Assembly (NCBI GenBank): GCA_000004695.1
Contig: CM000155.2
Location: 1,888,001 to 1,952,000 of the forward strand
Source: Dictyostelium discoideum
Lineage: Eukaryota
Direction of reading: 5' to 3'
Length of the DNA stretch: 64,000 nt
Numbering within the stretch: the first letter of the stretch is position 1; the number at the start of each line of letters is the position of its first letter. The notes beneath the pieces were generated by a model, which saw nothing but the letters and a program-made list of their open reading frames with translations, ran no database searches and had not been told where the DNA came from. Below are positions 1-64,000 of the stretch, piece by piece. Position numbers and translations under genes: made by a program.

Positions 1-190
1 TTACATTTTTATTTTTATTTTTTATAACTATTTATTATTATTATTACTATTACTATTACTATTACTATTACTATTGTTATTTTTATTAACTTTCTCTACT
101 ATATATATATTTATTAAAAGAAAATAATATATTTATAATAAATTATTTTTACATGAATATATTATTATTTTTTTTTTTTTTTTTTTTAAA

Positions 191-1510
<1,320 letters not shown>

Positions 1511-1701
1511 TATAACTAATTTAGTATATGGTGCTTGTTATTACAAAAATAAAGAAAAAAAAAAAATAAAAAAAAAAAAAAAATGAAAAATGAAAAATAA
1601 TTAAATGTAACCTATTGTAAATTATTATAATAGATTTCTTGTAATGTGATGTAAATTCTAAAAAAAAAAATAAAAAAAAAATAAATTAAAAAAAAAAAGG
1701 A

Positions 1702-1743
<42 letters not shown>

Positions 1744-1949
1744 TTATTGTCAAAAAATAAATTAAATTTGTTTTTTTTTTTTTCAAATAAAAAGCGAAAC
1801 CACTAAAAAAATCCAATTTTTTTTTTTTATACTGTATTTTATTTTATTTTATTTTTTTTGTATACACCACAAAACCCATTTTATTATATTTTATTTTATT
1901 TTATATATATATAAAAAAAATATTTATATTAAAGAATAAAAAAAAAAAA

Positions 1950-3165
1950 ATGTCAGTTTCATTACAATCAGCATTAGAATTAGTTCAAAAAGCTGTTAAT
2001 TTAGATAATAATGGTAAAGCTCAAGAAGCAATTTCAATGTATTCAATTGCAATTGATCATTTAAGACAAGTTTGCAATAGTAATATAGATCAATCCACAA
2101 AGAATTTAATTGATTCAAAAATTTTAGAATATCAAAATAGGTCAAATTTTTTAAAATCTTCTGCACATTTAGATTTTAATAATAATAATAATATTTCAAA
2201 TAGTAACAGTAATATTACATTTAGTAATAATAATAATTCTTCACCTCCACCATTTTTAAATAGTAGTAGTGGTATAAATAATAACTTAAATACTAGTGGT
2301 ACAAATTTAGTTGAAGAAGCATTAAAATATGCAAATGAAGCAGTTTCGTGTGAATCAAAAAATAATTTTCAAAATGCAATTATATATTATAGAAAATGTT
2401 CAGAATTATTAGAACAAGCATCAAAAAGTAAAATATTATTAATATTATTAAATTATAATTAATTAAATTTATTTATTAATAATTATTTAATTGAAAAAAA
2501 AAAATAAAAAAAAAAAAAAAAAAAAAAAAAAAATAGATGAAAATGATATTGAAACTAGATTATTTTTAAATCAAAAGAAACAAGAATATCAATCAAGAGC
2601 TGATACATTAGAAAAACAAAATCCACAATTAAGTAATAGTACAGGTAATTTTAATAATAATAATAATTTTTCAACTACATCATTATCAACATCAACATCA
2701 ACAGGATTTTCAAAAAATAATTTACCATTTCCACAAGCAGAAGAAGAATATTCAATAATGAGTCAAATTCAATTATCAAATAGTACAAGTGAATTAATTG
2801 ATTTAGCAATTGATTGTGTTAAAGAGGCAATTAAAGAGGATGATCATTTAAATTATGAAAAAGCAATTCACTATTATGATTTATCAGTAAACTATTTTCA
2901 AACAGCTTTAACTGGTGGTGGTGAAAATAACCCACAAATTAGACAATTAATTACAGAAAAAATGATAAATTCAAAATCAAGATCACAATTTTTAAAAAAT
3001 AAAATTCAATATAAACAAAATTTAATAAATAATGAATATGATTCAATACCACTCTCCTTAAGACCTGGTCAAAAATATAAAGATCCAGTTAGAAAGAAAA
3101 CTGTTTTAGAACGTTTATCAAAAACAATTAAAGGTCCAAAAAATATTTCTGATCATTGGTTATAA
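1950..3165 (+). CDS. MIT-domain protein (two MIT-like domains); exons 1950..2427 and 2537..3165
   Basis: ORF1 N-terminus ALELVQKAVNLDNNGKAQEAISMYSIAIDHL and ORF2 ELIDLAIDCVKEAIKEDDHLNYEKAIHYYDLSVNYF both match the MIT (Vps4-like) three-helix motif. Donor a|GTAAAAT at 2428 and acceptor atag| at 2536 join the two ORFs in frame (phase 1). Confidence 0.6.
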
Positions 3166-3183
3166 TAAATAGTAATAATAATA

Positions 3184-3221
<38 letters not shown>

Positions 3222-3262
3222 ATAATATTATTTATTTTATTTTATTTTATTTTATTTTATTT

Positions 3263-4228
3263 TTAATTTGAATTTTTAAAATTTTTATTTAAAAAATCAT
3301 AAACAACAGAGAAATCTTTTTGACCATCACCTTTTGCAACTAAGAGAGTATAGAGTTGATGAGCAGAATTACCAAGTAAGAGTGGTTCACCAATTGATTT
3401 AGCAGAGTCAACAGCGAGACCTAAATCTTTAGTCATGAGGGCAGAACCAAAACCACCAGTGTAACCTCTTGAAGCTGGTGAAGTTTCAATTACACCTGGA
3501 CATGGGTTATATAATTCAGAAGTCCAACAACGTGCTGAAGAGGTGTTGAAAATACCTGCTAATTTCTTTGGATCCATACCTTGTTTAACACCTAAGTTCA
3601 TGGCTTCACTCACTGCAATCATTGAGATACCCAAAACTAAATTATTACAAACCTTGGCGACTTGACCAGTACCAACGTCACCGCAATGTACTATGTTTTT
3701 ACCCATGCATTCCAAGTATGTTTTGGCAGTGTTGAAATCTTGTTCGCTACCACCTACCATGAATGTTAATGTGCCAGCCTCAGCACCGCCAGTGCCACCG
3801 CTAACTGGGCAATCCAACATTGTAGATTGATGTTTCTTGGCAATTGATGCTACTTCACGAGCAGTTGCAGGATCGATTGTTGATGAATCTAATAATAATG
3901 TACCTGGTCTAACAGTTTGAAAAATACCATTCTCACCACAATAAACATTCTTTACATGTGCTGATGCTGGTAACATGGTAACGATAACATCGGCTTCTTT
4001 TGCAACCTCTGCTGGTGAATTGGCAATTTTAGCTCCTTTTTCTTTTAATCTATTCATATTATCTTTTGACATATCAAATACAATTAAATTATGACCTTTC
4101 TTTATTAAATTGATTGCTTGATGTCCACCCATATTACCTAATCCAATAAATCCAACTGTTTTTGAAGATGATGTTGACATATATCTAACATTTTTAAATA
4201 ATAATAAACTCTTTTTTGATGAAAACAT
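3263..4228 (-). CDS. hibA: 3-hydroxyisobutyrate dehydrogenase, mitochondrial (NAD-binding 6-PGDH-like fold)
   Basis: GFIGLGNMGGHQAINLIKKGHNLIVFD Rossmann motif and full-length similarity to HIBADH. The ORF-track start at 4273 is a TTG. The first ATG is at 4228 (aaagaaagaaaaATGTTTTCA), followed by a presequence-like MFSSKKSLLLFKNVRYMSTSSS. Gene symbol is recalled from dictyBase naming and is uncertain. Confidence 0.85.
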   Translation of the reverse strand: MFSSKKSLLLFKNVRYMSTSSSKTVGFIGLGNMGGHQAINLIKKGHNLIVFDMSKDNMNRLKEKGAKIANSPAEVAKEADVIVTMLPASAHVKNVYCGENGIFQTVRPGTLLLDSSTIDPATAREVASIAKKHQSTMLDCPVSGGTGGAEAGTLTFMVGGSEQDFNTAKTYLECMGKNIVHCGDVGTGQVAKVCNNLVLGISMIAVSEAMNLGVKQGMDPKKLAGIFNTSSARCWTSELYNPCPGVIETSPASRGYTGGFGSALMTKDLGLAVDSAKSIGEPLLLGNSAHQLYTLLVAKGDGQKDFSVVYDFLNKNFKNSN

Positions 4229-4824
4229 TTTTCTTTCTTTTTTATAAAATATAATAAAAATATCACAAAACAATTAAAAAAAAAAGATCAAAAAAAAAAA
4301 AAAAAAAAAAAGCGAAAAAAAAAAAAGAACTGTTTTAAAAAAAAAAAAAAAAAAAAAATCTGTTTTAAAAAAAAAATAAAAAAAAAATAAAAAAAAAATT
4401 AATATTTTTTTTTGAAATTTCATCAACATATATTAAATTAATTTTTTTTTTTTTTTATACTCATAATTCTCAATCAAGGTCATTGCATTTTCCACTTTAT
4501 TTACAAGTTTATGATCTAATGGATTTAATAAATAATGAAAAACAAAGTATTGAAAAAAGAGGAGGGTAACCATATGGTTAGAAGGAAGTGGTACTTTTTT
4601 TTTACAATAAACCAACTTTACAATCTTCGAACCATAATAATAGTGGAACAAATAAAACAAATTTAAAAAAAAAGAATTACACATTACAAATATTAATTTT
4701 GATTTATATTACAAGGTTTTTTTTTTTTTTTTTTTTATTAATTAAATAAAAAATTTTTTTTTTTTTTTTTTTTTTTTTTAAATGTATATAAATATATAAA
4801 TAAATAAATATATATAAATAAATA

Positions 4825-4854
<30 letters not shown>

Positions 4855-4862
<8 letters not shown>

Positions 4863-7396
4863 ATCCAACATTTCTATTTCTTCTTGCTCTATTTTTTCTA
4901 TGTTTATGAATTTTAACACAAAGTAAAACTGCACCACCAATTAATAATAAAGGAGCACCAACAGTAAAAGCAGCAGTGTAGAGAGTAATTTTTTTAGCCA
5001 TTTTTAATTTTCTATGTCTTCTACGTGGTGGTGGTGGAGTATAAGTATCAGGAACGAATGGTGAATAATATTGACGATCAAAACATTCGGGATATTCATT
5101 TGAACTATAGTGGCCACTTTGATAGGGGTTCATACATAACCAACAGAATTGATGTTGACAATTGATACAGGTCATATGATTACAACCATCATGTTTCTCG
5201 ATATGAGATTTACAAGTTGGACATGGTTTAACGAAATGTTTATTACTCTCGAGGAAATCAATATAAGCGGTGGCAGCCGATTCTATGGATTTATTCTTTC
5301 TTCCTTGCAACTCCATTGCCTCAGTACCACATTTTGCACCCTCATGAGAATATTCACCACATATCCAACAGAAATCATTTGAACATTTTGGACAATTTAA
5401 TATTGGATTCCTTTCACTACCACCACGAACTGGTGTATCACAATCTGGAGTTGGACACCATTTGATTGGTTCCGTTTTTAATGAGGCAATCATTGAGAAC
5501 TTTTGATACTTTAACCAATTCTTTTCGTTGGTTAACATGTAGATTTCACTCTCTTTGATCTCTTTTTTACATTGTGGATGAGGACATGAGATATCCAATA
5601 CTCTACCCTCGGTAATTAGTATTCTAAGATGCTCTGTGATACAATCGAAACAATAAACATGATCACATTCCAATGTGAAAACTTCATTCGATTGATCATA
5701 TTCCATATAACAAATTTTACATTCAACTGGTTCCTCCAATTTAGTTGATACCTTTTTTCTATCTTCCATCTCTTTCTTTAATTTAATATATTGTCTTAAT
5801 ACTTTTTTCTCAATTCCAAAGCTTTCAACAATAACTTCACCTTCTGATCCAGATGATGATTCAGAATCTGATTCTTCGCCTTCTTCCTCCTCTTCCTCTT
5901 CCTCCTCCTCCTCAGAGTCATCATATTCAAATACTAATTCAGCATCACCATTAACTGGTTTTAAAAAACTTTGTTTTATTCTTGATGGAGTTCTACCGAA
6001 ATTAATAATCTCTTCATGTAATTGTTGTTTTGTAAATGATTTTTGGACTGTTGGTAATGAATATCTATTACATAATCTTTTTGAATGTCCTGAATATCCA
6101 ATAATTATTTCTGTTGTCATTGGTGATGGTGGTCCATTATTTTTTTTTATAGTTTGTTTAATATTTTCAATTTCAGAATCTGATGAATCAGAATCTGATG
6201 ATTCGTCGTCGTCGTTATTATTTACAGATTTTGGTGATGTTGTAGTTGTTGTAGTGGTTGTTGTGGTTGTAGTTGTTGTTGTTGTATTTGGTAAATGTGC
6301 AGATGATAATCTAAGTGATGGTGTAGAAATATGTTTTCTTTGACATTTTCCTAATTCATATGATTCCGCTAATTGATTTTCAGGTTCTGATTCAGATTCT
6401 GAATTAATTCTTGATCTTATTTTTAATGGTATACCATTCTTTGTGAATGACATTGATTTTGTTTTTAATTTTAAATTATTATTATTATTACTATTATTAT
6501 TATTATTACTATTATTATTATTATTATTATTATTTTCTTCTTCTTCGGATGAAATATCAGTTTCTGATTCTTCTTCTGATTCAATTTCAAAACGTTTATT
6601 ATTATTATTGTTATTATTATTGTTGTTGTTTCTATTTACAGTTTTATTAGTTCTACCAGCAGCTGTAGTTGTTGTTGTAGTTGTGGTTGTTGTAGAGGTT
6701 GTTGAGGTTTTATTTACACCATTTACACTATTAAGAAATGTATTAATTGTAAATGGTTCAAAATTATGACTTGGAGTTGGAGTTCTACCATTTATTGGGG
6801 TTGGATTTGCTCTTGGTACATTTGGTAAGTATGAAATTGTTGCAGCTCTTGAACGTCTGGACCCAATTACAATATCATCATCTGAAGAAGATATTGATTC
6901 ATCATCATCCTCTGATGATGTATCAATTGTTCTATTTGCTCCATTTGCATTATTATTATTATTATTATTATTATTTCTATTTCTTCTTGTATTATTATTA
7001 TTTGCTGTTGTTGTTGTTGTTGTTGTTGTTGTTGTAATTTGATTTTTTGATTTCTTTCTTTTTAATAATGAAGAAAGTGAATTTTTAGTTGATAAAATTA
7101 AATTTGGTTTTGACTTTTTTAAGAATTCTCTTGGTTGAATTATATCGTAATCGCTATCGGAGGATGATTCTAAAACATTGGTTGTATTATTATTATTATT
7201 ATTGGTGGTAGGTGGTAATGTGAAATTTAATTCTTCATCCTCTCCACTCATAATCTTTATTGTTGTTAATATATCATCAATACGATCTAATAATCCCAAG
7301 AAATGACTTAACTTTTCTTCATGGGTTATATAATTATCAATTAATACTAGAATTCTAGATCTAGTTTTTTCTAATCTAATTTTATATTGTATTAAT
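4855..7396 (-). CDS. RBR (RING1-IBR-RING2) E3 ubiquitin-protein ligase with C-terminal transmembrane anchor; main coding exon
   Basis: CKICYMEY...CDHVYCFDC (RING1), CPTPDCDTPV...CPKCSNDFCWIC (IBR) and CPTCKSHIEKHDGCNHMTCINCQHQFCWLC (RING2 with catalytic Cys), then a hydrophobic helix AAFTVGAPLLLIGGAVLLCV. The N-terminal half is low-complexity (poly-N/T/E). The ORF-track start at 7299 is TTG, and the frame stays open up to an AG acceptor at 7397/7398. Translation starts either at the ATG at 7251 (MSGEDEE) or in upstream exons (next feature). Confidence 0.8.
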
Positions 7397-7659
7397 CTTT
7401 TTTTTTTTTTTTAAAAAAAAAAATAATAATAATAATAATAAAAAAATAATAAAATTAGTTCATCAAATCTATTAATTTTAAATTAATAATAAATAAAAAA
7501 AAATAAAAAATAAAAAAATAAAAGAAATACCACACACACTCGCTTTCTCTTTTTTTTATCCTCTCTTTAAATTTTTATGGTGGAGTAAAAAAAAAAATAG
7601 AGAGAGAAAAAAAAAAATAATAAAATACAAAATTTAATAGTTTTTTTTTTTTTTTTTAC

Positions 7660-7965
7660 CTACTTGGTATTTTGAGATTTTGATAATTTTTGAGTGCAAT
7701 GAATATCGGGTGCTGATGGTGTGAACATTAATTGGACCAATGAATTTAATTCATCTATATTTTTCTCAACAAATGGTGTAACTTTTGAAACTGTTAAGTC
7801 ATCAACTTGTTGTTCCTAAATATTATTATTATTTGGTGATCATTAATTTTTTATTTTTTTTTATTTTTTTTTTTATTTTTTTTTTTCCTATTTTTATTTT
7901 TTTTTTTTAATTTTTTATTTTATTTTTATGTGTAATATATTTCTTACCAATTCTACACTTGCCAT
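7660..7965 (-). CDS. two short upstream exons (7948..7965 MASVEL|GTAAGA; 7660..7815 EQQVDDLTVSKVTPFVEKNIDELNSLVQLMFTPSAPDIHCTQKLSKSQNTK). Either 5' exons of the RBR ligase or a separate 57-aa protein
   Basis: Textbook Dictyostelium first exon: A-rich leader, ATG, six codons, GTAAGA donor, a 132-nt AT-rich intron ending tttag|, then a 51-codon open exon. That exon ends either at its TAG (7660..7662) or at an overlapping GTAGGT donor (exon end 7664), whose phase matches the acceptor at 7397 of the RBR exon. Not in the ORF track because no ORF there reaches 60 aa. Confidence 0.5.
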
Positions 7966-8378
7966 CCTTTTTTTTTTTTATACTCTAAAATTTATTTTAT
8001 TATTTTTATTTTTTATAATATTGTAGGGGTAAAATAACTGATATGTATATAATAATAAAGTTAATATTTATTTTTTTTTTTTTTTGTCTCTTTTATTTAT
8101 TTTTTTTTTAATTTTATTTTTATTTTTGGTTCTTTTTTTTTTTCAATTGGTTTTTTTTTTTTTTTATGAATACACTACGAAGATGGTTATTGAGTGTGTG
8201 AGTGAGTGAGTGTGTAAGTGTGTTGGTTGGAGAAAAAAAAAAAATAAAAAAAATAAAATTAAATAAAAAAAATAATTCAAAAAATTAAATAAAAAAAATA
8301 AAAATAAAAAAAAGAAACAATAACCAAAAATCTTTTTTTTATCTGATTTCTGTTTTATAAAATCATCATATAATAAAC

Positions 8379-8418
<40 letters not shown>

Positions 8419-9090
8419 GATTGTTTAAATCTAGTGGCTCGGGTTGCGACTGAGAAAAAAATAAAAGAATAAAGATTTTTTAAATAAAAATAAATAACTA
8501 TCAGAAAAAAAATAAAAAAAGTTGGAATAAATATAGATAAAAAAAACACACAAATTGTTTTTCTTTTTTTTTTTATTTTTTTTTGTTTTTTTTTTTTTGG
8601 TGGTTTTTTTTTTATTTTTTTTTTTACATAAAAAAAATTGAGTTTAACCTACCTTAAATTTTAAGTGCAAAAATTATATAAATAACAAGTATATTAATTA
8701 AATATAAATGATGTTATTTATATAAATAAAATATATGTGAATATGTAATATGAACTATAAATAATTATTTTAAAATAAAAAATAAAAAAAAATAAAATAA
8801 AGCAAAAATGATAATAAAAAAAAAAAAAAAAAGTTGTATGGTGTTTAATTAATTTAAAAATAAAAAAAAATAAAAAAAAATAATAAAAAAAAAAATTATA
8901 AAAAAAAAAAAAAATTATTGTTTTTTTTTAGGCTCGCACTATTTCATCGAAAAGATTTTAATGAAAATTTTGAGTTGATATTTTTTATTTTTGATTGATT
9001 CGGCGAATCATCACTAAAAATAAAAAGTAAAACACTGCAAACATTTTAAAATTTTAAATAAAAAAATATTTATTTTATTCATTGTATTTC

Positions 9091-9122
<32 letters not shown>

Positions 9123-9454
9123 ATTTATTTATTAAATTTTAATTTTAATTTATTTTTATTTTTATTTTATTTTATTTATCTTTATTAAAATTTTTTTAAC
9201 CATTTGAGGATTTATTTAATAATCATTATAATATTTTTATTTTTGCTTTTACTAATACTCATATATCCATATATATTTTTATTTTTCTTTTTTTAATTTT
9301 GGTTTTTTTTTTTTTTTTTTTTTTTTTTGGTTTTTTTTTTTTTTTTGAATTTTTAAAAATTTATTTTTTGTTTTTTTTTTTTTTTTTTTTTTTTTATTTT
9401 TTTTTTTATTTTTTATTTATTTTTTAATAATAGTTTGAAGTTTTTTTTATGTAA

Positions 9455-9880
9455 ATGGAGAATCAAAATCAAGAAAACTCTCCAAATGAGGAGATAACAA
9501 CAGAATCACAACAACATACAATCAATACAAATGTTAGTCAAGAGGAATTAGAAAATGAGATTAAAAGAAGTGAAGAATCAATTAAAGTCACAGAAGTAAC
9601 AACAACAGAAGGTCTTAAACCTACAGATACAAGAGAATATATTAATAAAAATGGAATTTGTAGACATAGAGATAATTGTGCAATTTCAACATTAAAAACT
9701 ATTATTAGAGGTTTTGCAATTGGTTATGGTTTAAGAGCTGGTATTGCCCTCTTAACTGGTTTAATTTTAAGAAAATTATATAGAAAGTAATATCAATTAT
9801 ACATAAATACAATCACACACTCACCCACACCTATTCAATATAATATCAGTTTGCAATTGATCTCAATTTATAAATATTAA

Positions 9881-9962
<82 letters not shown>

Positions 9963-10523
9963 TAGTCCAAGAAAATTAATTAATCAATCAATTTTACATA
10001 AAGATCCAATTGGATTTGGATTATTTTTAGGATTTTATACAGGTGGATTTAAAGGAATTAATTGTTTATTAAGAGCAATTAGAGGAAAAGAAGATGGTTT
10101 AAATAGTATTGTTGCAGGTTTTATTGCAGGCTCTGCTATGATGTTTTCAAAGAGTACAGAAATGGCACTTTATTTATTCGCAAGAGCTTTAGAATCACTT
10201 TTTAATGCCGCTGTTAAAAGAGGGTAATAATTAAAAATAGTTTTTATTGGAGGAATATAATAATGTATATAATAATAATATATTATAAATATACTTACTA
10301 TTTTAATTTATTTATTTATAGTTATCTTAAATCATATAAACATGGTGATTCAGTTTTATTCTGTTTATGTACTACAATTTTATTCCATGGTTTCGTTTGG
10401 GAACCAACAGCAGTTCGTCCAAGTTATATGAAATTCATTTCAAAGGTTGCTGGTAAAAATAGAGATATTGGTGCTATCACCTCTGTCATTAGAGATATGT
10501 ACTATCAACAACAAAAAAAATAA
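9455..10523 (+). CDS. TMEM135-like membrane protein (short form); exons 9455..9786, 9966..10223, 10322..10523
   Basis: CRHRDNCAISTLKTIIRGFAIGYGL, GFGLFLGFYTGGFKGINCLLRAIRGKEDGLNSIVAGFIAGSAMMFSKSTEMALYL and VRPSYMKFISK align with the C-terminal half of human TMEM135 (CKHYEDNC...; LGAFLGSFVSIYKG...AIVAGFLAGVSMMFYKST; LRPSYWKF). Introns 9787..9965 (contains an (ATT)n repeat) and 10224..10321, with GTAAT donors and tag| acceptors, keep the frame. Confidence 0.7.
9879..9961. repeat. (ATT)n microsatellite inside intron 1 of the TMEM135-like gene
   Basis: Direct read of the sequence. Confidence 0.95.
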
Positions 10524-10643
10524 ATTATATAAAATTAAAAAATAAATAAAAAAATAAAAAATAAAAACAAAAAGAAAAAGAAAGAAAAGAGAGTAAATGG
10601 CGAATTACTATTATTATTATTATTATAGTTTTTTTATACAATT

Positions 10644-11288
10644 TTAAAGATTTTCAAATATCTTAAAGTTTTTATTTTTTGGTTCTATATTTATATTTAA
10701 AGATCTAATAAAAAAATTTTCATTTAATGATTTCTTTTTACCCAATTCAAATACTGATTTTATAGAATGAAATTGACTAATTGCTTCAAATTTTGCAATG
10801 TTTGGTGTATTTTCATTGTTGGCGCTGTTGTTGTTGTTGGTATCTGGATTTAATTGGATTTCAAATTGACATTTAATGGATTTAATAGTATCAGTTAGGG
10901 GACCATTGATTTCAAATTTGCAATCTTTCAATGACGGTATTTGAAATGGTTGTTGAATAGCTTTTTCAATTTTATCACGATGATTTATAAGTTCTATTAA
11001 AGTAAGTTCATAGAATTTGGTTCTTGCAAGATTTATTCTATAAAAGTCATATACTAAATATCCACAAATTGGTATTACAACCATATTGACATAATGTAAA
11101 ATCTCTGTTGGTATTTGTGTTGCAATCCATGAATAAACCATAATGAATGTTACTCTTTTAGTTTTAAGTAAATTTATTAAAAAATTAGATTTAATTAATC
11201 CATTTGAATAATAATGATTTCTTAATTCTTTATTATTATTATTATTATTATTATCATTATTATTTATATTATCATTATTATTATTTAA

Positions 11289-11366
<78 letters not shown>

Positions 11367-11522
11367 TTGTTGTTTATTTTTAGTTGTTGGTGATTTTGTG
11401 GAATATAGATTTAAATTAAATTTTGATAAGATTGTTTTTTTGGGTAAATTAAAAAAATGACTTGTAAAATTTGAAGAGTAGTTATATGATAATTGATTCC
11501 TTTTTATTAATGTTGAAAACAT
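10644..11522 (-). CDS. hypothetical protein with long poly-Asn tract and one predicted TM segment
   Basis: 292-aa minus-strand ORF starting with ATG. N-terminus S/T/K-rich (possible presequence), N38 tract, hydrophobic segment VTFIMVYSWIATQIPTEILHYVNMVVIPICGYLVY. No recognisable domain. Confidence 0.5.
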
Positions 11523-11843
11523 TCTTATTATTTGTATGTACGTGTGAACATGTAAATGAAATAAAAAAAAAAAAAAAAAAAAATTGAAAATGAAAAAAAA
11601 AAAAAAAAAAAAAAAAAATATGAAAAATGCTTAATTAATTAATTTGGAAAATTAAAATTTAATTAATTAAAATAAATAAATTAAATAAAATAATATGAAC
11701 TCTATAATATTTTTTTTTTTTTTTTCTGAAAAATTTTAAATTTTTTTTTTTTTTTTTTTTTTTTAATTTATTAATTATTTAATTATTTTAAAATATAAAA
11801 TAAAAACAAATAAATTTATTTATTTATTTTATTATTTAATTAT

Positions 11844-12181
11844 TTAATTATTAAATTCAACAGCAACATAATCAAAAGTTAAATCATAAACTGCATTATT
11901 ACCCCATGTAATAAAAGTTAAATCAAAACCTTTTGTAGTAATATTTTCAGATTTACCTTCCCATCTCATTTGACCATTATCAGTATGTGCATCAACTTTT
12001 TTACAACCAATTGATACGATTGGAACAGAAAGGAATTCCACTGGGAATTTAACGTGACGAACAATCGTACGTGAACCAGTACCACTGTTAAGAGATCTAT
12101 CACCAATTGAAACTTCACCAACTTGGACTGATGGATTTGAATAACTTTTAACTGGTAATGCATATAATTCCCAACTATATG

Positions 12182-12222
<41 letters not shown>

Positions 12223-12755
12223 AAATAAATTAGTTTAAGAAATATATATATATATATATTTTTTTTTTATCTCTGTCTCTCTCCTAAATAATTATAAAAA
12301 TTAAATAATTACCGAAGTGAAATATGATTATTATAGGTTTGAGGATGAATGGCAATAGATCTAGCTTTAATTGGTGGATTAAAGTTGATTGTAACAATTG
12401 AATTTCTATCTTTATTGGCATTGATTATTTCACCATTGTTATATTCAACCCAGTTTACATTATCAAGTGTGTATCTTAATTTGTATGAAGTTACCCATTG
12501 ATCATGATCACCACGACCTTGAGTTGAGATTGCAACGAAATGTTTAACAGAATCACTACCGGCAACAATGAATTGATTCTTATCCAAAACTGATGATGAC
12601 CATGATTCACTACCGTCGAATCTACTAGCATCCTTTGAATTTGAAAAATTTAAAATAGAATTCTTTACACCATGATCAGCATTATAATCAGTTGATGATC
12701 TTAAATTTAATAATGCATTAGCAAGACATGAAACAGAACCAGCTGGAACGGACAT
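11844..12755 (-). CDS. dscE: discoidin II-like lectin (discoidin domain + H-type lectin domain); exons 12313..12755 and 11844..12174
   Basis: Exon 1 MSVPAGSVSCLANALLNLRSSTDYN...GRGDHDQWVTSYKLRYTLDNV..ARSIAIHP matches the discoidin (F5/8 C) domain. Exon 2 WELYALPVKSYSNPSVQVGE...FITWGNNAVYDLTFDYVAVEFNN matches the H-type lectin domain of the discoidins. Donor cg|GTAATT at 12312, acceptor atatag| at 12175, phase 2. Total 257 aa, the discoidin II length. It diverges from discoidin I (MSTQGLVQLLANA...). The symbol is from recall. Confidence 0.8.
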
Positions 12756-12865
12756 TTTGTTTTGTTTTGTTTTTTTTTAAAAAGAATTATATAAATAAAT
12801 TAAATACTAATAAAAGATGATTGTTTTGTTTATTGTTTCAATTGACAAAATAATTTTATTAAGTC

Positions 12866-12923
<58 letters not shown>

Positions 12924-13579
12924 AAAATAAATTAAAATAAATTAAAATCTAATTTAATTAAAAAAAAAGTTATTTGTAAACTGAGCATTATTAAAGGTGC
13001 TGTGTTTTGACTGTCTGTTTTTTAACTGATTGATGGGGTGAATTCATTTTTTTTTTTTTTTATGTTCATTGGGCAGTTTAAATTAATGTTGGGGTATAAA
13101 AATAAAAAAAAAAATGAAAAAAATTTTTTTATTTTTTGAAACCTAAAAAAGGGAAAAAAGCGGTTTTTTTTTTATTTTTTCTAAAAAAAATATCCAATGA
13201 GATTAAATTCATTTCTATCTTTTTTTTTTTATTACTTTTTTTTTTTGTTTTTTTTCAAAAATAAAAAATAAAAAATAAAAAATAAAAAATAAAATTTAAA
13301 TAATTATTATAATAATAATAAAAATATAAAACAAAGAATGGAAATAAAAATAAAATAAATAAAAATTAAAGTTTTAGATATAATATGAGTTTTTGGATTG
13401 TGGTAATTTCAATAATTAAATTGTTTTTGATTAAAATCTGGAAAAAAAAAAAAAAAAAAATTTCATTTTTTTATTTTTTATTTTTTTTTTTTTATTTTTA
13501 TTTTTATTTTTTTATTTTTTGAAAATTTTCATTCTATTCATTAATTTTAATTATCTTTTTGTAAGAAATAAAACGAGAA

Positions 13580-13820
13580 ATGAATATTGATTGGGATTCA
13601 ATTGAAAATTTAAAGAGAGCAGAATTACAAAAACTATGCAAAGATTTGAAATTAAATATAAAAGGTACATCAAAGAATACTGAATTAGTCACAGCATTAT
13701 TAGAATATAAAAATACATTAAACACCACCACTAAAGATGATGAACCACAACAACAACCACAACAACAGATTGAAAGTATAATAGATCATAATGATGATAA
13801 AAATGAAAATGAAAACACTG

Positions 13821-13884
<64 letters not shown>

Positions 13885-14678
13885 TGATGAACGAATGAAT
13901 ATAGATAATAAAGAAAATGAAGAACATGACGACAATAAAAATCAAACTGAAAAAGAAATCGAAACTGAAAAAGAAACTAAAAAAGAAAATGAAAATGAAA
14001 ATGATAAAGAAAATGAAAAAGAAAATGAAAAAGAAAATGAAAAAGAAAATGAAAAAGAAAATGAAAAAGAAAAGAAATTACTTGTACAAAATGAAAATGA
14101 AAATAAAAATAAAAATAATAATAAAATAGAAGAAGAAGAAGAAGAAAAAAATAAATTTATTGAACAACTTAAAATAAATGATGAAAAAAAAGAAATTGAA
14201 ATGGATAATGAAAATGAAAAAAATTCCCACACGTGTGTATTTTTTTAATATAAATTATTATTATGAATATATATATTTATATTTAAATAGCTAACACTTT
14301 TTTTTATTTTATAATAATTATAAATTTGGAAAAAAAAAAAATTATAATAATAGTGGACTTAAATTTAGAAATTATATACCAAAAGATCAAACATTTTTAA
14401 AATATAGAATTGAAAAAGCAGTAGTACCACCTATTGCTCAAGAATTAATGTCAAGATTAAAAGTTTTAGAAGAGAATCAAGATATTCAAATTTCTTTTGT
14501 ACCAAAAAAAGTAAATTGGGATTTAAAGAGAGATTGTTCAAAGAAATTATTAAAATTAGAAAAACAAACTGAAAAGGCAATTTATCAATTAATTAAACAA
14601 AAGTTAGGAAAAGAAGAAATTAATGAATCAAATATTTATTTATTAAATAAAAATATGGGAAAATTTAATTATCAATAA
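13580..14678 (+). CDS. SAP-domain / CCDC12 (Cwf18-type splicing factor) protein; exons 13580..14232 and 14354..14678
   Basis: N-terminal IENLKRAELQKLCKDLKLNIKGTSKNTELVTALLEY is a SAP motif. It is followed by an acidic, KE-repeat region (ENEKENEK...). The second ORF (LKFRNYIPKDQ...VNWDLKRDCSKKLLKLEKQTEKAIYQLIKQKLG) aligns with human CCDC12 (LRLRNYVPEDEDL...PDWDLKRDVAKKLEKLKKRTQRAIAELIRERL). Donor ac|GTGTGT at 14233 and acceptor aataatag| at 14353 join the two in frame, with the LKFRNY motif beginning right at the acceptor. Confidence 0.6.
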
Positions 14679-14912
14679 AATTTTTTTTTTTTTTTTTTTT
14701 TAAATTTATTTTTGGGAATTGATGAAATTCTTAAAATAAAACTTTTTTTGAATTTAATTTAAATTTATTTTATTTTATTAATTTTTAATTTTTTTTTTTT
14801 ATTTTTTTAATAATTTTTTATTTTATTAATTTTCTATTCACACCCTTTTTTTCATTTTTTTATTTTTTTTTTTTATTATTTTTATTATTTCTAAAATTTG
14901 TATTTTTATAAA

Positions 14913-15686
14913 ATGTCAACACCAACAAAATCATCAGGAGGTGGTAGAACTTATTGGTCTGATAATGAAGAAAATTATTTAAGAGAACAATATTTTCAAA
15001 TGAAAAAGAATGGAGAGAGAATTAATCATATAAAACTTTGTGACTTAATAAACAAAAAGTTTCATTCTGGTTCATCAATTCGTACTGCACAAGCAATAAA
15101 AAATAAATCACATGTTTTAGGTATTACAACACCAACATCAACACCAAATTCAACACCAACATCAACACCAAATTCAACACCAACAAAAAAAGAATATGAA
15201 AAAGGTATAGAAGTTAAAAAACCAGTTATTCAAAATATTAAAAATGTTGGTGATATTAATAATCAAGAAGATGAAGATGATGATGAAGATGAAGATGATG
15301 ATGATAATGATACCCAAACTGATGAAGAAGAAAGTGATAATGGAGAAGAGGAGGAATATTATGATGACCAAGAAGATTATGAATTTGAAATTAATGAAGA
15401 TGAGTTCAATCAAGTTAAAAATGAAAAAGAAAATGAAAAGGAGAAATCAGCTAAAAAAGTTTCACAAACAACCTCTGTTTCAATCTCAAATATGGATAAT
15501 AGAAATAGTGTACCTTTTCAAATTGAACTTCAAATCCCTTCAAAAACAAAAACAACATCAACAAAAACAAAAACAACAAAAACAACAACAAAAAGAGATG
15601 TAATATTATCAGAAATGGATTATCTAAAAAAAAGATTAGATTATTTGGATGAAAAATTGAAAAATTTAGATTTAAACTGTAAATAA
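14913..15686 (+). CDS. Myb/SANT-like domain protein with acidic region and C-terminal YLKKRLDYLDEKLKNL motif
   Basis: RTYWSDNEENYLREQYFQMKKNGERINHIKLCDLINKKFHSGSSIRTAQAIKNKSHVLGI is a single Myb-like repeat. The ORF-track start at 14898 is TTG; the first ATG is 14913 (MSTPTK...). It is a paralogue of the gene at 17792. Confidence 0.6.
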   Translation: MSTPTKSSGGGRTYWSDNEENYLREQYFQMKKNGERINHIKLCDLINKKFHSGSSIRTAQAIKNKSHVLGITTPTSTPNSTPTSTPNSTPTKKEYEKGIEVKKPVIQNIKNVGDINNQEDEDDDEDEDDDDNDTQTDEEESDNGEEEEYYDDQEDYEFEINEDEFNQVKNEKENEKEKSAKKVSQTTSVSISNMDNRNSVPFQIELQIPSKTKTTSTKTKTTKTTTKRDVILSEMDYLKKRLDYLDEKLKNLDLNCK

Positions 15687-15937
15687 AATAAAATGAAATA
15701 AAAAAAAAGATATTATTTGCAATAAAATTAAATAATTTTTAAAATATAAATAAAATTAAAAAAAAAAAAAAAAAAAAAATTTACCCTTTGTTTTTATTAT
15801 TTTCCTGAATCGGAAACAAAAAACCAAAACAGGAATTTATCGATCAATCATTAAAAAGAGTAAAAATGAAAACTAAAAAAAAAAAATTAAATCAATTTGA
15901 ATTCCTTTTTTGGTTTATAATAATCTCATCCAAACCT

Positions 15938-15973
<36 letters not shown>

Positions 15974-17791
15974 GTAAAAAAGAAAAATTTTCTTTTTTAT
16001 TTTTCATTCATTAAAATTAATTCTAACAAAACAAATAATAAAAAAAATAAAAAAATAAACAATTACACAATGTATTAAAAAAAAAAAAAAACACAATTAC
16101 ATTATATTTATGAGTTAAAATAGTATTGTGAAAAAAAAAAAAAGTAAATTTTTTATAAAACATTATTTAAAATAATACTAATTGTTTTTTTTTATTTTTT
16201 TATTATTATTTATAAGAACAACTGAATTCCAAAAGTTCAAAGAAGATACACAATAATATTTGCTAATTATTCTTTATTTCAATTTAATATTATTTTTTTT
16301 TTTCAATTTCTTTTTATGTTTAATTAGAGGGTTTAAAGAGTATTACAAAGATTTTTACTCCAATGTATCATAATTGGAGGGGCATCATAGGTATAATAAT
16401 TTTTTTTCAACTTTTTAAATGATAAACAAAATAAAATCGATTAATTTCAATTTTATTTTAATCTTTTTGAATTGATTTAAAATTTTGTATTCTGGAGTTG
16501 TCCTTCTTTTACATTTTCATTGTACGCAGGGTGGTTTGAAGCCTTATCTTTCACATATGCAATGAAGCATCATTAGTAGGTGATCGTGCTGTAATCAGTT
16601 TAAGTGGGCAAAGTTGGGGAGTCAGACATGCCTCTCATCCTAATCGAGGAAACGACCGACCACTCCTCATTTACATTCTTTTTGAAAAAAAAAAGAAACT
16701 TCCAACATGTAGTATTAATTTATTATGTCAAGAGTTCGAAGGTAAATGTGCTAATTAGAATATTGTAATTCCTGGGTATTATCTCTTTTCAAAATCATAA
16801 AAAAAAAAAAAAAAAAAAAAAAAAATTAAAAAAAAAGAAAATTAATCAACCACCATTCTCTCTGCCTCTTATATGTAAAAAAAAAAAAACAACAACTCAA
16901 TCAATATGAAAATCAATCATTTTAAATATTGTCGTAATGAATGTTGTTTTTTAAATACTATAACACTTTTGTTTTTCACAAATTAGAATAATGTCACCTT
17001 CAAAAAAAAAGTAAGTATTTTTAATTTTTTTTTTTTTTTTTTAATAACTACGATTTACTGAAACTATAATAATTTTTAAAAATTCAAAATACCTTTTGTC
17101 ACATTAATGTTATTATATAGGCGAAGTGTGTTCTCAAACTCAAAAATAAAAAAATAAAAATCATTTCAAAGGTGTTTTTAACTATATACAGTCAATTAGT
17201 TCCTAAAACTTAGTTTCCAATAGTTTGGAATTTAAATTAAAAAATCTTTCAAAAAAAATTCTAATCAATTTTTAAATAAAAAACACTTTTAAACTGATTC
17301 ATCAAAATAATTTTTTTTCTTTTCTCTTTCTCTTTTCTCTTCTCTTTTAAAAGTATTAAAAATAATAACAGTATTAATAATAATAATAATGGTATTGCAA
17401 TAAAAAAAAAAAAAAGTTGAATATAAAAAAAGAGATATAAAATTTTTTTTTTTTTTTTTAATTTTTGGTGAAAAGCAGATAAAATCAGATTTATTTTATT
17501 TTTCTTTTCGGGCCAATATTGTAATTTGATTATTTTTTTAAAAAATTTCTTAAATTTTTACAAAATTTTTTAGAAAATTTCTTAAATTTTTAGAAATTTT
17601 TTTAAATAATATCTTGTTTGTAATTCTTTTTATAAATAATACTTTTTTTTTTTATTTTTTTTTATAAATTAAAAGAGCTCACAAATTTATTTTTCTCATT
17701 TATAATTTAACTTGGTATATAAATATTTTTTTCACATATTTTGTTTCTATTAATAATCTTATTTTTTATTTTTTATTTTTTTTTTTTGAAA

Positions 17792-18403
17792 ATGGCTAAA
17801 CCATGGTTAGATGAAGAAACCGAATATCTTAAGGAACTTTATTATCATCATTACCAAAAGAATAAAAAAGAAAAGATCAATTGTAACAAAATTACACAAT
17901 TAGTTAATGAAAGATTTGCAAATGATCGTTCACCCCAAGCAATTAAAGACAAGGCACATAGGTTAAAAATTTCCAAGAAATATGCAACTAAAACTGATAA
18001 TGATTATGATGATTATGATGATGATGATGATGATGATGATAATGATAATGATTATGATGGTAGAGATAATAATGAAGATTCTCAAAAAATAGGAAAAATT
18101 AACTTTGATGATCAAAATGTTAATGTTAAAGAAGAGATCTACCAACAACCTGTTAAAACAACAATCTCAGTATCAATCTTGGATGATAATAATAATAAAA
18201 ATAATAAAAATGAAAATTCAGTTCAAACAATAACAACAACAACAACAAAAAAACCAGAAATAGATACACCACCAATAACAAATGCAACTACAACAACAAA
18301 AAATTTAAAAAAATTAAAAAAAGATTCAATTGAAGTTGAAATTAAATATTTGAAAAAAAGGTTAGATTATTTAACAGAAAAATTGAATAATTTAGAAATT
18401 TAA
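17792..18403 (+). CDS. Myb/SANT-like domain protein, paralogue of 14913..15686
   Basis: KPWLDEETEYLKELYYHHYQKNKKEKINCNKITQLVNERFANDRSPQAIKDKAHRLKI, an acidic D-rich region and C-terminal YLKKRLDYLTEKLNNLEI share the architecture of the upstream gene. The first ATG is at 17792; the ORF-track start at 17741 is a TTG inside a T-run. Confidence 0.6.
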   Translation: MAKPWLDEETEYLKELYYHHYQKNKKEKINCNKITQLVNERFANDRSPQAIKDKAHRLKISKKYATKTDNDYDDYDDDDDDDDNDNDYDGRDNNEDSQKIGKINFDDQNVNVKEEIYQQPVKTTISVSILDDNNNKNNKNENSVQTITTTTTKKPEIDTPPITNATTTTKNLKKLKKDSIEVEIKYLKKRLDYLTEKLNNLEI

Positions 18404-18692
18404 AAATTAATCATATTAAAATATCTAAAAATAAAAATATTTGGTTTAGATATTTTTTATTTTTTATTTTTTATTTTAACATTTTTTATTTTTTAATTTT
18501 TTTTTTTTAATTTTTTTTTTATTTTTTTTTTTATTAAAACACACACCTCATAATGATTCATAGACAAAAAAAAAAAAAAACAAAAAAACAAAATTAAAAA
18601 AAAAAAAATTGTGTTTTAAAGTTCATTGTTTACATTCTTTAAAAAGAATAAAAACATACACACAATATCTCTAATAGAGATAACAACAAAAT

Positions 18693-20964
18693 ATGTTAAC
18701 TATTAAAAGATTACTTTTAAATCAAAACCTATTTAAAAGTAGTTGTAATTCCACAGGTATCATTTCAATTAATTACAATAGTAATAATAAAATTTGTTTT
18801 TTCAGTTCTTCTTCAACATTAATAAATAAAACTAATGAAATTTTAGATATTGAAGATAATAATAATAATAATAATGAAATATCATCATCACCATTATTTT
18901 TAAAAGAAACAATTAAAGAATTTAAATTAAAAAAAGAATTTATTGAAAAGTATTCAAAAAAGAAAGCACCATTTGGATTTGGAGTATTGGGTGAGATTGT
19001 ATATAGAAGAAGTTATTCGAGAGTTAAAGAGGATAATACAAATGAACAATGGTTTGAAACCGTTGAGAGAGTTGTAAATGGTACATATAATATTCAAAGG
19101 AAATGGATAGAAAGACATGGTTTAGAATGGAATCAAAATAAAGCTCAAAAATCTGCACAAGAAATGTATAATCGTATATTTGAAATGAAGTTTTTACCAC
19201 CTGGTAGAGGTTTATATTCTTGTGGTTCTTCAACTACTGAATCAAAAGGTTTATTCGCTGCTTTAAATAATTGTGCTTTCGTTAGTACATTAGATATTAA
19301 AAAGAATCCTTCAAAACCATTTATATTCTTAATGGATGCTTCAATGTTAGGTGTTGGTGTTGGGTTCGATACAAAAGGTGAAAATTCAATTATAATTAAA
19401 GGTCAATTACCACCACCACCACCACAACAACAACCACAACAACAACAACAACAACATGGTCAAAATAATAATATATTTATTGTACCAGATAGTAGAGAAG
19501 GTTGGGTAGAATCAGTTCAATTATTATTAGATTCATACTTTTTAAAAAGGAATAATCCAATATTTGATTATAGTTCAATTAGAAAAAAAGGTGAACCAAT
19601 TAAAGGATTTGGAGGAGTTTGTTGTGGTTATGAACCTTTAAAAGAATTACATGATGAAATTAGAGCTTTATTGAATAAATGTATTGGTAAACCAATTAGT
19701 TCAACAAATATTGTGGATTTAATGAATTTAATTGGAAAATGTGTTGTATCTGGTAATGTTCGACAAGCTGCAGAGATTGCATTTGGTGATCCAAATTCTC
19801 AAGAGTATATAGATTTAAAAAACTATCAAATCAATCCACAACGTGCTTCATTTGGTTGGTGTAGTAATAATAGTGTATTTGCAGAACTAGGTATGGATTA
19901 TTCAAAAGTTTGTCAAAGTATACTTCATAATGGTGAGCCTGGTTTAGCATGGTTGGATAATATGAAAGCGTATAGCAGAATGGTGCCAACCGAATTGGAT
20001 TATAAAGATCGTAGAGCAATGGGTGGCAACCCATGTTTAGAGCAAACTTTAGAATCTTATGAACTTTGCTGTCTAGTTGAAACGTTTCCCAACAATCACG
20101 AGAGTTTAGAAGACTATTTAAAAACTTTGAAATACGCATTCCTATATGCCAAAACCGTTACACTCGGTTCCACCCAATGGCCCGATACCAATAAGGTACT
20201 GCTCCGTAATAGAAGAATCGGATGCTCCATGAGTGGTATAGCACAGTTCATTCATTTCAATGGGTTGCATCAACTTAAGGATTGGTGTGTCAATGGTTTC
20301 AAGCTTTTGAATGAATTGGATGAGAAGTATTCCGAGTGGTTGGCAATACCGAAATCAATAAAGAGAACATCGATTAAACCAAGTGGCACTGTGTCGTTGT
20401 TGGCTGGTGCCACACCTGGCATGCATTATCCGATATCTGAATATTACATTAGACGTATAAGAATTCAAAAAGAGAGTAACCTAATTCCACCATTGGTAGA
20501 AGCCGGCTACCATGTTGAGCCAGCCTTTGAGAATAGTACCAATGTTGTAGTTGAAATACCCATTCATTCAGGTAAAGGTATTAGATCTGCAAATTCAATA
20601 ACAATGTGGGAACAATTATCATTAGCTTCTTTTCTTCAAAAATATTGGGCTGATAATCAAGTGAGTTGTACAGTCTCTTTTGATCCAATTAAAGAGGGTC
20701 CACAATTAAAACATGCCTTAGATTACTTTCAATATCAATTAAAAGGTGTATCATTTTTACCAAATTCTTCAACAACTACATCTGTTTATAAACAAATGCC
20801 TTATGAAGAAATTGATGAAACTCGTTACAACCAAATCATTGCTAACCTAAAACCTGTTGATTTTCAAAAGTTAAATAATTCCCCTTTAGAGCCTACTCCT
20901 GATAAATTTTGTGATTCTTCAAGTTGTACAATTGTTTCTGATAATTCTGAAACACTTAATAATT

Positions 20965-20969
<5 letters not shown>
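18693..20969 (+). CDS. class II (adenosylcobalamin-dependent, monomeric RTPR-type) ribonucleotide reductase
   Basis: 758-aa single exon with the class II active-site signature GGNPCLEQTLESYELCCLVE (NPCGEQ-type cysteine loop) and overall RTPR-like layout. Includes an N-terminal S/N-rich extension and an internal poly-Q/P insert (PPPPQQQPQQQQQQH). Confidence 0.75.
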
Positions 20970-21011
<42 letters not shown>

Positions 21012-21473
21012 TAAAAATAAAAAACTCGATAATTTCCAAAAATTATTATAATATTAGATGGAATAATAGTGATTCTTATTTTGGTAATTTACATCATCAA
21101 TTTTTTTAATTTTAATGAATTTATTTTTTTATCTTAAATAAATTTTAACTTTTATTATTAAATAATTAAGTTTTTATAAAAATTTTTATTTACATAAATC
21201 TTTAAATTATTAAATTTGATTTATATCTTATCAAATCTATTATTTATTTATTTAACTATTATTTTCATTTCTAAAAAAAAATGGATGGCGGTCCGATCAC
21301 AGTTGTAATGAAACTCTTTGGCTTTCATTACAAATTATAATATAATAATATTCAAATAAATAATTAATAATAAATAATAAATAATATTATATCTCTATAT
21401 AATATTATATGTAATAAAGTTTACTGTGTGTTCAAGGTCACAAATATAAAAAAATATTGTAAGTATTTCACAG

Positions 21474-21910
21474 AAGTTTTTTTTTTGAATTGGATAACGC
21501 AATTATTATTTGCTTCTCCTTGAGATGCTAGATCTCATTTTATTTTATTTTTTTTTTGTTTACAGGGTCTCTAAAAGAGGGGTTGGTTTACCTTTTTTTT
21601 TTTTTTTTTTTTTTTTGTTTCGAATTTTGAATTGTATTATTACTTTTGATTAAAACATCTTTTTTGTCCAAACTTTTTTCTAAATCTTTTTTTATTTTAT
21701 CGTCTGGTTCGTGATTGATGTTTATGACGTATTTGAATTGTTTTTTTTTTAATTGAGTTTTATCCACAATTTCGCTTATTTTTTGTAGGCATTTGTGTTG
21801 CTTAATATTTATGGTGTTGTTTGTGATTTTCATCTTATTTTCTTTCTATTTTTTTTATTTTTCTTTAAAAAGTTAAAAATCTGGAAATTTTCTGATTAAC
21901 TTGGGTTCCC

Positions 21911-21970
<60 letters not shown>

Positions 21971-22330
21971 AAAAATGAAATAATCAAAAAAAGAGATTAT
22001 TTGTTTTTTTCATTTCACAGAAGTTTTTTTTTTTTTTGAATTGGATAACGCAATTATTATTTGCTTCTCCTTGAGATGCTAGATCTCATTTTATTTTTTT
22101 TTTTTTTTTTACAGGGTCTTTTTGATTAAAACATCTTTTTTGTCCAAACTTTTTTCTAAATCTTTTTTTATTTTATCGTCTGGGTCGTGATTGATGTTTA
22201 TGACGTATTTGAATTGTTTTTTTTTTAATTGAGTTTTATCCACAATTTCGCTTATTTTTTGTAGGCATTTGTGTTGCTTAATATTTGTGGGGGTGGTTGG
22301 GATTTTCCATTTATTTTCCTTCCATCCTTT
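21474..22330 (-). repeat. two tandem partial TRE5-A-like units (B/C-module-like), each holding an ORF1 N-terminal fragment
   Basis: Copy A (21474..21915) and copy B (22017..22330) both show cacagaagtt...gaattggataacgcaattattatttgcttctccttgagatgctagatctcatttta...acagggtct followed by the revcomp of the ORF1 start. Copy A carries a T24 run and 22 extra bases; copy B joins directly. Confidence 0.7.
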
Positions 22331-22351
22331 TTATTTTTTGGAATAACCTGG

Positions 22352-22407
<56 letters not shown>

Positions 22408-22703
22408 TTATAGAAAGTACTGAGTGAATTATTGTATTTTTTGAGATGTTTAGGAAGTTCTATTGCGGGTGTTGATGATGATTTGTGACACCCCTTGTCC
22501 TGTTTTATCAATTGGTGCGTGGTGTGTTATTTTGTTTTTATATTGTTGATTTATTGAGTAAATTTTATTTGTTTTTATATTTGTTTCAGTTAGAAGTGCT
22601 GCGTCCAGCTTGTTGTTGTCTAAAACGGTGTTTATTATGCTGGCAGATTGGATGGTGTTGGATCCTTGGACGTTCCAAACACCTATTCTTATTGTGTTTT
22701 TCT

Positions 22704-24038
22704 TTATAGTTTTATTTGGGGTAGATTTTTATCTACCTTTTGAAGTTTCTGGTTTATTTTGTCTTCTAACTGATCTTTACTTTGTTCGTTGTGTTGTTGG
22801 TCTTGTGTGTTTGTGGGGTTTTTTGATTTATTGATTTGTTTTAGAATTTCCTTGTTGAAGTTGTCTATATCTTCATCCATTTTTGTTTTTATGCTTTTTT
22901 GTCCATATTCACCCAATTTTGGTTTGACTGGTGTTTTGTTGGTCTTGTTTGTTTTGTCTTGTTGTTTCTTTTTTGGTGTGTTTAACAATTTACTTGGTGA
23001 ATCGATAATTTTCGATGGTGTACCATAGGTTGGGCTGAAACTCATGATATGTTTTATTGGAGAGGAGAAGAACCATTGATTTGAAGGGATTGAAAGTGGG
23101 AATTCTATTTTTCTTATTGCATCAGTGTTTGGGCTGGTGAAGTCGAAGATATCATTTGCCTCTCTAAGTTTTTCTTCCGTTGTTAGTCCCTTTGTTTCGC
23201 CGTGTTGTTTTATTGGTGTATTGTATGGAGATGGTGGTTCGATAGGTTTTTCTGATTTTGTTTTAATTTCTTGATTGTTTATCGATTGTGTATTGATCTC
23301 ATTCTCTATTCTTGTTAGTTCATCTACGTTTTCTAGTGATGCTTCTATTACCTTTTGAGCTGTATCATCTAGGGCCATAAATGTTTTATCATTAGATGAG
23401 GATGTGATTGGTGGGATAATGATTGTTCTTTTTCCTTGTTTTGGTATTTGTTCTGATGTAGATTGTGGTTGTTGTTCATCTGATTGTTTTTTATTTTTGT
23501 TTTCTTCTTGATTTTCTGGTAATGAGGTTTGATCTCTCCATCCTTTGTTGGAGTGTCCAATTAATGTTAGATTGTCTAGTTCAATGATAGTGTCAAATTC
23601 TTCTACGACTCTTTTCACTGTTTTGATAATTAGAGTTTCGCCTTTAATTTCTGATTTAATTAGTTTACATCCTTCATTTTCTATTACCCATTCTATTTCT
23701 GTGAGTGATTTATACCAATCAAAATCTGTATACATATTTTTTGGTCTTATAGTGGTTATAAATTGTCCTTTTAATTCTGCATCAAACATATTTACAAAAT
23801 AGATTACTGTACTAATACTGTCTGTGAGAATTTTGAATGTATTATTACTTTTGATTAAAACATCTTTTTTGTCCAAACTTTTTTCTAAATCTTTTTTTAT
23901 TTTATCGTCTGGTTCGTGATTGATGTTTATGACGTATTTGAATTGTTTTTTTTTTAATTGAGTTTTATCCACAATTTCGCTTATTTTTTGTAGGCATTTG
24001 TGTTGCTTAATATTTGTGGTGTTGTTTGTGATTTTCAT
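22704..24038 (-). CDS. TRE5-A-like retrotransposon ORF1 protein (444 aa)
   Basis: Starts with ATG; K/E-rich and about 51 kDa, as reported for TRE5-A ORF1p. Its N-terminal 65-73 codons recur at 21617..21833 and 22110..22300 inside repeated modules. No RT/endonuclease ORF follows. Confidence 0.65.
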   Translation of the reverse strand: MKITNNTTNIKQHKCLQKISEIVDKTQLKKKQFKYVININHEPDDKIKKDLEKSLDKKDVLIKSNNTFKILTDSISTVIYFVNMFDAELKGQFITTIRPKNMYTDFDWYKSLTEIEWVIENEGCKLIKSEIKGETLIIKTVKRVVEEFDTIIELDNLTLIGHSNKGWRDQTSLPENQEENKNKKQSDEQQPQSTSEQIPKQGKRTIIIPPITSSSNDKTFMALDDTAQKVIEASLENVDELTRIENEINTQSINNQEIKTKSEKPIEPPSPYNTPIKQHGETKGLTTEEKLREANDIFDFTSPNTDAIRKIEFPLSIPSNQWFFSSPIKHIMSFSPTYGTPSKIIDSPSKLLNTPKKKQQDKTNKTNKTPVKPKLGEYGQKSIKTKMDEDIDNFNKEILKQINKSKNPTNTQDQQHNEQSKDQLEDKINQKLQKVDKNLPQIKL

Positions 24039-24113
24039 TTTATTTTCTTTCTATCTTTTTTATTTTTCTTTAAAAAGTTAAAAATCTGGAAATTTTCTAA
24101 TTAACTTGGTTCC

Positions 24114-24167
<54 letters not shown>

Positions 24168-24170
<3 letters not shown>

Positions 24171-24838
24171 TCTTTTTTATATGAAAAATGAAATAATCAA
24201 AAAAAGAGATTGTTGTTGTTGTTTGTTTTTTTCGATCTGATTATTTTTTGCTTTTTTTTTGAAAATTTTGCTACGCAAAATTCTCAAAACGAAACAAATA
24301 ATAAATTACAATAAAGTAAAAAGATGGCTTTTTAAAATAGTTTATTTATTTATTTATTTGTTTTTTAAGTCTTTTTTATATGAAAAATGAAATAATCAAA
24401 AAAAGAGATTGTTGTTGTTGTTTGTTTTTTTCGATCTGATTATTTTTTGCTTTTTTTTTGAAAATTTTGCTACGCAAAATTCTCAAAACGAAACAAATAA
24501 TAAATTACAATAAAGTAAAAAGATGGCTTTTTAAAATAGTTTATTTATTTATTTATTTGTTTTTTAAGTCTTTTTTATATGAAAAATGAAATAATCAAAA
24601 AAAGAGATTGTTGTTGTTGTTTGTTTTTTTCGATCTGATTATTTTTTGCTTTTTTTTTGAAAATTTTGCTACGCAAAATTCTCAAAACGAAACAAATAAT
24701 AAATTACAATAAAGTAAAAAGATGGCTTTTTAAAATAGTTTATTTATTTATTTATTTGTTTTTTAAGTCTTTTTTATATGAAAAATGAAATAATCAAAAA
24801 AAGAGATTGTTGTTGTTGTTTGTTTTTTTCGATCTGAT
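24168..24838. repeat. tandem array, about 3.4 copies of a 199-bp unit (A-module-like), truncated at the tRNA-proximal end
   Basis: Unit begins aagtcttttttatatgaaaaatgaaataatcaaaaaaagagattgttgttg... and recurs at 24168, 24367, 24566 and 24765. The last copy is cut after ...cgatctgat at 24838. Confidence 0.9.
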
Positions 24839-24885
24839 AAAATTATATATATATATTAAAAGATTTATTATAAAAAATATAAAAA

Positions 24886-24956
24886 GCGTATGTGGTCTAG
24901 TGGTATGATGCATCCCTGCCACGGATGCGAACTGGGTTCGATTCCCAGCATACGCA
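24886..24956 (+). tRNA. tRNA-Gly (anticodon GCC)
   Basis: GCGTATG acceptor stem paired with CATACGC, anticodon stem GCATCC/GGATGC, loop CTGCCAC (U33-GCC-A37), T-arm CTGGG-TTCGATT-CCCAG, discriminator A. 71 nt, no intron. Confidence 0.9.
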
Positions 24957-24977
24957 CAAATTTTACCTAATGATAAA

Positions 24978-24999
24978 TAAGGGCAATGGTTCGATTCCT
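24978..24999 (+). promoter_or_regulatory. external B box (exB) about 22 bp downstream of tRNA-Gly
   Basis: AAGGGCAATGGTTCGATTCCTT is a second B-box consensus (GGTTCGAnTCC) outside the tRNA. The identical 22-mer follows the other tRNA-Gly copy at 39195..39216. Confidence 0.7.
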
Positions 25000-25078
25000 T
25001 TAAATGGAAATCTTGATTATCGTGATCTATTTTTACCAAAAAAAAAAAAAAAAAAAAATTAAAAATATGAATATTATT

Positions 25079-26029
25079 TTATTTTATTAATTTAATATAT
25101 TTAAAATAATTTGATTGTTTAATTGAATCTAAAAATGTAATATGTGAAACTTTTACAAAAATTGAATGTAAATTTGGAAAAGCAGTTGGATCATCATTTA
25201 ATATAATTGGACAAGCATCACCAATAATATGTAATTCTTTAAGTGATGGAAAAATAATTGGTGAAATTAAATGATAACATTTAAAACCTAATTTTAATAT
25301 TTCAATTGTATTTGGTATATTAGATTCTTGAAATTCTACAGGGTATAATGAAACTTGAAATTCAATTAAATTGCATAAACTTTTTAAGCTATTTCCAAGA
25401 TTAGTTAAAATTTTTATATCAATTGAAAGATTATCCAATTTTATTGAACGAATTGATTTAGGAAATTCAATATCTTTACGACTAACAAGTTTTGATACTG
25501 TTAATTTAGTACAATTTGGTGGAATTGATTGATGTGATAAAAATTCAACAACTTTATAATCATTGATTTTATTAAAAAAACTATCAGATAGAGTGGAATT
25601 ATAACTAGACAATGGTGAATATTTTAAAATCATTGTTTCATTTGGTAATTGAATATCCTTATCATAGATGCCACATGAAATTTCTAAAAATTTTAAAGTT
25701 TTTGGTAAAATGCCTTCGGCAATTGGTTGATTGAATGAAGAACCCAGATAAATTACCTCTAGACACTCATTTGGTAACCATTCAATTGATTGATTAAAAA
25801 AAGAGAATTCTAATCGTTTTAATTGTTGTGGTAAACAATCTTTTTTCAATGGTTTACCACCATTATTAAAATCTATTAACTTTAAATACTTTATAGTATT
25901 TGGTAATGTTGATGGTCTTAAATTTTGATTAAAATTTTTTAATTCTAAATTTGTTAAACCATTTGGTAAATCATTTGGATAAATAATTTTATTAAATAAT
26001 CCAATTTTTAATGAAATTAAATTATTAAA

Positions 26030-26089
<60 letters not shown>

Positions 26090-27454
26090 TATTTTATTTT
26101 TAACTTTTGTAATTATTGAAACTTTTTTATTATTTAATGATTTATTATTTAATTGACTAATTTTTAAATATTTTAAATCTATTGGTAAATTTGTTAAATC
26201 GGTTGAATATGAATTAAAATTTAAACTTTTCAAAGAGATTGGGAATAGTTTTGGTTGAATATTTTGTTTCCAATCACTCTGAATTTTAAAATATTTTAAA
26301 TTACTTGGTAATGAATATTCATTAATTTTACTTTTAAATGAATAACCAAACATTAAAAATTGTAAGGATTGTGGTAAAAAACCAGGATAAATAATTTGAT
26401 TAAATCTTGGAAGAATTAATTTTTTTAAGTTTTGTAAATTTGATAAAATGTTGCCTCTAAATGGTCGATTATAAGCTGCTAATCTTAAATCAGTTAATGA
26501 ATTTGGTAATATACCTTCTGATGAAAATTCAATATCAAAACTATGACCAATATATAAATATTGCAATGTATTTGGTAATGAGTTTACTTTTAATTCTCTA
26601 GAAAATTGTGAACCAATTGTTAACTCTACTAAATTTGGTGGTAATAGATTTGGTTTAATCTCTTGAGTGAAACAATTACCTAAATCTAATGAGGTTAAAT
26701 TCTTACCATTACCATTCTGAAAATAGTCATTAAATGACCATCCACGATAAAAATCACCAATTCTTAAATATTTTACTGATTCTGGTATTAAAGGTAATGG
26801 AAATTGATTATATGGAGCAACATTTCTAAAATCAACAAATACAGATTCTAATGTTTTTAAAGGTAATATTAAATTTAAGAAATTTTGATCCATAAATGTA
26901 ATTAACTCTTCTTCTTCTACTTCTTCTTTTTCTTGAAAATTTATATTTTCATTATTATTACCAATAATACTATTTCTACTACTAATACTACCACTACTAC
27001 TACTACTACTTAAACTACTACTACTATTATTATTAAAGCTTCGGTTATTATTAATATTAACATTATTTGAAACCTTTAAACTTTGTCTAAAAGTTTTATT
27101 TTTTTTAGGTTTATTTATTAAAGTTGACATTGGATATTTCTCTTTCTTTTTTATGGTTTTATAATATTTTGAATCATGATTTGTATCATCACTGTCACTC
27201 AAGGATACATCACTATTATTATCACTTAACTCGTCAATTACAAATTCATTGCCATCTGTACAAAAATTTGGAAATGGTGAAAGATGAATTGAATTTAAAT
27301 ATTCTTTAGTTTCTCTTTCTTTAATTGATTGACAATTATTAAAAATTCTTGGCCAATAATTATATGAATATAATTTTAAATGTTGTAAAATATTATCTTT
27401 TATAAAATTATTTCTCCATATTTTAAAAAATAATTTATCATTATTAATTTCTTC

Positions 27455-27457
<3 letters not shown>
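25079..27457 (-). CDS. FNIP-repeat-containing protein
   Basis: 792-aa ORF starting with ATG. About 20 tandem roughly 22-residue repeats of the form LP.sL..L.fG..FNq.I (e.g. LPNSLTDLRLAAYNRPF, LPQSLQFLMFGYSFKSKI, LPSNLKYFKIQSDWKQNI). Typical Dictyostelium FNIP N-terminus (KLFFKIWRNNFIKDNILQHL). Internal N23 tract. Confidence 0.7.

Positions 27458-27460
<3 letters not shown>

Positions 27461-27545
<85 letters not shown>
27461..27545. repeat. (ATT)n microsatellite immediately upstream of the FNIP gene start codon
   Basis: Direct read of the sequence. Confidence 0.9.
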
Positions 27546-27547
<2 letters not shown>

Positions 27548-27720
27548 AAAAAAAAAAAAAAAAAAAAATTTTTAAAAAAAAAAAAAAAAAAAAAAAAGAT
27601 TTGTTGATTGAAAAAAAAAAAAAAGTAAAAAAATAAAAAAAAAAATTATAAATATCTTTTTTTTTTTTTTGTTGGGATATTTTTTTAAGGATTTTTATTT
27701 TTAATTTTAATTGAAATTAA

Positions 27721-28753
27721 TTATTCTAATAATTTTTCTTTAATTTGTTGATCATCATTACTAGTAATAAAAGTTAATTTTGTTGAATCATTAAATTTTA
27801 ATATTGGTTCAAAATCATTTGGAGATATTTGTTTATGATCTAATAAGATTTCAATGATTTCTTTAGTTGAAGTTGTCCAAAAACTAAATGTATTTGTACG
27901 AAAGAATATATTTAATTTTGAATTATTTGGATATTTTCTACGAATTGAAGAGTCAATAAGTTTATTATATTTTTTAAAATCAAAAACTGTAATATTTTTA
28001 ATTTCTTTTAAACTTTCATTTGAGAGATGATCAGTCATTCTTTTAAGATCTAAATCTGATAAATAATTGATCCAACCACCAACATAAATTAATGGAAATA
28101 TAAGGTATGGAAAAGAACTCATTGCCAATGTACCAACTTCAGCTGATAGAGTACCTTGAAATTGAATTCTATACATACTACCAGAACATTGGATTTCATT
28201 ATAATGATCAGTTCTATAAATTATCCAATTGATTTTTGTAATTATATAACAAATTCCACCAATTAGGAAATAAAAAGTTAACCTTTTTTCATGAGTTTTC
28301 TTACCATCCAAAAATATTAATGACCCTGCTAAAATATCTTGAATTCTTTTTCTTTTTTGAAATTGTAAATAATGAGCAACTTGAAAGAAACCTTGAACTA
28401 ATAAAAAGAAAATTATTGAAATTGCAATTAAAAATGAACTATATCTATCATCCTTTAATCCTATTGTACCCAATGTAAATGATAATGAATAATTTGAACC
28501 AGTATCATAAATTTGGTTTATACATGTTGTAACATCATAGTTTTCAATAAAGCAATTATCTAAACTAATTTCTGAATTAATATTATTTGGTTTTGAACAA
28601 CCAGCTACTTGCATTGTATTAAAATTATTAAAAAATCCATATTCACCAAATAAAATTAATGAAAAACTTATACCAAGTTGAATAAAGATTCTAATTGGTT
28701 TTGCTTGAATTGCATTTAAAAATTTTTTAAAATCAAATATAAATTGATTTTCC

Positions 28754-28755
<2 letters not shown>
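27721..28755 (-). CDS. hypothetical multi-pass membrane protein
   Basis: 344-aa ATG-initiated ORF with at least five hydrophobic segments (IRIFIQLGISFSLILFG; FLIAISIIFFLLVQGFFQVAHYL; FYFLIGGICYIITKINWIIY; LAMSSFPYLIFPLIYVGGWINYL). No recognisable domain. Confidence 0.5.
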
Positions 28756-28784
<29 letters not shown>

Positions 28785-29274
28785 TTTATTTATTATTTTA
28801 TTTATTTATAAACAATTAAAAAAATTAAAATAATTATTATTATTTATTATATTATTATATATAAAACATATAAAATAAAAAATAAAAAAAAATTTGTTTA
28901 AATAAAAAAAAAAAAACATTCAACGTGGTATTGCTAAAAATATTTTGGATTGATCCTTCCAGGGTTACATGTTTTTTTTTTTTTTTCAAAAAAATGAGTA
29001 CTTTTTTAAAGTATGAAATAAAATCAAATTAAAAAAAAAAAAAAAAAAAATGGAGATATTTTCACTAATTTGGGGGTTACAACTGAAAAATAAAAATAAA
29101 AAAAATAAAAATAAAAATAAAAATAAACTTTTTGTAGAGTCACATAGAAAATAAAAAAAAAAAAAAAAGGCGACAAACCCGCAGTGCCGCACAAAATTAC
29201 TTTTCACCACTTTAATGCTTAAATTTTTACAGACAACCACCCTTAACTTTTTGTTGTGCAAGGTAATTTTATTT

Positions 29275-29309
<35 letters not shown>

Positions 29310-29313
<4 letters not shown>

Positions 29314-29759
29314 CTTCTTTCTCCAACATTAAAAGACATACGAGTGCCTGGTCCTGATGGATTTAAACCTTCAGTATATTTTCTATTATTATTATTAGAA
29401 TTATTTATTGAATTTGGTTTACCAATTTTCTTTTGATAATTGTGATCAAATTGGTTTATTGAATTTGTTGGAATTGGAGAAGTTTTTAATTCCTCTGTAA
29501 ATTGTTCTTGTTTTTTTAATCTTGAAACTCTAATATTTTCATCATTTTTCTCAATGGTATCATTACTAAATGGTTGTTTATCTTTATTAGCCAACTTTTG
29601 ATTTTCTTTATATCTACCATATAATATATTTGCAATGATAACAACGAAAATTGCAACCCAAATTTCAATATGATATTTGTTTATTGCTTCTGAATAATTT
29701 ACATTTATAATATATTTTGTTACAAGATCCTCTTCATATTCTGATTCTTCTAATCCCAT
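29310..29759 (-). CDS. hypothetical single-pass membrane protein (149 aa)
   Basis: ATG start and acidic N-terminus, one TM helix (HIEIWVAIFVVIIANILYG), N/S-rich tail. Confidence 0.45.
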
Positions 29760-30020
29760 TTCTTTTATTTATTTATTTATTTTTTTTTTTTTTTAATATT
29801 TATATATATATATATATATAAAATTATATTTGTATTGTTTTATTTGTTGCTATTGTGGTGTGTTTGTGTGATGAAAATTACTAAATTAAAAAAAAAAAAA
29901 ACATTAAATAAATTAAAAATATGAATTTTTATTTTTCATTTTTTTATTTTTTTTTATTTTTATTTTTAATTTTTTATTTTTTTTTTCATTTTTGTTTTTT
30001 CACCCACATTTCAAAGAGAT

Positions 30021-31172
30021 ATGAGTTATACAAATACAAAAGAAGAAACCCAAATAATAAATATAGAAAACAATGATATAAAGAAAAGAAAATTTATAGA
30101 AAACAATAATACCAACAATAATACCAACAGCAATACCAACAGTAATAACAAAAATAATAATAATAATAATAATAATAAATCAAATAATAAAAAACAAAAT
30201 AATAATAATAAAAAACCAAGATTAAAATTTACATATGATTATAATTATAAGATAATTAGTCCATTTCAAAAGTTTTTAGATTATGGTATTTGTCCAACTC
30301 TGAATGAACTATATAGTGAATTCTATCATATCCTTAACGAGAATAAATGTCAAAAGTTAAAAATGGAATTAGATGAATTAAAAAAGATGAATAAAGGTGA
30401 TAAACCAATACCAATCGATTTCGATCCAAGTAAAATATGTCATCAACATTCTAAAGAAGATATTGAACAAATCATTTTCGATCCAAATGATAGACACCTC
30501 ATTGAATTGGCAGTCAGAAAATTTTGTGGATTCCTTCAAAAAGAGTCAAATATGGTATTAATGGAAATGATCATTCTATCAATTGGTCTACTAAAATCAA
30601 TTGAATTCTTACATTTCACTTTAGAAATTGAAAGAGATGGTGGTATTTTCACTACTGTCATTCCAAAATCATCACCTAATACAACCACTACTACCACTTC
30701 TACTACTACTACTACTACTACAATAATTAATGATGATAATACCTTAATAACAACAAAAGATTCAAATGAACAAACATCGTCATCATCATCATCATCAACA
30801 GCAATAACTACCAATACTAATTGTAGCAATTCAAAATCTTCATCACAACCAATAACAAGAAGAAGAACACCAGGTGGTGTTTTTTATAAATTAATCAATT
30901 TACATATACCAACAGAATTTAAATCAAATCTTTTTTCGATCTCTTCCTTATTTAAGTATAAGAATGAAAGAAAGAAAAAAGGTTTTGGTACTTTATTAGA
31001 TTTAAAAGATAAACTTTTAGATTTTACCTCAAATAATAGTAATGGCAATAATGATAATAATGAAAATAGTCAAGAACAAATCAACAGCAAGAAATTTAAT
31101 AAATTGTTAAATGAAGTTGATGAAGAATTTGATAAACTTTGTGTTTCTTCAAAAAATGAAATTATGACTTGA
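30021..31172 (+). CDS. hypothetical protein, N/T/S-rich low-complexity regions
   Basis: 383-aa ATG-initiated ORF. Central ordered segment (FQKFLDYGICPTLNELYSEFYHILNENKCQKLKMELDELKKMNKGDKPIPIDFDPSKICHQH...) flanked by poly-N and poly-T. No domain recognised. Confidence 0.45.
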   Translation: MSYTNTKEETQIINIENNDIKKRKFIENNNTNNNTNSNTNSNNKNNNNNNNNKSNNKKQNNNNKKPRLKFTYDYNYKIISPFQKFLDYGICPTLNELYSEFYHILNENKCQKLKMELDELKKMNKGDKPIPIDFDPSKICHQHSKEDIEQIIFDPNDRHLIELAVRKFCGFLQKESNMVLMEMIILSIGLLKSIEFLHFTLEIERDGGIFTTVIPKSSPNTTTTTTSTTTTTTTIINDDNTLITTKDSNEQTSSSSSSSTAITTNTNCSNSKSSSQPITRRRTPGGVFYKLINLHIPTEFKSNLFSISSLFKYKNERKKKGFGTLLDLKDKLLDFTSNNSNGNNDNNENSQEQINSKKFNKLLNEVDEEFDKLCVSSKNEIMT

Positions 31173-31628
31173 TATCATTAATTGGAAATAAAAATAAAAA
31201 TAAAAATAAAAATAAAAATAAAAATAAAATATATGTACTTTGTTATTTGCAACCAACCTAAACAAATTTAATCTTTTTTTTTTTTTTTTAGCTCATTGCT
31301 TCGTTTGGACCATAGAATATAATTTAAATTTGTTGTTTAAACCAAAACAAAAACAAAATAATAATTAAAAAAAAAGAAAAAAAAAATTGGTTTTAATGTT
31401 TATTTCTTTTTTGTTAAACATTAGTTCAAAAACCACTTGAGAAAATAAAATTAAATTTTAAATGTCATTGATTTTTTTTTAGATTTGAATAATCTAGATT
31501 TAATTTAAGGTTTATTAAAAAAAAAAAAAAAATATTATTGCTTAATTTCATTATTGTAAATAAAAATCAATAAACAAATCTAAAAATAAAATAAAAAAAT
31601 TGATGTTGATTATTTTTCAATTATTTTT

Positions 31629-31668
<40 letters not shown>

Positions 31669-31876
31669 AAAATAAAAATCCAATTATTTATTTGAAAATT
31701 AAACCCATCAAATGGTTTGGATTTTTTTTTTTTTTTTTTTTATTTTTTTTTTATTTTTTATTTTTTTATTTTTTTTTTTTCCATGATGAAATTTTTTTTT
31801 TTATTTTTAAATTTTTTTTTTTTTTTTTCAGACTTTTCAATATTAAAAAAAATATTTATTTATATCTTATTTAAAA

Positions 31877-32391
31877 ATGACAGACTATAACTTTGGTTTA
31901 GATGCAGATTTAGCAAATAAAAGAGTTGCATTATATGATAAAGATTTAGAAAACGATACCAGATCTTGGATTGAATCACTCATTGGTGAAAAAATTAATG
32001 GAGATTTAATGGCTGCATTAAAATCTGGTGTTATCCTTTGCAAGTAAGTAAATTAATTTAATAAAATTATGAAAATAAAAATAAAAATAAACTAATCAAA
32101 ACTTTTTTTTTTCATTTTTTTTTTTTTATTTTTTTTAAATATAGATTAGGTAACAAGATTGCCCCAGGATCATGTAAATCATCACCATCATCAGCACCAT
32201 TCGTTCAAATGGAAAACGTTAATAACTTTTTAAATCTCTGTAAAAAACAAGGTGTTGCAACTACTGATCTTTTCATGACTGTTGATTTATATGAAGGAAA
32301 GAACCCAAATCAAGTTATTCAAGGTCTTCAAGCACTCAAAAGAATAACTTCAGGTGGTGGTAAACCAACTACAACTGCTAAATCAGCGTAA
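31877..32391 (+). CDS. calponin-homology (CH) domain protein, calponin/transgelin-like; exons 31877..32043 and 32145..32391
   Basis: WIESLIGEKINGDLMAALKSGVILCK|LGNKIAP...NFLNLCKKQGVATTDLFMTVDLYEGKNPNQVIQGLQALK aligns with the calponin CH domain (..VLCELIN..; ..[27 protein letters not shown]). Donor aa|GTAAGT at 32044, acceptor atatag| at 32144, phase 2. Coordinates near 32341 may be off by 1, because the printed sequence and the ORF track disagree by one base there. Confidence 0.7.
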
Positions 32392-32875
32392 ATTATCAAC
32401 ATTTAAAAAAAAAAAAAACCATCATTTATTTATTACTATCCATCATTATTTTTTTTAATTTATTCAACAACATCAAACTACATATCCATATAATATTATA
32501 TAATTATTTCAAATTTATCCATCATTCCGCTCTTTCAAATTCCCACTACACCTATACCTATACCTATATATCTCTATATATATTTAACAAAAACCACACA
32601 CTCCCCCATCAAAGTATTTATTTTCCAAAAATAAGAAATAAAGAACTAACCTAATAATCATAATTTTTTATAGTCCAACACCATCTACTATTTTTGAAAC
32701 AACCTCAAAGAATACTACAAGTTTTTGTTCACAATGCGGTACCAAAGCCGTCAGTGGGGCTCGTTTCTGTGGTAGTTGCGGTACTGCCATTTAAATAATA
32801 ATTTATAATAAAAAAAAAAAAATAAAAAAAAAGAAATAAAAACAAAAAATAGTAATATTTAAATATGTACAATCG

Positions 32876-32911
<36 letters not shown>

Positions 32912-32979
32912 AAACTTGTCTTTAATAATTAGATTATTTTTATGGTTTTTATTTTATTTTATTTGGTTTTATTTTATTT

Positions 32980-34703
32980 TTATAATTTTGGAGTAATATG
33001 AGACATATCAATTGCAACACCAGTTGAATTTTCATTTAAAACTAAAGGTAAAACTTGACATTTCTTCCAATTCATCCAAGAGTTTTTAATTTCATCTTGA
33101 TTAGTGATAACGATAGCGAATAAAGCATCGAAACCACCAGCACCAGGTACACCAGCAGCAATACAACCATTGATTGACATTGTATGATCAGCCAATTCAG
33201 TTTGTTCAATTGGTTCCAATGGTACATCAGCAATTTTACCCATTTCTCTCATTAATGATCTTATCTTTAAAAATGATTCTCTAATTGTAATTAAAGTTTT
33301 ACCAATATTATTATAAATTAATGAATCTTCATTATTATCATTGTCATTATTATTATTATTATTATTATTTTGAATTGATGATTCCCAATTTGATTGTGAT
33401 AAATTACCGAATTGATTTAAAACTTTATCATATTGTGACTGATTTTCTTTACTTAATTGATTCAATTTAATGAAACAATGTTTAACATTTGTATTTTCAA
33501 TATCCAATTGATTCCAAATTGCATTTGCAAGGGTTGGATCATTCTTTCTCCATTCTAATATCTTTTTAACCATTACTGGTGTATTTGAACCAATACTAAC
33601 ATCTGCTAATAATAAATGTAATCCTCTTGGTAATCCCATATCTAAATGTTTATTATCCCATTCAGTTTCTGAAATACATTTTAATAATTCTTTTGAATTT
33701 GGATATAATTTTGAATCATACTTTTTTTCCAAATATTAGTAAAACTATAAATTAAAAGGAATAAAAAAGAAATAAATGAAGTAAAAACATACTAATTTTA
33801 AGATATCATTAATTAATTCAGGTGAAAATCTTCTATAAACTTGACTACCAAAAACAGCAGAACTAATATCGAAACCACTACCAATTTTACCTTGAGCAAT
33901 ACAATGTGCAACTTGTGCTAAATTATGTAATACAGTTTTATCTTTTTGATTCTCTAAATCGATTGCACCAAAGAATGATAATAAAGATGCTGTTAAACTA
34001 CTAACTAATGCTGCTGATGATCCTAATCCTGTTTTTTGTAATTCTTCAAGTGATCCTATAACTGGTAAGAATTTTGGTAATGATTTCAATGATTCAAATG
34101 AAATACTTAAATTTCTATTTTTTAACTTTTAATAACAATAATAAAATATTAATATATATATATATTTATTATTTTTTATTATTATTTATTTTTTTTTAAA
34201 AAAAAACAACTTACTTGAGGAATTTGAGAATAAAAACCATTATCACCAACGATTGTAATTGAAATTAATTGATAAGAAGAAATTAATTTATTAAAAGATT
34301 CAGTAGTTTGATTTTTATATTCTGATAAGGTTATGAGTGAATAAATGATTGTATTTTCAACATATTTGTTCTCTCTATAGTTTTCATTTCCAAATGGTTT
34401 CAATTGATAGGATTTATTTTCATTACTCTTATTATAATAGATATGATAGGTTTGGCTTGAATGAAATTGTGGTGAAATTACATTTATATCTGTAAGATAT
34501 TCTAATGTTTCAAAACTTGATGTTAAAGTTTCTTTATTATTTGATGGTGATGATGATGATGATTCTGGTTTTAATGAACCTTCAATTGTTGTGTAAAATC
34601 TTGAATCAATTGTAAAAACAATACCGTCATATTTTTTATCCAATACTAAGTATCCACCTGTTACTAAAACTTTACCTGGTGCTGAACAAACAACTCTTTC
34701 CAT
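32980..34703 (-). CDS. phosphomevalonate kinase (ERG8-type); exons 34215..34703, 33793..34125, 32980..33720
   Basis: N-terminal [22 protein letters not shown] (ERG8 SAPGKALLAGGYLVLD), NRNL motif, GHMP-kinase ATP loop [42 protein letters not shown] (identical block in yeast ERG8), and C-terminal [15 protein letters not shown]. Donors caa|GTAAGT and tta|GTATGT, acceptors ...aaaag|, all phase 0. The ORF-track exon starts at 34089 and 33732 are TTG codons. Confidence 0.85.
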
Positions 34704-34757
34704 AGTTTAATTTATAATTTTATCTTTTTTTTTGAAAATAAAAATAATGTTCATCAG

Positions 34758-34800
<43 letters not shown>

Positions 34801-35246
34801 TGAAAATTTGAAAAAAAAAAAAAAGTAATAATCTATTAATAGTTAATATTTTTGAAAATAATTTTTTTTTTTTTTTCAACGAACATTATTTTATTTTTAG
34901 GGGGGGTATCCTTTTTTTTTTTTTTTTTTTTTATATTAATTTTTAATATTATTTTATTAAATTTTTTTTTTAATTTTTTTTTTTTTTCAATAAAGATATC
35001 TTTTACTTAAGAAAAAAAAAAAATTAAAAATATCTTTTTTCTTTTATAGTATTAAAATATCTTTTTTTATTAAACATTGGAAATCATTTTTTTAAAAAAT
35101 ATACCCAAGATCAAAAAAAAAAATATAAATTAAAAAAAATAATTTTTTTTTAATTTATTTTTTTTTTTTTTTTGGAAATTGGTTTTTTCCTTTTTTTTTT
35201 TTTTTTTTTTTGCTTTTCTCATTTTTTAAATAAATAAATACAAATA

Positions 35247-38739
<3,493 letters not shown>

Positions 38740-39194
38740 AATAAAATAATAAAAAAAAATATATATTGTTTTAACAACTATGAACCTTCATAAATAACAA
38801 AAAATTTCATAGAATTCATATCACTCAGATACTTATTTTTGAAACTTTTTTTTTTTTTTTAACTTTTACACGAGGCCAAGGTAGCTCTATATTCAACACC
38901 AATTTCTATTCATACAATATTTTAAACTATTGATTTTTATATTTTGTTCATTGTATTTATCAGTTTTATTTTTGTCACTACCCACAACCTTCTTAATTCC
39001 TTTTTTAATTTTTCTTTTTTTATTTAACAATTTTAAAATAATTTTTTTAAAATGATTACCATTTTCAATAGTTGTCCAAATTCATCTTGGTTTCAAACTA
39101 TAATTGAAACAATTTCATCTTGTATTTCCATGGTTAAAATCTAAAATTATATATCCTTTTTTTAATTGTATTCCTAATGTGGGAGTTCAACAGT

Positions 39195-39216
39195 AAGGAA
39201 TCGAACCATTGCCCTT
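39195..39216 (-). promoter_or_regulatory. external B box (exB) downstream of the second tRNA-Gly (minus strand)
   Basis: The reverse complement of aaggaatcgaaccattgccctt is AAGGGCAATGGTTCGATTCCTT, identical to the element at 24978..24999 and at the same spacing from the tRNA 3' end. Confidence 0.7.
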
Positions 39217-39239
39217 TTCAAGGGAGTGTGAAAAAATTG

Positions 39240-39310
39240 TGCGTATGCTGGGAATCGAACCCAGTTCGCATCCGTGGCAGGGATGCATCATACCACTAGA
39301 CCACATACGC
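39240..39310 (-). tRNA. tRNA-Gly (anticodon GCC), second copy, inverted relative to 24886..24956
   Basis: The reverse complement of 39240..39310 is identical to the 71-nt tRNA-Gly at 24886. Confidence 0.9.
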
Positions 39311-39429
39311 TTTTTATGATTTTTAAATAAATTATCTAATATTTTTTTGTTAAAAAATGTATGCTAATAAACTTTGAATAGGTAACACTCACTTTTTATA
39401 ATTTTTAATTTCAATAAATTCTTATAATG

Positions 39430-40824
39430 GCTAGCATATTTAATATTATATGAACTAACAAAATACTGATTTAAAATTGTAAATGATGATTTGGTAATAT
39501 CAGTTTTGCCCAGTTGTAATGATGTTTTACAAAATTTTAATAATTAAAGTTTATGTTAATAATCATGATATTTGCTTTTAAAATATTATTAATTGATGAT
39601 AATTCTAAATTAAGACAACACCACCTAATACTTGGTAGTACTGAACAATTCTTTTTATAAGCTGAGCGTGAATATTCCCATTCCTTTAAAAATAAATCAT
39701 TTCTTTTTAGTGACATGAATAAACGTAAATTAGATTATCATTAATGGATTCCATGTTTTTGGTAAATATTTTTTAATATTTATTTGGTATATATTTGAAT
39801 AGTTCTTCATATGTTAATTTATTATCTATTTTTAACATTATACCACCAATGGTTTTATGTAAATATCTTTCTATTTCAACTCTTAAACTAATTTCTTCTT
39901 CTTTATTATCATCCTCTTCATCTTCTTTTTCTTTTTCTTCTTTATCATTTTGAAAACCATTGTTATTATTTATTTTTGATAAAAGGGTTCTGAGGAATTC
40001 AACTGATCTATTTAAATTTTAATTTGCAGTCTTTTTAAAATTATCAATTGACATTAATTCATCAGGTAATACTTCGTCATTATATTTTGATAAATATAAT
40101 TCTAATAGTTTATATGATCGTGTCAAGACGATTAATTTTATAAACATTTTTTGAATATGATCCTCTTCATTTTGTTCCAATAATAATAATGATAATTCTG
40201 ATTGCTGATGTTCTTTTGGTTTTTGTTCTCCAAATAATTCTAAACATTTTAATAAAATTTCTAATCTATCTTGATTATTGAAATTTTCACGTTGTTTAAA
40301 TACCATTTTAATATAATATAATAGCTCATATTTAGTTTTGTAATTTATAGTAACTGCTAAATACTCTAATCTAATATTTTTATTTTGACGTTTTATAAAT
40401 TCTAAATTTTTATTTGATTGTTCTGGTTGTTCTTTTATTTTATGATTTATCATAAATACGGGATTAATGTAATACAATGTCTCTTGTTATCAAATAAATA
40501 TGGGATAGAATCAAATGAAAATTCATTATCCATTAAACTCATTGTATATGATTCAAAGTTTGTTGTTGTTGTAGTTGTTGTTTTTGTTGTATTATTATTT
40601 TTATTATTAATATTATTAAGAGTTTCAAGTAATAAATTGATAATTTCATAACCACCATTTTTATATGCAACTTTTATTATTTTTTTAATCTTTCAAAAAT
40701 TCAAAATTCCTTTTTTCAAGTACTAATTGCAATATCTCTTTATATAATTCAATGTTGATTGATCTTTGACATTTTAAGTCGTAGTTTAAACGATCTTTTG
40801 ATGTTATTTCTATTATTTGTGCTC

Positions 40825-40855
<31 letters not shown>

Positions 40856-41152
40856 GTTATTATTATTATTAGTATTATTAATTAAATATAGATTGAATAA
40901 TGACTTTAAATTAAATTTACTAATATGAACATATTCATTATTTTTTAATTTATATTTTAGTAATTGAAATTGATTATTTTTAATCATCCATTTTAAATCA
41001 TAAATATGTTTAAATTTTGTCCTATTCTCTTTACATGATATGGGTTTATAATTAATCCATTCATTATTTTCTATATGATCTAATATTTTGTAAAATAAAC
41101 ATTTATTGTGAATTACTTTCCAAAATAGTACTTCGTTATTATTGAAATCCAT
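39430..41152 (-). pseudogene. tandemly duplicated, internally deleted pseudogene copy of the downstream gene 41551..44787
   Basis: ORF 40685..41152 (MDFNNNEVLFWKVIHNKCLFYKILDHIENNEWINY...) is over 90% identical to the N-terminus of the 1078-aa gene. Homology continues through 40019..40477 and 39760..40018 with frame breaks. It jumps over about 1.19 kb (parent 42000..43187) and about 115 bp (parent 43512..43625), and resumes at 39470..39760, matching parent 41695..42000. The promoter-proximal sequence is duplicated too. Confidence 0.75.
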
Positions 41153-41550
41153 ATTATTATTATTATTATTATAAAAAATAATTGTGGGAAAAAAAGAAAA
41201 AAAAATTTAAAAAGTATATATTTTTTGTTAGCGAAATTTCATGTTCAACACTTTTTAAAAAATAGAATTAAATAAAATAAAATGTTGTTGAAAACAATGG
41301 TGTATATTTAAAAAAAAAAAATTTATTTTATTAAATTAAATTAAAATGATCCTGGTAATTATTCAATTTGAAATAATATTCTTTACATCTGGATCGAACC
41401 GAGAGTCTTCTGATGACTAACTTGTTTAAAATGATCTGGAATAACCATTTGTATACTATATGATCCTGGTAATTTTTAGTTTTTATTTTTCTTTTAATTC
41501 TATTTTGTACAAATAATATTTTCAAATAGTAATGAACCCATTTGATAATT

Positions 41551-44144
41551 TTAATTATTATTTTTTATATCATTGATAATAGGATCTAGTTGAATTATTA
41601 TTGAATTCCTATTTATTAAATAATCATTTTCATTATAATTTTTAATTTGATTCAATAAATTCTTATAAATGTGATCATATTTAAAACCACCCCAGGTATC
41701 AAAATACTGCTTTAAAATTGTAAATGATGATTTAATAATATCAGTTTTGCCCAATTGTAATGATGTTTTACAAAATCTTAGTATTTGAAGTGTATGTAAA
41801 CGATCATAATATTCGTGACTATAATTTTCTCCAATTACTTTTAAAATATTATTAATTGATGATAATTCTAAATTAAGACAACACCACCTAATGCTTGGTA
41901 GTACTGCACAATTTCTTTTATAAACTGAACATGAGTATTCCCATTCCTTTAAAAATAAATCATTTCTTTTTAGTGACATGAATAACTTTAAATTATTCAA
42001 ATAATCATCTTCATTTTTGACATAGAGACTTTCTTTATCTTTATATGGACGACTTATCATTGAATCCAATAAATCATTAAATGGTGATTGTTTAATGAAT
42101 CCTAATGTTATCGATTTAAGCAAACCATTATCATTATGAGATATTGATTCATAATAATCATACAATAATCTTGATCTTTTATAAATGAAAAATAATTTAA
42201 TTTCTTTTGTTTCCTTATTAATTTCTAATTGATTTTCAATTAAAAATTGATAAATTTGCTCAGTTAGTTCTTGATTTATATATCTTCTTTTATTAAAAAA
42301 TGCATGTACCAATATTTGATAATAAAATTGCAAATTTGCTTGATGGAAGGTAGTTGTAACTGTTATTACTGTTGATGGTGATGATGACGAACATTTTTGA
42401 AGATTATTACAATTTCTATTGATTTGATTATTTGTTTTAATTATTTCTTTTGATTTATTAAATTGGTTAATGAATAATATAATAAAAGATTCTGAAAATT
42501 TTTTATCTCTCCCGTCAAAATTATAATCTTTATCTTTAATTATAAAATTCTCTATTATGAATCTTGAATAATTACTATTGGATATTATATTTCCTTTTGT
42601 ACCCTCAAAGAAACCTCCAGCAGGTTGAGCATCTAAATTGGTGTTTATTTTAATTTTTGAAAGATTAAATTTCGCTTCAGGATTTAATGTGCTTGTATTA
42701 TTTCTATCACTATCATCTTCATAAAAACCATTTCTAGATATATATTCTACTAAATAATAATATTCTTCAGGAGTAACCATTTTATAATCAAAAATAAAAT
42801 TGAATAATCTATTATATTCTTGATAAATTGATTCATCTTCTTGATTTAATAATCTTTCATTTAAAGAATATGGTAAACGACGTAAATAGCAAAGTACAGA
42901 TTTAAATTGAATACCTAATGAATGAAAATATTTAATCTCTTGAATATTACATTTTATAATTGCTTTTAAAAATGGTATTCGATAATAATATTGTAAATCT
43001 TCAGTGATTGAATTTAACTCTATAAAGTGATTCGATAATTCAATAGAATCGAAATAGTAATCAATTTCAAATAACCTTAATTCTAATTTATTTAATGATG
43101 GTTCTCTCCATTCACATTGTATAACCCAATCCATTGTTTCAATATCTTTGATAATAGGGAGAGGATGATTATATCTATCGTGAAAGATTATCATTAATGG
43201 ATTCCATGTTTTTGGTAAATATTTTTTATATTTATTTGGTATATATTTGAATAGTTCTTCATATGTTAATTTATTATCTATTTTTAGCATTATACCACCA
43301 ATGGTTTCATGTAAATATTTTTCTATATCATCATCCTCTTCATCATCATCATCTTCATCATCATCTTCTTCTTCTTCTTCTTTTTCTTCTTCTTCATCTT
43401 TTTCTTTTTCTTCCTTTTCTTTTTCTTCTTTATCATTTTGAAAACCATTGATATTATTTATTTTTGATAAAAGGGTTCTAAGGAATTCAACTGATCTATT
43501 TAAATTTTCATTTGCGGTTGAGTAAATATAGAAAGAATAACGTTTTTGAGGATCGAAAGTGAAATCCATTTGTTTCAATATCGAAGGAATGTAATTTTTA
43601 AGACTATATTCAAATGCAAACTTTTTAAAATCATCAATTGACATTAATTCATCAGGTAATACTTCATCATGATATTTTGATAAATATAATTCTAATAGTT
43701 GATCTGATCGTGTTAAGATAATTAATTTTATAAGCATTTTTTGAATATGATCCTCTTCATTTTGTTCTAATAATAATAATAATTCTGATTGCTGATGTTC
43801 TTTTGGTTTTTGTTCTCCAAATAATTCTAAACATTTTAATAAAATTTCTAATCTATCTTGATTGTTAAAATTTTTACGTTCTTTAAATACCTTTTCAATA
43901 TAATCTAATAGCTTATATATAGTTTTGTAATTTATAGTAACTGCTAAATATTCAAATCTAATGTCTTTATTTTGATGTTTTATAAATTCTAAATTTTTAT
44001 TTGATTGATTTGGTTGTTCTTTTATTATATGATTTATCATAATACGGGTTAATGTAGTACGATGTCTCTTGTTACAATGTAGATATGGGATAGAATCAAA
44101 TGAAAATTCATTGTCCATTAAACGCATTGTATATGATTCAAAGT

Positions 44145-44201
<57 letters not shown>

Positions 44202-44426
44202 TTGTATTATTTTTATTATTAATATTACTTAAAGTTCCAAATAATAAATTGATAATTTCATAACTACCATTTTTATATGCAACTTCTATTATTATTTTAT
44301 CTTCCAAAAATTCACAATTCCTTTTTTCAAGTACTAGTTGCAATATCTCTTTATATAATTCAATGTTGATTGATCTTTGACATTTTAATCTATAATATTC
44401 TTTTGGTGAATCTATTATTTGTACTC

Positions 44427-44496
<70 letters not shown>

Positions 44497-44787
44497 GTTA
44501 TTATTATTATCAACTAAATATAGATTGAATAATGACTTTATATTAAATTTACTAATATGAACATATTCATTATTTTTTAATTTATATTTTAGTAATTGAA
44601 ATTGATTATTTTTAATCATCCATTTTAAATCATAAATATGTTTAAATTTTGTCCTATTCTCTTTACCTAATGATATGGGTTCATAATTAATCCATTCATT
44701 ATTTTCTATATGATCTAATATTTTGTAAAATAAATATTTATTGTGAATTACTTTCCAAAATAGTACTTCATTATTATTAATATCCAT
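41551..44787 (-). CDS. hypothetical large protein (1078 aa), Dictyostelium-specific family; parent of the adjacent pseudogene
   Basis: ATG-initiated single ORF with conserved N-terminus MDINNNEVLFWKVIHNKYLFYKILDHIENNEWINYEPIS, N28 and T20 tracts, and an acidic EEKEKDEEEEKEEEEEDDDEDDDDEEDDD block. No domain recognised. Confidence 0.55.
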
Positions 44788-45188
44788 ATTATTATTATTA
44801 TTATTATTATAATTAAAAAATAATGGTCGATTTTGTGGGAAAAAAAAAAAAGAAAAAAAAAAAGAAAAAAGTTGAAAAAAAAAAAGAAAAAAAAAAAGTA
44901 AAAAAAAAAGAAAAAAAAAAAAAGAAAGAAAAAAGTTGAAAAATAAACTAATAAAAGTAAAAACAAATAAACCGATTCAAACCAAATCAATTTTTTTGGT
45001 TTTTTTTTTTTTTTTTCAAATATTATTGGTATTTGTATGGTATTTGGGATTGTTGTGGTAAATATCTATTCAAGGAAAAATAAATAAAAGTTTTTTAAAT
45101 TTAAAAAAAATATAAAATTCAAAAAAACATTCACAAATTTTCCCGCCAAACCATTTTGCTGTTAAAAAAAAAAAATGGGAATCTGGAA

Positions 45189-45227
<39 letters not shown>

Positions 45228-45349
45228 TAAAAAAAAAAAAAAAATAGTGATATTTGTTATGACTTTACCCAATTCCTTAAAAATAAAAATAATAATAATA
45301 AAATAATAATAATAATAATAATAACAAACTCAATAAAAATAAAAAAAAA

Positions 45350-45488
45350 ATGTCATCATTGAGCGATTGGGAAAATACAAAAGAAAATATAGTTCCTCTT
45401 AAAACTGGTAGGGACCCAACTAAACTTGCATTATTTGCAAAACAAACAAATCAATCAGATGAAGAATTAGAAAAAGAAAAACAGTAAA

Positions 45489-45549
<61 letters not shown>

Positions 45550-46262
45550 TTATTTTTATTATAATTATTATTAACACAACTTTTTTTTTTTTTTTTTTTT
45601 TTTTCTTTAATAAAAGAAAATTTGAAATAATTATAAATGAATACCAAGGTGAAGATCCAATTGATAATTGGTTAAAATATATAAAATGGGTACAACAATC
45701 ATATCCAGGTGGTAATATGAAAGAACAATTAATTGTATTATTAGAGAGATGTACAAGATTATTTTTAAGTACAGAGAAATATAAAAATGATCCACGTTAT
45801 TTAAGAATTTGGATTACATATGCCGATATGTGTAGAGATCCAATTGAAGTATTCTCATTTTTAGAGGTACAACGTATAGGTTTCTATCTTTCATTACTCT
45901 ATGAAGCAAGAGCTATCGTCTATGAAAATAAAGGTAACTATGAACAAGCCGATAAATCATTCAAACAAGGTATAGAGAGAAAAGCTCAACCCATTGAAAG
46001 ATTACAACAAAAACATTTAGATTTCGAAAGAAGATTAATTGCAAGATTAAAACATCAACAACAACACCAACAACTTCAACAACAACAACAACAACAAAAT
46101 GATCAATTAGAACAACAACAACTTGATGAAAATGGTAATACAAAATTAACTAGATCTGCATTAGGTACAATTAGTTCATCTTCAGTTCATTCTGAAAGAA
46201 AATCTCAACAAACTAAAGGTTTACCATTAGGTAATTCTACAATTGGTAAGCTTTATTATTAC

Positions 46263-46334
<72 letters not shown>

Positions 46335-47497
46335 TATTATTATTATTATTATTATTATTTTAAAGATGAAAAATAAAAAAATAATATTAATATGATTTTA
46401 TTTAGATAAAAAGAGAAAAGTTGGAAATGATCAAAAAAATAATTTAGGATTTCAAATTTTTGATGATGAAAAAGGTGGTTCAACAACAAATGAAGTTTTA
46501 ACAGATTCTAAATTTTTTGGATCATCTCGTAAAGCAGCTGCTTTAATGGCTGCTGGTCAAACACAACAAACATCTCAAATGAAATGGGATGAATTAGAAC
46601 CTGAACTTAATAAACATAAAGAAAATACACAACTCTCTCAAAAATGGTCTGATGTAAAACTACTTCAAAAGAAACAAAAAATTACAACTGCTGGTTTTCA
46701 AATTTATTGTGATCAAGATTCTTTATCCAACAACAATAATGGTAGTAATAATAATAATAATAATAACAACAATGAGAATATACCATTATCACCTGATAAA
46801 TTAAGAGTTCATAGTTCAAAACAACAATCTAAATTAGAACAAATTCAAAATAATCCATTAGCAAACTTTCCAAAAGTATCAACATCAAACTCTTCTTCTT
46901 CTTCTTCTTCCTCTACCAATAAATCAACATCAACAACTACTGTTACCACTACTAAAAATGAAAGAGTTGGTTACAATAAACCATTATTTACAAAAGAGAA
47001 TGAAAAACATGAAATTTCATTTGAAGAATATAGAGCATCACTCTTTAAAAAGAAATTAATTGAAAAACAAGAACAACAAAATAAAAAAATTGAAAAAGAA
47101 AAAGAAGAATTAGATATTAAATTAAAACAAGAACAAAAAGAACAAAAAGAAAAAGAACAAAAAGAAAAAGAACAAAAAGAAAAAGAAGAATTAGAGATTA
47201 AATTAAAACAAGAGCAACAAGAAAAAGAATTACAATATCAGCAACATCAACAAAAACAATATCAACAAAAACAACAACAACAACAATCATATAATCCACC
47301 ATCTCCAACAATGACAATTCATACAAAACAAGCTTTTCATGATGTTATGGCAATGTTTAGTGAACCTTTAGAATTTGAAAAGAATAATAAATCAACATCA
47401 TCATCATCGTCATTGCAATTAAATAATGTTCCATCATCACCAAATCCTTTCACTGAAAGTACATTAATGAAATCAACAATCGATAATAATAAAAATG

Positions 47498-47537
<40 letters not shown>

Positions 47538-49563
47538 TAATAAAAATACTGATGTTTCATTTGATGAGAAATCAATTGAAGATCAAGAAAACATTGATCC
47601 AAATCAAGGTGGTGGTGGTGGTAATAATGATGGTAATCCTTTATTATCAAGTAAAATTACAAATCGTGATGTATTAATGAAACAATTATTCTCAAAGGAT
47701 GAAGATGAAGGAAACCAATTTGATCAAGAAAGAGATATGGTAAAAACAATTGAAAGAATTGATTTATTAGTAAAGGGTAAAGATACTCCAAAGTTTGAAA
47801 TTTTCGAAGATTCAACTTTAGCTTCAAGTCAATTACATTCAAAGAGTGTTAGTTTAGCTGATAAGGTTGCAAGTAAAAATAAACAATTAAATCCATTGGA
47901 ACAATCTCAAAATCCATTGAAAAAGTCAATATTAGGTAGTAGTGGTATCAATGGTATCAATGGTAATAATGGCGGTTTTACCATTTTCCAAGACCAACCA
48001 AACCAAGAGAAGAAACAACCATTACAACAATCACAATTACAAAATCCATTGAAAAACTCAATCTTAGGTATCAGTGATGCTAATGGTAATGGTGGTGGTG
48101 GTGGTAGTGGTAGTGGTAGTGGTGGTTTTACAATTTTCCAAGATCAAGCAGCTGAAGAAAAAAAACCATTTAATGAGAAAGAACAACAACAACAAGAAGA
48201 AAAAGAAAAAGAAAATAAAATAGAAGAAGAAGAAGAAGAAGAAGAAAAAGATAAAGAAAAAGAAATTAATTATCAAAATATTACAGGTAATATTACAAGT
48301 ACAATTGATCCAACCACAGTAATTATTTGTAGTTTAACACCAGATGATGGTATTGTTAATCCATATTTAATTGATCACCAATATTTATTGGAACAACACG
48401 TATCAGCTACAGTTCAATCAATTCAATCATTTTTTAATGTTGGAGATGATTTGGCACCACTACCAGAACAATTGGACCAATGTGAACCAAATCAACTTTT
48501 TGAGGATAATAGTATTATTGTTCAATGGCCATTCTCTGATATCACAGTAAACTTTACCAAATGTGTTTGTAAATCAACTATGGATGGTAGTATGACATTT
48601 AAAGTGGAAAGAATCGATGATCTAGCTATGACCACCTCTGAAGACAGTTGGTTGTCTTGTAAGGTTCAAGATCCACCCTCAATTTGGGAATTTTATATTG
48701 GAAATCAAATCCATCAACGTTTACAAGAGAGATCATTGACAATTAGTAACTCTAAATTCCCAACCATCCATTCCCTCTACTATTATACCGATAAATCCAT
48801 AATGTTAATGGATCATACTATAGATCAGGGTACTTTGGACGACGTGGTTTCAAGCACCAATGGCGTACCAATGGAAGAACCATTGGCAATGTTCCATTGT
48901 ATAGAATTGTTGAAAATGATTGAAGATTTACATTTGGTTGGTATCATTCATGGTAATATTTGTGCAAATAATTTACACTTTTTATTCGGACAAACCTCTG
49001 ATTGGCCTGATTGGACAGCAGGTGAATGTAAAGGTGCTTGGAAGAGTAAAGGTTTCACATTAACCGATTTCAGTAGATCAATCGATACAACAATCTATAG
49101 TCAAGACGCCAGATATCAATCACCAATTGAACTCTTACCAATTGGTACACCATTAGAATGGTTAAAAATCAATCAATCATCAACAACCAACGTTGGTTGG
49201 TCTTATAATTTAGATTATTTAGGTATTTGTAAAGTTATGTTTCATATTTTAACATGTGGTAAAGAAGAATTAAAATTATCATTGTCTCAACAAACTGGAA
49301 AATTAGAAATTATAAATCAATCAATAATTCAAAAAGATTCATTTTCTGAACTTGATACCTTATGGTTACCATTTTTAACCACATTGTTAAATCATAATGG
49401 TGAAAATGGTAATCAACAAACAACAACAACAACATATATATTAAAACAACAAAGAAATCTTTTTGAAAACTATTTACAATCAAATCCAGTTAAATCAAAA
49501 ATTAAATCTTTATTAAGAATTCAAAATATTAAATTATTTGAATCAATGAAATCAAAACAATAA
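45350..49563 (+). CDS. mitotic checkpoint Bub1/BubR1 (MadBub) homologue; exons 45350..45483, 45617..46245, 46406..49563
   Basis: Exon 1 [18 protein letters not shown] aligns with the BubR1/Mad3 N-terminal KEN box (GDEWELSKENVQPLRQGR). Exon 2 is the Mad3/BUB1 homology region 1 ([41 protein letters not shown]...[14 protein letters not shown]). Exon 3 holds a second KEN segment ([22 protein letters not shown], compare BubR1 FSFEEIRAEVFRKK) and a C-terminal kinase-like domain ([13 protein letters not shown]...[12 protein letters not shown]...LTDFSRS). Introns carry an (ATT)n and a (TTA)n repeat, and the phases agree. Confidence 0.8.
45485..45552. repeat. (ATT)n microsatellite in intron 1 of the Bub1 homologue. 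A second (TTA)n repeat at 46262..46350 lies in intron 2
   Basis: Direct read of the sequence. Confidence 0.9.
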
Positions 49564-49752
49564 AAAAAAAAAAAAAAAAAAATTTACTAAAAATAAATTA
49601 ATAAAAAAAAAAAAAGAATAAATAAAATTGTATATTTTTAAAAAATTAAATAAATAAAATAAATAAATAAATTATAAGGGGTAATTTATGAAATATACAA
49701 TTTCTTAATATTTAAATATTATATATTTTTATTATTATTATTATTATTATCA

Positions 49753-50921
49753 TTATTTTGGTAATGGAATTGGATTCATATTTCTTAACATAAATAATGG
49801 TGGTGCAATTTCATTATGAGTTTCACATTCAGCTAAATCATGACCAAATGGAATTCTACCCCATGTTTCTGATTGATATTCCTCTTCTAATGCAATTGTT
49901 TGATAAAGATTATCTAATCTTAATTTTCCATAATATAATGATAATGCAACTAAAAATGATTTTGATGATTGTGAAATTAATTGTAAACATACTAATTCCC
50001 AATTATTCATTGAATGTAAATGTCTTTCAATTTTCTAAATTTTTTTTTAAAAAAAAAAAATATATATTAATAAAAATATAAATATAAACTATCTATTTAA
50101 ATAAATTATAATTTATATATATATATTACATCTAATAATTCTTTTGGATGTTTTGAAATTGAAAGATGTGTTGAAATTGAAAATGGAATACCATAATATT
50201 CATTTGCAAATTGAAGTATTGGTTCATATAATTCACTTTGTAATTTTTTAAGTTTTGAATCATTCTTTTCTCTATTACAAATTGGATCTGTTGCTAAATG
50301 ATTAATAAACTCTCCAATGATTTTAAATCTACCTTCTGGTCTTACATCTAAACATGATATAATTGTTTGTGTCTTTTTTTTTATTTATTTAATTTTATTA
50401 GTATTATATTTTAAATTATATTATATATTTTTATATGTATGTATAAAACTTACAATTGGTAATCTAGATGGTTTAATATATTTTTCTTGAGCTCTCCATT
50501 CAGCAGCTACAGCATATGCAATTTCTTTTGAAGGTGTAATAATGACATGATTTGAAGGAGTTCTAATTTTTCTTTCATCAATTAATGGATAATAACCTTG
50601 GTCAGGATTTTCAGGTTCAGTTCTACACATACCAGCTGTTTTATACCATCTTAATGATGAACCATCACTTTTAACACCTTCTAATAAAACATCACCTTTT
50701 AAAAATTTTGAACTTTGTGGTTTTTCCATAACTTCTTTAACTATCTTTTTTTGTTCTTCTAATTTAATGCTTGCTTTTAATTCTTCTGATAATTCTACTG
50801 TATTATCATCTTTAATTATAAATTGAGTTTGATTGCTCTTATTATTAGTTGATGTTGTAGTGAATGTTTTTCTATTAGATAATAAAATGTTTTTATTAAT
50901 TAATCTTAATGATCTAATCAT
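49753..50921 (-). CDS. ATP synthase F1 assembly factor ATP12 (ATPAF2) homologue; exons 50454..50921, 50130..50372, 49753..50034
   Basis: Presequence-like N-terminus; ITPSKEIAYAVAAEWRAQEKYIKPSRLPI aligns with the ATP12 core (SKELALAIAAEWDAQ). Exon 2 is TQTIISCLDVRPEG...LATDPICNREK...PKELLD. Exon 3 is ...ALEEEYQSETWGRIPFGHDLAECE (ATP12 C-terminal EEEYQ..WG motif). Donors att|GTAAGT and gat|GTAATA, acceptors aaaaag| and atttag|, all phase 0. Confidence 0.75.
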
Positions 50922-51457
50922 TTTTATTTAAACTACTAAATATGTTGTTTATACAAATAAATTAATTAAAAAAAAAAAAAAAAAAAAAAAAAATCTGATT
51001 AAAAAACGACAAATTTCAAAAAAAAATAAAAAAATAAAAAAATAAAAATAAAAAAATAATTTAAAAAAAAAAAAAATAAACCAATAAAAGAATATTTTGA
51101 AAATTTATTATTATCTTGTGTGAATTTATAAAATATTGAAATAAAATAATTAAATAAAAGATAGAACAATTACTTACTTTTTTTTTAAAGTAAGTAAAAA
51201 AAATAATAATAAAAAATACCAATTTAATTTTTTATTTTATTATTTTAATAAATTTAAATATAAATATAAAAAAAAAATAATAAAAAATAAAAAATAAAAA
51301 ATAAAAAATAAAAAATAATATAAATGAATTATTCCATTTTGGTGGGTTTTACTATGAATGGTTAAATTCAAAATAAATAAATATAAAAAGAAATATCTTC
51401 AGAAAATTTTTTTTTTTTTTTAATTTTTTTTTTTTTTAATTTTTAATTTTTAACATA

Positions 51458-51492
<35 letters not shown>

Positions 51493-51702
51493 ATTTTTAG
51501 TAACAATCAAATATAAGATTTCTTATATTGGATACGTGGTGTACTTTTGTGTTTGGGTGGATTTTATTATTTATTTATTTTAATCATCATTTTTATTTGT
51601 AATATATTTCATTTTTATCACACAAAACACACACAAAACACACACTCACAAAAACACACACTCACACATAAATAAATACACAATAATAAAAGAAGAAAGA
51701 AA

Positions 51703-53723
51703 ATGGAGAAAAGAAAGAGTATATTTTTTGCAAATGATAGTGAAGATAATACATCATCAGGAGATTTAAGTAGTTTTACAAAACGTGGTACAATTACACC
51801 AGGTAAGATTGCAAATGCACGTGAAGGAGAGTTATCACAAATGATTGATGTTGAATCGGAACAGAAATATCAAGAAATTATTGAACTTTTAGTTACAGGT
51901 GGTTATTTTAGAGCACGTATTTCAGGTTTATCACCATTTGATAAAGTTGTTGGTGGCATGGCTTGGTCAATCACTGCTTCAAATGTTGATGTTGACGCTG
52001 ATTTATTCTTTCAAGAAAATTCAAATATTAAACAAAAAGTGTAAGTTTAAATTATTATTAAATTATAGTTGTAGATTTTAAATAATATATAAACCAATAA
52101 TAATAATAATAATAATAATAATTTTTTTTTTAAAAAAAAAGATCATTATCAGAAGAATTAATTAAAGCATTAAATCGTATGAAATGTCCATTTCCATTAC
52201 AAGCACAACATATTACATTATTGAATTATATAACATTATTTCCAATTATAAGATGGTTAATTACAAAAGTAATTGAAACACGTGAAGAAACAGGTGATTT
52301 ATTGAGAATGTATTCAATTTCAATGTTTAGTAAAGATTATATAGCACCAATTGATGAAGATATGAAGAAATCATTGAATGAATCATGTGATTTTATAGAG
52401 AGTGTAGAGAAAAGATATAAACCAACTCGTAAATTTAAAAGAGCCAATAATACCAAATCAACACCAACTCAAACATTATTGGAATATGGTAAATTACATC
52501 GTATTTCACGTTTACCAACAAATATAAATGAAAATAAAGAAGCTGCACAAAAATTAGAATCACAATTGAGTGGTAAGGATGGTAGTGGTAAGGATACAAC
52601 TGAAGCAGAACGTGAGGAGGAAGAGAAAAGAATTAAACAAATGATGAAAGGTATGAAAGGTGTAGAGGGTGATGCTTTGTCAAAAGTTAGTGGTGGTGTA
52701 TTGAAATCATTTTTACCATCAGAGGAGATTACAAATCTATCGGAACGTTATGGTGATATGTCTGATTTGGGTGGTGCAGAAGGTGCAAAAATGATGGCAG
52801 AGAAATTACATCGCCAAAAGATTACAAATTTGGAGAAACTAATTCAACAAAAGAATCAAGAATTGGAACAAATTATCAATGCACATTCTGAACGTCAAAC
52901 AGAGTTGGAACAACTTCAATTGCTTGTTGGTAAGAAACAAGCATTCAATGAACGTATCATTAGAGAGACAGAGAAATTGGATGCATTGGAAACACCAGAG
53001 AATACTAAAGCATTACAAGCACTACGTTCATTGGTACTATTGAATGAAACATTGATTGCTCAAGAGGAACTTTTCAAACAATCTTGTAAACGTCAAATGG
53101 TAGAATATAAACAAAAGATCGAACAACTCTTATCACAAGATGCCTCTACTCAAGAGGATCTTCAAGACAGTGATAGACAACAACAAATTCAACAAGCATT
53201 CGATAGTGATATTGGTAAATTAAAGAAATTGAAATTATTACTCAATAAAAAGAATAGAGATATCTCTTTGATTCAACGTTATCTCGATGAATTACCATCT
53301 CGTGCCGAACTATTACAATATCAAAGACAATTTGTTGAATTATCCGAACAAAGTAGTTCGAAATTAACCGAAACCAGACAATACTATACAACCTACAATA
53401 CCTTTGAAGATAAGAAAACACTTTTAGAAAATGAACTCTCAATTCTCAATTCAATTCAATCCAAATATAGCATAGCTATGTCTTCAACAAATAATAAAGA
53501 ATTATTCATTAAATCAATGGATCAAATCATTGATGGTATTCAACAAGTTTTAGATAAATCTGAAAATAAATGGAATGTTGAAAAAGTTCGTCATGATACT
53601 TTATCTGATCAATATATGACTTTATTAGATCAAGAGAGAAATTATTATAAATTAACAAAAGACTTTGAAGAAGAATGTAGAAAGAATGAATTATTAATTA
53701 AAAAATTAAATGAATTACAATAA
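51703..53723 (+). CDS. CCDC93 homologue (coiled-coil domain-containing protein 93); exons 51703..52040 and 52142..53723
   Basis: [49 protein letters not shown] is almost identical to human CCDC93 ([46 protein letters not shown]). Exon 2 [15 protein letters not shown]...[21 protein letters not shown] continues the alignment (LPRMKCPHQLEPHQI...). A long coiled-coil follows. Donor gt|GTAAGT at 52041, acceptor aaaag| at 52141, phase 2. Confidence 0.85.
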
Positions 53724-54131
53724 ATAAATAAATAAATAATAATAAAAAAAAAAAATTAAAAAAAATAAAATAAAATAATATAAAAATAATAAAATAATTG
53801 ATATTTTTCCAAATCTAAAATTATTTATATACATTTTGATAGGTAATTGAATTTTATGTCATTTTTACTTGAGAACCTATTTTTTTAAAAATTTTATTTA
53901 TTTATATTTAATAACTCGATATTTTTTTAAAAAATGCCGAGTTAATTATAACTAATTCAATTATCCACTGAACGGTCCAATGGTATTTGATATATTATAA
54001 ATTGTTTTTTTTTTTAATTAATTTGCACACAAATTTTTTTTTTTTTTTTTTTTAAATTTTTTTTTTTTTAATTTTAAAATTTTTTTTATTTTATTTTTAT
54101 TTTTTTTTTTTTTGGTGGTTTTTCAAAAATC

Positions 54132-54162
<31 letters not shown>

Positions 54163-54431
54163 ACAAATTCAATCATTACCACTTTAAAGCGACATTTAAA
54201 ATAATTTAAACATAATTTTTGTAGATACTTTACAATAATTTGAATGAAAAAAAAAATAGGGATATAATATTTTTTAAAGAGACATATATCCCGTAGAGGA
54301 TAAATAGTTTTTTTTTAAAAAAAAAGATTTCCCAAAAAAAAAAAAAAAAAAAGGAATTTTGGCCCCAGGCTCAAATACCAACCCACCCCAATGTAATTTT
54401 TCCCCAATCCCAACAACAAGCCCAACTTCAA

Positions 54432-54592
54432 ATGATGTTATATAAAGATATTAAATATTCAATAAATTCATGGATAACCCCCAGGGTTTTAGTTATATCC
54501 TCCCCCCCCGGATCAAAAATATTTCAAAGATTTGGTAATAATACTTCCTTAGAACAAGTTTTTTTTCCATATTTTTTAAAAAAAAAAAAAGG

Positions 54593-54642
<50 letters not shown>

Positions 54643-55468
54643 GAAAATCATTATATACTAATAAAAAATTCACTATTTTTTTATTAAATAAATAAAAGTT
54701 AATATAAAAGTAAATGATTCATCATATGAATTAAATGATTTTAAAGTTAATTTTGTAACATTAAAAGATTATGAACAACAAATTCAATCACAAATATTAA
54801 AAGATACATCATCATCAATAGATTCATTAACGACTGATGAATATCATCCAAATTTTAAATTAAGAACAAAACAAGATGTACCTTATTTTCAAAAGAGTAA
54901 GTAATAATAATTAAAACGACTACATTTTTATATATAGAAAAGTAGAAAAAAAAAAATTAATATATTAAATTAATATAATTATTATTATTAGTTTGTCAAG
55001 AACCAACACCATGGTTTGAAAAATATAGACATCAATTTATAAAATCATTACATAATTTAGATTTAGAAACATTTACACATCCAATTGCAGTTATATTAGC
55101 AGTATCATCAGAGGATTCAAATCCAATTGGTACTTTGGTTAAAATGTTTGAAAAACCACCACCAATCTTTCAACAATTAGGTATTGAAGTAACTAATATT
55201 CCAAAGATATATATGTTAATTCATCCAGATAATGCTCATACAGAGAGTGAAAAGAGATTAAATGAAATGAAAACAACTTTTAATACAAGTACTTCTTATC
55301 TTTTAAGAGTTAATACAAAAGAGGATCTTTGTGGTTTAGCTTTCGATCATTCAACTTCTCATTTAAATCCTTTAACAAATATTATAAATGGTATACTTTC
55401 AAAAGATATTCCAACTTATTTTGAAAAAGAAATTGGTGGTTTAAATGATAGTGTATGTAAATTTAATA

Positions 55469-55503
<35 letters not shown>

Positions 55504-58500
55504 AAAATTAATAATATATTTTTATTTTTTTATTTTTTTATTTTTTTTAAAAAAAATAGATTGCAACAAATAAAAAAAGTTTCTTTTCAAAAGTTAAAGC
55601 ATTTAGATTTGGTGGTAAAAAGACAGAAGAACCAACAGAAACTGAAAATCCAAAGAATTCAGTATCAGTTGAACAATCAATTAGAAAAGTTGCAGATCTT
55701 TATTTCCTTTTACAAGATTATGAAAATGCATTATCAAATTATAAAACTTATGCAAAAGAATTTAATAGTGATAAATCACCTGGTTTTTTTGCTGCTGCAA
55801 ATGTTTGTATTTAATAATTATTAATTATTAATTTATAATAATAATATATTTATTAATTTTTTTTTTTTTTTTTTTTAAAAACTTTTTTAAAAGGAAATGA
55901 TTGGTTTATGTAATTATATGATTAATAAAGAATGTGAATCATATTTTGAAATTTCATATAATAATTATATAAAGAGTGGATTAATTCATTGTGCAGCAAG
56001 AGTTACATTAATACATGGTTATATAATGAAAAAGAAATCGAATTTTAAAGGATTATCAGATTTATTTAAGACAACAGCAGAACTTAGAGATATTGATCCA
56101 TTTTGTTCAGCGATTTTATGGGAACAAGCAGGTTTTGCATTATTACAAACGGCACCATCACCAATGTTTAGAAAAGCAACCATGAGAATTGTAATGGCAG
56201 GTGATAAATATTCAGAGGCATCAAAGAGAAAGCATGCATTGAGATGTTATAGTTTTTCATATTCAGTATATGAGAGTAGAGATTGGAATTTAATAGATGA
56301 TCATCTTCATCTATCATTGGTACGTTATTCATTTTTCCAAGGTCATACATCGGATGCCATCCTATTTGTAAATAAATTATTGGAGAAGAATTGCCAATCC
56401 TTTCAAAAACAAAATTCAATCATACGTGAATTCCTTTACATTAGTAAAACCTATACAAAAGATAACTATATAGGTGAATTACCAATACCATCGATTAATA
56501 ATGAATCAATCTCTGTTCATTTAAATGATTATTCACCCGATGGTAGTCAATCGGTTTGGCAAGAAATGGAAGAAGCATTTAAAAAAGAAGCTCAAATCAC
56601 TTCGAAACCTCAATTACAAGGTTTTGATCTTTGGAAACGTGATCTTTATTTTGAAGCTGAAAAAGAAAGAACTGCAGTCGTTGAAGAACAAATTACAATT
56701 GAAGTTGAAATTAAAAATCCACTTCAAATTCCATTACAATTTAATCGTGTTCATTTAGTTGCGACTTTTAAAGAATTATCAACAACAACAACAACAACTA
56801 CAACTGGTGGTGCTGGTGGTGGTGATTCAACTTCAACTTCAACAACAACAACAACTCAAACTGAATTACCAAAAGAAGAATCAAATATGTCACCATTAGA
56901 TGATTTAGCAATGAATAAAATGAATAATGGATTATTACCATTTAAAGTTGAACCAATTGATATTTTATTATTACCAAGTGAAACTAAAAAAATTGTTTTT
57001 TCAATTCAACCATTAAGACCAGGTAATTTAACAGTTAAAGGTTTAGGATTATGCATGTGTGGTGCAATTTGGGGTAAACGTGAATTTAAATTAAAGAATA
57101 AACGTTTAAATAAAACTAGACAACAAAGAGAATCCATTGTCTATGAACCAAATCTTTCAACCACTTTTCGTGTCACTTGTCCAATGCCACGTTTAGAAGC
57201 ACAATTTGTAGATTTCCCAGAATCACTCTATCATGGCGAGTTAAGACAATTGAAATTGGTACTAAAGAATTGTTCCAATAAAATGGGTTTAAAGAATGTA
57301 CGTGTTCGTCTTAGTCATCCAACTGCAATTTGTTTTGGTAGTAATAGTGATGATGCATCATGTATAAAGAAATTGGATCAATCTGTATTTTTAGATGTAG
57401 CATTACCACCAAATGCCACTGTAAACGTTCCATGTTGGGTTAGAGGTATGACTGTTGGTAGACATACATTACGTTGTTTGGTTTACTATGAATCTGAGGC
57501 TGGTAATACCGATTTAAAATATCGTTTAGCAAGATGTCAAACTCAATTTGATGTACGTCCTTCCATTAGAATCTCTTCTTTATCACAACAAAGTTCAACC
57601 AATTTAAACGCTTATCTATTGGGTGTTGAAGTTGATAATCCAATCATTGGTGGTGCTGGTGATAGTTTTCATATTAAACAAATCTCTTCAATTAGTAAAC
57701 ATTGGAAAATTCAACCACTTAGTTATTCAACTGATGTACCAACACCATCAATTGTTTCCTTAAATCCTGGTAAATTTACAAATCTTTTCTTTAGAATTAT
57801 ACCTTCAACAAATATTAGTGGTGGTGGTGAAGGTATTATTGAAAATAAAAATGATGAAATTTCAATTACAAATATTAGTTTTTATAAAAATGAACCAATG
57901 TATGATTCTTCATCTTTTCCAACTTTTCATTTTTTAGAATATGAAAAATTAACAATTGATCAATTACAATTGCAACAACAACAACAACAGCAACAATTAC
58001 AACAACAACAAATACAACAACAACAACAATCACAATTAAATCAATCAACTAATAATAATATGAAACAATCAACAAGTAATAGTCAATTAAATTTATTATC
58101 AAATAATAGAGATATTATTGATAATTCATTAAATGATAATCATCCAAATCATATTGATTTATTAATTTATTGGGAATGTGATAATAATAATAGAATGGGT
58201 GTTTTAAATTCATCAAATATTTCATTCTTACCAACTCATTACAATGATCCATCTTTAGCAATACCTTGGGGATCTTGGAAAAATACAACTTCACCCTCTG
58301 GAAAGAGTATACTGTATCCATCACTTAAGCTACCATTAAGATATCAAATTAAATCTGATCTCTTGATTAAACATAACTTTGAAAAGGAAAGACTTTGTAC
58401 TGTACCATTAAAGTTACAACTTTCAAATTGTTCATTCATTCATCCACTCTGTCTTTCAGTTGAAACTTTATTACCTCATGAAAATATCGATCAAACTTCT

Positions 58501-58716
58501 CATTCAACTTGTCAATACTTTTGGACTGGTATAACAAAATATAATATCGAATTGAAACCTCAAGAAATTATCAATGTTGATTTACATGTTTGTTTTGCTC
58601 AATCTGGTGTATTTAATATAAATCGATTTAAAATTAATGTAAAATTATCAAATGAAATTCATAAAGAAATTTATTCAACAATTCAACATTTAATAAATAT
58701 TGAATCAATTAATTAA
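54432..58716 (+). CDS. TRAPP complex subunit 8 (TRAPPC8/Trs85) homologue; exons 54432..54591, 54699(or 54711)..54896, 54992..55452, 55560..55802, 55894..58716
   Basis: PTPWFEKYRHQF (human TTPWFESYRETF), TSYLLRVNTKED (GCYLLKINSRTS), RKVADLYFLLQDYENALSNYKTYAKEF (RKMADLCFLVQHYDLAYSCYHTAKKDF), FFAAAN|EMIGLC (LYAAGALEMAAV), RIVMAGDKYSEASKRKHALRCYSFSYSVYESRDW (HMILAGHRFSKAGQKKHALRCYCQAMQVYKGKGW) and ISSISKHWKIQ (VSSSSKHWKLQ). Donors AAG|GTTTGT, a|GTAAGT, agt|GTATGT and aat|GTTTGT; the phases agree. Exon 1 and the second acceptor are the least certain. ORF 55561..55824 is the wrong frame of exon 4. Confidence 0.8.
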
Positions 58717-58829
58717 ATAAAATAAACTAAAATAAAATAAAATAATAAATATATATAAACAAATTAAATTAAAAAAATATATATAAACCTTTTTTTTTTT
58801 TTTTTTTTTTTTTTTATTAAAAAAATATT

Positions 58830-58976
58830 TTAAGTATTAAAATCCATTAATTGAATATTTATATTTTTTATTGATTTAAATAAAATAATTAAATTTCCAA
58901 ATTCAAATGATAAATTACAAATACTTTTATTTGAATTTAAAATATTATTATCATTATTTGAATTAAGTTTTTCATG

Positions 58977-59011
<35 letters not shown>

Positions 59012-59477
59012 AAAATGATTCAATTTTAAAAATTATTTGATTATTTATTGATTGTTTTTGCACAATTTTTAAAATATTTGGATTTTGACAATTCCTTTTT
59101 AAAGTTTTATATATGTTTTCTAAAATATCGACCAATACTAGACCAAACATATCTTTTAGCTTTTTTGGTAATAAGTTAAAGTATATATTTTTTAAAGATA
59201 TTTCATCAATGGACCAATCATTTTTTGAGGATATAATTTCTTTTATATCATTCAATTTATTTCCAATTTTTTCTATATTTATTTCAATATTATTTTTTGT
59301 TTCTTTTGAAAAATATTCATTGTTTGTCAAATAAAATAAATTATGATTATTATATTTATAATTATTTTTAAATTGTTTATTTTCAATATCTTTATTGATT
59401 TTTAAATCATTTTTATTTTCTATTTTAAGACTATTTTCAATTAATTGTAAATTGGTTTTTAATTGATTTTCTTTCAT
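58830..59477 (-). CDS. hypothetical coiled-coil protein (215 aa) with poly-Asp tract
   Basis: ATG-initiated minus-strand ORF, K/N/E-rich, with a D13 run. No domain recognised. Confidence 0.4.
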
Positions 59478-60216
59478 AATTCTATATATTTATTTTTTTT
59501 AAATAACTAATTAATTATTTTTTATTTTTTTTTTTAAAAAAATTATTAAAATTTAATAATAAATAATCTTACCTCATTGCAATTAATGACATTTTTTTTT
59601 TTTTGGTTATTTTTATTAAAAAAAAAAAAAAAAAAATTAAAAATTTAAATCATTTTATTTATTAAAAAAAATTAAAAAAAAATTGGAAATAAATTGAATG
59701 ATATAAACAAGAAAAAATGAAAAAATATCGAAAATTTTTGGAAAAAGAAAAAAAAAATTTGGTAAAAATAATTTTTTTTTTGATTTTCTCTTAATATCAA
59801 ATAAAAAATTATATAAAAATAAATCAAACTGATTGGCAGATTGGGATAAATAAAAAATAATTAATAATAAATAAAAATAGATAAATAAAAAAATAAAAAA
59901 ATTATAAATTAATTATTTTTTTATTTAAAAAAAAAATAAATTTTATTTGTTTTCTTTTTTATTATTAATTTAAATTAAGAGAAGAAATTAAAAGTTTTTT
60001 TTTAAAAAAATTATGCATCTAATAAAAAAATATACACTAGTTCTGGAATACAGTATATTTTGCAGGTTAGTTTTGTTAATTTTATTATTTGTTTGGTAAA
60101 GTCATTTGGGTCTTAAAAATTACCTGGGTCTTTTTTAAAAAAAAGTTACAGTTTATTCACTTTTTAATAATTAGGAATCGAACCCTTGATCTATAAATAA
60201 TTTTAATTTAAATATT

Positions 60217-60288
60217 TAGCTTCTCTAGGTTTCGATCCTAGGACCTCGAGGTTATGGGCCTCGCACTCTACCCCTGAGTTAAGAAGCT
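60217..60288 (-). tRNA. initiator tRNA-Met (anticodon CAT)
   Basis: Minus strand AGCTTCT-UA-ACTC/GAGT D-arm-G-CGAGG-CCCAUAA-CCTCG-AGGTC-CTAGG-AUCGAAA-CCTAG-AGAAGCT-A. It has the A1:U72 pair, C33, the CCCAUAACC anticodon region and the AUCGAAA T-loop (A54, A60) typical of eukaryotic cytoplasmic initiator tRNAs. Confidence 0.85.
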
Positions 60289-60416
60289 GTCGATACAAGC
60301 TAGTTGAACCGTATGATTTTAAATAATTTGGATATACAATCACTACCATAAAAAAACTTTTTAAATAATATTACAAATAATAAAAATTACTCATTATTAA
60401 CTTGACTCATAGGTCT

Positions 60417-60458
60417 CCCACTCTGAGTTAAGAAGCTGTCGATACAGGCTTGTTGAAC
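60417..60458 (-). repeat. partial duplicate of the initiator tRNA 5' end (about 25 nt) plus 22 nt of its 5' flank
   Basis: cccactctgagttaagaagctgtcgatacaggcttgttgaac versus 60264..60310 cactctacccctgagttaagaagctgtcgatacaagctagttgaac. One 4-nt deletion and a few mismatches. Confidence 0.7.
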
Positions 60459-60920
60459 ATGATATCTCTTCAGAGAAAATATAATCACCACCCAAATATA
60501 AGGAAGCTATGCTTGTAAAAAAATAAAAAAAAAAAAAAAAAAAAAAGTTATCCATATTCAATTTAAAAAAAAAAAATAAAAAATAAAAAAATAAAAATTA
60601 CCCTTTTGGTTTTAACACATTCCATTTTATGACAAGTAATTGAAGTTTTTTTTTATTTTTTATTTTTATTGTAATAGATTTCAAAGTGATTACAATTGAT
60701 CAACAATTTCAATTTATTCTAATTTGATTTATTAAATAGTATAATAACATTATATTTTTAAAACATACTTTTTAATTCAAATAATAAAAATAAATTAATT
60801 AGTTTTTTTTTTATTTAATATATATTATTATAAGAATAATCCAATAAAATAATATCATGTATAAATAAATCAATTTTTTAAAATTTAGTATATGACTAAA
60901 AAAAATATTTTTTAATTTAA

Positions 60921-61050
60921 TTATTGTGAAAAACATTCAAGTTTGAGCACTTTTCAAAATTTGAAAATTATACATAATTTTATATGGGCTCCCATATAAA
61001 AATATTTTAAATTACAAAAAGTGCACAAATTTGAATGGTTTTCACAATAA
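60921..61050. repeat. 130-bp imperfect inverted repeat (34-bp arms) around an 18-bp palindrome, about 150 bp upstream of the Dus3 start
   Basis: Left arm ttattgtgaaaaacattcaagtttgagcactttt (60921..60954). Right arm aaaagtgcacaaatttgaatggttttcacaataa (61017..61050), which is the reverse complement with 4 mismatches. Centre tatatgggctcccatata (60981..60998). Confidence 0.8.
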
Positions 61051-61202
61051 AAATAAAAAAAAAATTGAAAAAAAAATTATTTTTAAAAAAAATAAAATAT
61101 AAAAAATAAAAAATAAAAAAAAAAAATAAAAAAAATTAAAAAAAAAATGAAAAAGTTAAAAATTGAGAAAAATAATTTATTTCGGTCATTTTCGAATTTG
61201 AA

Positions 61203-61591
61203 ATGGAATCAGTAGAAACCACCACTCCCTCTAATTCAGAGATAAAATCTGTTGAAACTATTGTAGAGGAACAAAAAGTAAATGAAACCAATACAACATT
61301 AAACGCAGAAGTTGTTGAAACACCAACAAAAACTGAAGAAAAATCAAAAACCGAAATAACCAATGAAAATAAAGAAAGAAGTAGAGGATTAGAAGCTAAA
61401 ATTAAACCAGAATTTGTTTTACCTTTTAAAAAAATTGAAAAAGTTGAAGTTGATAAAGCTGCTAAAAAAAAAGAATTTAGAAATCAATTAAGAGAATCAA
61501 TGAATGATAAAGTAAGTAAAAAATAATAAAAAAATAATAATAATATATAATATATAATAATAATATATCATAATATAATTTTAATATTTAT

Positions 61592-61633
<42 letters not shown>

Positions 61634-63338
61634 ATGTCCAAAGATTAGTAAAGGATTAGTATGTGAATTTAATGAAACATGTAAATTTAGTCATGATGTT
61701 GAAAAATATTTAGCAAGTAAACCAAAATCAATTGGAATTTGTCAAAACTTTCAAACCTATGGAGAATGTAAATATGGATTAAATTGTTACTTTGGAGAAT
61801 GTCATATCGTTGATAATAAAACCATTGTAAACAAAGAATTAATTGGTAAAGTTGAACCAGTAAAAACTTTAAATGAAGTTTCAAATGAAATTCAAATTCA
61901 ATTAAAAACTAATAATTATCCATTCCCAAAGAGTGAAATTTATTTTAATGAAAATGGTATTTCTGTTAGACAAATTAAAGGTAGAAATAATAATAATAAT
62001 AAAAATAATAATAAACAAAATGATAATAAAAGAAAAGAAAATGAAAAAGATGATGATGATGATAAATTAAATAAAAAAATTAAGTTAGAAAATGAAAATA
62101 CTACAACAACAACTACTACTACTACTACTACAACAACTGAAACAACAGAAAAAACAGAAAAAACAGAAAAAACAGAAAAAACAGAAACAACAGAAACAAA
62201 AAAAGAAGAATTTAAACAAAGCAATGAAAATACAGAAATTGATATAATGACACCATTAAAAGCAAATGAGAAGAAAAGAATTAATTTTGAAAATCAATTA
62301 ATTTTAGCACCATTAACAACAGTTGGTAATTTACCATTTAGAAGAATTTGTAAGAGATTAGGTGCAGATATTACAATTGGTGAGATGGCATTAACAACCA
62401 AATTATTGGAAGGTACAAAATCAGAATTAGCATTATTAAAGAGACATCCATGTGAAGATAAATTTGGTGTTCAAATTTGTGGATCCTATGTTGACGCAGC
62501 TGTTAAATGTGCAGAGTTTATTGAGAATGAAATCGATGCTGATTTCGTTGATATTAATTCAGGTTGTCCAATTGATTTAGTTTGTAATATGGGTGCAGGT
62601 GCAGCATTAATGGAGAGACCTAAAAAGGTTGAACAATTGCTTAGAGGTATTTCAAGTAGTTTGTCATGTCCAACCACAATTAAAATAAGAATTGGTAAAT
62701 CAGAGGATGCCCCAACCGCTCATAAATTAATTCCATCACTTGGTGAATGGGGTGCTTGTGCAGTCACTTTACATGGTCGTAGTAGAGCACAAAGATATAG
62801 TCGTCTTGCAAATTGGGATTATGTTAAACAATGTTCAGAGGTTTCTTCAATTCCTTTGATTGGTAATGGCGACATTTACAACTATCAAGATGTTGTAAAC
62901 ATTTACGATAGTTCAAAGGTCTCCTCAATCATGATTGCCAGAGGTGCACTCATTAAACCTTGGATTTTCACAGAAATTAAAGAAAAGAGAGAATGGGATA
63001 TCTCTGCCTCTGAAAGATTGGATTTCATTCGTGACTTTGCAAATTATGGTTTAGATCATTGGGGTTCCGATAGAATCGGTGTTGATAATACTAGAAAATT
63101 CCTTTTAAATTGGTTATCTTTCTCTCATCGTTATATTCCAGTTGGTTTATTAGATAAAGTTCACTATATGAATGAAAGACCTCCAGCTTATTTCGGTCGT
63201 TCAGATTTAGAAACTTTATTAGCTTCCACTCAAGTTAAAGATTGGATTAAAATTACTGAAATGTTTTTAGGTCCTGTAACTTCTGATTATAGTTTTGTAC
63301 CAAAGCATAATTCAAATTCTTATGAATCTCAAGGTTAA
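61203..63338 (+). CDS. tRNA-dihydrouridine(47) synthase Dus3-like (CCCH zinc fingers + DUS TIM-barrel); exons 61203..61511 and 61632..63338
   Basis: Exon 1 (acidic and K-rich) ends ...MNDK|GTAAGT. Exon 2 starts at the aaaaag| acceptor with [23 protein letters not shown] and [22 protein letters not shown] (two CCCH-type fingers), then the catalytic domain [31 protein letters not shown]...[10 protein letters not shown]...[10 protein letters not shown]. The ORF at 62247 is the in-frame continuation. Confidence 0.85.
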
Positions 63339-63724
63339 ATAATAAAAAAAAAAAAAAATTAAAAAAAAAAAAAATTAAAAAAAATAGATAATATATTTTT
63401 ATTTTTTATTTTTTTATTTTTATTTATTTATATTAAATATAAAATTTATTTGATTACTGTTAATGAAATCTGTAAAGACTTATCAAAAATGAAAAAAATA
63501 GAGTTATAAAAAATATAAAGATTTAATGTGATTGTCAATTACAGGTAATAAAGAATCATAACTAAATGAGAATTTGAAGAAAATAGGTGGAAAGATGGAA
63601 TTACAAATCCTTAAATACCCAATTTTACATTGAGAGATGGTGGCTTTAAAAATAATCCAAAATTTGAGATTTTTTTAACAACACCACCCAATCATTAATA
63701 TTATTTTTAAAAATTTTAATTTTG

Positions 63725-63760
<36 letters not shown>

Positions 63761-64000
63761 ATATATTTCATTTTTAATTTATAAATTTTGTTTTTCATTG
63801 AATATTAGTGAGTATTTTAAATTAATATATATATATATATATATTTTTTTTTTATATTACACCTAAAACTAATTTTATTGAAACCACTTTCTTTTTTAAA
63901 ATATATAGAATCAGCAAAAGAATAAATGTCATGGATGAAGATTATTGCTCAAATTGGTCATTTTGGTTTAACTGAGTTGGGGCTTTAATTTCAATTGGAA

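Follow-up and report, generated by a model that had tools for sequence, protein, structure and literature searches.

The window that we analyzed is a stretch of 64,000 nucleotides of the Dictyostelium discoideum genome (GCA_000004695.1, contig CM000155.2, positions 1,888,001 to 1,952,000 of the forward strand). On its minus strand, which carries all the features described here, three exons (7965-7948, 7815-7664 and 7396-4855) very probably form one gene, whose 903-residue product would join an N-terminal GAT-like three-helix domain to a cytosol-facing, tail-anchored RBR ubiquitin ligase. Exon 1 is a mini exon of 18 nt (7948..7965, ATGGCAAGTGTAGAATTG) that reads ATG GCA AGT GTA GAA TTG (MASVEL); an in-frame stop lies 4 codons 5′ of its ATG, and the donor GTAAGA follows directly, as the original prediction had proposed from the letters of the window. 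The AT-rich first intron of that proposal is also there (7816..7947, 132 nt, GC 8%, GTAAGA...TTTAG). Exon 2 (7664..7815, 152 nt) was counted there as 51 codons and in fact holds 50 codons and 2 nt, that is, residues 7-56 and the first 2 nt of K57. It ends in AA/GTAGGT (the slash marks the exon border), and reading through this donor leads to the overlapping TAG at 7662..7660. Intron 2 (7397..7663, 267 nt, phase 2) runs from GTAGGT to (A)15G. Its acceptor AG, at 7398/7397, is the only AG between an upstream TAA (7413-7411) and the conserved coding sequence, and exon 3 begins at 7396 (4855..7396, 2542 nt including the stop codon at 4857-4855). Splicing the window in this way yields a joined coding sequence of 2712 nt, or 903 codons and a stop. 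Exon 2 would encode helix 1 and the beginning of helix 2 of the GAT-like domain, and exon 3 the rest of that domain, a long low-complexity linker, the RING1-IBR-RING2 module and a C-terminal membrane anchor.

Two other details of the starting proposal needed adjustment. The 814-aa open reading frame that starts on a TTG is present at 4855..7299, and the 48 codons described as preceding it exist; however, they lie upstream of the in-frame internal ATG at 7249..7251 (Met106, the rival start codon), not of TTG-7299, and the frame stays open up to the TAA at 7413..7411. The exact phase-2 fit between the donor and the acceptor was also found, but in part it is trivial here: each intron is divisible by 3 in length, and the three exons therefore lie in a single absolute frame of the window. 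In a second D. discoideum assembly, where intron 2 measures 266 nt, splicing brings the frame back all the same. Further upstream, 220-270 nt from ATG-7965, a CA-rich block (CCAACCAACACACTTACACACTCACTCACTCACACACTCAAT, 8180..8235) is a candidate promoter region. A similar CACACTCACACAAACACACAC block was seen upstream of the Dictyostelium purpureum ATG (L001:7740-7765).

The catalytic part of the protein could be assigned from conserved families. The RBR module (5122..5721, residues 616-815) extends from RING1 (CKICY...) to RING2 (...FCWLC). In the exon 3 translation, Pfam matched zf-C3HC4 with 26.3 bits (cut-off 21) and IBR with 77.6 bits (cut-off 24.3), together with IBR_1 (50.4 bits) and IBR_2 (31.4 bits), both above their cut-offs, which gives the RING1-IBR-RING2 order of RBR E3 ubiquitin ligases. 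ARIH1 was the closest solved RBR protein (phmmer, E 1.3e-26, query residues 9-224). The motif DGCNHMTC lies at residues 793-800, inside the IBR_1/IBR_2 match, and the Cys of GCNHM, a motif that looks like that of Ariadne-type RBRs, is the putative active-site cysteine. By Kyte-Doolittle analysis, a single hydrophobic segment follows RING2, as in the RNF144-like architecture: only the 19-residue windows beginning at residues 862-869 exceed 1.6, with a peak of 2.28. The predicted transmembrane segment (ITLYTAAFTVGAPLLLIGGAVLLCV, 4915..4989, residues 860-884) is followed by a mostly basic tail of 19 residues, and a hydrophobic C-terminal segment is conserved in all full-length homologues.

The corresponding locus of D. 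purpureum shows the same exon sizes and splice phases. Its exon 1 also has 18 nt (ATGTCAGCTATAGAAATA before a GTAAGT donor, encoding MSAIEI; L001:8130-8147) and its exon 2 also has 152 nt, to which the D. discoideum exon is 80% identical without a gap. The phase-2 junction is the same in both species (AA/GT...AG/A TTA AT.). Intron 1 of D. purpureum is 68 nt long and cannot be aligned with that of D. discoideum, and its flanking exons are conserved; intron 2 is 90 nt long (GTAAAA...TTATTTAG) and sits at the identical codon position, the introns of the two species being unrelated in sequence. Differences between the species fall mainly on third codon positions, with counts by codon position of 7/3/21 in exon 2 (chi-square p 1.8e-4) and 10/6/26 in the opening 176 nt of exon 3 (p 3.4e-4). 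Judged by this sequence comparison, the 49 codons upstream of ATG-7251 are under coding constraint. At the position of ATG-7251 itself, D. purpureum has GTT (Val), in the context ...LKIVSGEDGE.

More distant relatives point to the same junction. The homologues P0007 and P0008 align unbroken across the border of exons 2 and 3 (E 2e-12 and 3e-10), and P0008, P0023, P0024 and P0027 carry the N-terminal domain, the RBR module and the membrane anchor in one chain. We built a hidden Markov model from the non-Dictyostelium homologues only and searched it against 2,861 six-frame segments of the window and the D. purpureum locus. Its only matches in the window were to exon 2 (E 1.7e-6, profile positions 4-43) and to the beginning of exon 3 (E 3.8e-6, positions 42-96), and it matched the same two pieces in D. 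purpureum. A word-index protein search with the joined N-terminus returned no match and missed even the identical 57-aa database entry, the index being lossy for this query; repeated with alignment A1, it gave two fragments only. The upstream in-frame stop, the non-Dictyostelium model and the third-position bias indicate that the exon signal is more than chance. Thus, on the evidence of the D. purpureum locus, the homologues, the profile and a gene call in a newer assembly, the proposal of a single RBR gene with a donor GTAGGT at 7663 and an acceptor AG at 7397 is strongly supported.

This newer D. discoideum assembly, GCA_054883475.1, has a gene call that begins at the ATG of exon 1 and ends at the stop of exon 3, for a product of 903 residues, and splicing of its locus, with an intron 2 of 266 nt, gave a protein identical to our model. 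The AX4 record holds a different model, in which the 57-aa read-through product is an exact match to the hypothetical protein XP_629546.1 (DDB_G0292706). The bases of the donor themselves complete a stop codon (AAG TAG in D. discoideum, AAG TAA in D. purpureum) and thereby create the annotated 57-aa reading frame; the DDB_G0292706 protein is very probably an artefact of read-through past the phase-2 donor AA/GTAGGT. Split gene models that arise by read-through of a phase-2 GTA donor are an ordinary gene-prediction artefact, and the present case does not differ from them. In D. purpureum, the model DICPUDRAFT_42790 is cut short as well and covers the last 309 residues. In an exact look-up in the protein collection, the 903-aa model, the 798-aa Met106 protein, four other Met-start variants and the TTG reading frame were all absent, and a literature search on DDB_G0292706 returned nothing relevant.

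Intron 2 contains the block that had been described as unusual for a Dictyostelium intron, and we confirmed it as a G/C-containing island (7528..7612, CTCTCTCT...ACTCCACC...AGAGAGG...GAGAAAGCGAGTGTGTGTGG) without a counterpart in the 90-nt D. purpureum intron. A search for a second copy within the window found none, and folding of the island was not significant (z -1.45). The only Rfam match was to mir-320, with 23 bits against a cut-off of 55, and this identity was rejected. A box C/D snoRNA at TGATGA (about 7464) was dismissed as well, no CTGA D box being seen downstream on reading the sequence, and a purine-rich stretch of 25 nt that the island shares with the upstream region in D. purpureum was put down to low-complexity chance. 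Scanning the island for bacterial-type promoters and terminators gave no useful information, which is no surprise in eukaryotic DNA. A poly-A run leads up to the acceptor of intron 2, where D. purpureum has a T-rich tract.

For the N-terminal domain, sequence profiles and structural models lead to the GAT family. Residues about 13-104 (coding span 7255..7797, interrupted by intron 2) in all probability form a GAT-like three-helix bundle of the GGA/TOM1 type, with intron 2 falling inside helix 2. The AlphaFold model that we used is that of the homologous domain of P0007, not of the D. discoideum sequence, whose two exon pieces entered the alignment as separate rows; at a mean pLDDT of 70.5, the model shows three helices (17-34, 42-68 and 73-103) packed into an antiparallel bundle of about 90 residues, as in GAT domains. 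When profile A4 was run with hmmsearch against the PDB sequences, the top five matches were GGA1 GAT domains (E 1.2e-3 to 3.7e-3), with alignments spanning profile positions 14-95, the full domain length. A Foldseek search with the P0007 model placed GGA1 or GGA3 GAT domains, including a ubiquitin complex, in 6 of the top 8 entries. An hhalign comparison of a 4-sequence alignment with one GGA1 sequence gave E 0.0019 at a probability of 14%. The support for homology of the family profile to solved GAT domains is marginal but specific. Pfam GAT (PF03127) matched 6 of 15 family members, with a best E of 9.2e-5; residues 18-91 of P0027 matched positions 2-73 of the 77 in this profile with 19 bits, and P0022 scored 20.2 bits, all scores being below the gathering cut-off of 31 bits. 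The D. discoideum N-terminus alone gave no Pfam GAT match, and its assignment is transitive via the relatives. Because the scores of the relatives are sub-threshold and D. discoideum itself has no match, we call the domain GAT-like and not a member of Pfam GAT. GAT domains bind ubiquitin and Tollip (PMC7721868, PMC7952518), and the site-1 ubiquitin-binding residues of GGA3 GAT are L227, M231, E246, L247 and E250 in helix A/B (PMC7721868). In the HMMER register, which is uncertain at about 15% identity, these residues, including the acidic E246 and E250, have no clear counterpart in the family.

An RWD-like N-terminus, as in RBR ligases of the RNF14/ARA54 type, had been suggested from a by-eye resemblance to the motif E-x-x-L...FTPSAP. 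The Pfam search of the N-termini of D. discoideum, D. purpureum, P0007 and P0008 returned no family at E <= 10, RWD included, and that of the first 176 residues of the D. discoideum protein returned none at E <= 1. The stretch FTPSAP-DIHCTQ is a Dictyostelium-specific loop insertion missing from the other members. The P0007 model is all-helical and without a beta-sheet, so the alpha/beta UBC-like fold (RWD, Pfam PF05773) was rejected; the top entries of the fold search contained no RWD or UBC-like structure, and the matches went to GAT domains instead. We therefore give the RWD reading next to no probability. It is rather unlikely that the domain is a generic three-helix bundle, syntaxin-Habc-like or spectrin-like, without a specific relation to GAT; the gene structure would be unchanged in either case.

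The gene structure itself has two competitors. The first, already raised in the original prediction, assumes two genes, namely the 57-aa DDB_G0292706 (7965-7948 and 7815-7660) and an RBR ligase translated from ATG-7251 under a promoter in 7397-7663. XP_629546.1 stands in the AX4 record, the island at 7528-7612 is of a kind seen upstream of Dictyostelium genes, and ATG-7251 is available in frame. However, this ATG corresponds to the valine of D. purpureum, the 49 codons before it are conserved with third-position bias, and in D. purpureum an ordinary 90-nt intron fills this interval and leaves no space for a promoter. Moreover, the homologues unite both halves in a single polypeptide, the two profile matches divide exactly where intron 2 lies, and the 57-aa peptide would consist of one helix and the stub of a three-helix bundle cut through its second helix; the newer assembly, too, calls the 903-aa product. 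With the valine, the coding constraint and the domain split all contradicting it, the two-gene model is highly unlikely. The other competitor keeps the three-exon mRNA as the main product and adds a second isoform, in which intron 2 is either retained, giving the 57-aa peptide or a target of nonsense-mediated decay, or serves as an island promoter for a Met106 ligase without the GAT-like domain. Intron 2 is threefold longer than in D. purpureum and holds an island unique in the window, its poly-A acceptor context is unusual, and Met106 comes directly after the GAT-like domain, all of which would suit such an isoform; yet D. purpureum lacks both Met106 and the island, and the island has no significant structure or RNA-family match. 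We regard this second isoform as unlikely.

The three-exon gene, as we read it, differs from known systems in how its domains are combined. The GAT domains of GGA1/GGA3 and TOM1 (PF03127) sit after a VHS domain in soluble trafficking adaptors, whereas the GAT-like domain here would lie at the extreme N-terminus of a predicted membrane-anchored RBR ligase, scores under the Pfam cut-off and lacks the N-terminal Arf-binding hook. RNF144A/B, RNF19A/B and RNF217 likewise have RING1-IBR-RING2 followed by a single C-terminal hydrophobic anchor, and to our knowledge they have no GAT-like N-terminal domain. The RBR core is nevertheless nearest to ARIH1/ARIH2 among solved structures (E 1e-26), compared with E 5.7e-7 for RNF144A, of which only the RING1 fragment is in the PDB. 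With ARIH1/ARIH2 it would have the putative active-site motif GCNHM in common; unlike them, the protein lacks both the Ariadne autoinhibitory domain and a UBA-like or acidic region at its N-terminus, and it carries a predicted membrane anchor and the GAT-like domain. RNF14/ARA54 (RWD-RBR) also place an accessory domain N-terminal to the RBR module, but theirs is an alpha/beta RWD, whereas the one here is all-helical and GAT-like. We know of no human RBR that combines a GAT-like domain with the RBR module, and in a literature search for GAT and RBR the combination was not found described. Dictyostelium has 10 RBR genes, including orthologues of the RNF144 and ARA54 subgroups, and the present gene is not named among them (PMC5666861).

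Considering the predicted architecture, we provide a putative function for the protein. The N-terminal GAT-like domain may act as a ubiquitin-binding or partner-binding module that directs the ligase towards partners or towards membrane proteins that carry ubiquitin already. Alternatively, it may restrain the RBR module, a role that accessory domains play in other RBR ligases. More tentatively, we speculate that the protein represents an undescribed RBR subfamily, made of a GAT-like ubiquitin-binding bundle, a long disordered linker and a tail-anchored RBR module, which would read and then extend or edit ubiquitin on membrane cargo or on the ligase itself, or in which the bundle would be an allosteric gate. 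Such a subfamily, on the same doubtful reading, would be shared by dictyostelids and further eukaryotes represented only by transcript-like contigs.

The gene-model fix as such is ordinary and already captured by the newer assembly, but it corrects the reference annotation, where DDB_G0292706 (XP_629546.1) stands as a protein of its own and would instead be the first two exons of the neighboring RBR ligase gene. RBR ligases are functionally defined by their accessory domains, and a knockout, tagging or expression construct designed from Met106 would drop the only recognizable non-catalytic domain of this ligase. Together with a small family of relatives, this membrane-anchored RBR ligase would carry a GAT-like bundle. 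Dictyostelium is said to use an ancestral, TOM1-based ESCRT-0, and if the proposed subfamily is real, it would be an ESCRT-0-like 'reader' fused to a 'writer'. A putative ubiquitin-reader domain on a tail-anchored ubiquitin writer would be directly testable in Dictyostelium.

Our reading of the DNA indicates that the RBR ubiquitin-ligase gene on the minus strand of the window very probably consists of three exons, 7965-7948, 7815-7664 and 7396-4855. Every element listed in the original prediction is present. Exon 1 (7965..7948) reads ATGGCAAGTGTAGAATTG and is followed by GTAAGA. Intron 1 (132 nt, up to 7816, G+C 8%) ends in TTTAG, and exon 2 (7815..7664, 152 nt) ends in AA/GTAGGT, where read-through leads to a TAG at 7662..7660. 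The acceptor AG at 7398/7397 directly precedes coding sequence that runs into the large ORF (4855..7299, 814 aa, with TTG as its first codon). Joined, the three exons comprise 2712 nt, or 903 codons and a stop. An in-frame stop lies 4 codons upstream of the ATG at 7965, and the open frame upstream of exon 3 reaches a TAA at 7413..7411. The 48 residues that had been placed upstream of the TTG actually lie upstream of an internal ATG at 7251, which encodes Met106 of the 903-aa model. An exact phase fit had also been invoked. The splice does keep the frame; however, both introns in the window are multiples of three and all exons share one absolute frame, so this argument is weaker than it sounded. 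On the minus strand, intron 2 carries A-runs after the GTAGGT donor (7660-7640) and before the AG (7410-7397); in Dictyostelium purpureum, the 5′ A-run of this intron is kept, but the 3′ end is T-rich.

A second D. discoideum assembly, GCA_054883475.1, was retrieved by using the neighboring 3-hydroxyisobutyrate-dehydrogenase-like gene (window 3266-4228) as an anchor. When its locus is spliced at the proposed sites, the encoded protein and the 903-aa model are identical. In this assembly, intron 2 measures 266 nt and the exons are not co-framed; thus, only splicing restores the frame. The 1-nt length difference between the two assemblies sits in this intron. The gene is called in GCA_054883475.1 with the ATG and stop of the three-exon model and a product of 903 residues. 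The merged model is therefore already public annotation, which limits the novelty of the correction. Exact look-ups of the 903-aa model, the Met106 model and further Met-start variants found none of them in the protein collection.

A search with the RBR core identified D. purpureum DICPUDRAFT_42790, annotated as partial (309 aa), and tblastn of the 903-aa model covers the whole locus (GL871424.1, hereafter L001). An ortholog comparison in dictyostelids had been proposed, and the D. purpureum DNA indeed contains three matching 5′ exons: exon 1 (18 nt, ATGTCAGCTATAGAAATA followed by GTAAGT), intron 1 (68 nt), exon 2 (152 nt, ending in AA/GTAAAA, with a TAA on read-through), intron 2 (90 nt, ending in TTATTTAG) and exon 3, beginning A TTA ATT CAA TAT AAA. 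The two species match in the lengths, phases and junction codons of the 5′ exons; introns 1 and 2 are of different lengths and could not be aligned. Exon 2 and the 5′-most 176 nt of exon 3 align without gaps at 80% and 76% identity, and their differences by codon position are 7/3/21 (p = 1.8e-4) and 10/6/26 (p = 3.4e-4), respectively. This bias is a signature of purifying selection on the reading frame, including the 49 codons upstream of the ATG at 7251.

Several features of the D. purpureum locus lie outside the 5′ region. DICPUDRAFT_42790 spans only the C-terminal third of the product; the ORF with the three 5′ exons occupies L001:8130-11005, and a scaffold N-run at L001 4982-5104 lies in another gene and is not the cause of the truncation. 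An extra 75-nt intron (GTATGT...AAAAG, L001:10647-10721) interrupts RING2 between ...MTCTN-C and QHQYCW and is absent in D. discoideum, implying intron gain or loss between the two species. In D. discoideum (window 3263-4273), the RBR gene is followed by a hibA-like dehydrogenase gene in the same orientation and then by an opposing MIT-domain gene. In D. purpureum (L001/L006), the order is MIT-domain gene, opposing dehydrogenase gene and RBR gene, the latter oriented like the MIT-domain gene; the dehydrogenase-MIT pair thus flanks the RBR gene on opposite sides in the two species.

Distant homologs carry the same N-terminal segment in one piece. P0007 (558 aa) and P0008 (541 aa), complete ORFs on transcript-like contigs of 1.7-1.8 kb from Logan assemblies, align with D. 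discoideum residues 10-104 as one block (E 2e-12 and 3e-10); the sole gap falls inside exon 2, and the exon 2/3 junction is gap-free. In both, this segment is followed by the RBR module and a C-terminal hydrophobic segment. An exhaustive profile search over 1.84 billion representatives returned 16 proteins at E <= 1e-3, among them the further full-length members P0023, P0024 and P0027, which share this architecture, and a 57-aa D. discoideum fragment matching profile positions 1-43 only. P0019 (GCA_015689235.1, 5760-nt contig; Logan L009:426-734) is a 102-aa call in which the N-terminal domain is joined to a non-homologous tail; the calls downstream of it are short and unrelated. It probably represents a further eukaryotic family member whose gene call was truncated or split. 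As an unbiased check, an HMM built from the 13 non-Dictyostelium sequences only was scanned against all 2,861 stop-to-stop segments obtained by translating the window and the D. purpureum locus in six frames. Only two D. discoideum segments scored significantly, exon 2 (profile 4-43, E 1.7e-6) and the beginning of exon 3 (profile 42-96, E 3.8e-6), together with the corresponding two pieces of D. purpureum. The two halves meet in the profile precisely where the intron was proposed.

The original prediction suggested an RWD-like N-terminus. We rejected this reading: no Pfam family matches the N-terminus at E <= 10, and the 'FTPSAP...' stretch is a loop insertion specific to dictyostelids. The conserved pattern instead points to GAT. 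Searched against all PDB sequences, the family profile gave GGA1 GAT domains as its five best matches (E 1.2e-3 to 3.7e-3), each alignment covering the entire domain. In Pfam, GAT (PF03127) matched six of the 15 members (best E 9.2e-5, all six below the 31-bit gathering score); no other family matched more than one. AlphaFold modeling of the P0007 domain, from a 15-row alignment in which both D. discoideum pieces were present, gave three helices (17-34, 42-68 and 73-103; mean pLDDT 70.5), and Foldseek ranked the GAT domains of GGA1 and GGA3 first, including a ubiquitin complex. A GAT-like bundle is thus the probable fold and is preferred over RWD. Because the D. discoideum N-terminus itself has no direct Pfam match, hhalign against GAT gave a low probability and a homolog was modeled, we use the term 'GAT-like' rather than assigning the domain to the Pfam GAT family.

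The alternative to one gene was a separate 57-aa gene, formed by exon 1 and by exon 2 extended to the read-through TAG, beside an RBR protein starting at the ATG at 7251. The AX4 record holds exactly this for the 5′ piece, since the 57-aa product matches XP_629546.1/EAL61156.1 ('hypothetical protein DDB_G0292706 [Dictyostelium discoideum AX4]'). However, the start at 7251 is not conserved, its position being GTT (Val) in D. purpureum, and the constraint extends upstream of it. Mapped from the P0007 model, helix 1 lies in exon 2, helix 2 straddles the exon 2/3 junction (approximately residues 52-78) and helix 3 ends near residue 113, just beyond Met106; the split annotation would therefore divide the bundle within helix 2, and translation from Met106 would remove it. 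We conclude that the 57-aa gene is an artefact of gene prediction. The single three-exon gene, using the GTAGGT donor and the 7397 acceptor, agrees with the D. purpureum exons, the distant homologs and the GCA_054883475.1 gene call.

Intron 2 is 267 nt long, compared with 90 nt in D. purpureum. The unusual block noticed within it is a G/C-containing island (7528-7612, minus strand) in otherwise AT-rich sequence, and it contains an inverted repeat (CTCTCTCT/AGAGAG) as well as a GTGTGTGTGG run. It is single copy in the window, shows no significant fold and no RNA-family match above threshold, and has no equivalent in the D. purpureum intron. The island might regulate the gene from within the intron, or it might serve as an internal promoter that yields an isoform starting at Met106. 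A CA-rich block (CACACTCAC..., 8180-8235, minus strand) lies 220-270 nt upstream of the ATG at 7965 and is matched in D. purpureum by a similar block (L001:7740-7765), likewise a few hundred bases before the ATG. These blocks are a candidate conserved promoter element, and their shared position fits a promoter upstream of exon 1.

The remainder of exon 3 encodes a long low-complexity linker (Asn/Thr/Ser/acidic), a RING1-IBR-RING2 module with Pfam scores above the cut-offs, a DGCNHMTC motif, and a single hydrophobic segment (residues 860-884) followed by a basic tail. The closest solved RBR core is ARIH1 (E 1.3e-26). One gene encodes one polypeptide with a GAT-like domain, linker, RBR module and predicted membrane anchor, in an order conserved in a small eukaryotic family. 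This combination represents a variation on known RBR ligases, and we found no description of it in the literature searched. The protein would be a tail-anchored RBR ligase facing the cytosol. GAT domains of GGA and TOM1 bind ubiquitin or partners (PMC7721868, PMC7952518), and the N-terminal bundle may do likewise. Because, in the register of the profile-PDB alignment, the family shows no clear conservation of the GGA3 site-1 residues, ubiquitin binding by the bundle is a tentative hypothesis. By analogy with the accessory domains of other RBRs (PMC7458406), the bundle might steer the ligase toward membrane proteins that carry ubiquitin, or it might control the activity of the RBR module.

Follow-up and report, generated by a model that had tools for sequence, protein, structure and literature searches.

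A 64,000-nt stretch of Dictyostelium discoideum DNA (hereafter the window) holds a tRNA-Gly gene with retroelement-like repeats directly upstream of it. TRE5-A, formerly named DRE, is a non-LTR retrotransposon, and its form TRE5-A.2 has been described at tRNA genes since the early 1990s and serves as a standard model of position-specific retrotransposition. The locus is thus of an already known kind, and the discovery value is small; the practical value is a caution concerning this particular copy. We conclude, with a probability of about 0.88, that the locus is a TRE5-A.2 element beside tRNA-Gly in which, as assembled, two integration sites have been joined. Element features below lie on the minus strand unless stated otherwise.

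The tRNA-Gly target and its paralogue

The insertion targeted an RNA polymerase III gene, tRNA-Gly(GCC), which ARAGORN places at 24886-24957 on the plus strand and which matches Rfam RF00005 at 63.6 bits. The concept of an external B box ("ex-B") in Dictyostelium tRNA genes reportedly goes back to Hofmann et al. in 1991. At tRNA-Gly, a 22-nt block, AAGGGCAATGGTTCGATTCCTT (24979-25000, plus strand), holds such a box, GGTTCGATTCC (24988-24998, plus strand), which starts 30 nt past the end of the gene and agrees with the B-box motif GTTCRANNC (PMC5391098). All three tRNA genes of the window carry GGTTCGATTCC downstream, at distances of 30, 31, and 32 nt respectively. Both the tRNA-Gly(GCC) gene at 24886 and its external B box, as proposed in the initial annotation, are therefore borne out.

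[quoted passage not shown] This fits the reported behavior of TRE5-A, which integrates about 47 +/- 3 bp upstream of tRNA genes with its 5' end facing the tRNA in a strict orientation (PMC5391098). In seven related copies, the distance to the tRNA gene is 41-51 nt.

A second tRNA-Gly gene is present at 39239-39310 (minus strand), and had been put forward as the empty counterpart of the occupied site. TRE5-A-like DNA was found nowhere in the 64-kb window outside 21477-24845, and the second gene therefore carries no such insertion, which upholds that part of the proposal. Its use as an empty site does not hold, as its upstream flank is not homologous to that of the first gene. The AAGGGCAATGGTTCGATTCCTT 22-mer recurs downstream of it in identical form (39195-39216, reverse complement). 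The second gene is a paralogue and not an empty allele. A true near-empty orthologous site is present in one wild strain (locus L014).

Module structure of the TRE5-A.2 element

The assignment to TRE5-A rests on a full-length 5.65-kb copy taken from a public assembly (locus L003, 1798-7445), which served as the comparison reference, and on features printed in the literature. ORF2 of this reference contains RVT_1 (E = 2.9e-33), and its extended frame gives weak matches to Exo_endo_phos (residues 18-195) and zf-RVT. The window element, at 22024-24838, is 97.9% identical to reference nt 10-1966; from there the alignment resumes only at nt 5100, with nt 1967-5099 lost as the ORF2 deletion, and at the B/C junction a further 83 nt (nt 5476-5558, part of them a variable A run) are absent, with 88 nt remaining at the 3' end. 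TRE5-A.2 is defined as AB-ORF1-BC with a large internal ORF2 deletion and with 72 bp missing at the B/C junction, so that of the C-module only the 3'-terminal 87 bp remain (PMC3159450). The window element shows the same module order (A, B with the ORF1 start, ORF1, B, C), the loss of ORF2, and the B/C-junction deletion. It also agrees with all five published landmarks, namely the C-module sense bases C38, A35, C26, and T15 counted from the 3' end, and Ile at residue 10 of ORF1 (PMC3159450). The earlier reading as a non-autonomous TRE5-A-like element is thereby confirmed, and alignment and landmarks narrow it to the subform TRE5-A.2, with all structural features that PMC3159450 and PMC5391098 name being present.

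At the 5' end, the A-module forms 3.5 tandem units of 199 bp (24142-24838; TRF score 1359, 98% matches), 96-97% identical to the A region of full-length TRE5-A.1. The array described initially is real, with its copy number amended from about 3.4. Its multiplied A-module had also been interpreted as a sign of a deletion derivative, an idea that fails, as 1.5 to 21.5 units is the normal variation among related copies. The 5' B-module (23828-24167) consists of an A50 run (24118-24167) and 290 nt, matches both B copies of TRE5-A.1, has the size of 290 bp reported for this module (PMC3159450), and carries 79 nt of 5' UTR followed by ORF1 codons 1-70. A repeat map of the window shows this unit of about 300 nt with the ORF1 start three times (21626-21925, 22102-22401, and 23831-24130).

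ORF1 (22704-24038) is intact and encodes the 444-aa TRE5-A targeting protein, which is reported to bind TFIIIB, in line with the complete minus-strand retroelement ORF noted at the outset. Could it instead be a host gene, with the repeats an unrelated satellite lying near the tRNA gene by chance? A Pfam search of the ORF1 protein found no domain, and public records label it only as "hypothetical protein," both of which would suit a host gene. Against this, D. discoideum has at least 11 loci that encode precisely this protein, most of them 41-51 bp from a tRNA gene and all within the same A/B/C module setting; in the full-length copies at loci L002 and L003, a 1047-aa ORF2 with RVT_1 comes directly after this 444-aa ORF1; and the copies bear oligo(A) tails and target-site duplications. 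A host-gene origin was rejected on these grounds, and we regard its probability as negligible.

Downstream of ORF1, the ORF2 remnant (22404-22728) has two parts: codons 1-88 (22728 to about 22467), in which the APE endonuclease domain begins, and the final 20 codons with the stop (22466 to 22404), fused to the first part in a different frame. RVT_1 was found only in the full-length reference, not in the window element. The statement that the element has no reverse-transcriptase or endonuclease ORF is thus right as to a complete ORF, but has to be qualified by these two remnants. The 3' B-module (22113-22409) comprises an A56 run and about 240 nt, and contains 14 substitutions private to the window (at 22184 and within 22291-22348). 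It is followed by a shortened C-module (22024-22112) that includes the 3' hairpins; its 73 nt end in GCGTTATCCAATTC, and with the A14 tail they give 87 nt, a 3' end of the TRE5-A.2 type. For the last 54 nt, identical in TRE5-A.2 and the neighboring element discussed below, a fold with two hairpins is predicted (-11.3 kcal/mol, z = -3.1), and 3' stem-loops of the C-module are required for TRE5-A retrotransposition. The nearer "B+C unit" (22024-22409), previously listed as a separate derivative, is in fact TRE5-A.2's own 3' BC end.

Compared with the autonomous TRE5-A.1 (5.65 kb, AB-ORF1/ORF2-BC), the window copy shares the A, B, and C modules, ORF1, the 3' hairpin, and the target preference, but lacks ORF2 codons ~89-1132 (most of APE and all of the RT and zinc finger) and is shorter by about 72-83 bp where B meets C. 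With TRE5-A.2 (formerly DRE subform b) it shares the AB-ORF1-BC order, the intact 444-aa ORF1, the ORF2 loss of about 3.1 kb, the 87-bp C end, and the location upstream of a tRNA gene at 47 bp, with the 5' end toward it; identity between the window copy and eight other copies is about 98%. The window copy departs from other TRE5-A.2 copies in its non-matching flanking duplications, as assembled, and in the 14 private substitutions of its 3' B-module, which are probably base-calling errors.

TRE5-A.2 is mobilized in trans by the TRE5-A.1 ORF2 protein, and the ORF1 protein binds TFIIIB (PMC3159450, PMC5633606). As the initial annotation held, the window element would need ORF2 in trans, with TRE5-A.1 as the presumed source. 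By the mechanism established for the family, the A-module would drive transcription, and the ORF1 protein would bind TFIIIB, itself held on the tRNA gene via TFIIIC at the B box. The ORF2 protein (APE endonuclease, RT, zinc finger) from a full-length TRE5-A.1 would then nick about 47 bp upstream of the tRNA, and target-primed reverse transcription of the RNA would start at its C-module hairpin and oligo(A) end. The expected outcome would be a target-site duplication of 10-16 bp and an element with its 5' end toward the tRNA.

Mismatched target-site duplications and synteny

Oligo(A) tails are present in the window, A14 in TRE5-A.2 and A10 in the neighboring element, but a search for a matching target-site duplication failed. 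At the 5' end (24839-24851), the element abuts a 13-nt sequence, TATATATAATTTT on the element strand, which occurs once in the window. In the syntenic locus L007 of the AX2-like long-read assembly GCA_054883475.1, this 13-mer is found directly after the 3' oligo(A) of TRE5-A.2, which marks it as the 5' copy of the target site duplicated when the element inserted at tRNA-Gly. The 3' end in the window is instead followed by the 12-bp CTTCTGTGAAAT (22012-22023), which does not match 24839-24851 and which recurs at 21465-21476, beyond which unique flank leads toward the RNR gene. Every related copy examined has matching duplications of 12-15 bp at both ends (loci L007, L001, L002, L005, L006, and L009), whereas the window copy has none. 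The mismatch is a property of this assembled copy, an exchange of two copies, and does not touch the family assignment.

Between the two copies of CTTCTGTGAAAT lies a second, older element, which we refer to as A'-B-C (21477-22011). It consists of a 47-nt A fragment (21965-22011), an A50 run (21915-21964), a B-module (21622-21914), and a full C-module extending to 21487 with an A10 tail (21477-21486). Its 5' end is only 8 nt short of the canonical start, its B/C junction is undeleted as in TRE5-A.1 and contains an A27 run, and its sole ORF is an 81-aa ORF1 stub. The farther "B/C-only unit" of the initial annotation is therefore indeed a unit of its own, but as a separate element from another integration site. 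The conserved tail of about 105 bp seen in both units was also correctly noticed, while its make-up is now resolved into C-module, oligo(A) tail, and 12-bp target-site duplication; the repeat map shows two copies of an 81-nt tail, 99% identical, at 21477-21557 and 22028-22108. As to the origin of A'-B-C, an A-B-C unit is the expected leftover of recombination between the 5' and 3' B-modules of TRE5-A.1, similar to a solo LTR, and another one is present in locus L006 (2735-3423). Retrotransposition of a minimal transcript, as in SINE-like derivatives, is just as plausible, given the element's own A10 tail and duplication and its nearly complete 5' end.

Both 3' ends carry CTTCTGTGAAAT, and 21474-24838 therefore does not represent a single integration history at tRNA-Gly. 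The opposing possibility, that the whole stretch arose there as one element with local deletion derivatives or by successive insertions, has some precedent: stacked TRE5-A insertions at one tRNA are normal (loci L002, L003, and L007 each contain 2-3 elements with one common duplication) and have been reported (PMC9012585), and all pieces in the window have the same orientation. Stacked insertions, however, share the tRNA-side duplication, while here TATATATAATTTT is on the tRNA side and CTTCTGTGAAAT at both 3' ends, and in three other genomes the left part is at a different locus, beside tRNA-Ala. Contradicted by duplications and synteny alike, a single-site origin is very improbable.

The synteny evidence comes from several genomes. 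Window positions 8655-24140 match one locus of GCA_054883475.1 and positions 24142-37509 another, 381 kb away; the two flanks are about 360-380 kb apart both in this assembly and in a wild strain. The two flanking genes are on the same strand in GCA_054883475.1 and on opposite strands in the window. From near-identity, accession EAL61130.1, and PMC12745789, we infer that the AX2-like assembly probably represents strain AX2-214 and the window AX4 chromosome 6. RNR is far from the 792-aa gene in three independent long-read assemblies, from a near-identical strain, a wild D. discoideum, and D. cf. discoideum; for the last of these, the separation is deduced from locus tags whose numbers differ by 168. 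Wild strains have tRNA-Ala(AGC) after RNR, oriented as a TRE5-A insertion requires, and, as in the AX2-like assembly, the orthologue of a 1152-aa gene after the 792-aa gene and tRNA-Gly.

Only the 5' part of the TRE5-A.2 copy derives from the tRNA-Gly insertion marked by TATATATAATTTT, and the 3' end and the older A'-B-C element come from a second site beside the RNR gene marked by CTTCTGTGAAAT, which in wild strains is upstream of tRNA-Ala(AGC) and where two successive insertions had been stacked. The halves may have been joined anywhere inside a 1.7-kb stretch (24141-22450) that is identical in both parental copies. As these copies are inverted and about 360-380 kb apart in other genomes, the join would be an exchange between two inverted TRE5-A.2 copies. 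The arrangement of duplications on the RNR side is the same in loci L008 and L010. Still, a single exchange does not account for everything that happened on the RNR side: in the AX2-like assembly, the copy there has an abnormal 5' end, which lacks A units and abuts another retroelement and a 25-nt piece of ORF1 in inverted orientation, and no tRNA-Ala was found there.

Assembly artefact or chromosome inversion

The exchange could have taken place in the assembly or in the cell. That a Sanger-era assembler or the scaffolding joined or flipped the sequence through two inverted TRE5-A.2 copies is about an even bet; the true chromosome would in that case resemble the AX2-like and wild-strain assemblies. 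The exchange interval 24141-22450 is identical in both parents and longer than a Sanger read, and the separation of RNR and the 792-aa gene in three long-read assemblies points the same way. Signs of visibly poor local sequence quality, which give a slight lean to this explanation, include the 14 private substitutions right after the A56 run, an A array of 3.5 units compared with 8.5 in the syntenic tRNA-Gly copy of the AX2-like assembly (L007), and homopolymer runs 13-19 nt longer than in that assembly, two of them exactly 50 nt. Outside the repeat, by contrast, the window agrees almost perfectly with the AX2-like long-read assembly. The published D. discoideum reference is also said to be backed by long-range HAPPY maps, from which the orientation of a 380-kb block ought to be clear, and this counts against an artefact.

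A real inversion of about 380 kb in the sequenced strain, produced by ectopic homologous recombination between the tRNA-Gly TRE5-A.2 and the inverted TRE5-A.2 near RNR, is a credible reading, though somewhat less likely than not. The geometry is exactly as expected, with the copies inverted and facing, and a recombinant that combines the 5' duplication of one site with the 3' duplication of the other. Large rearrangements in NC4-derived laboratory stocks are real and have breakpoints at transposable elements and tRNA-associated repeats (PMC2643946), which also weighs against an artefact, and other rearrangements are known in the AX4/AX2 lineage (PMC12745789). On the other hand, the signs of low quality lie inside the same element, and a literature search found no report of such an inversion. 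Non-allelic homologous recombination between mammalian LINE-1 or Alu copies offers a parallel, with differing flanking duplications as the classical signature of exchange and inversions resulting from inverted copies; at the window locus, the exchange may instead have occurred in the assembler.

If the inversion is real, the laboratory strain, probably AX4, would carry a chromosome 6 inversion of about 380 kb that AX2-like and wild strains lack, with the inverted TRE5-A.2 copies at tRNA-Gly and at the former tRNA-Ala site as recombination partners. The locus would then illustrate cleanly how retrotransposons cause rearrangements that distinguish laboratory strains, and would show at base-pair resolution that tRNA-targeted retrotransposons have remodeled a chromosome in the course of a few decades in culture. 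Before any use of this copy as an "occupied site," in integration-site statistics, or in chromosome synteny, it should be checked whether the reference is inverted here.

Ty3 of yeast and DGLT-A of Dictyostelium, which also insert upstream of tRNA genes, have convergently come to rely on the Pol III transcription factors bound there to find a safe place for insertion (PMC5006619), but they differ from TRE5-A in belonging to the LTR class, using an integrase, inserting at about 15 bp, and having neither a poly(A) tail nor target-primed reverse transcription. A DGLT-A-like element is present 13 bp upstream of tRNA-Ala in a wild strain (locus L012).

TRE5-A.2 upstream of tRNA-Gly(GCC)

Next to the tRNA-Gly(GCC) gene at 24886-24957 (plus strand; ARAGORN; Rfam 63.6 bits, the only Rfam match at a permissive threshold), a 199-bp unit is repeated in 3.5 tandem copies (24142-24838; Tandem Repeats Finder, 98% matches, score 1359) that stop 47 nt short of the first tRNA base, and an ORF1 of 444 aa runs on the minus strand from 24038 to 22704. 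The initial annotation had described a TRE5-A-like element beside a tRNA-Gly with an external B box; its repeat unit, distance and ORF1 were recovered here, its count of 3.4 units being slightly low. The external B box is the 11-mer GGTTCGATTCC (24988-24998), located 30 nt 3' of the tRNA gene and conforming to the motif GTTCRANNC (PMC5391098). The repeat map further contains a ~300-nt unit with the ORF1 start in three copies and an 81-nt tail in two copies that are 99% identical.

Pfam returned no useful domain for ORF1 (best match SEP, E = 0.52). The protein shares 99% identity with multi-copy proteins of Dictyostelium discoideum AX4 that are annotated as “hypothetical”, and its exact sequence is encoded in at least 11 places in the AX2-like long-read assembly GCA_054883475.1. 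In two of nine fetched loci (L002 and L003), a 1047-aa reverse-transcriptase ORF comes after a copy of this ORF1. We used the complete 5.65-kb element in L003 (1798-7445) as the reference for alignment. Its ORF2 frame comprises 1152 codons from stop to stop, with a match to RVT_1 (E = 2.9e-33) and weak ones to Exo_endo_phos (residues 18-195) and zf-RVT, which is the APE-RT-zinc-finger order of TRE5-A ORF2 (PMC5391098). This -1 frame (L003 3502-3820; window 22704-22728) opens 25 nt ahead of the ORF1 stop, and its first ATG is codon 106. As the endonuclease domain begins at about codon 18, ORF2 is not translatable from that ATG, and to judge from the reading frames its translation in the autonomous TRE5-A.1 would have to involve frameshifting, reinitiation or a non-AUG start.

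The window element (22024-24838, minus strand) aligns with the L003 element in three segments. The A units, poly(A), 290-nt B-module, ORF1 and the next 237 nt (24437 to 22467) correspond to nt 10-1966 of the reference at 97.9% identity, the end of ORF2 and the 3' B-module (22467 to 22120) to nt 5100-5475, and the 3' end (22110 to 22024) to nt 5559-5646; the alignment thus jumps from nt 1966 to 5100 and then over nt 5476-5558. TRE5-A.1 is organized as AB-ORF1/ORF2-BC, with modules of 200 bp (A), 290 bp (B) and 134-137 bp (C), and the non-autonomous TRE5-A.2, organized as AB-ORF1-BC, has lost a large part of ORF2 as well as 72 bp at BC, so that only the final 87 bp of C remain (PMC3159450). All five landmarks from that study match the window (sense C38, A35, C26 and T15 from the 3' end, and Ile-10 of ORF1), and the 3'-terminal 54 nt form the expected hairpins (-11.3 kcal/mol, z = -3.1). 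Judged from its sequence, the element has every TRE5-A.2 feature set out in PMC3159450, and the TRE5-A affinity first proposed for it is borne out by the match to the full-length element and by the position of ORF1 before the reverse-transcriptase ORF in L002 and L003. The same two deletions occur in eight other copies among the fetched loci (~98% identity); the element therefore belongs to an amplified TRE5-A.2 family and has no private deletion. The statement that no endonuclease ORF is present holds in substance, except that two remnants of ORF2 survive: codons 1-88, including the start of the endonuclease domain, and, out of frame with them, the final 20 codons. The occurrence of TRE5-A.2 upstream of tRNA genes has been established for a long time, so this finding is already known.

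Position 47 upstream of a tRNA gene is the primary integration site, and the element 5' end always points towards the tRNA 5' end (PMC5391098). The window element has this orientation and a 47-nt gap to tRNA-Gly, and the gap is 41-51 nt in seven related loci, so the distance and orientation noted earlier do fit TRE5-A. The number of A units varies: besides the 3.5 in the window, there are 8.5 in the syntenic copy (L007, 6214-7905), ~8.5 in L001 (6226-7909), 21.5 in L006 (3628-7905) and 1.5-2.5 elsewhere. All arrays begin at one and the same unit position, and the same partial unit closes each of them ahead of the poly(A) and B-module. We found no mention of multiple A-modules in the literature searched.

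Element ends and target-site duplications

The 3' ends of 20 C-modules were lined up to define the element end and the duplication. Elements end in ...GCGTTATCCAATTC, followed by 8-27 A and then a copy of the 12-15 nt preceding the element 5' end: TTTTATTTATTAT in L001, GATTAATCACCAAT in L002, TGGTTTCGTACATTC in L005, GTACGTTATTATCTA in L006, TATATATAATTTT in L007 and ACTATTAGAAATAGG in L009. These lengths agree with the reported 10-16 bp (PMC9012585). In the window, the 5' flank of TRE5-A.2 is TATATATAATTTT (24839-24851), but its A14 tail is followed by CTTCTGTGAAAT (22012-22023). CTTCTGTGAAAT occurs again after the A10 tail of a second element (21465-21476), and neither sequence has a further copy elsewhere in the 64-kb window. 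The expected oligo(A) ends are thus present, and the two sides of the TRE5-A.2 copy do not carry the same duplication. Because the 20 compared copies end at CAATTC plus oligo(A), we took CTTCTGTGAAAT as the duplication and dropped GAAAAAAACAAA, a candidate duplication of the first element that is common to the start of the second. Since the tRNA-side flank has a different duplication, the target of the CTTCTGTGAAAT-flanked elements was not this tRNA-Gly.

Two units to the left of ORF1 had been read as B+C modules with a conserved tail of ~105 bp. That tail contains a target-site duplication, and 22024-22409 is not a separate unit, being the 3' BC end of TRE5-A.2 proper. The other, at 21477-22011, is a separate older element with the structure A'(47 nt)-poly(A)-B-C (A', partial A), an undeleted TRE5-A.1-type B/C junction and no ORFs. 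A new copy inserts between the target and an older copy (PMC9012585), so that two elements with one duplication reflect normal repeat insertion; stacked elements with a common duplication are also found in L002, L003 and L007. The A'-B-C element could go back either to recombination between both B-modules of one full-length copy or to a minimal transcript that was retrotransposed.

In TRE5-A, the A-module drives sense and the C-module weak antisense transcription, and integration proceeds by target-primed reverse transcription from the C-module end (PMC3159450, PMC5391098, PMC5633606 and PMC9012585, jointly). The ORF1 protein contacts TFIIIB placed by TFIIIC on the tRNA gene, and the TRE5-A.1 ORF2 protein acts in trans (PMC3159450; PMC5633606). 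The window holds the promoter-module array, intact ORF1, 3' hairpin, oligo(A) tail, 47-nt spacing and orientation, and lacks the reverse transcriptase; target-site duplications are seen in sister copies.

The junction between tRNA-Gly and RNR

Outside the elements, the window and GCA_054883475.1 are almost the same, with a few base differences that mostly lie beside homopolymers. That assembly therefore comes from a near-identical strain, and we infer that it is the Nanopore/Illumina AX2-214 genome of PMC12745789. Window 8655-24140 corresponds to its locus L010 and window 24142-37509 to L011, which lie 381 kb apart on the same contig. There, RNR (758 aa; left of the elements in the window, and exactly EAL61130.1 of AX4) and the 792-aa FNIP-repeat gene on the tRNA-Gly side are on the same strand; in the window they are on opposite strands and only 4 kb apart. 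RNR is 358 kb from the 792-aa orthologue, on the same strand, in wild D. discoideum (L012, L013), and 168 locus tags separate them in a related cryptic species. Since they lie far apart in other genomes, the adjacency of tRNA-Gly and RNR in the window is derived.

At L007/L011, the tRNA-Gly TRE5-A.2 has the same 13-nt duplication on both sides, beyond which are an older TRE5 remnant, that duplication again, and a gene for 1152 aa. The wild locus L014 has the 792-aa orthologue and tRNA-Gly, then the orthologue of the 1152-aa gene, with only a tiny CAATTC-A12 relic between them. This relic (...TTCAATTC-A12 with GATAAACTA on both sides, ~10790-10840, 34-45 bp upstream of tRNA-Gly), which lies at the orthologous “empty” site, is a TRE5-A insertion with an extreme 5' truncation. 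On the other side, RNR is followed in L012 and L013 by a tRNA-Ala(AGC) pointing away, exactly the orientation that TRE5-A copies with their 3' end towards RNR, such as those of the window, require.

Position 24141 is the last at which the window follows L007 and not L008, and by 22450 it follows L008. To judge from these alignments, the bridging TRE5-A.2 is a hybrid of two inverted parental copies, probably produced by an exchange between two copies. Between 24141 and 22450, no single-nucleotide difference separates the window, L007 and L008, so such differences do not locate the exchange point within this stretch.

The join may have been made during assembly, a reading to which we assign a probability of about 0.5. 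The identical stretch exceeds Sanger read length, and the same element carries 14 substitutions private to the window (22184 and 22291-22348), right beside an A56/T56 run (22354-22409), at positions where nine other TRE5-A.2 copies agree, including the syntenic L008; the pattern suggests unreliable base calling beyond a long homopolymer. Compared with the long-read assembly, three poly(A) runs of the elements have 13-19 extra nt, two of them measuring exactly 50 nt, and the A array is shorter (3.5 units; 8.5 in the syntenic copy). Private substitutions, long homopolymers and a short array are what weak Sanger coverage typically produces in repeats. A real inversion in the sequenced strain is a slightly less likely explanation: the geometry suits homologous recombination between inverted repeats, and laboratory stocks of the species carry large rearrangements that break at tRNA-associated repeats (PMC2643946); no AX4/AX2 inversion on chromosome 6 is reported in the literature searched. 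The duplication mismatch, with the 360-380-kb discrepancy with other genomes, is the sole non-routine point of the locus. It is either an error of the reference that should be flagged or a modest case of inversion mediated by retrotransposons.

In the AX2-like assembly, the RNR-side TRE5-A.2 lacks A units (L008 7846-7896, equivalent to L010 ~15400-15450). At its junction, 25 nt from ORF1 codons 9-17, in inverted orientation, come before the poly(A) and B-module, next to an unrelated non-LTR element with a 1059-aa RVT_1 ORF, and no tRNA-Ala lies within 10 kb of the site. Given this abnormal 5' end and the absence of tRNA-Ala, the RNR site had at least one more rearrangement. For the AX-type genome, neither tRNA-Ala nor the AIG1 gene gave a nucleotide match in any fetched locus.

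Other mobile elements and tRNA genes

In wild L012 (GCA_054859385.1), an apparently intact, DGLT-A-like LTR retrotransposon (12706-16949) lies 13 bp upstream of tRNA-Ala(AGC); it has LTRs of 255 bp and a single 1176-aa ORF for gag, protease, RT and integrase. Full-length DGLT-A is absent from the AX4 genome (PMC5006619); active copies may therefore be present in wild strains. Window 21305-21333 (TGTAATGAAAC...GCTTTCATTACA) and ~21415-21460 (TGTAATAAAG...TGTGACCTTGAACACACAG) resemble LTR termini and interior of the tRNA-targeting elements of L012 and L015, and the 21305-21460 stretch may be a solo-LTR relic from a time when this flank adjoined tRNA-Ala; MAFFT and sensitive blastn of 21285-21476 against the DGLT-A LTR gave only weak, two-strand matches in AT-rich DNA.

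At L009 (7567-7612), 45 bp separate a TRE5-A.2, whose 15-bp duplication is perfect, from the end of the non-LTR element with the 1059-aa ORF, and ARAGORN found no tRNA there. The target of this copy may have been a tRNA-like A/B-box site within a different mobile element, and comparable use of a DDT-B fragment has been reported (PMC9012585).

ARAGORN placed two further tRNA genes in the window, a second tRNA-Gly (39239-39310, minus strand) and a tRNA-Met (60217-60288, minus strand). The external B-box 11-mer is the same at all three genes, 30-32 nt downstream (also at 39197-39207 and, for tRNA-Met at 32 nt, 60174-60184), and the surrounding 22-nt block is identical 3' of both tRNA-Gly copies. 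The second tRNA-Gly had been proposed as an empty site for comparison with the occupied one; this comparison fails because the upstream flanks of the two loci are unrelated. To the right of the second tRNA-Gly lies a gene (41486-44510) that is a 90-94% paralogue of the 1152-aa gene (L011 17895-21014). Together with their neighbours, the two tRNA-Gly genes, ~14 kb apart, have the appearance of an old inverted segmental duplication.
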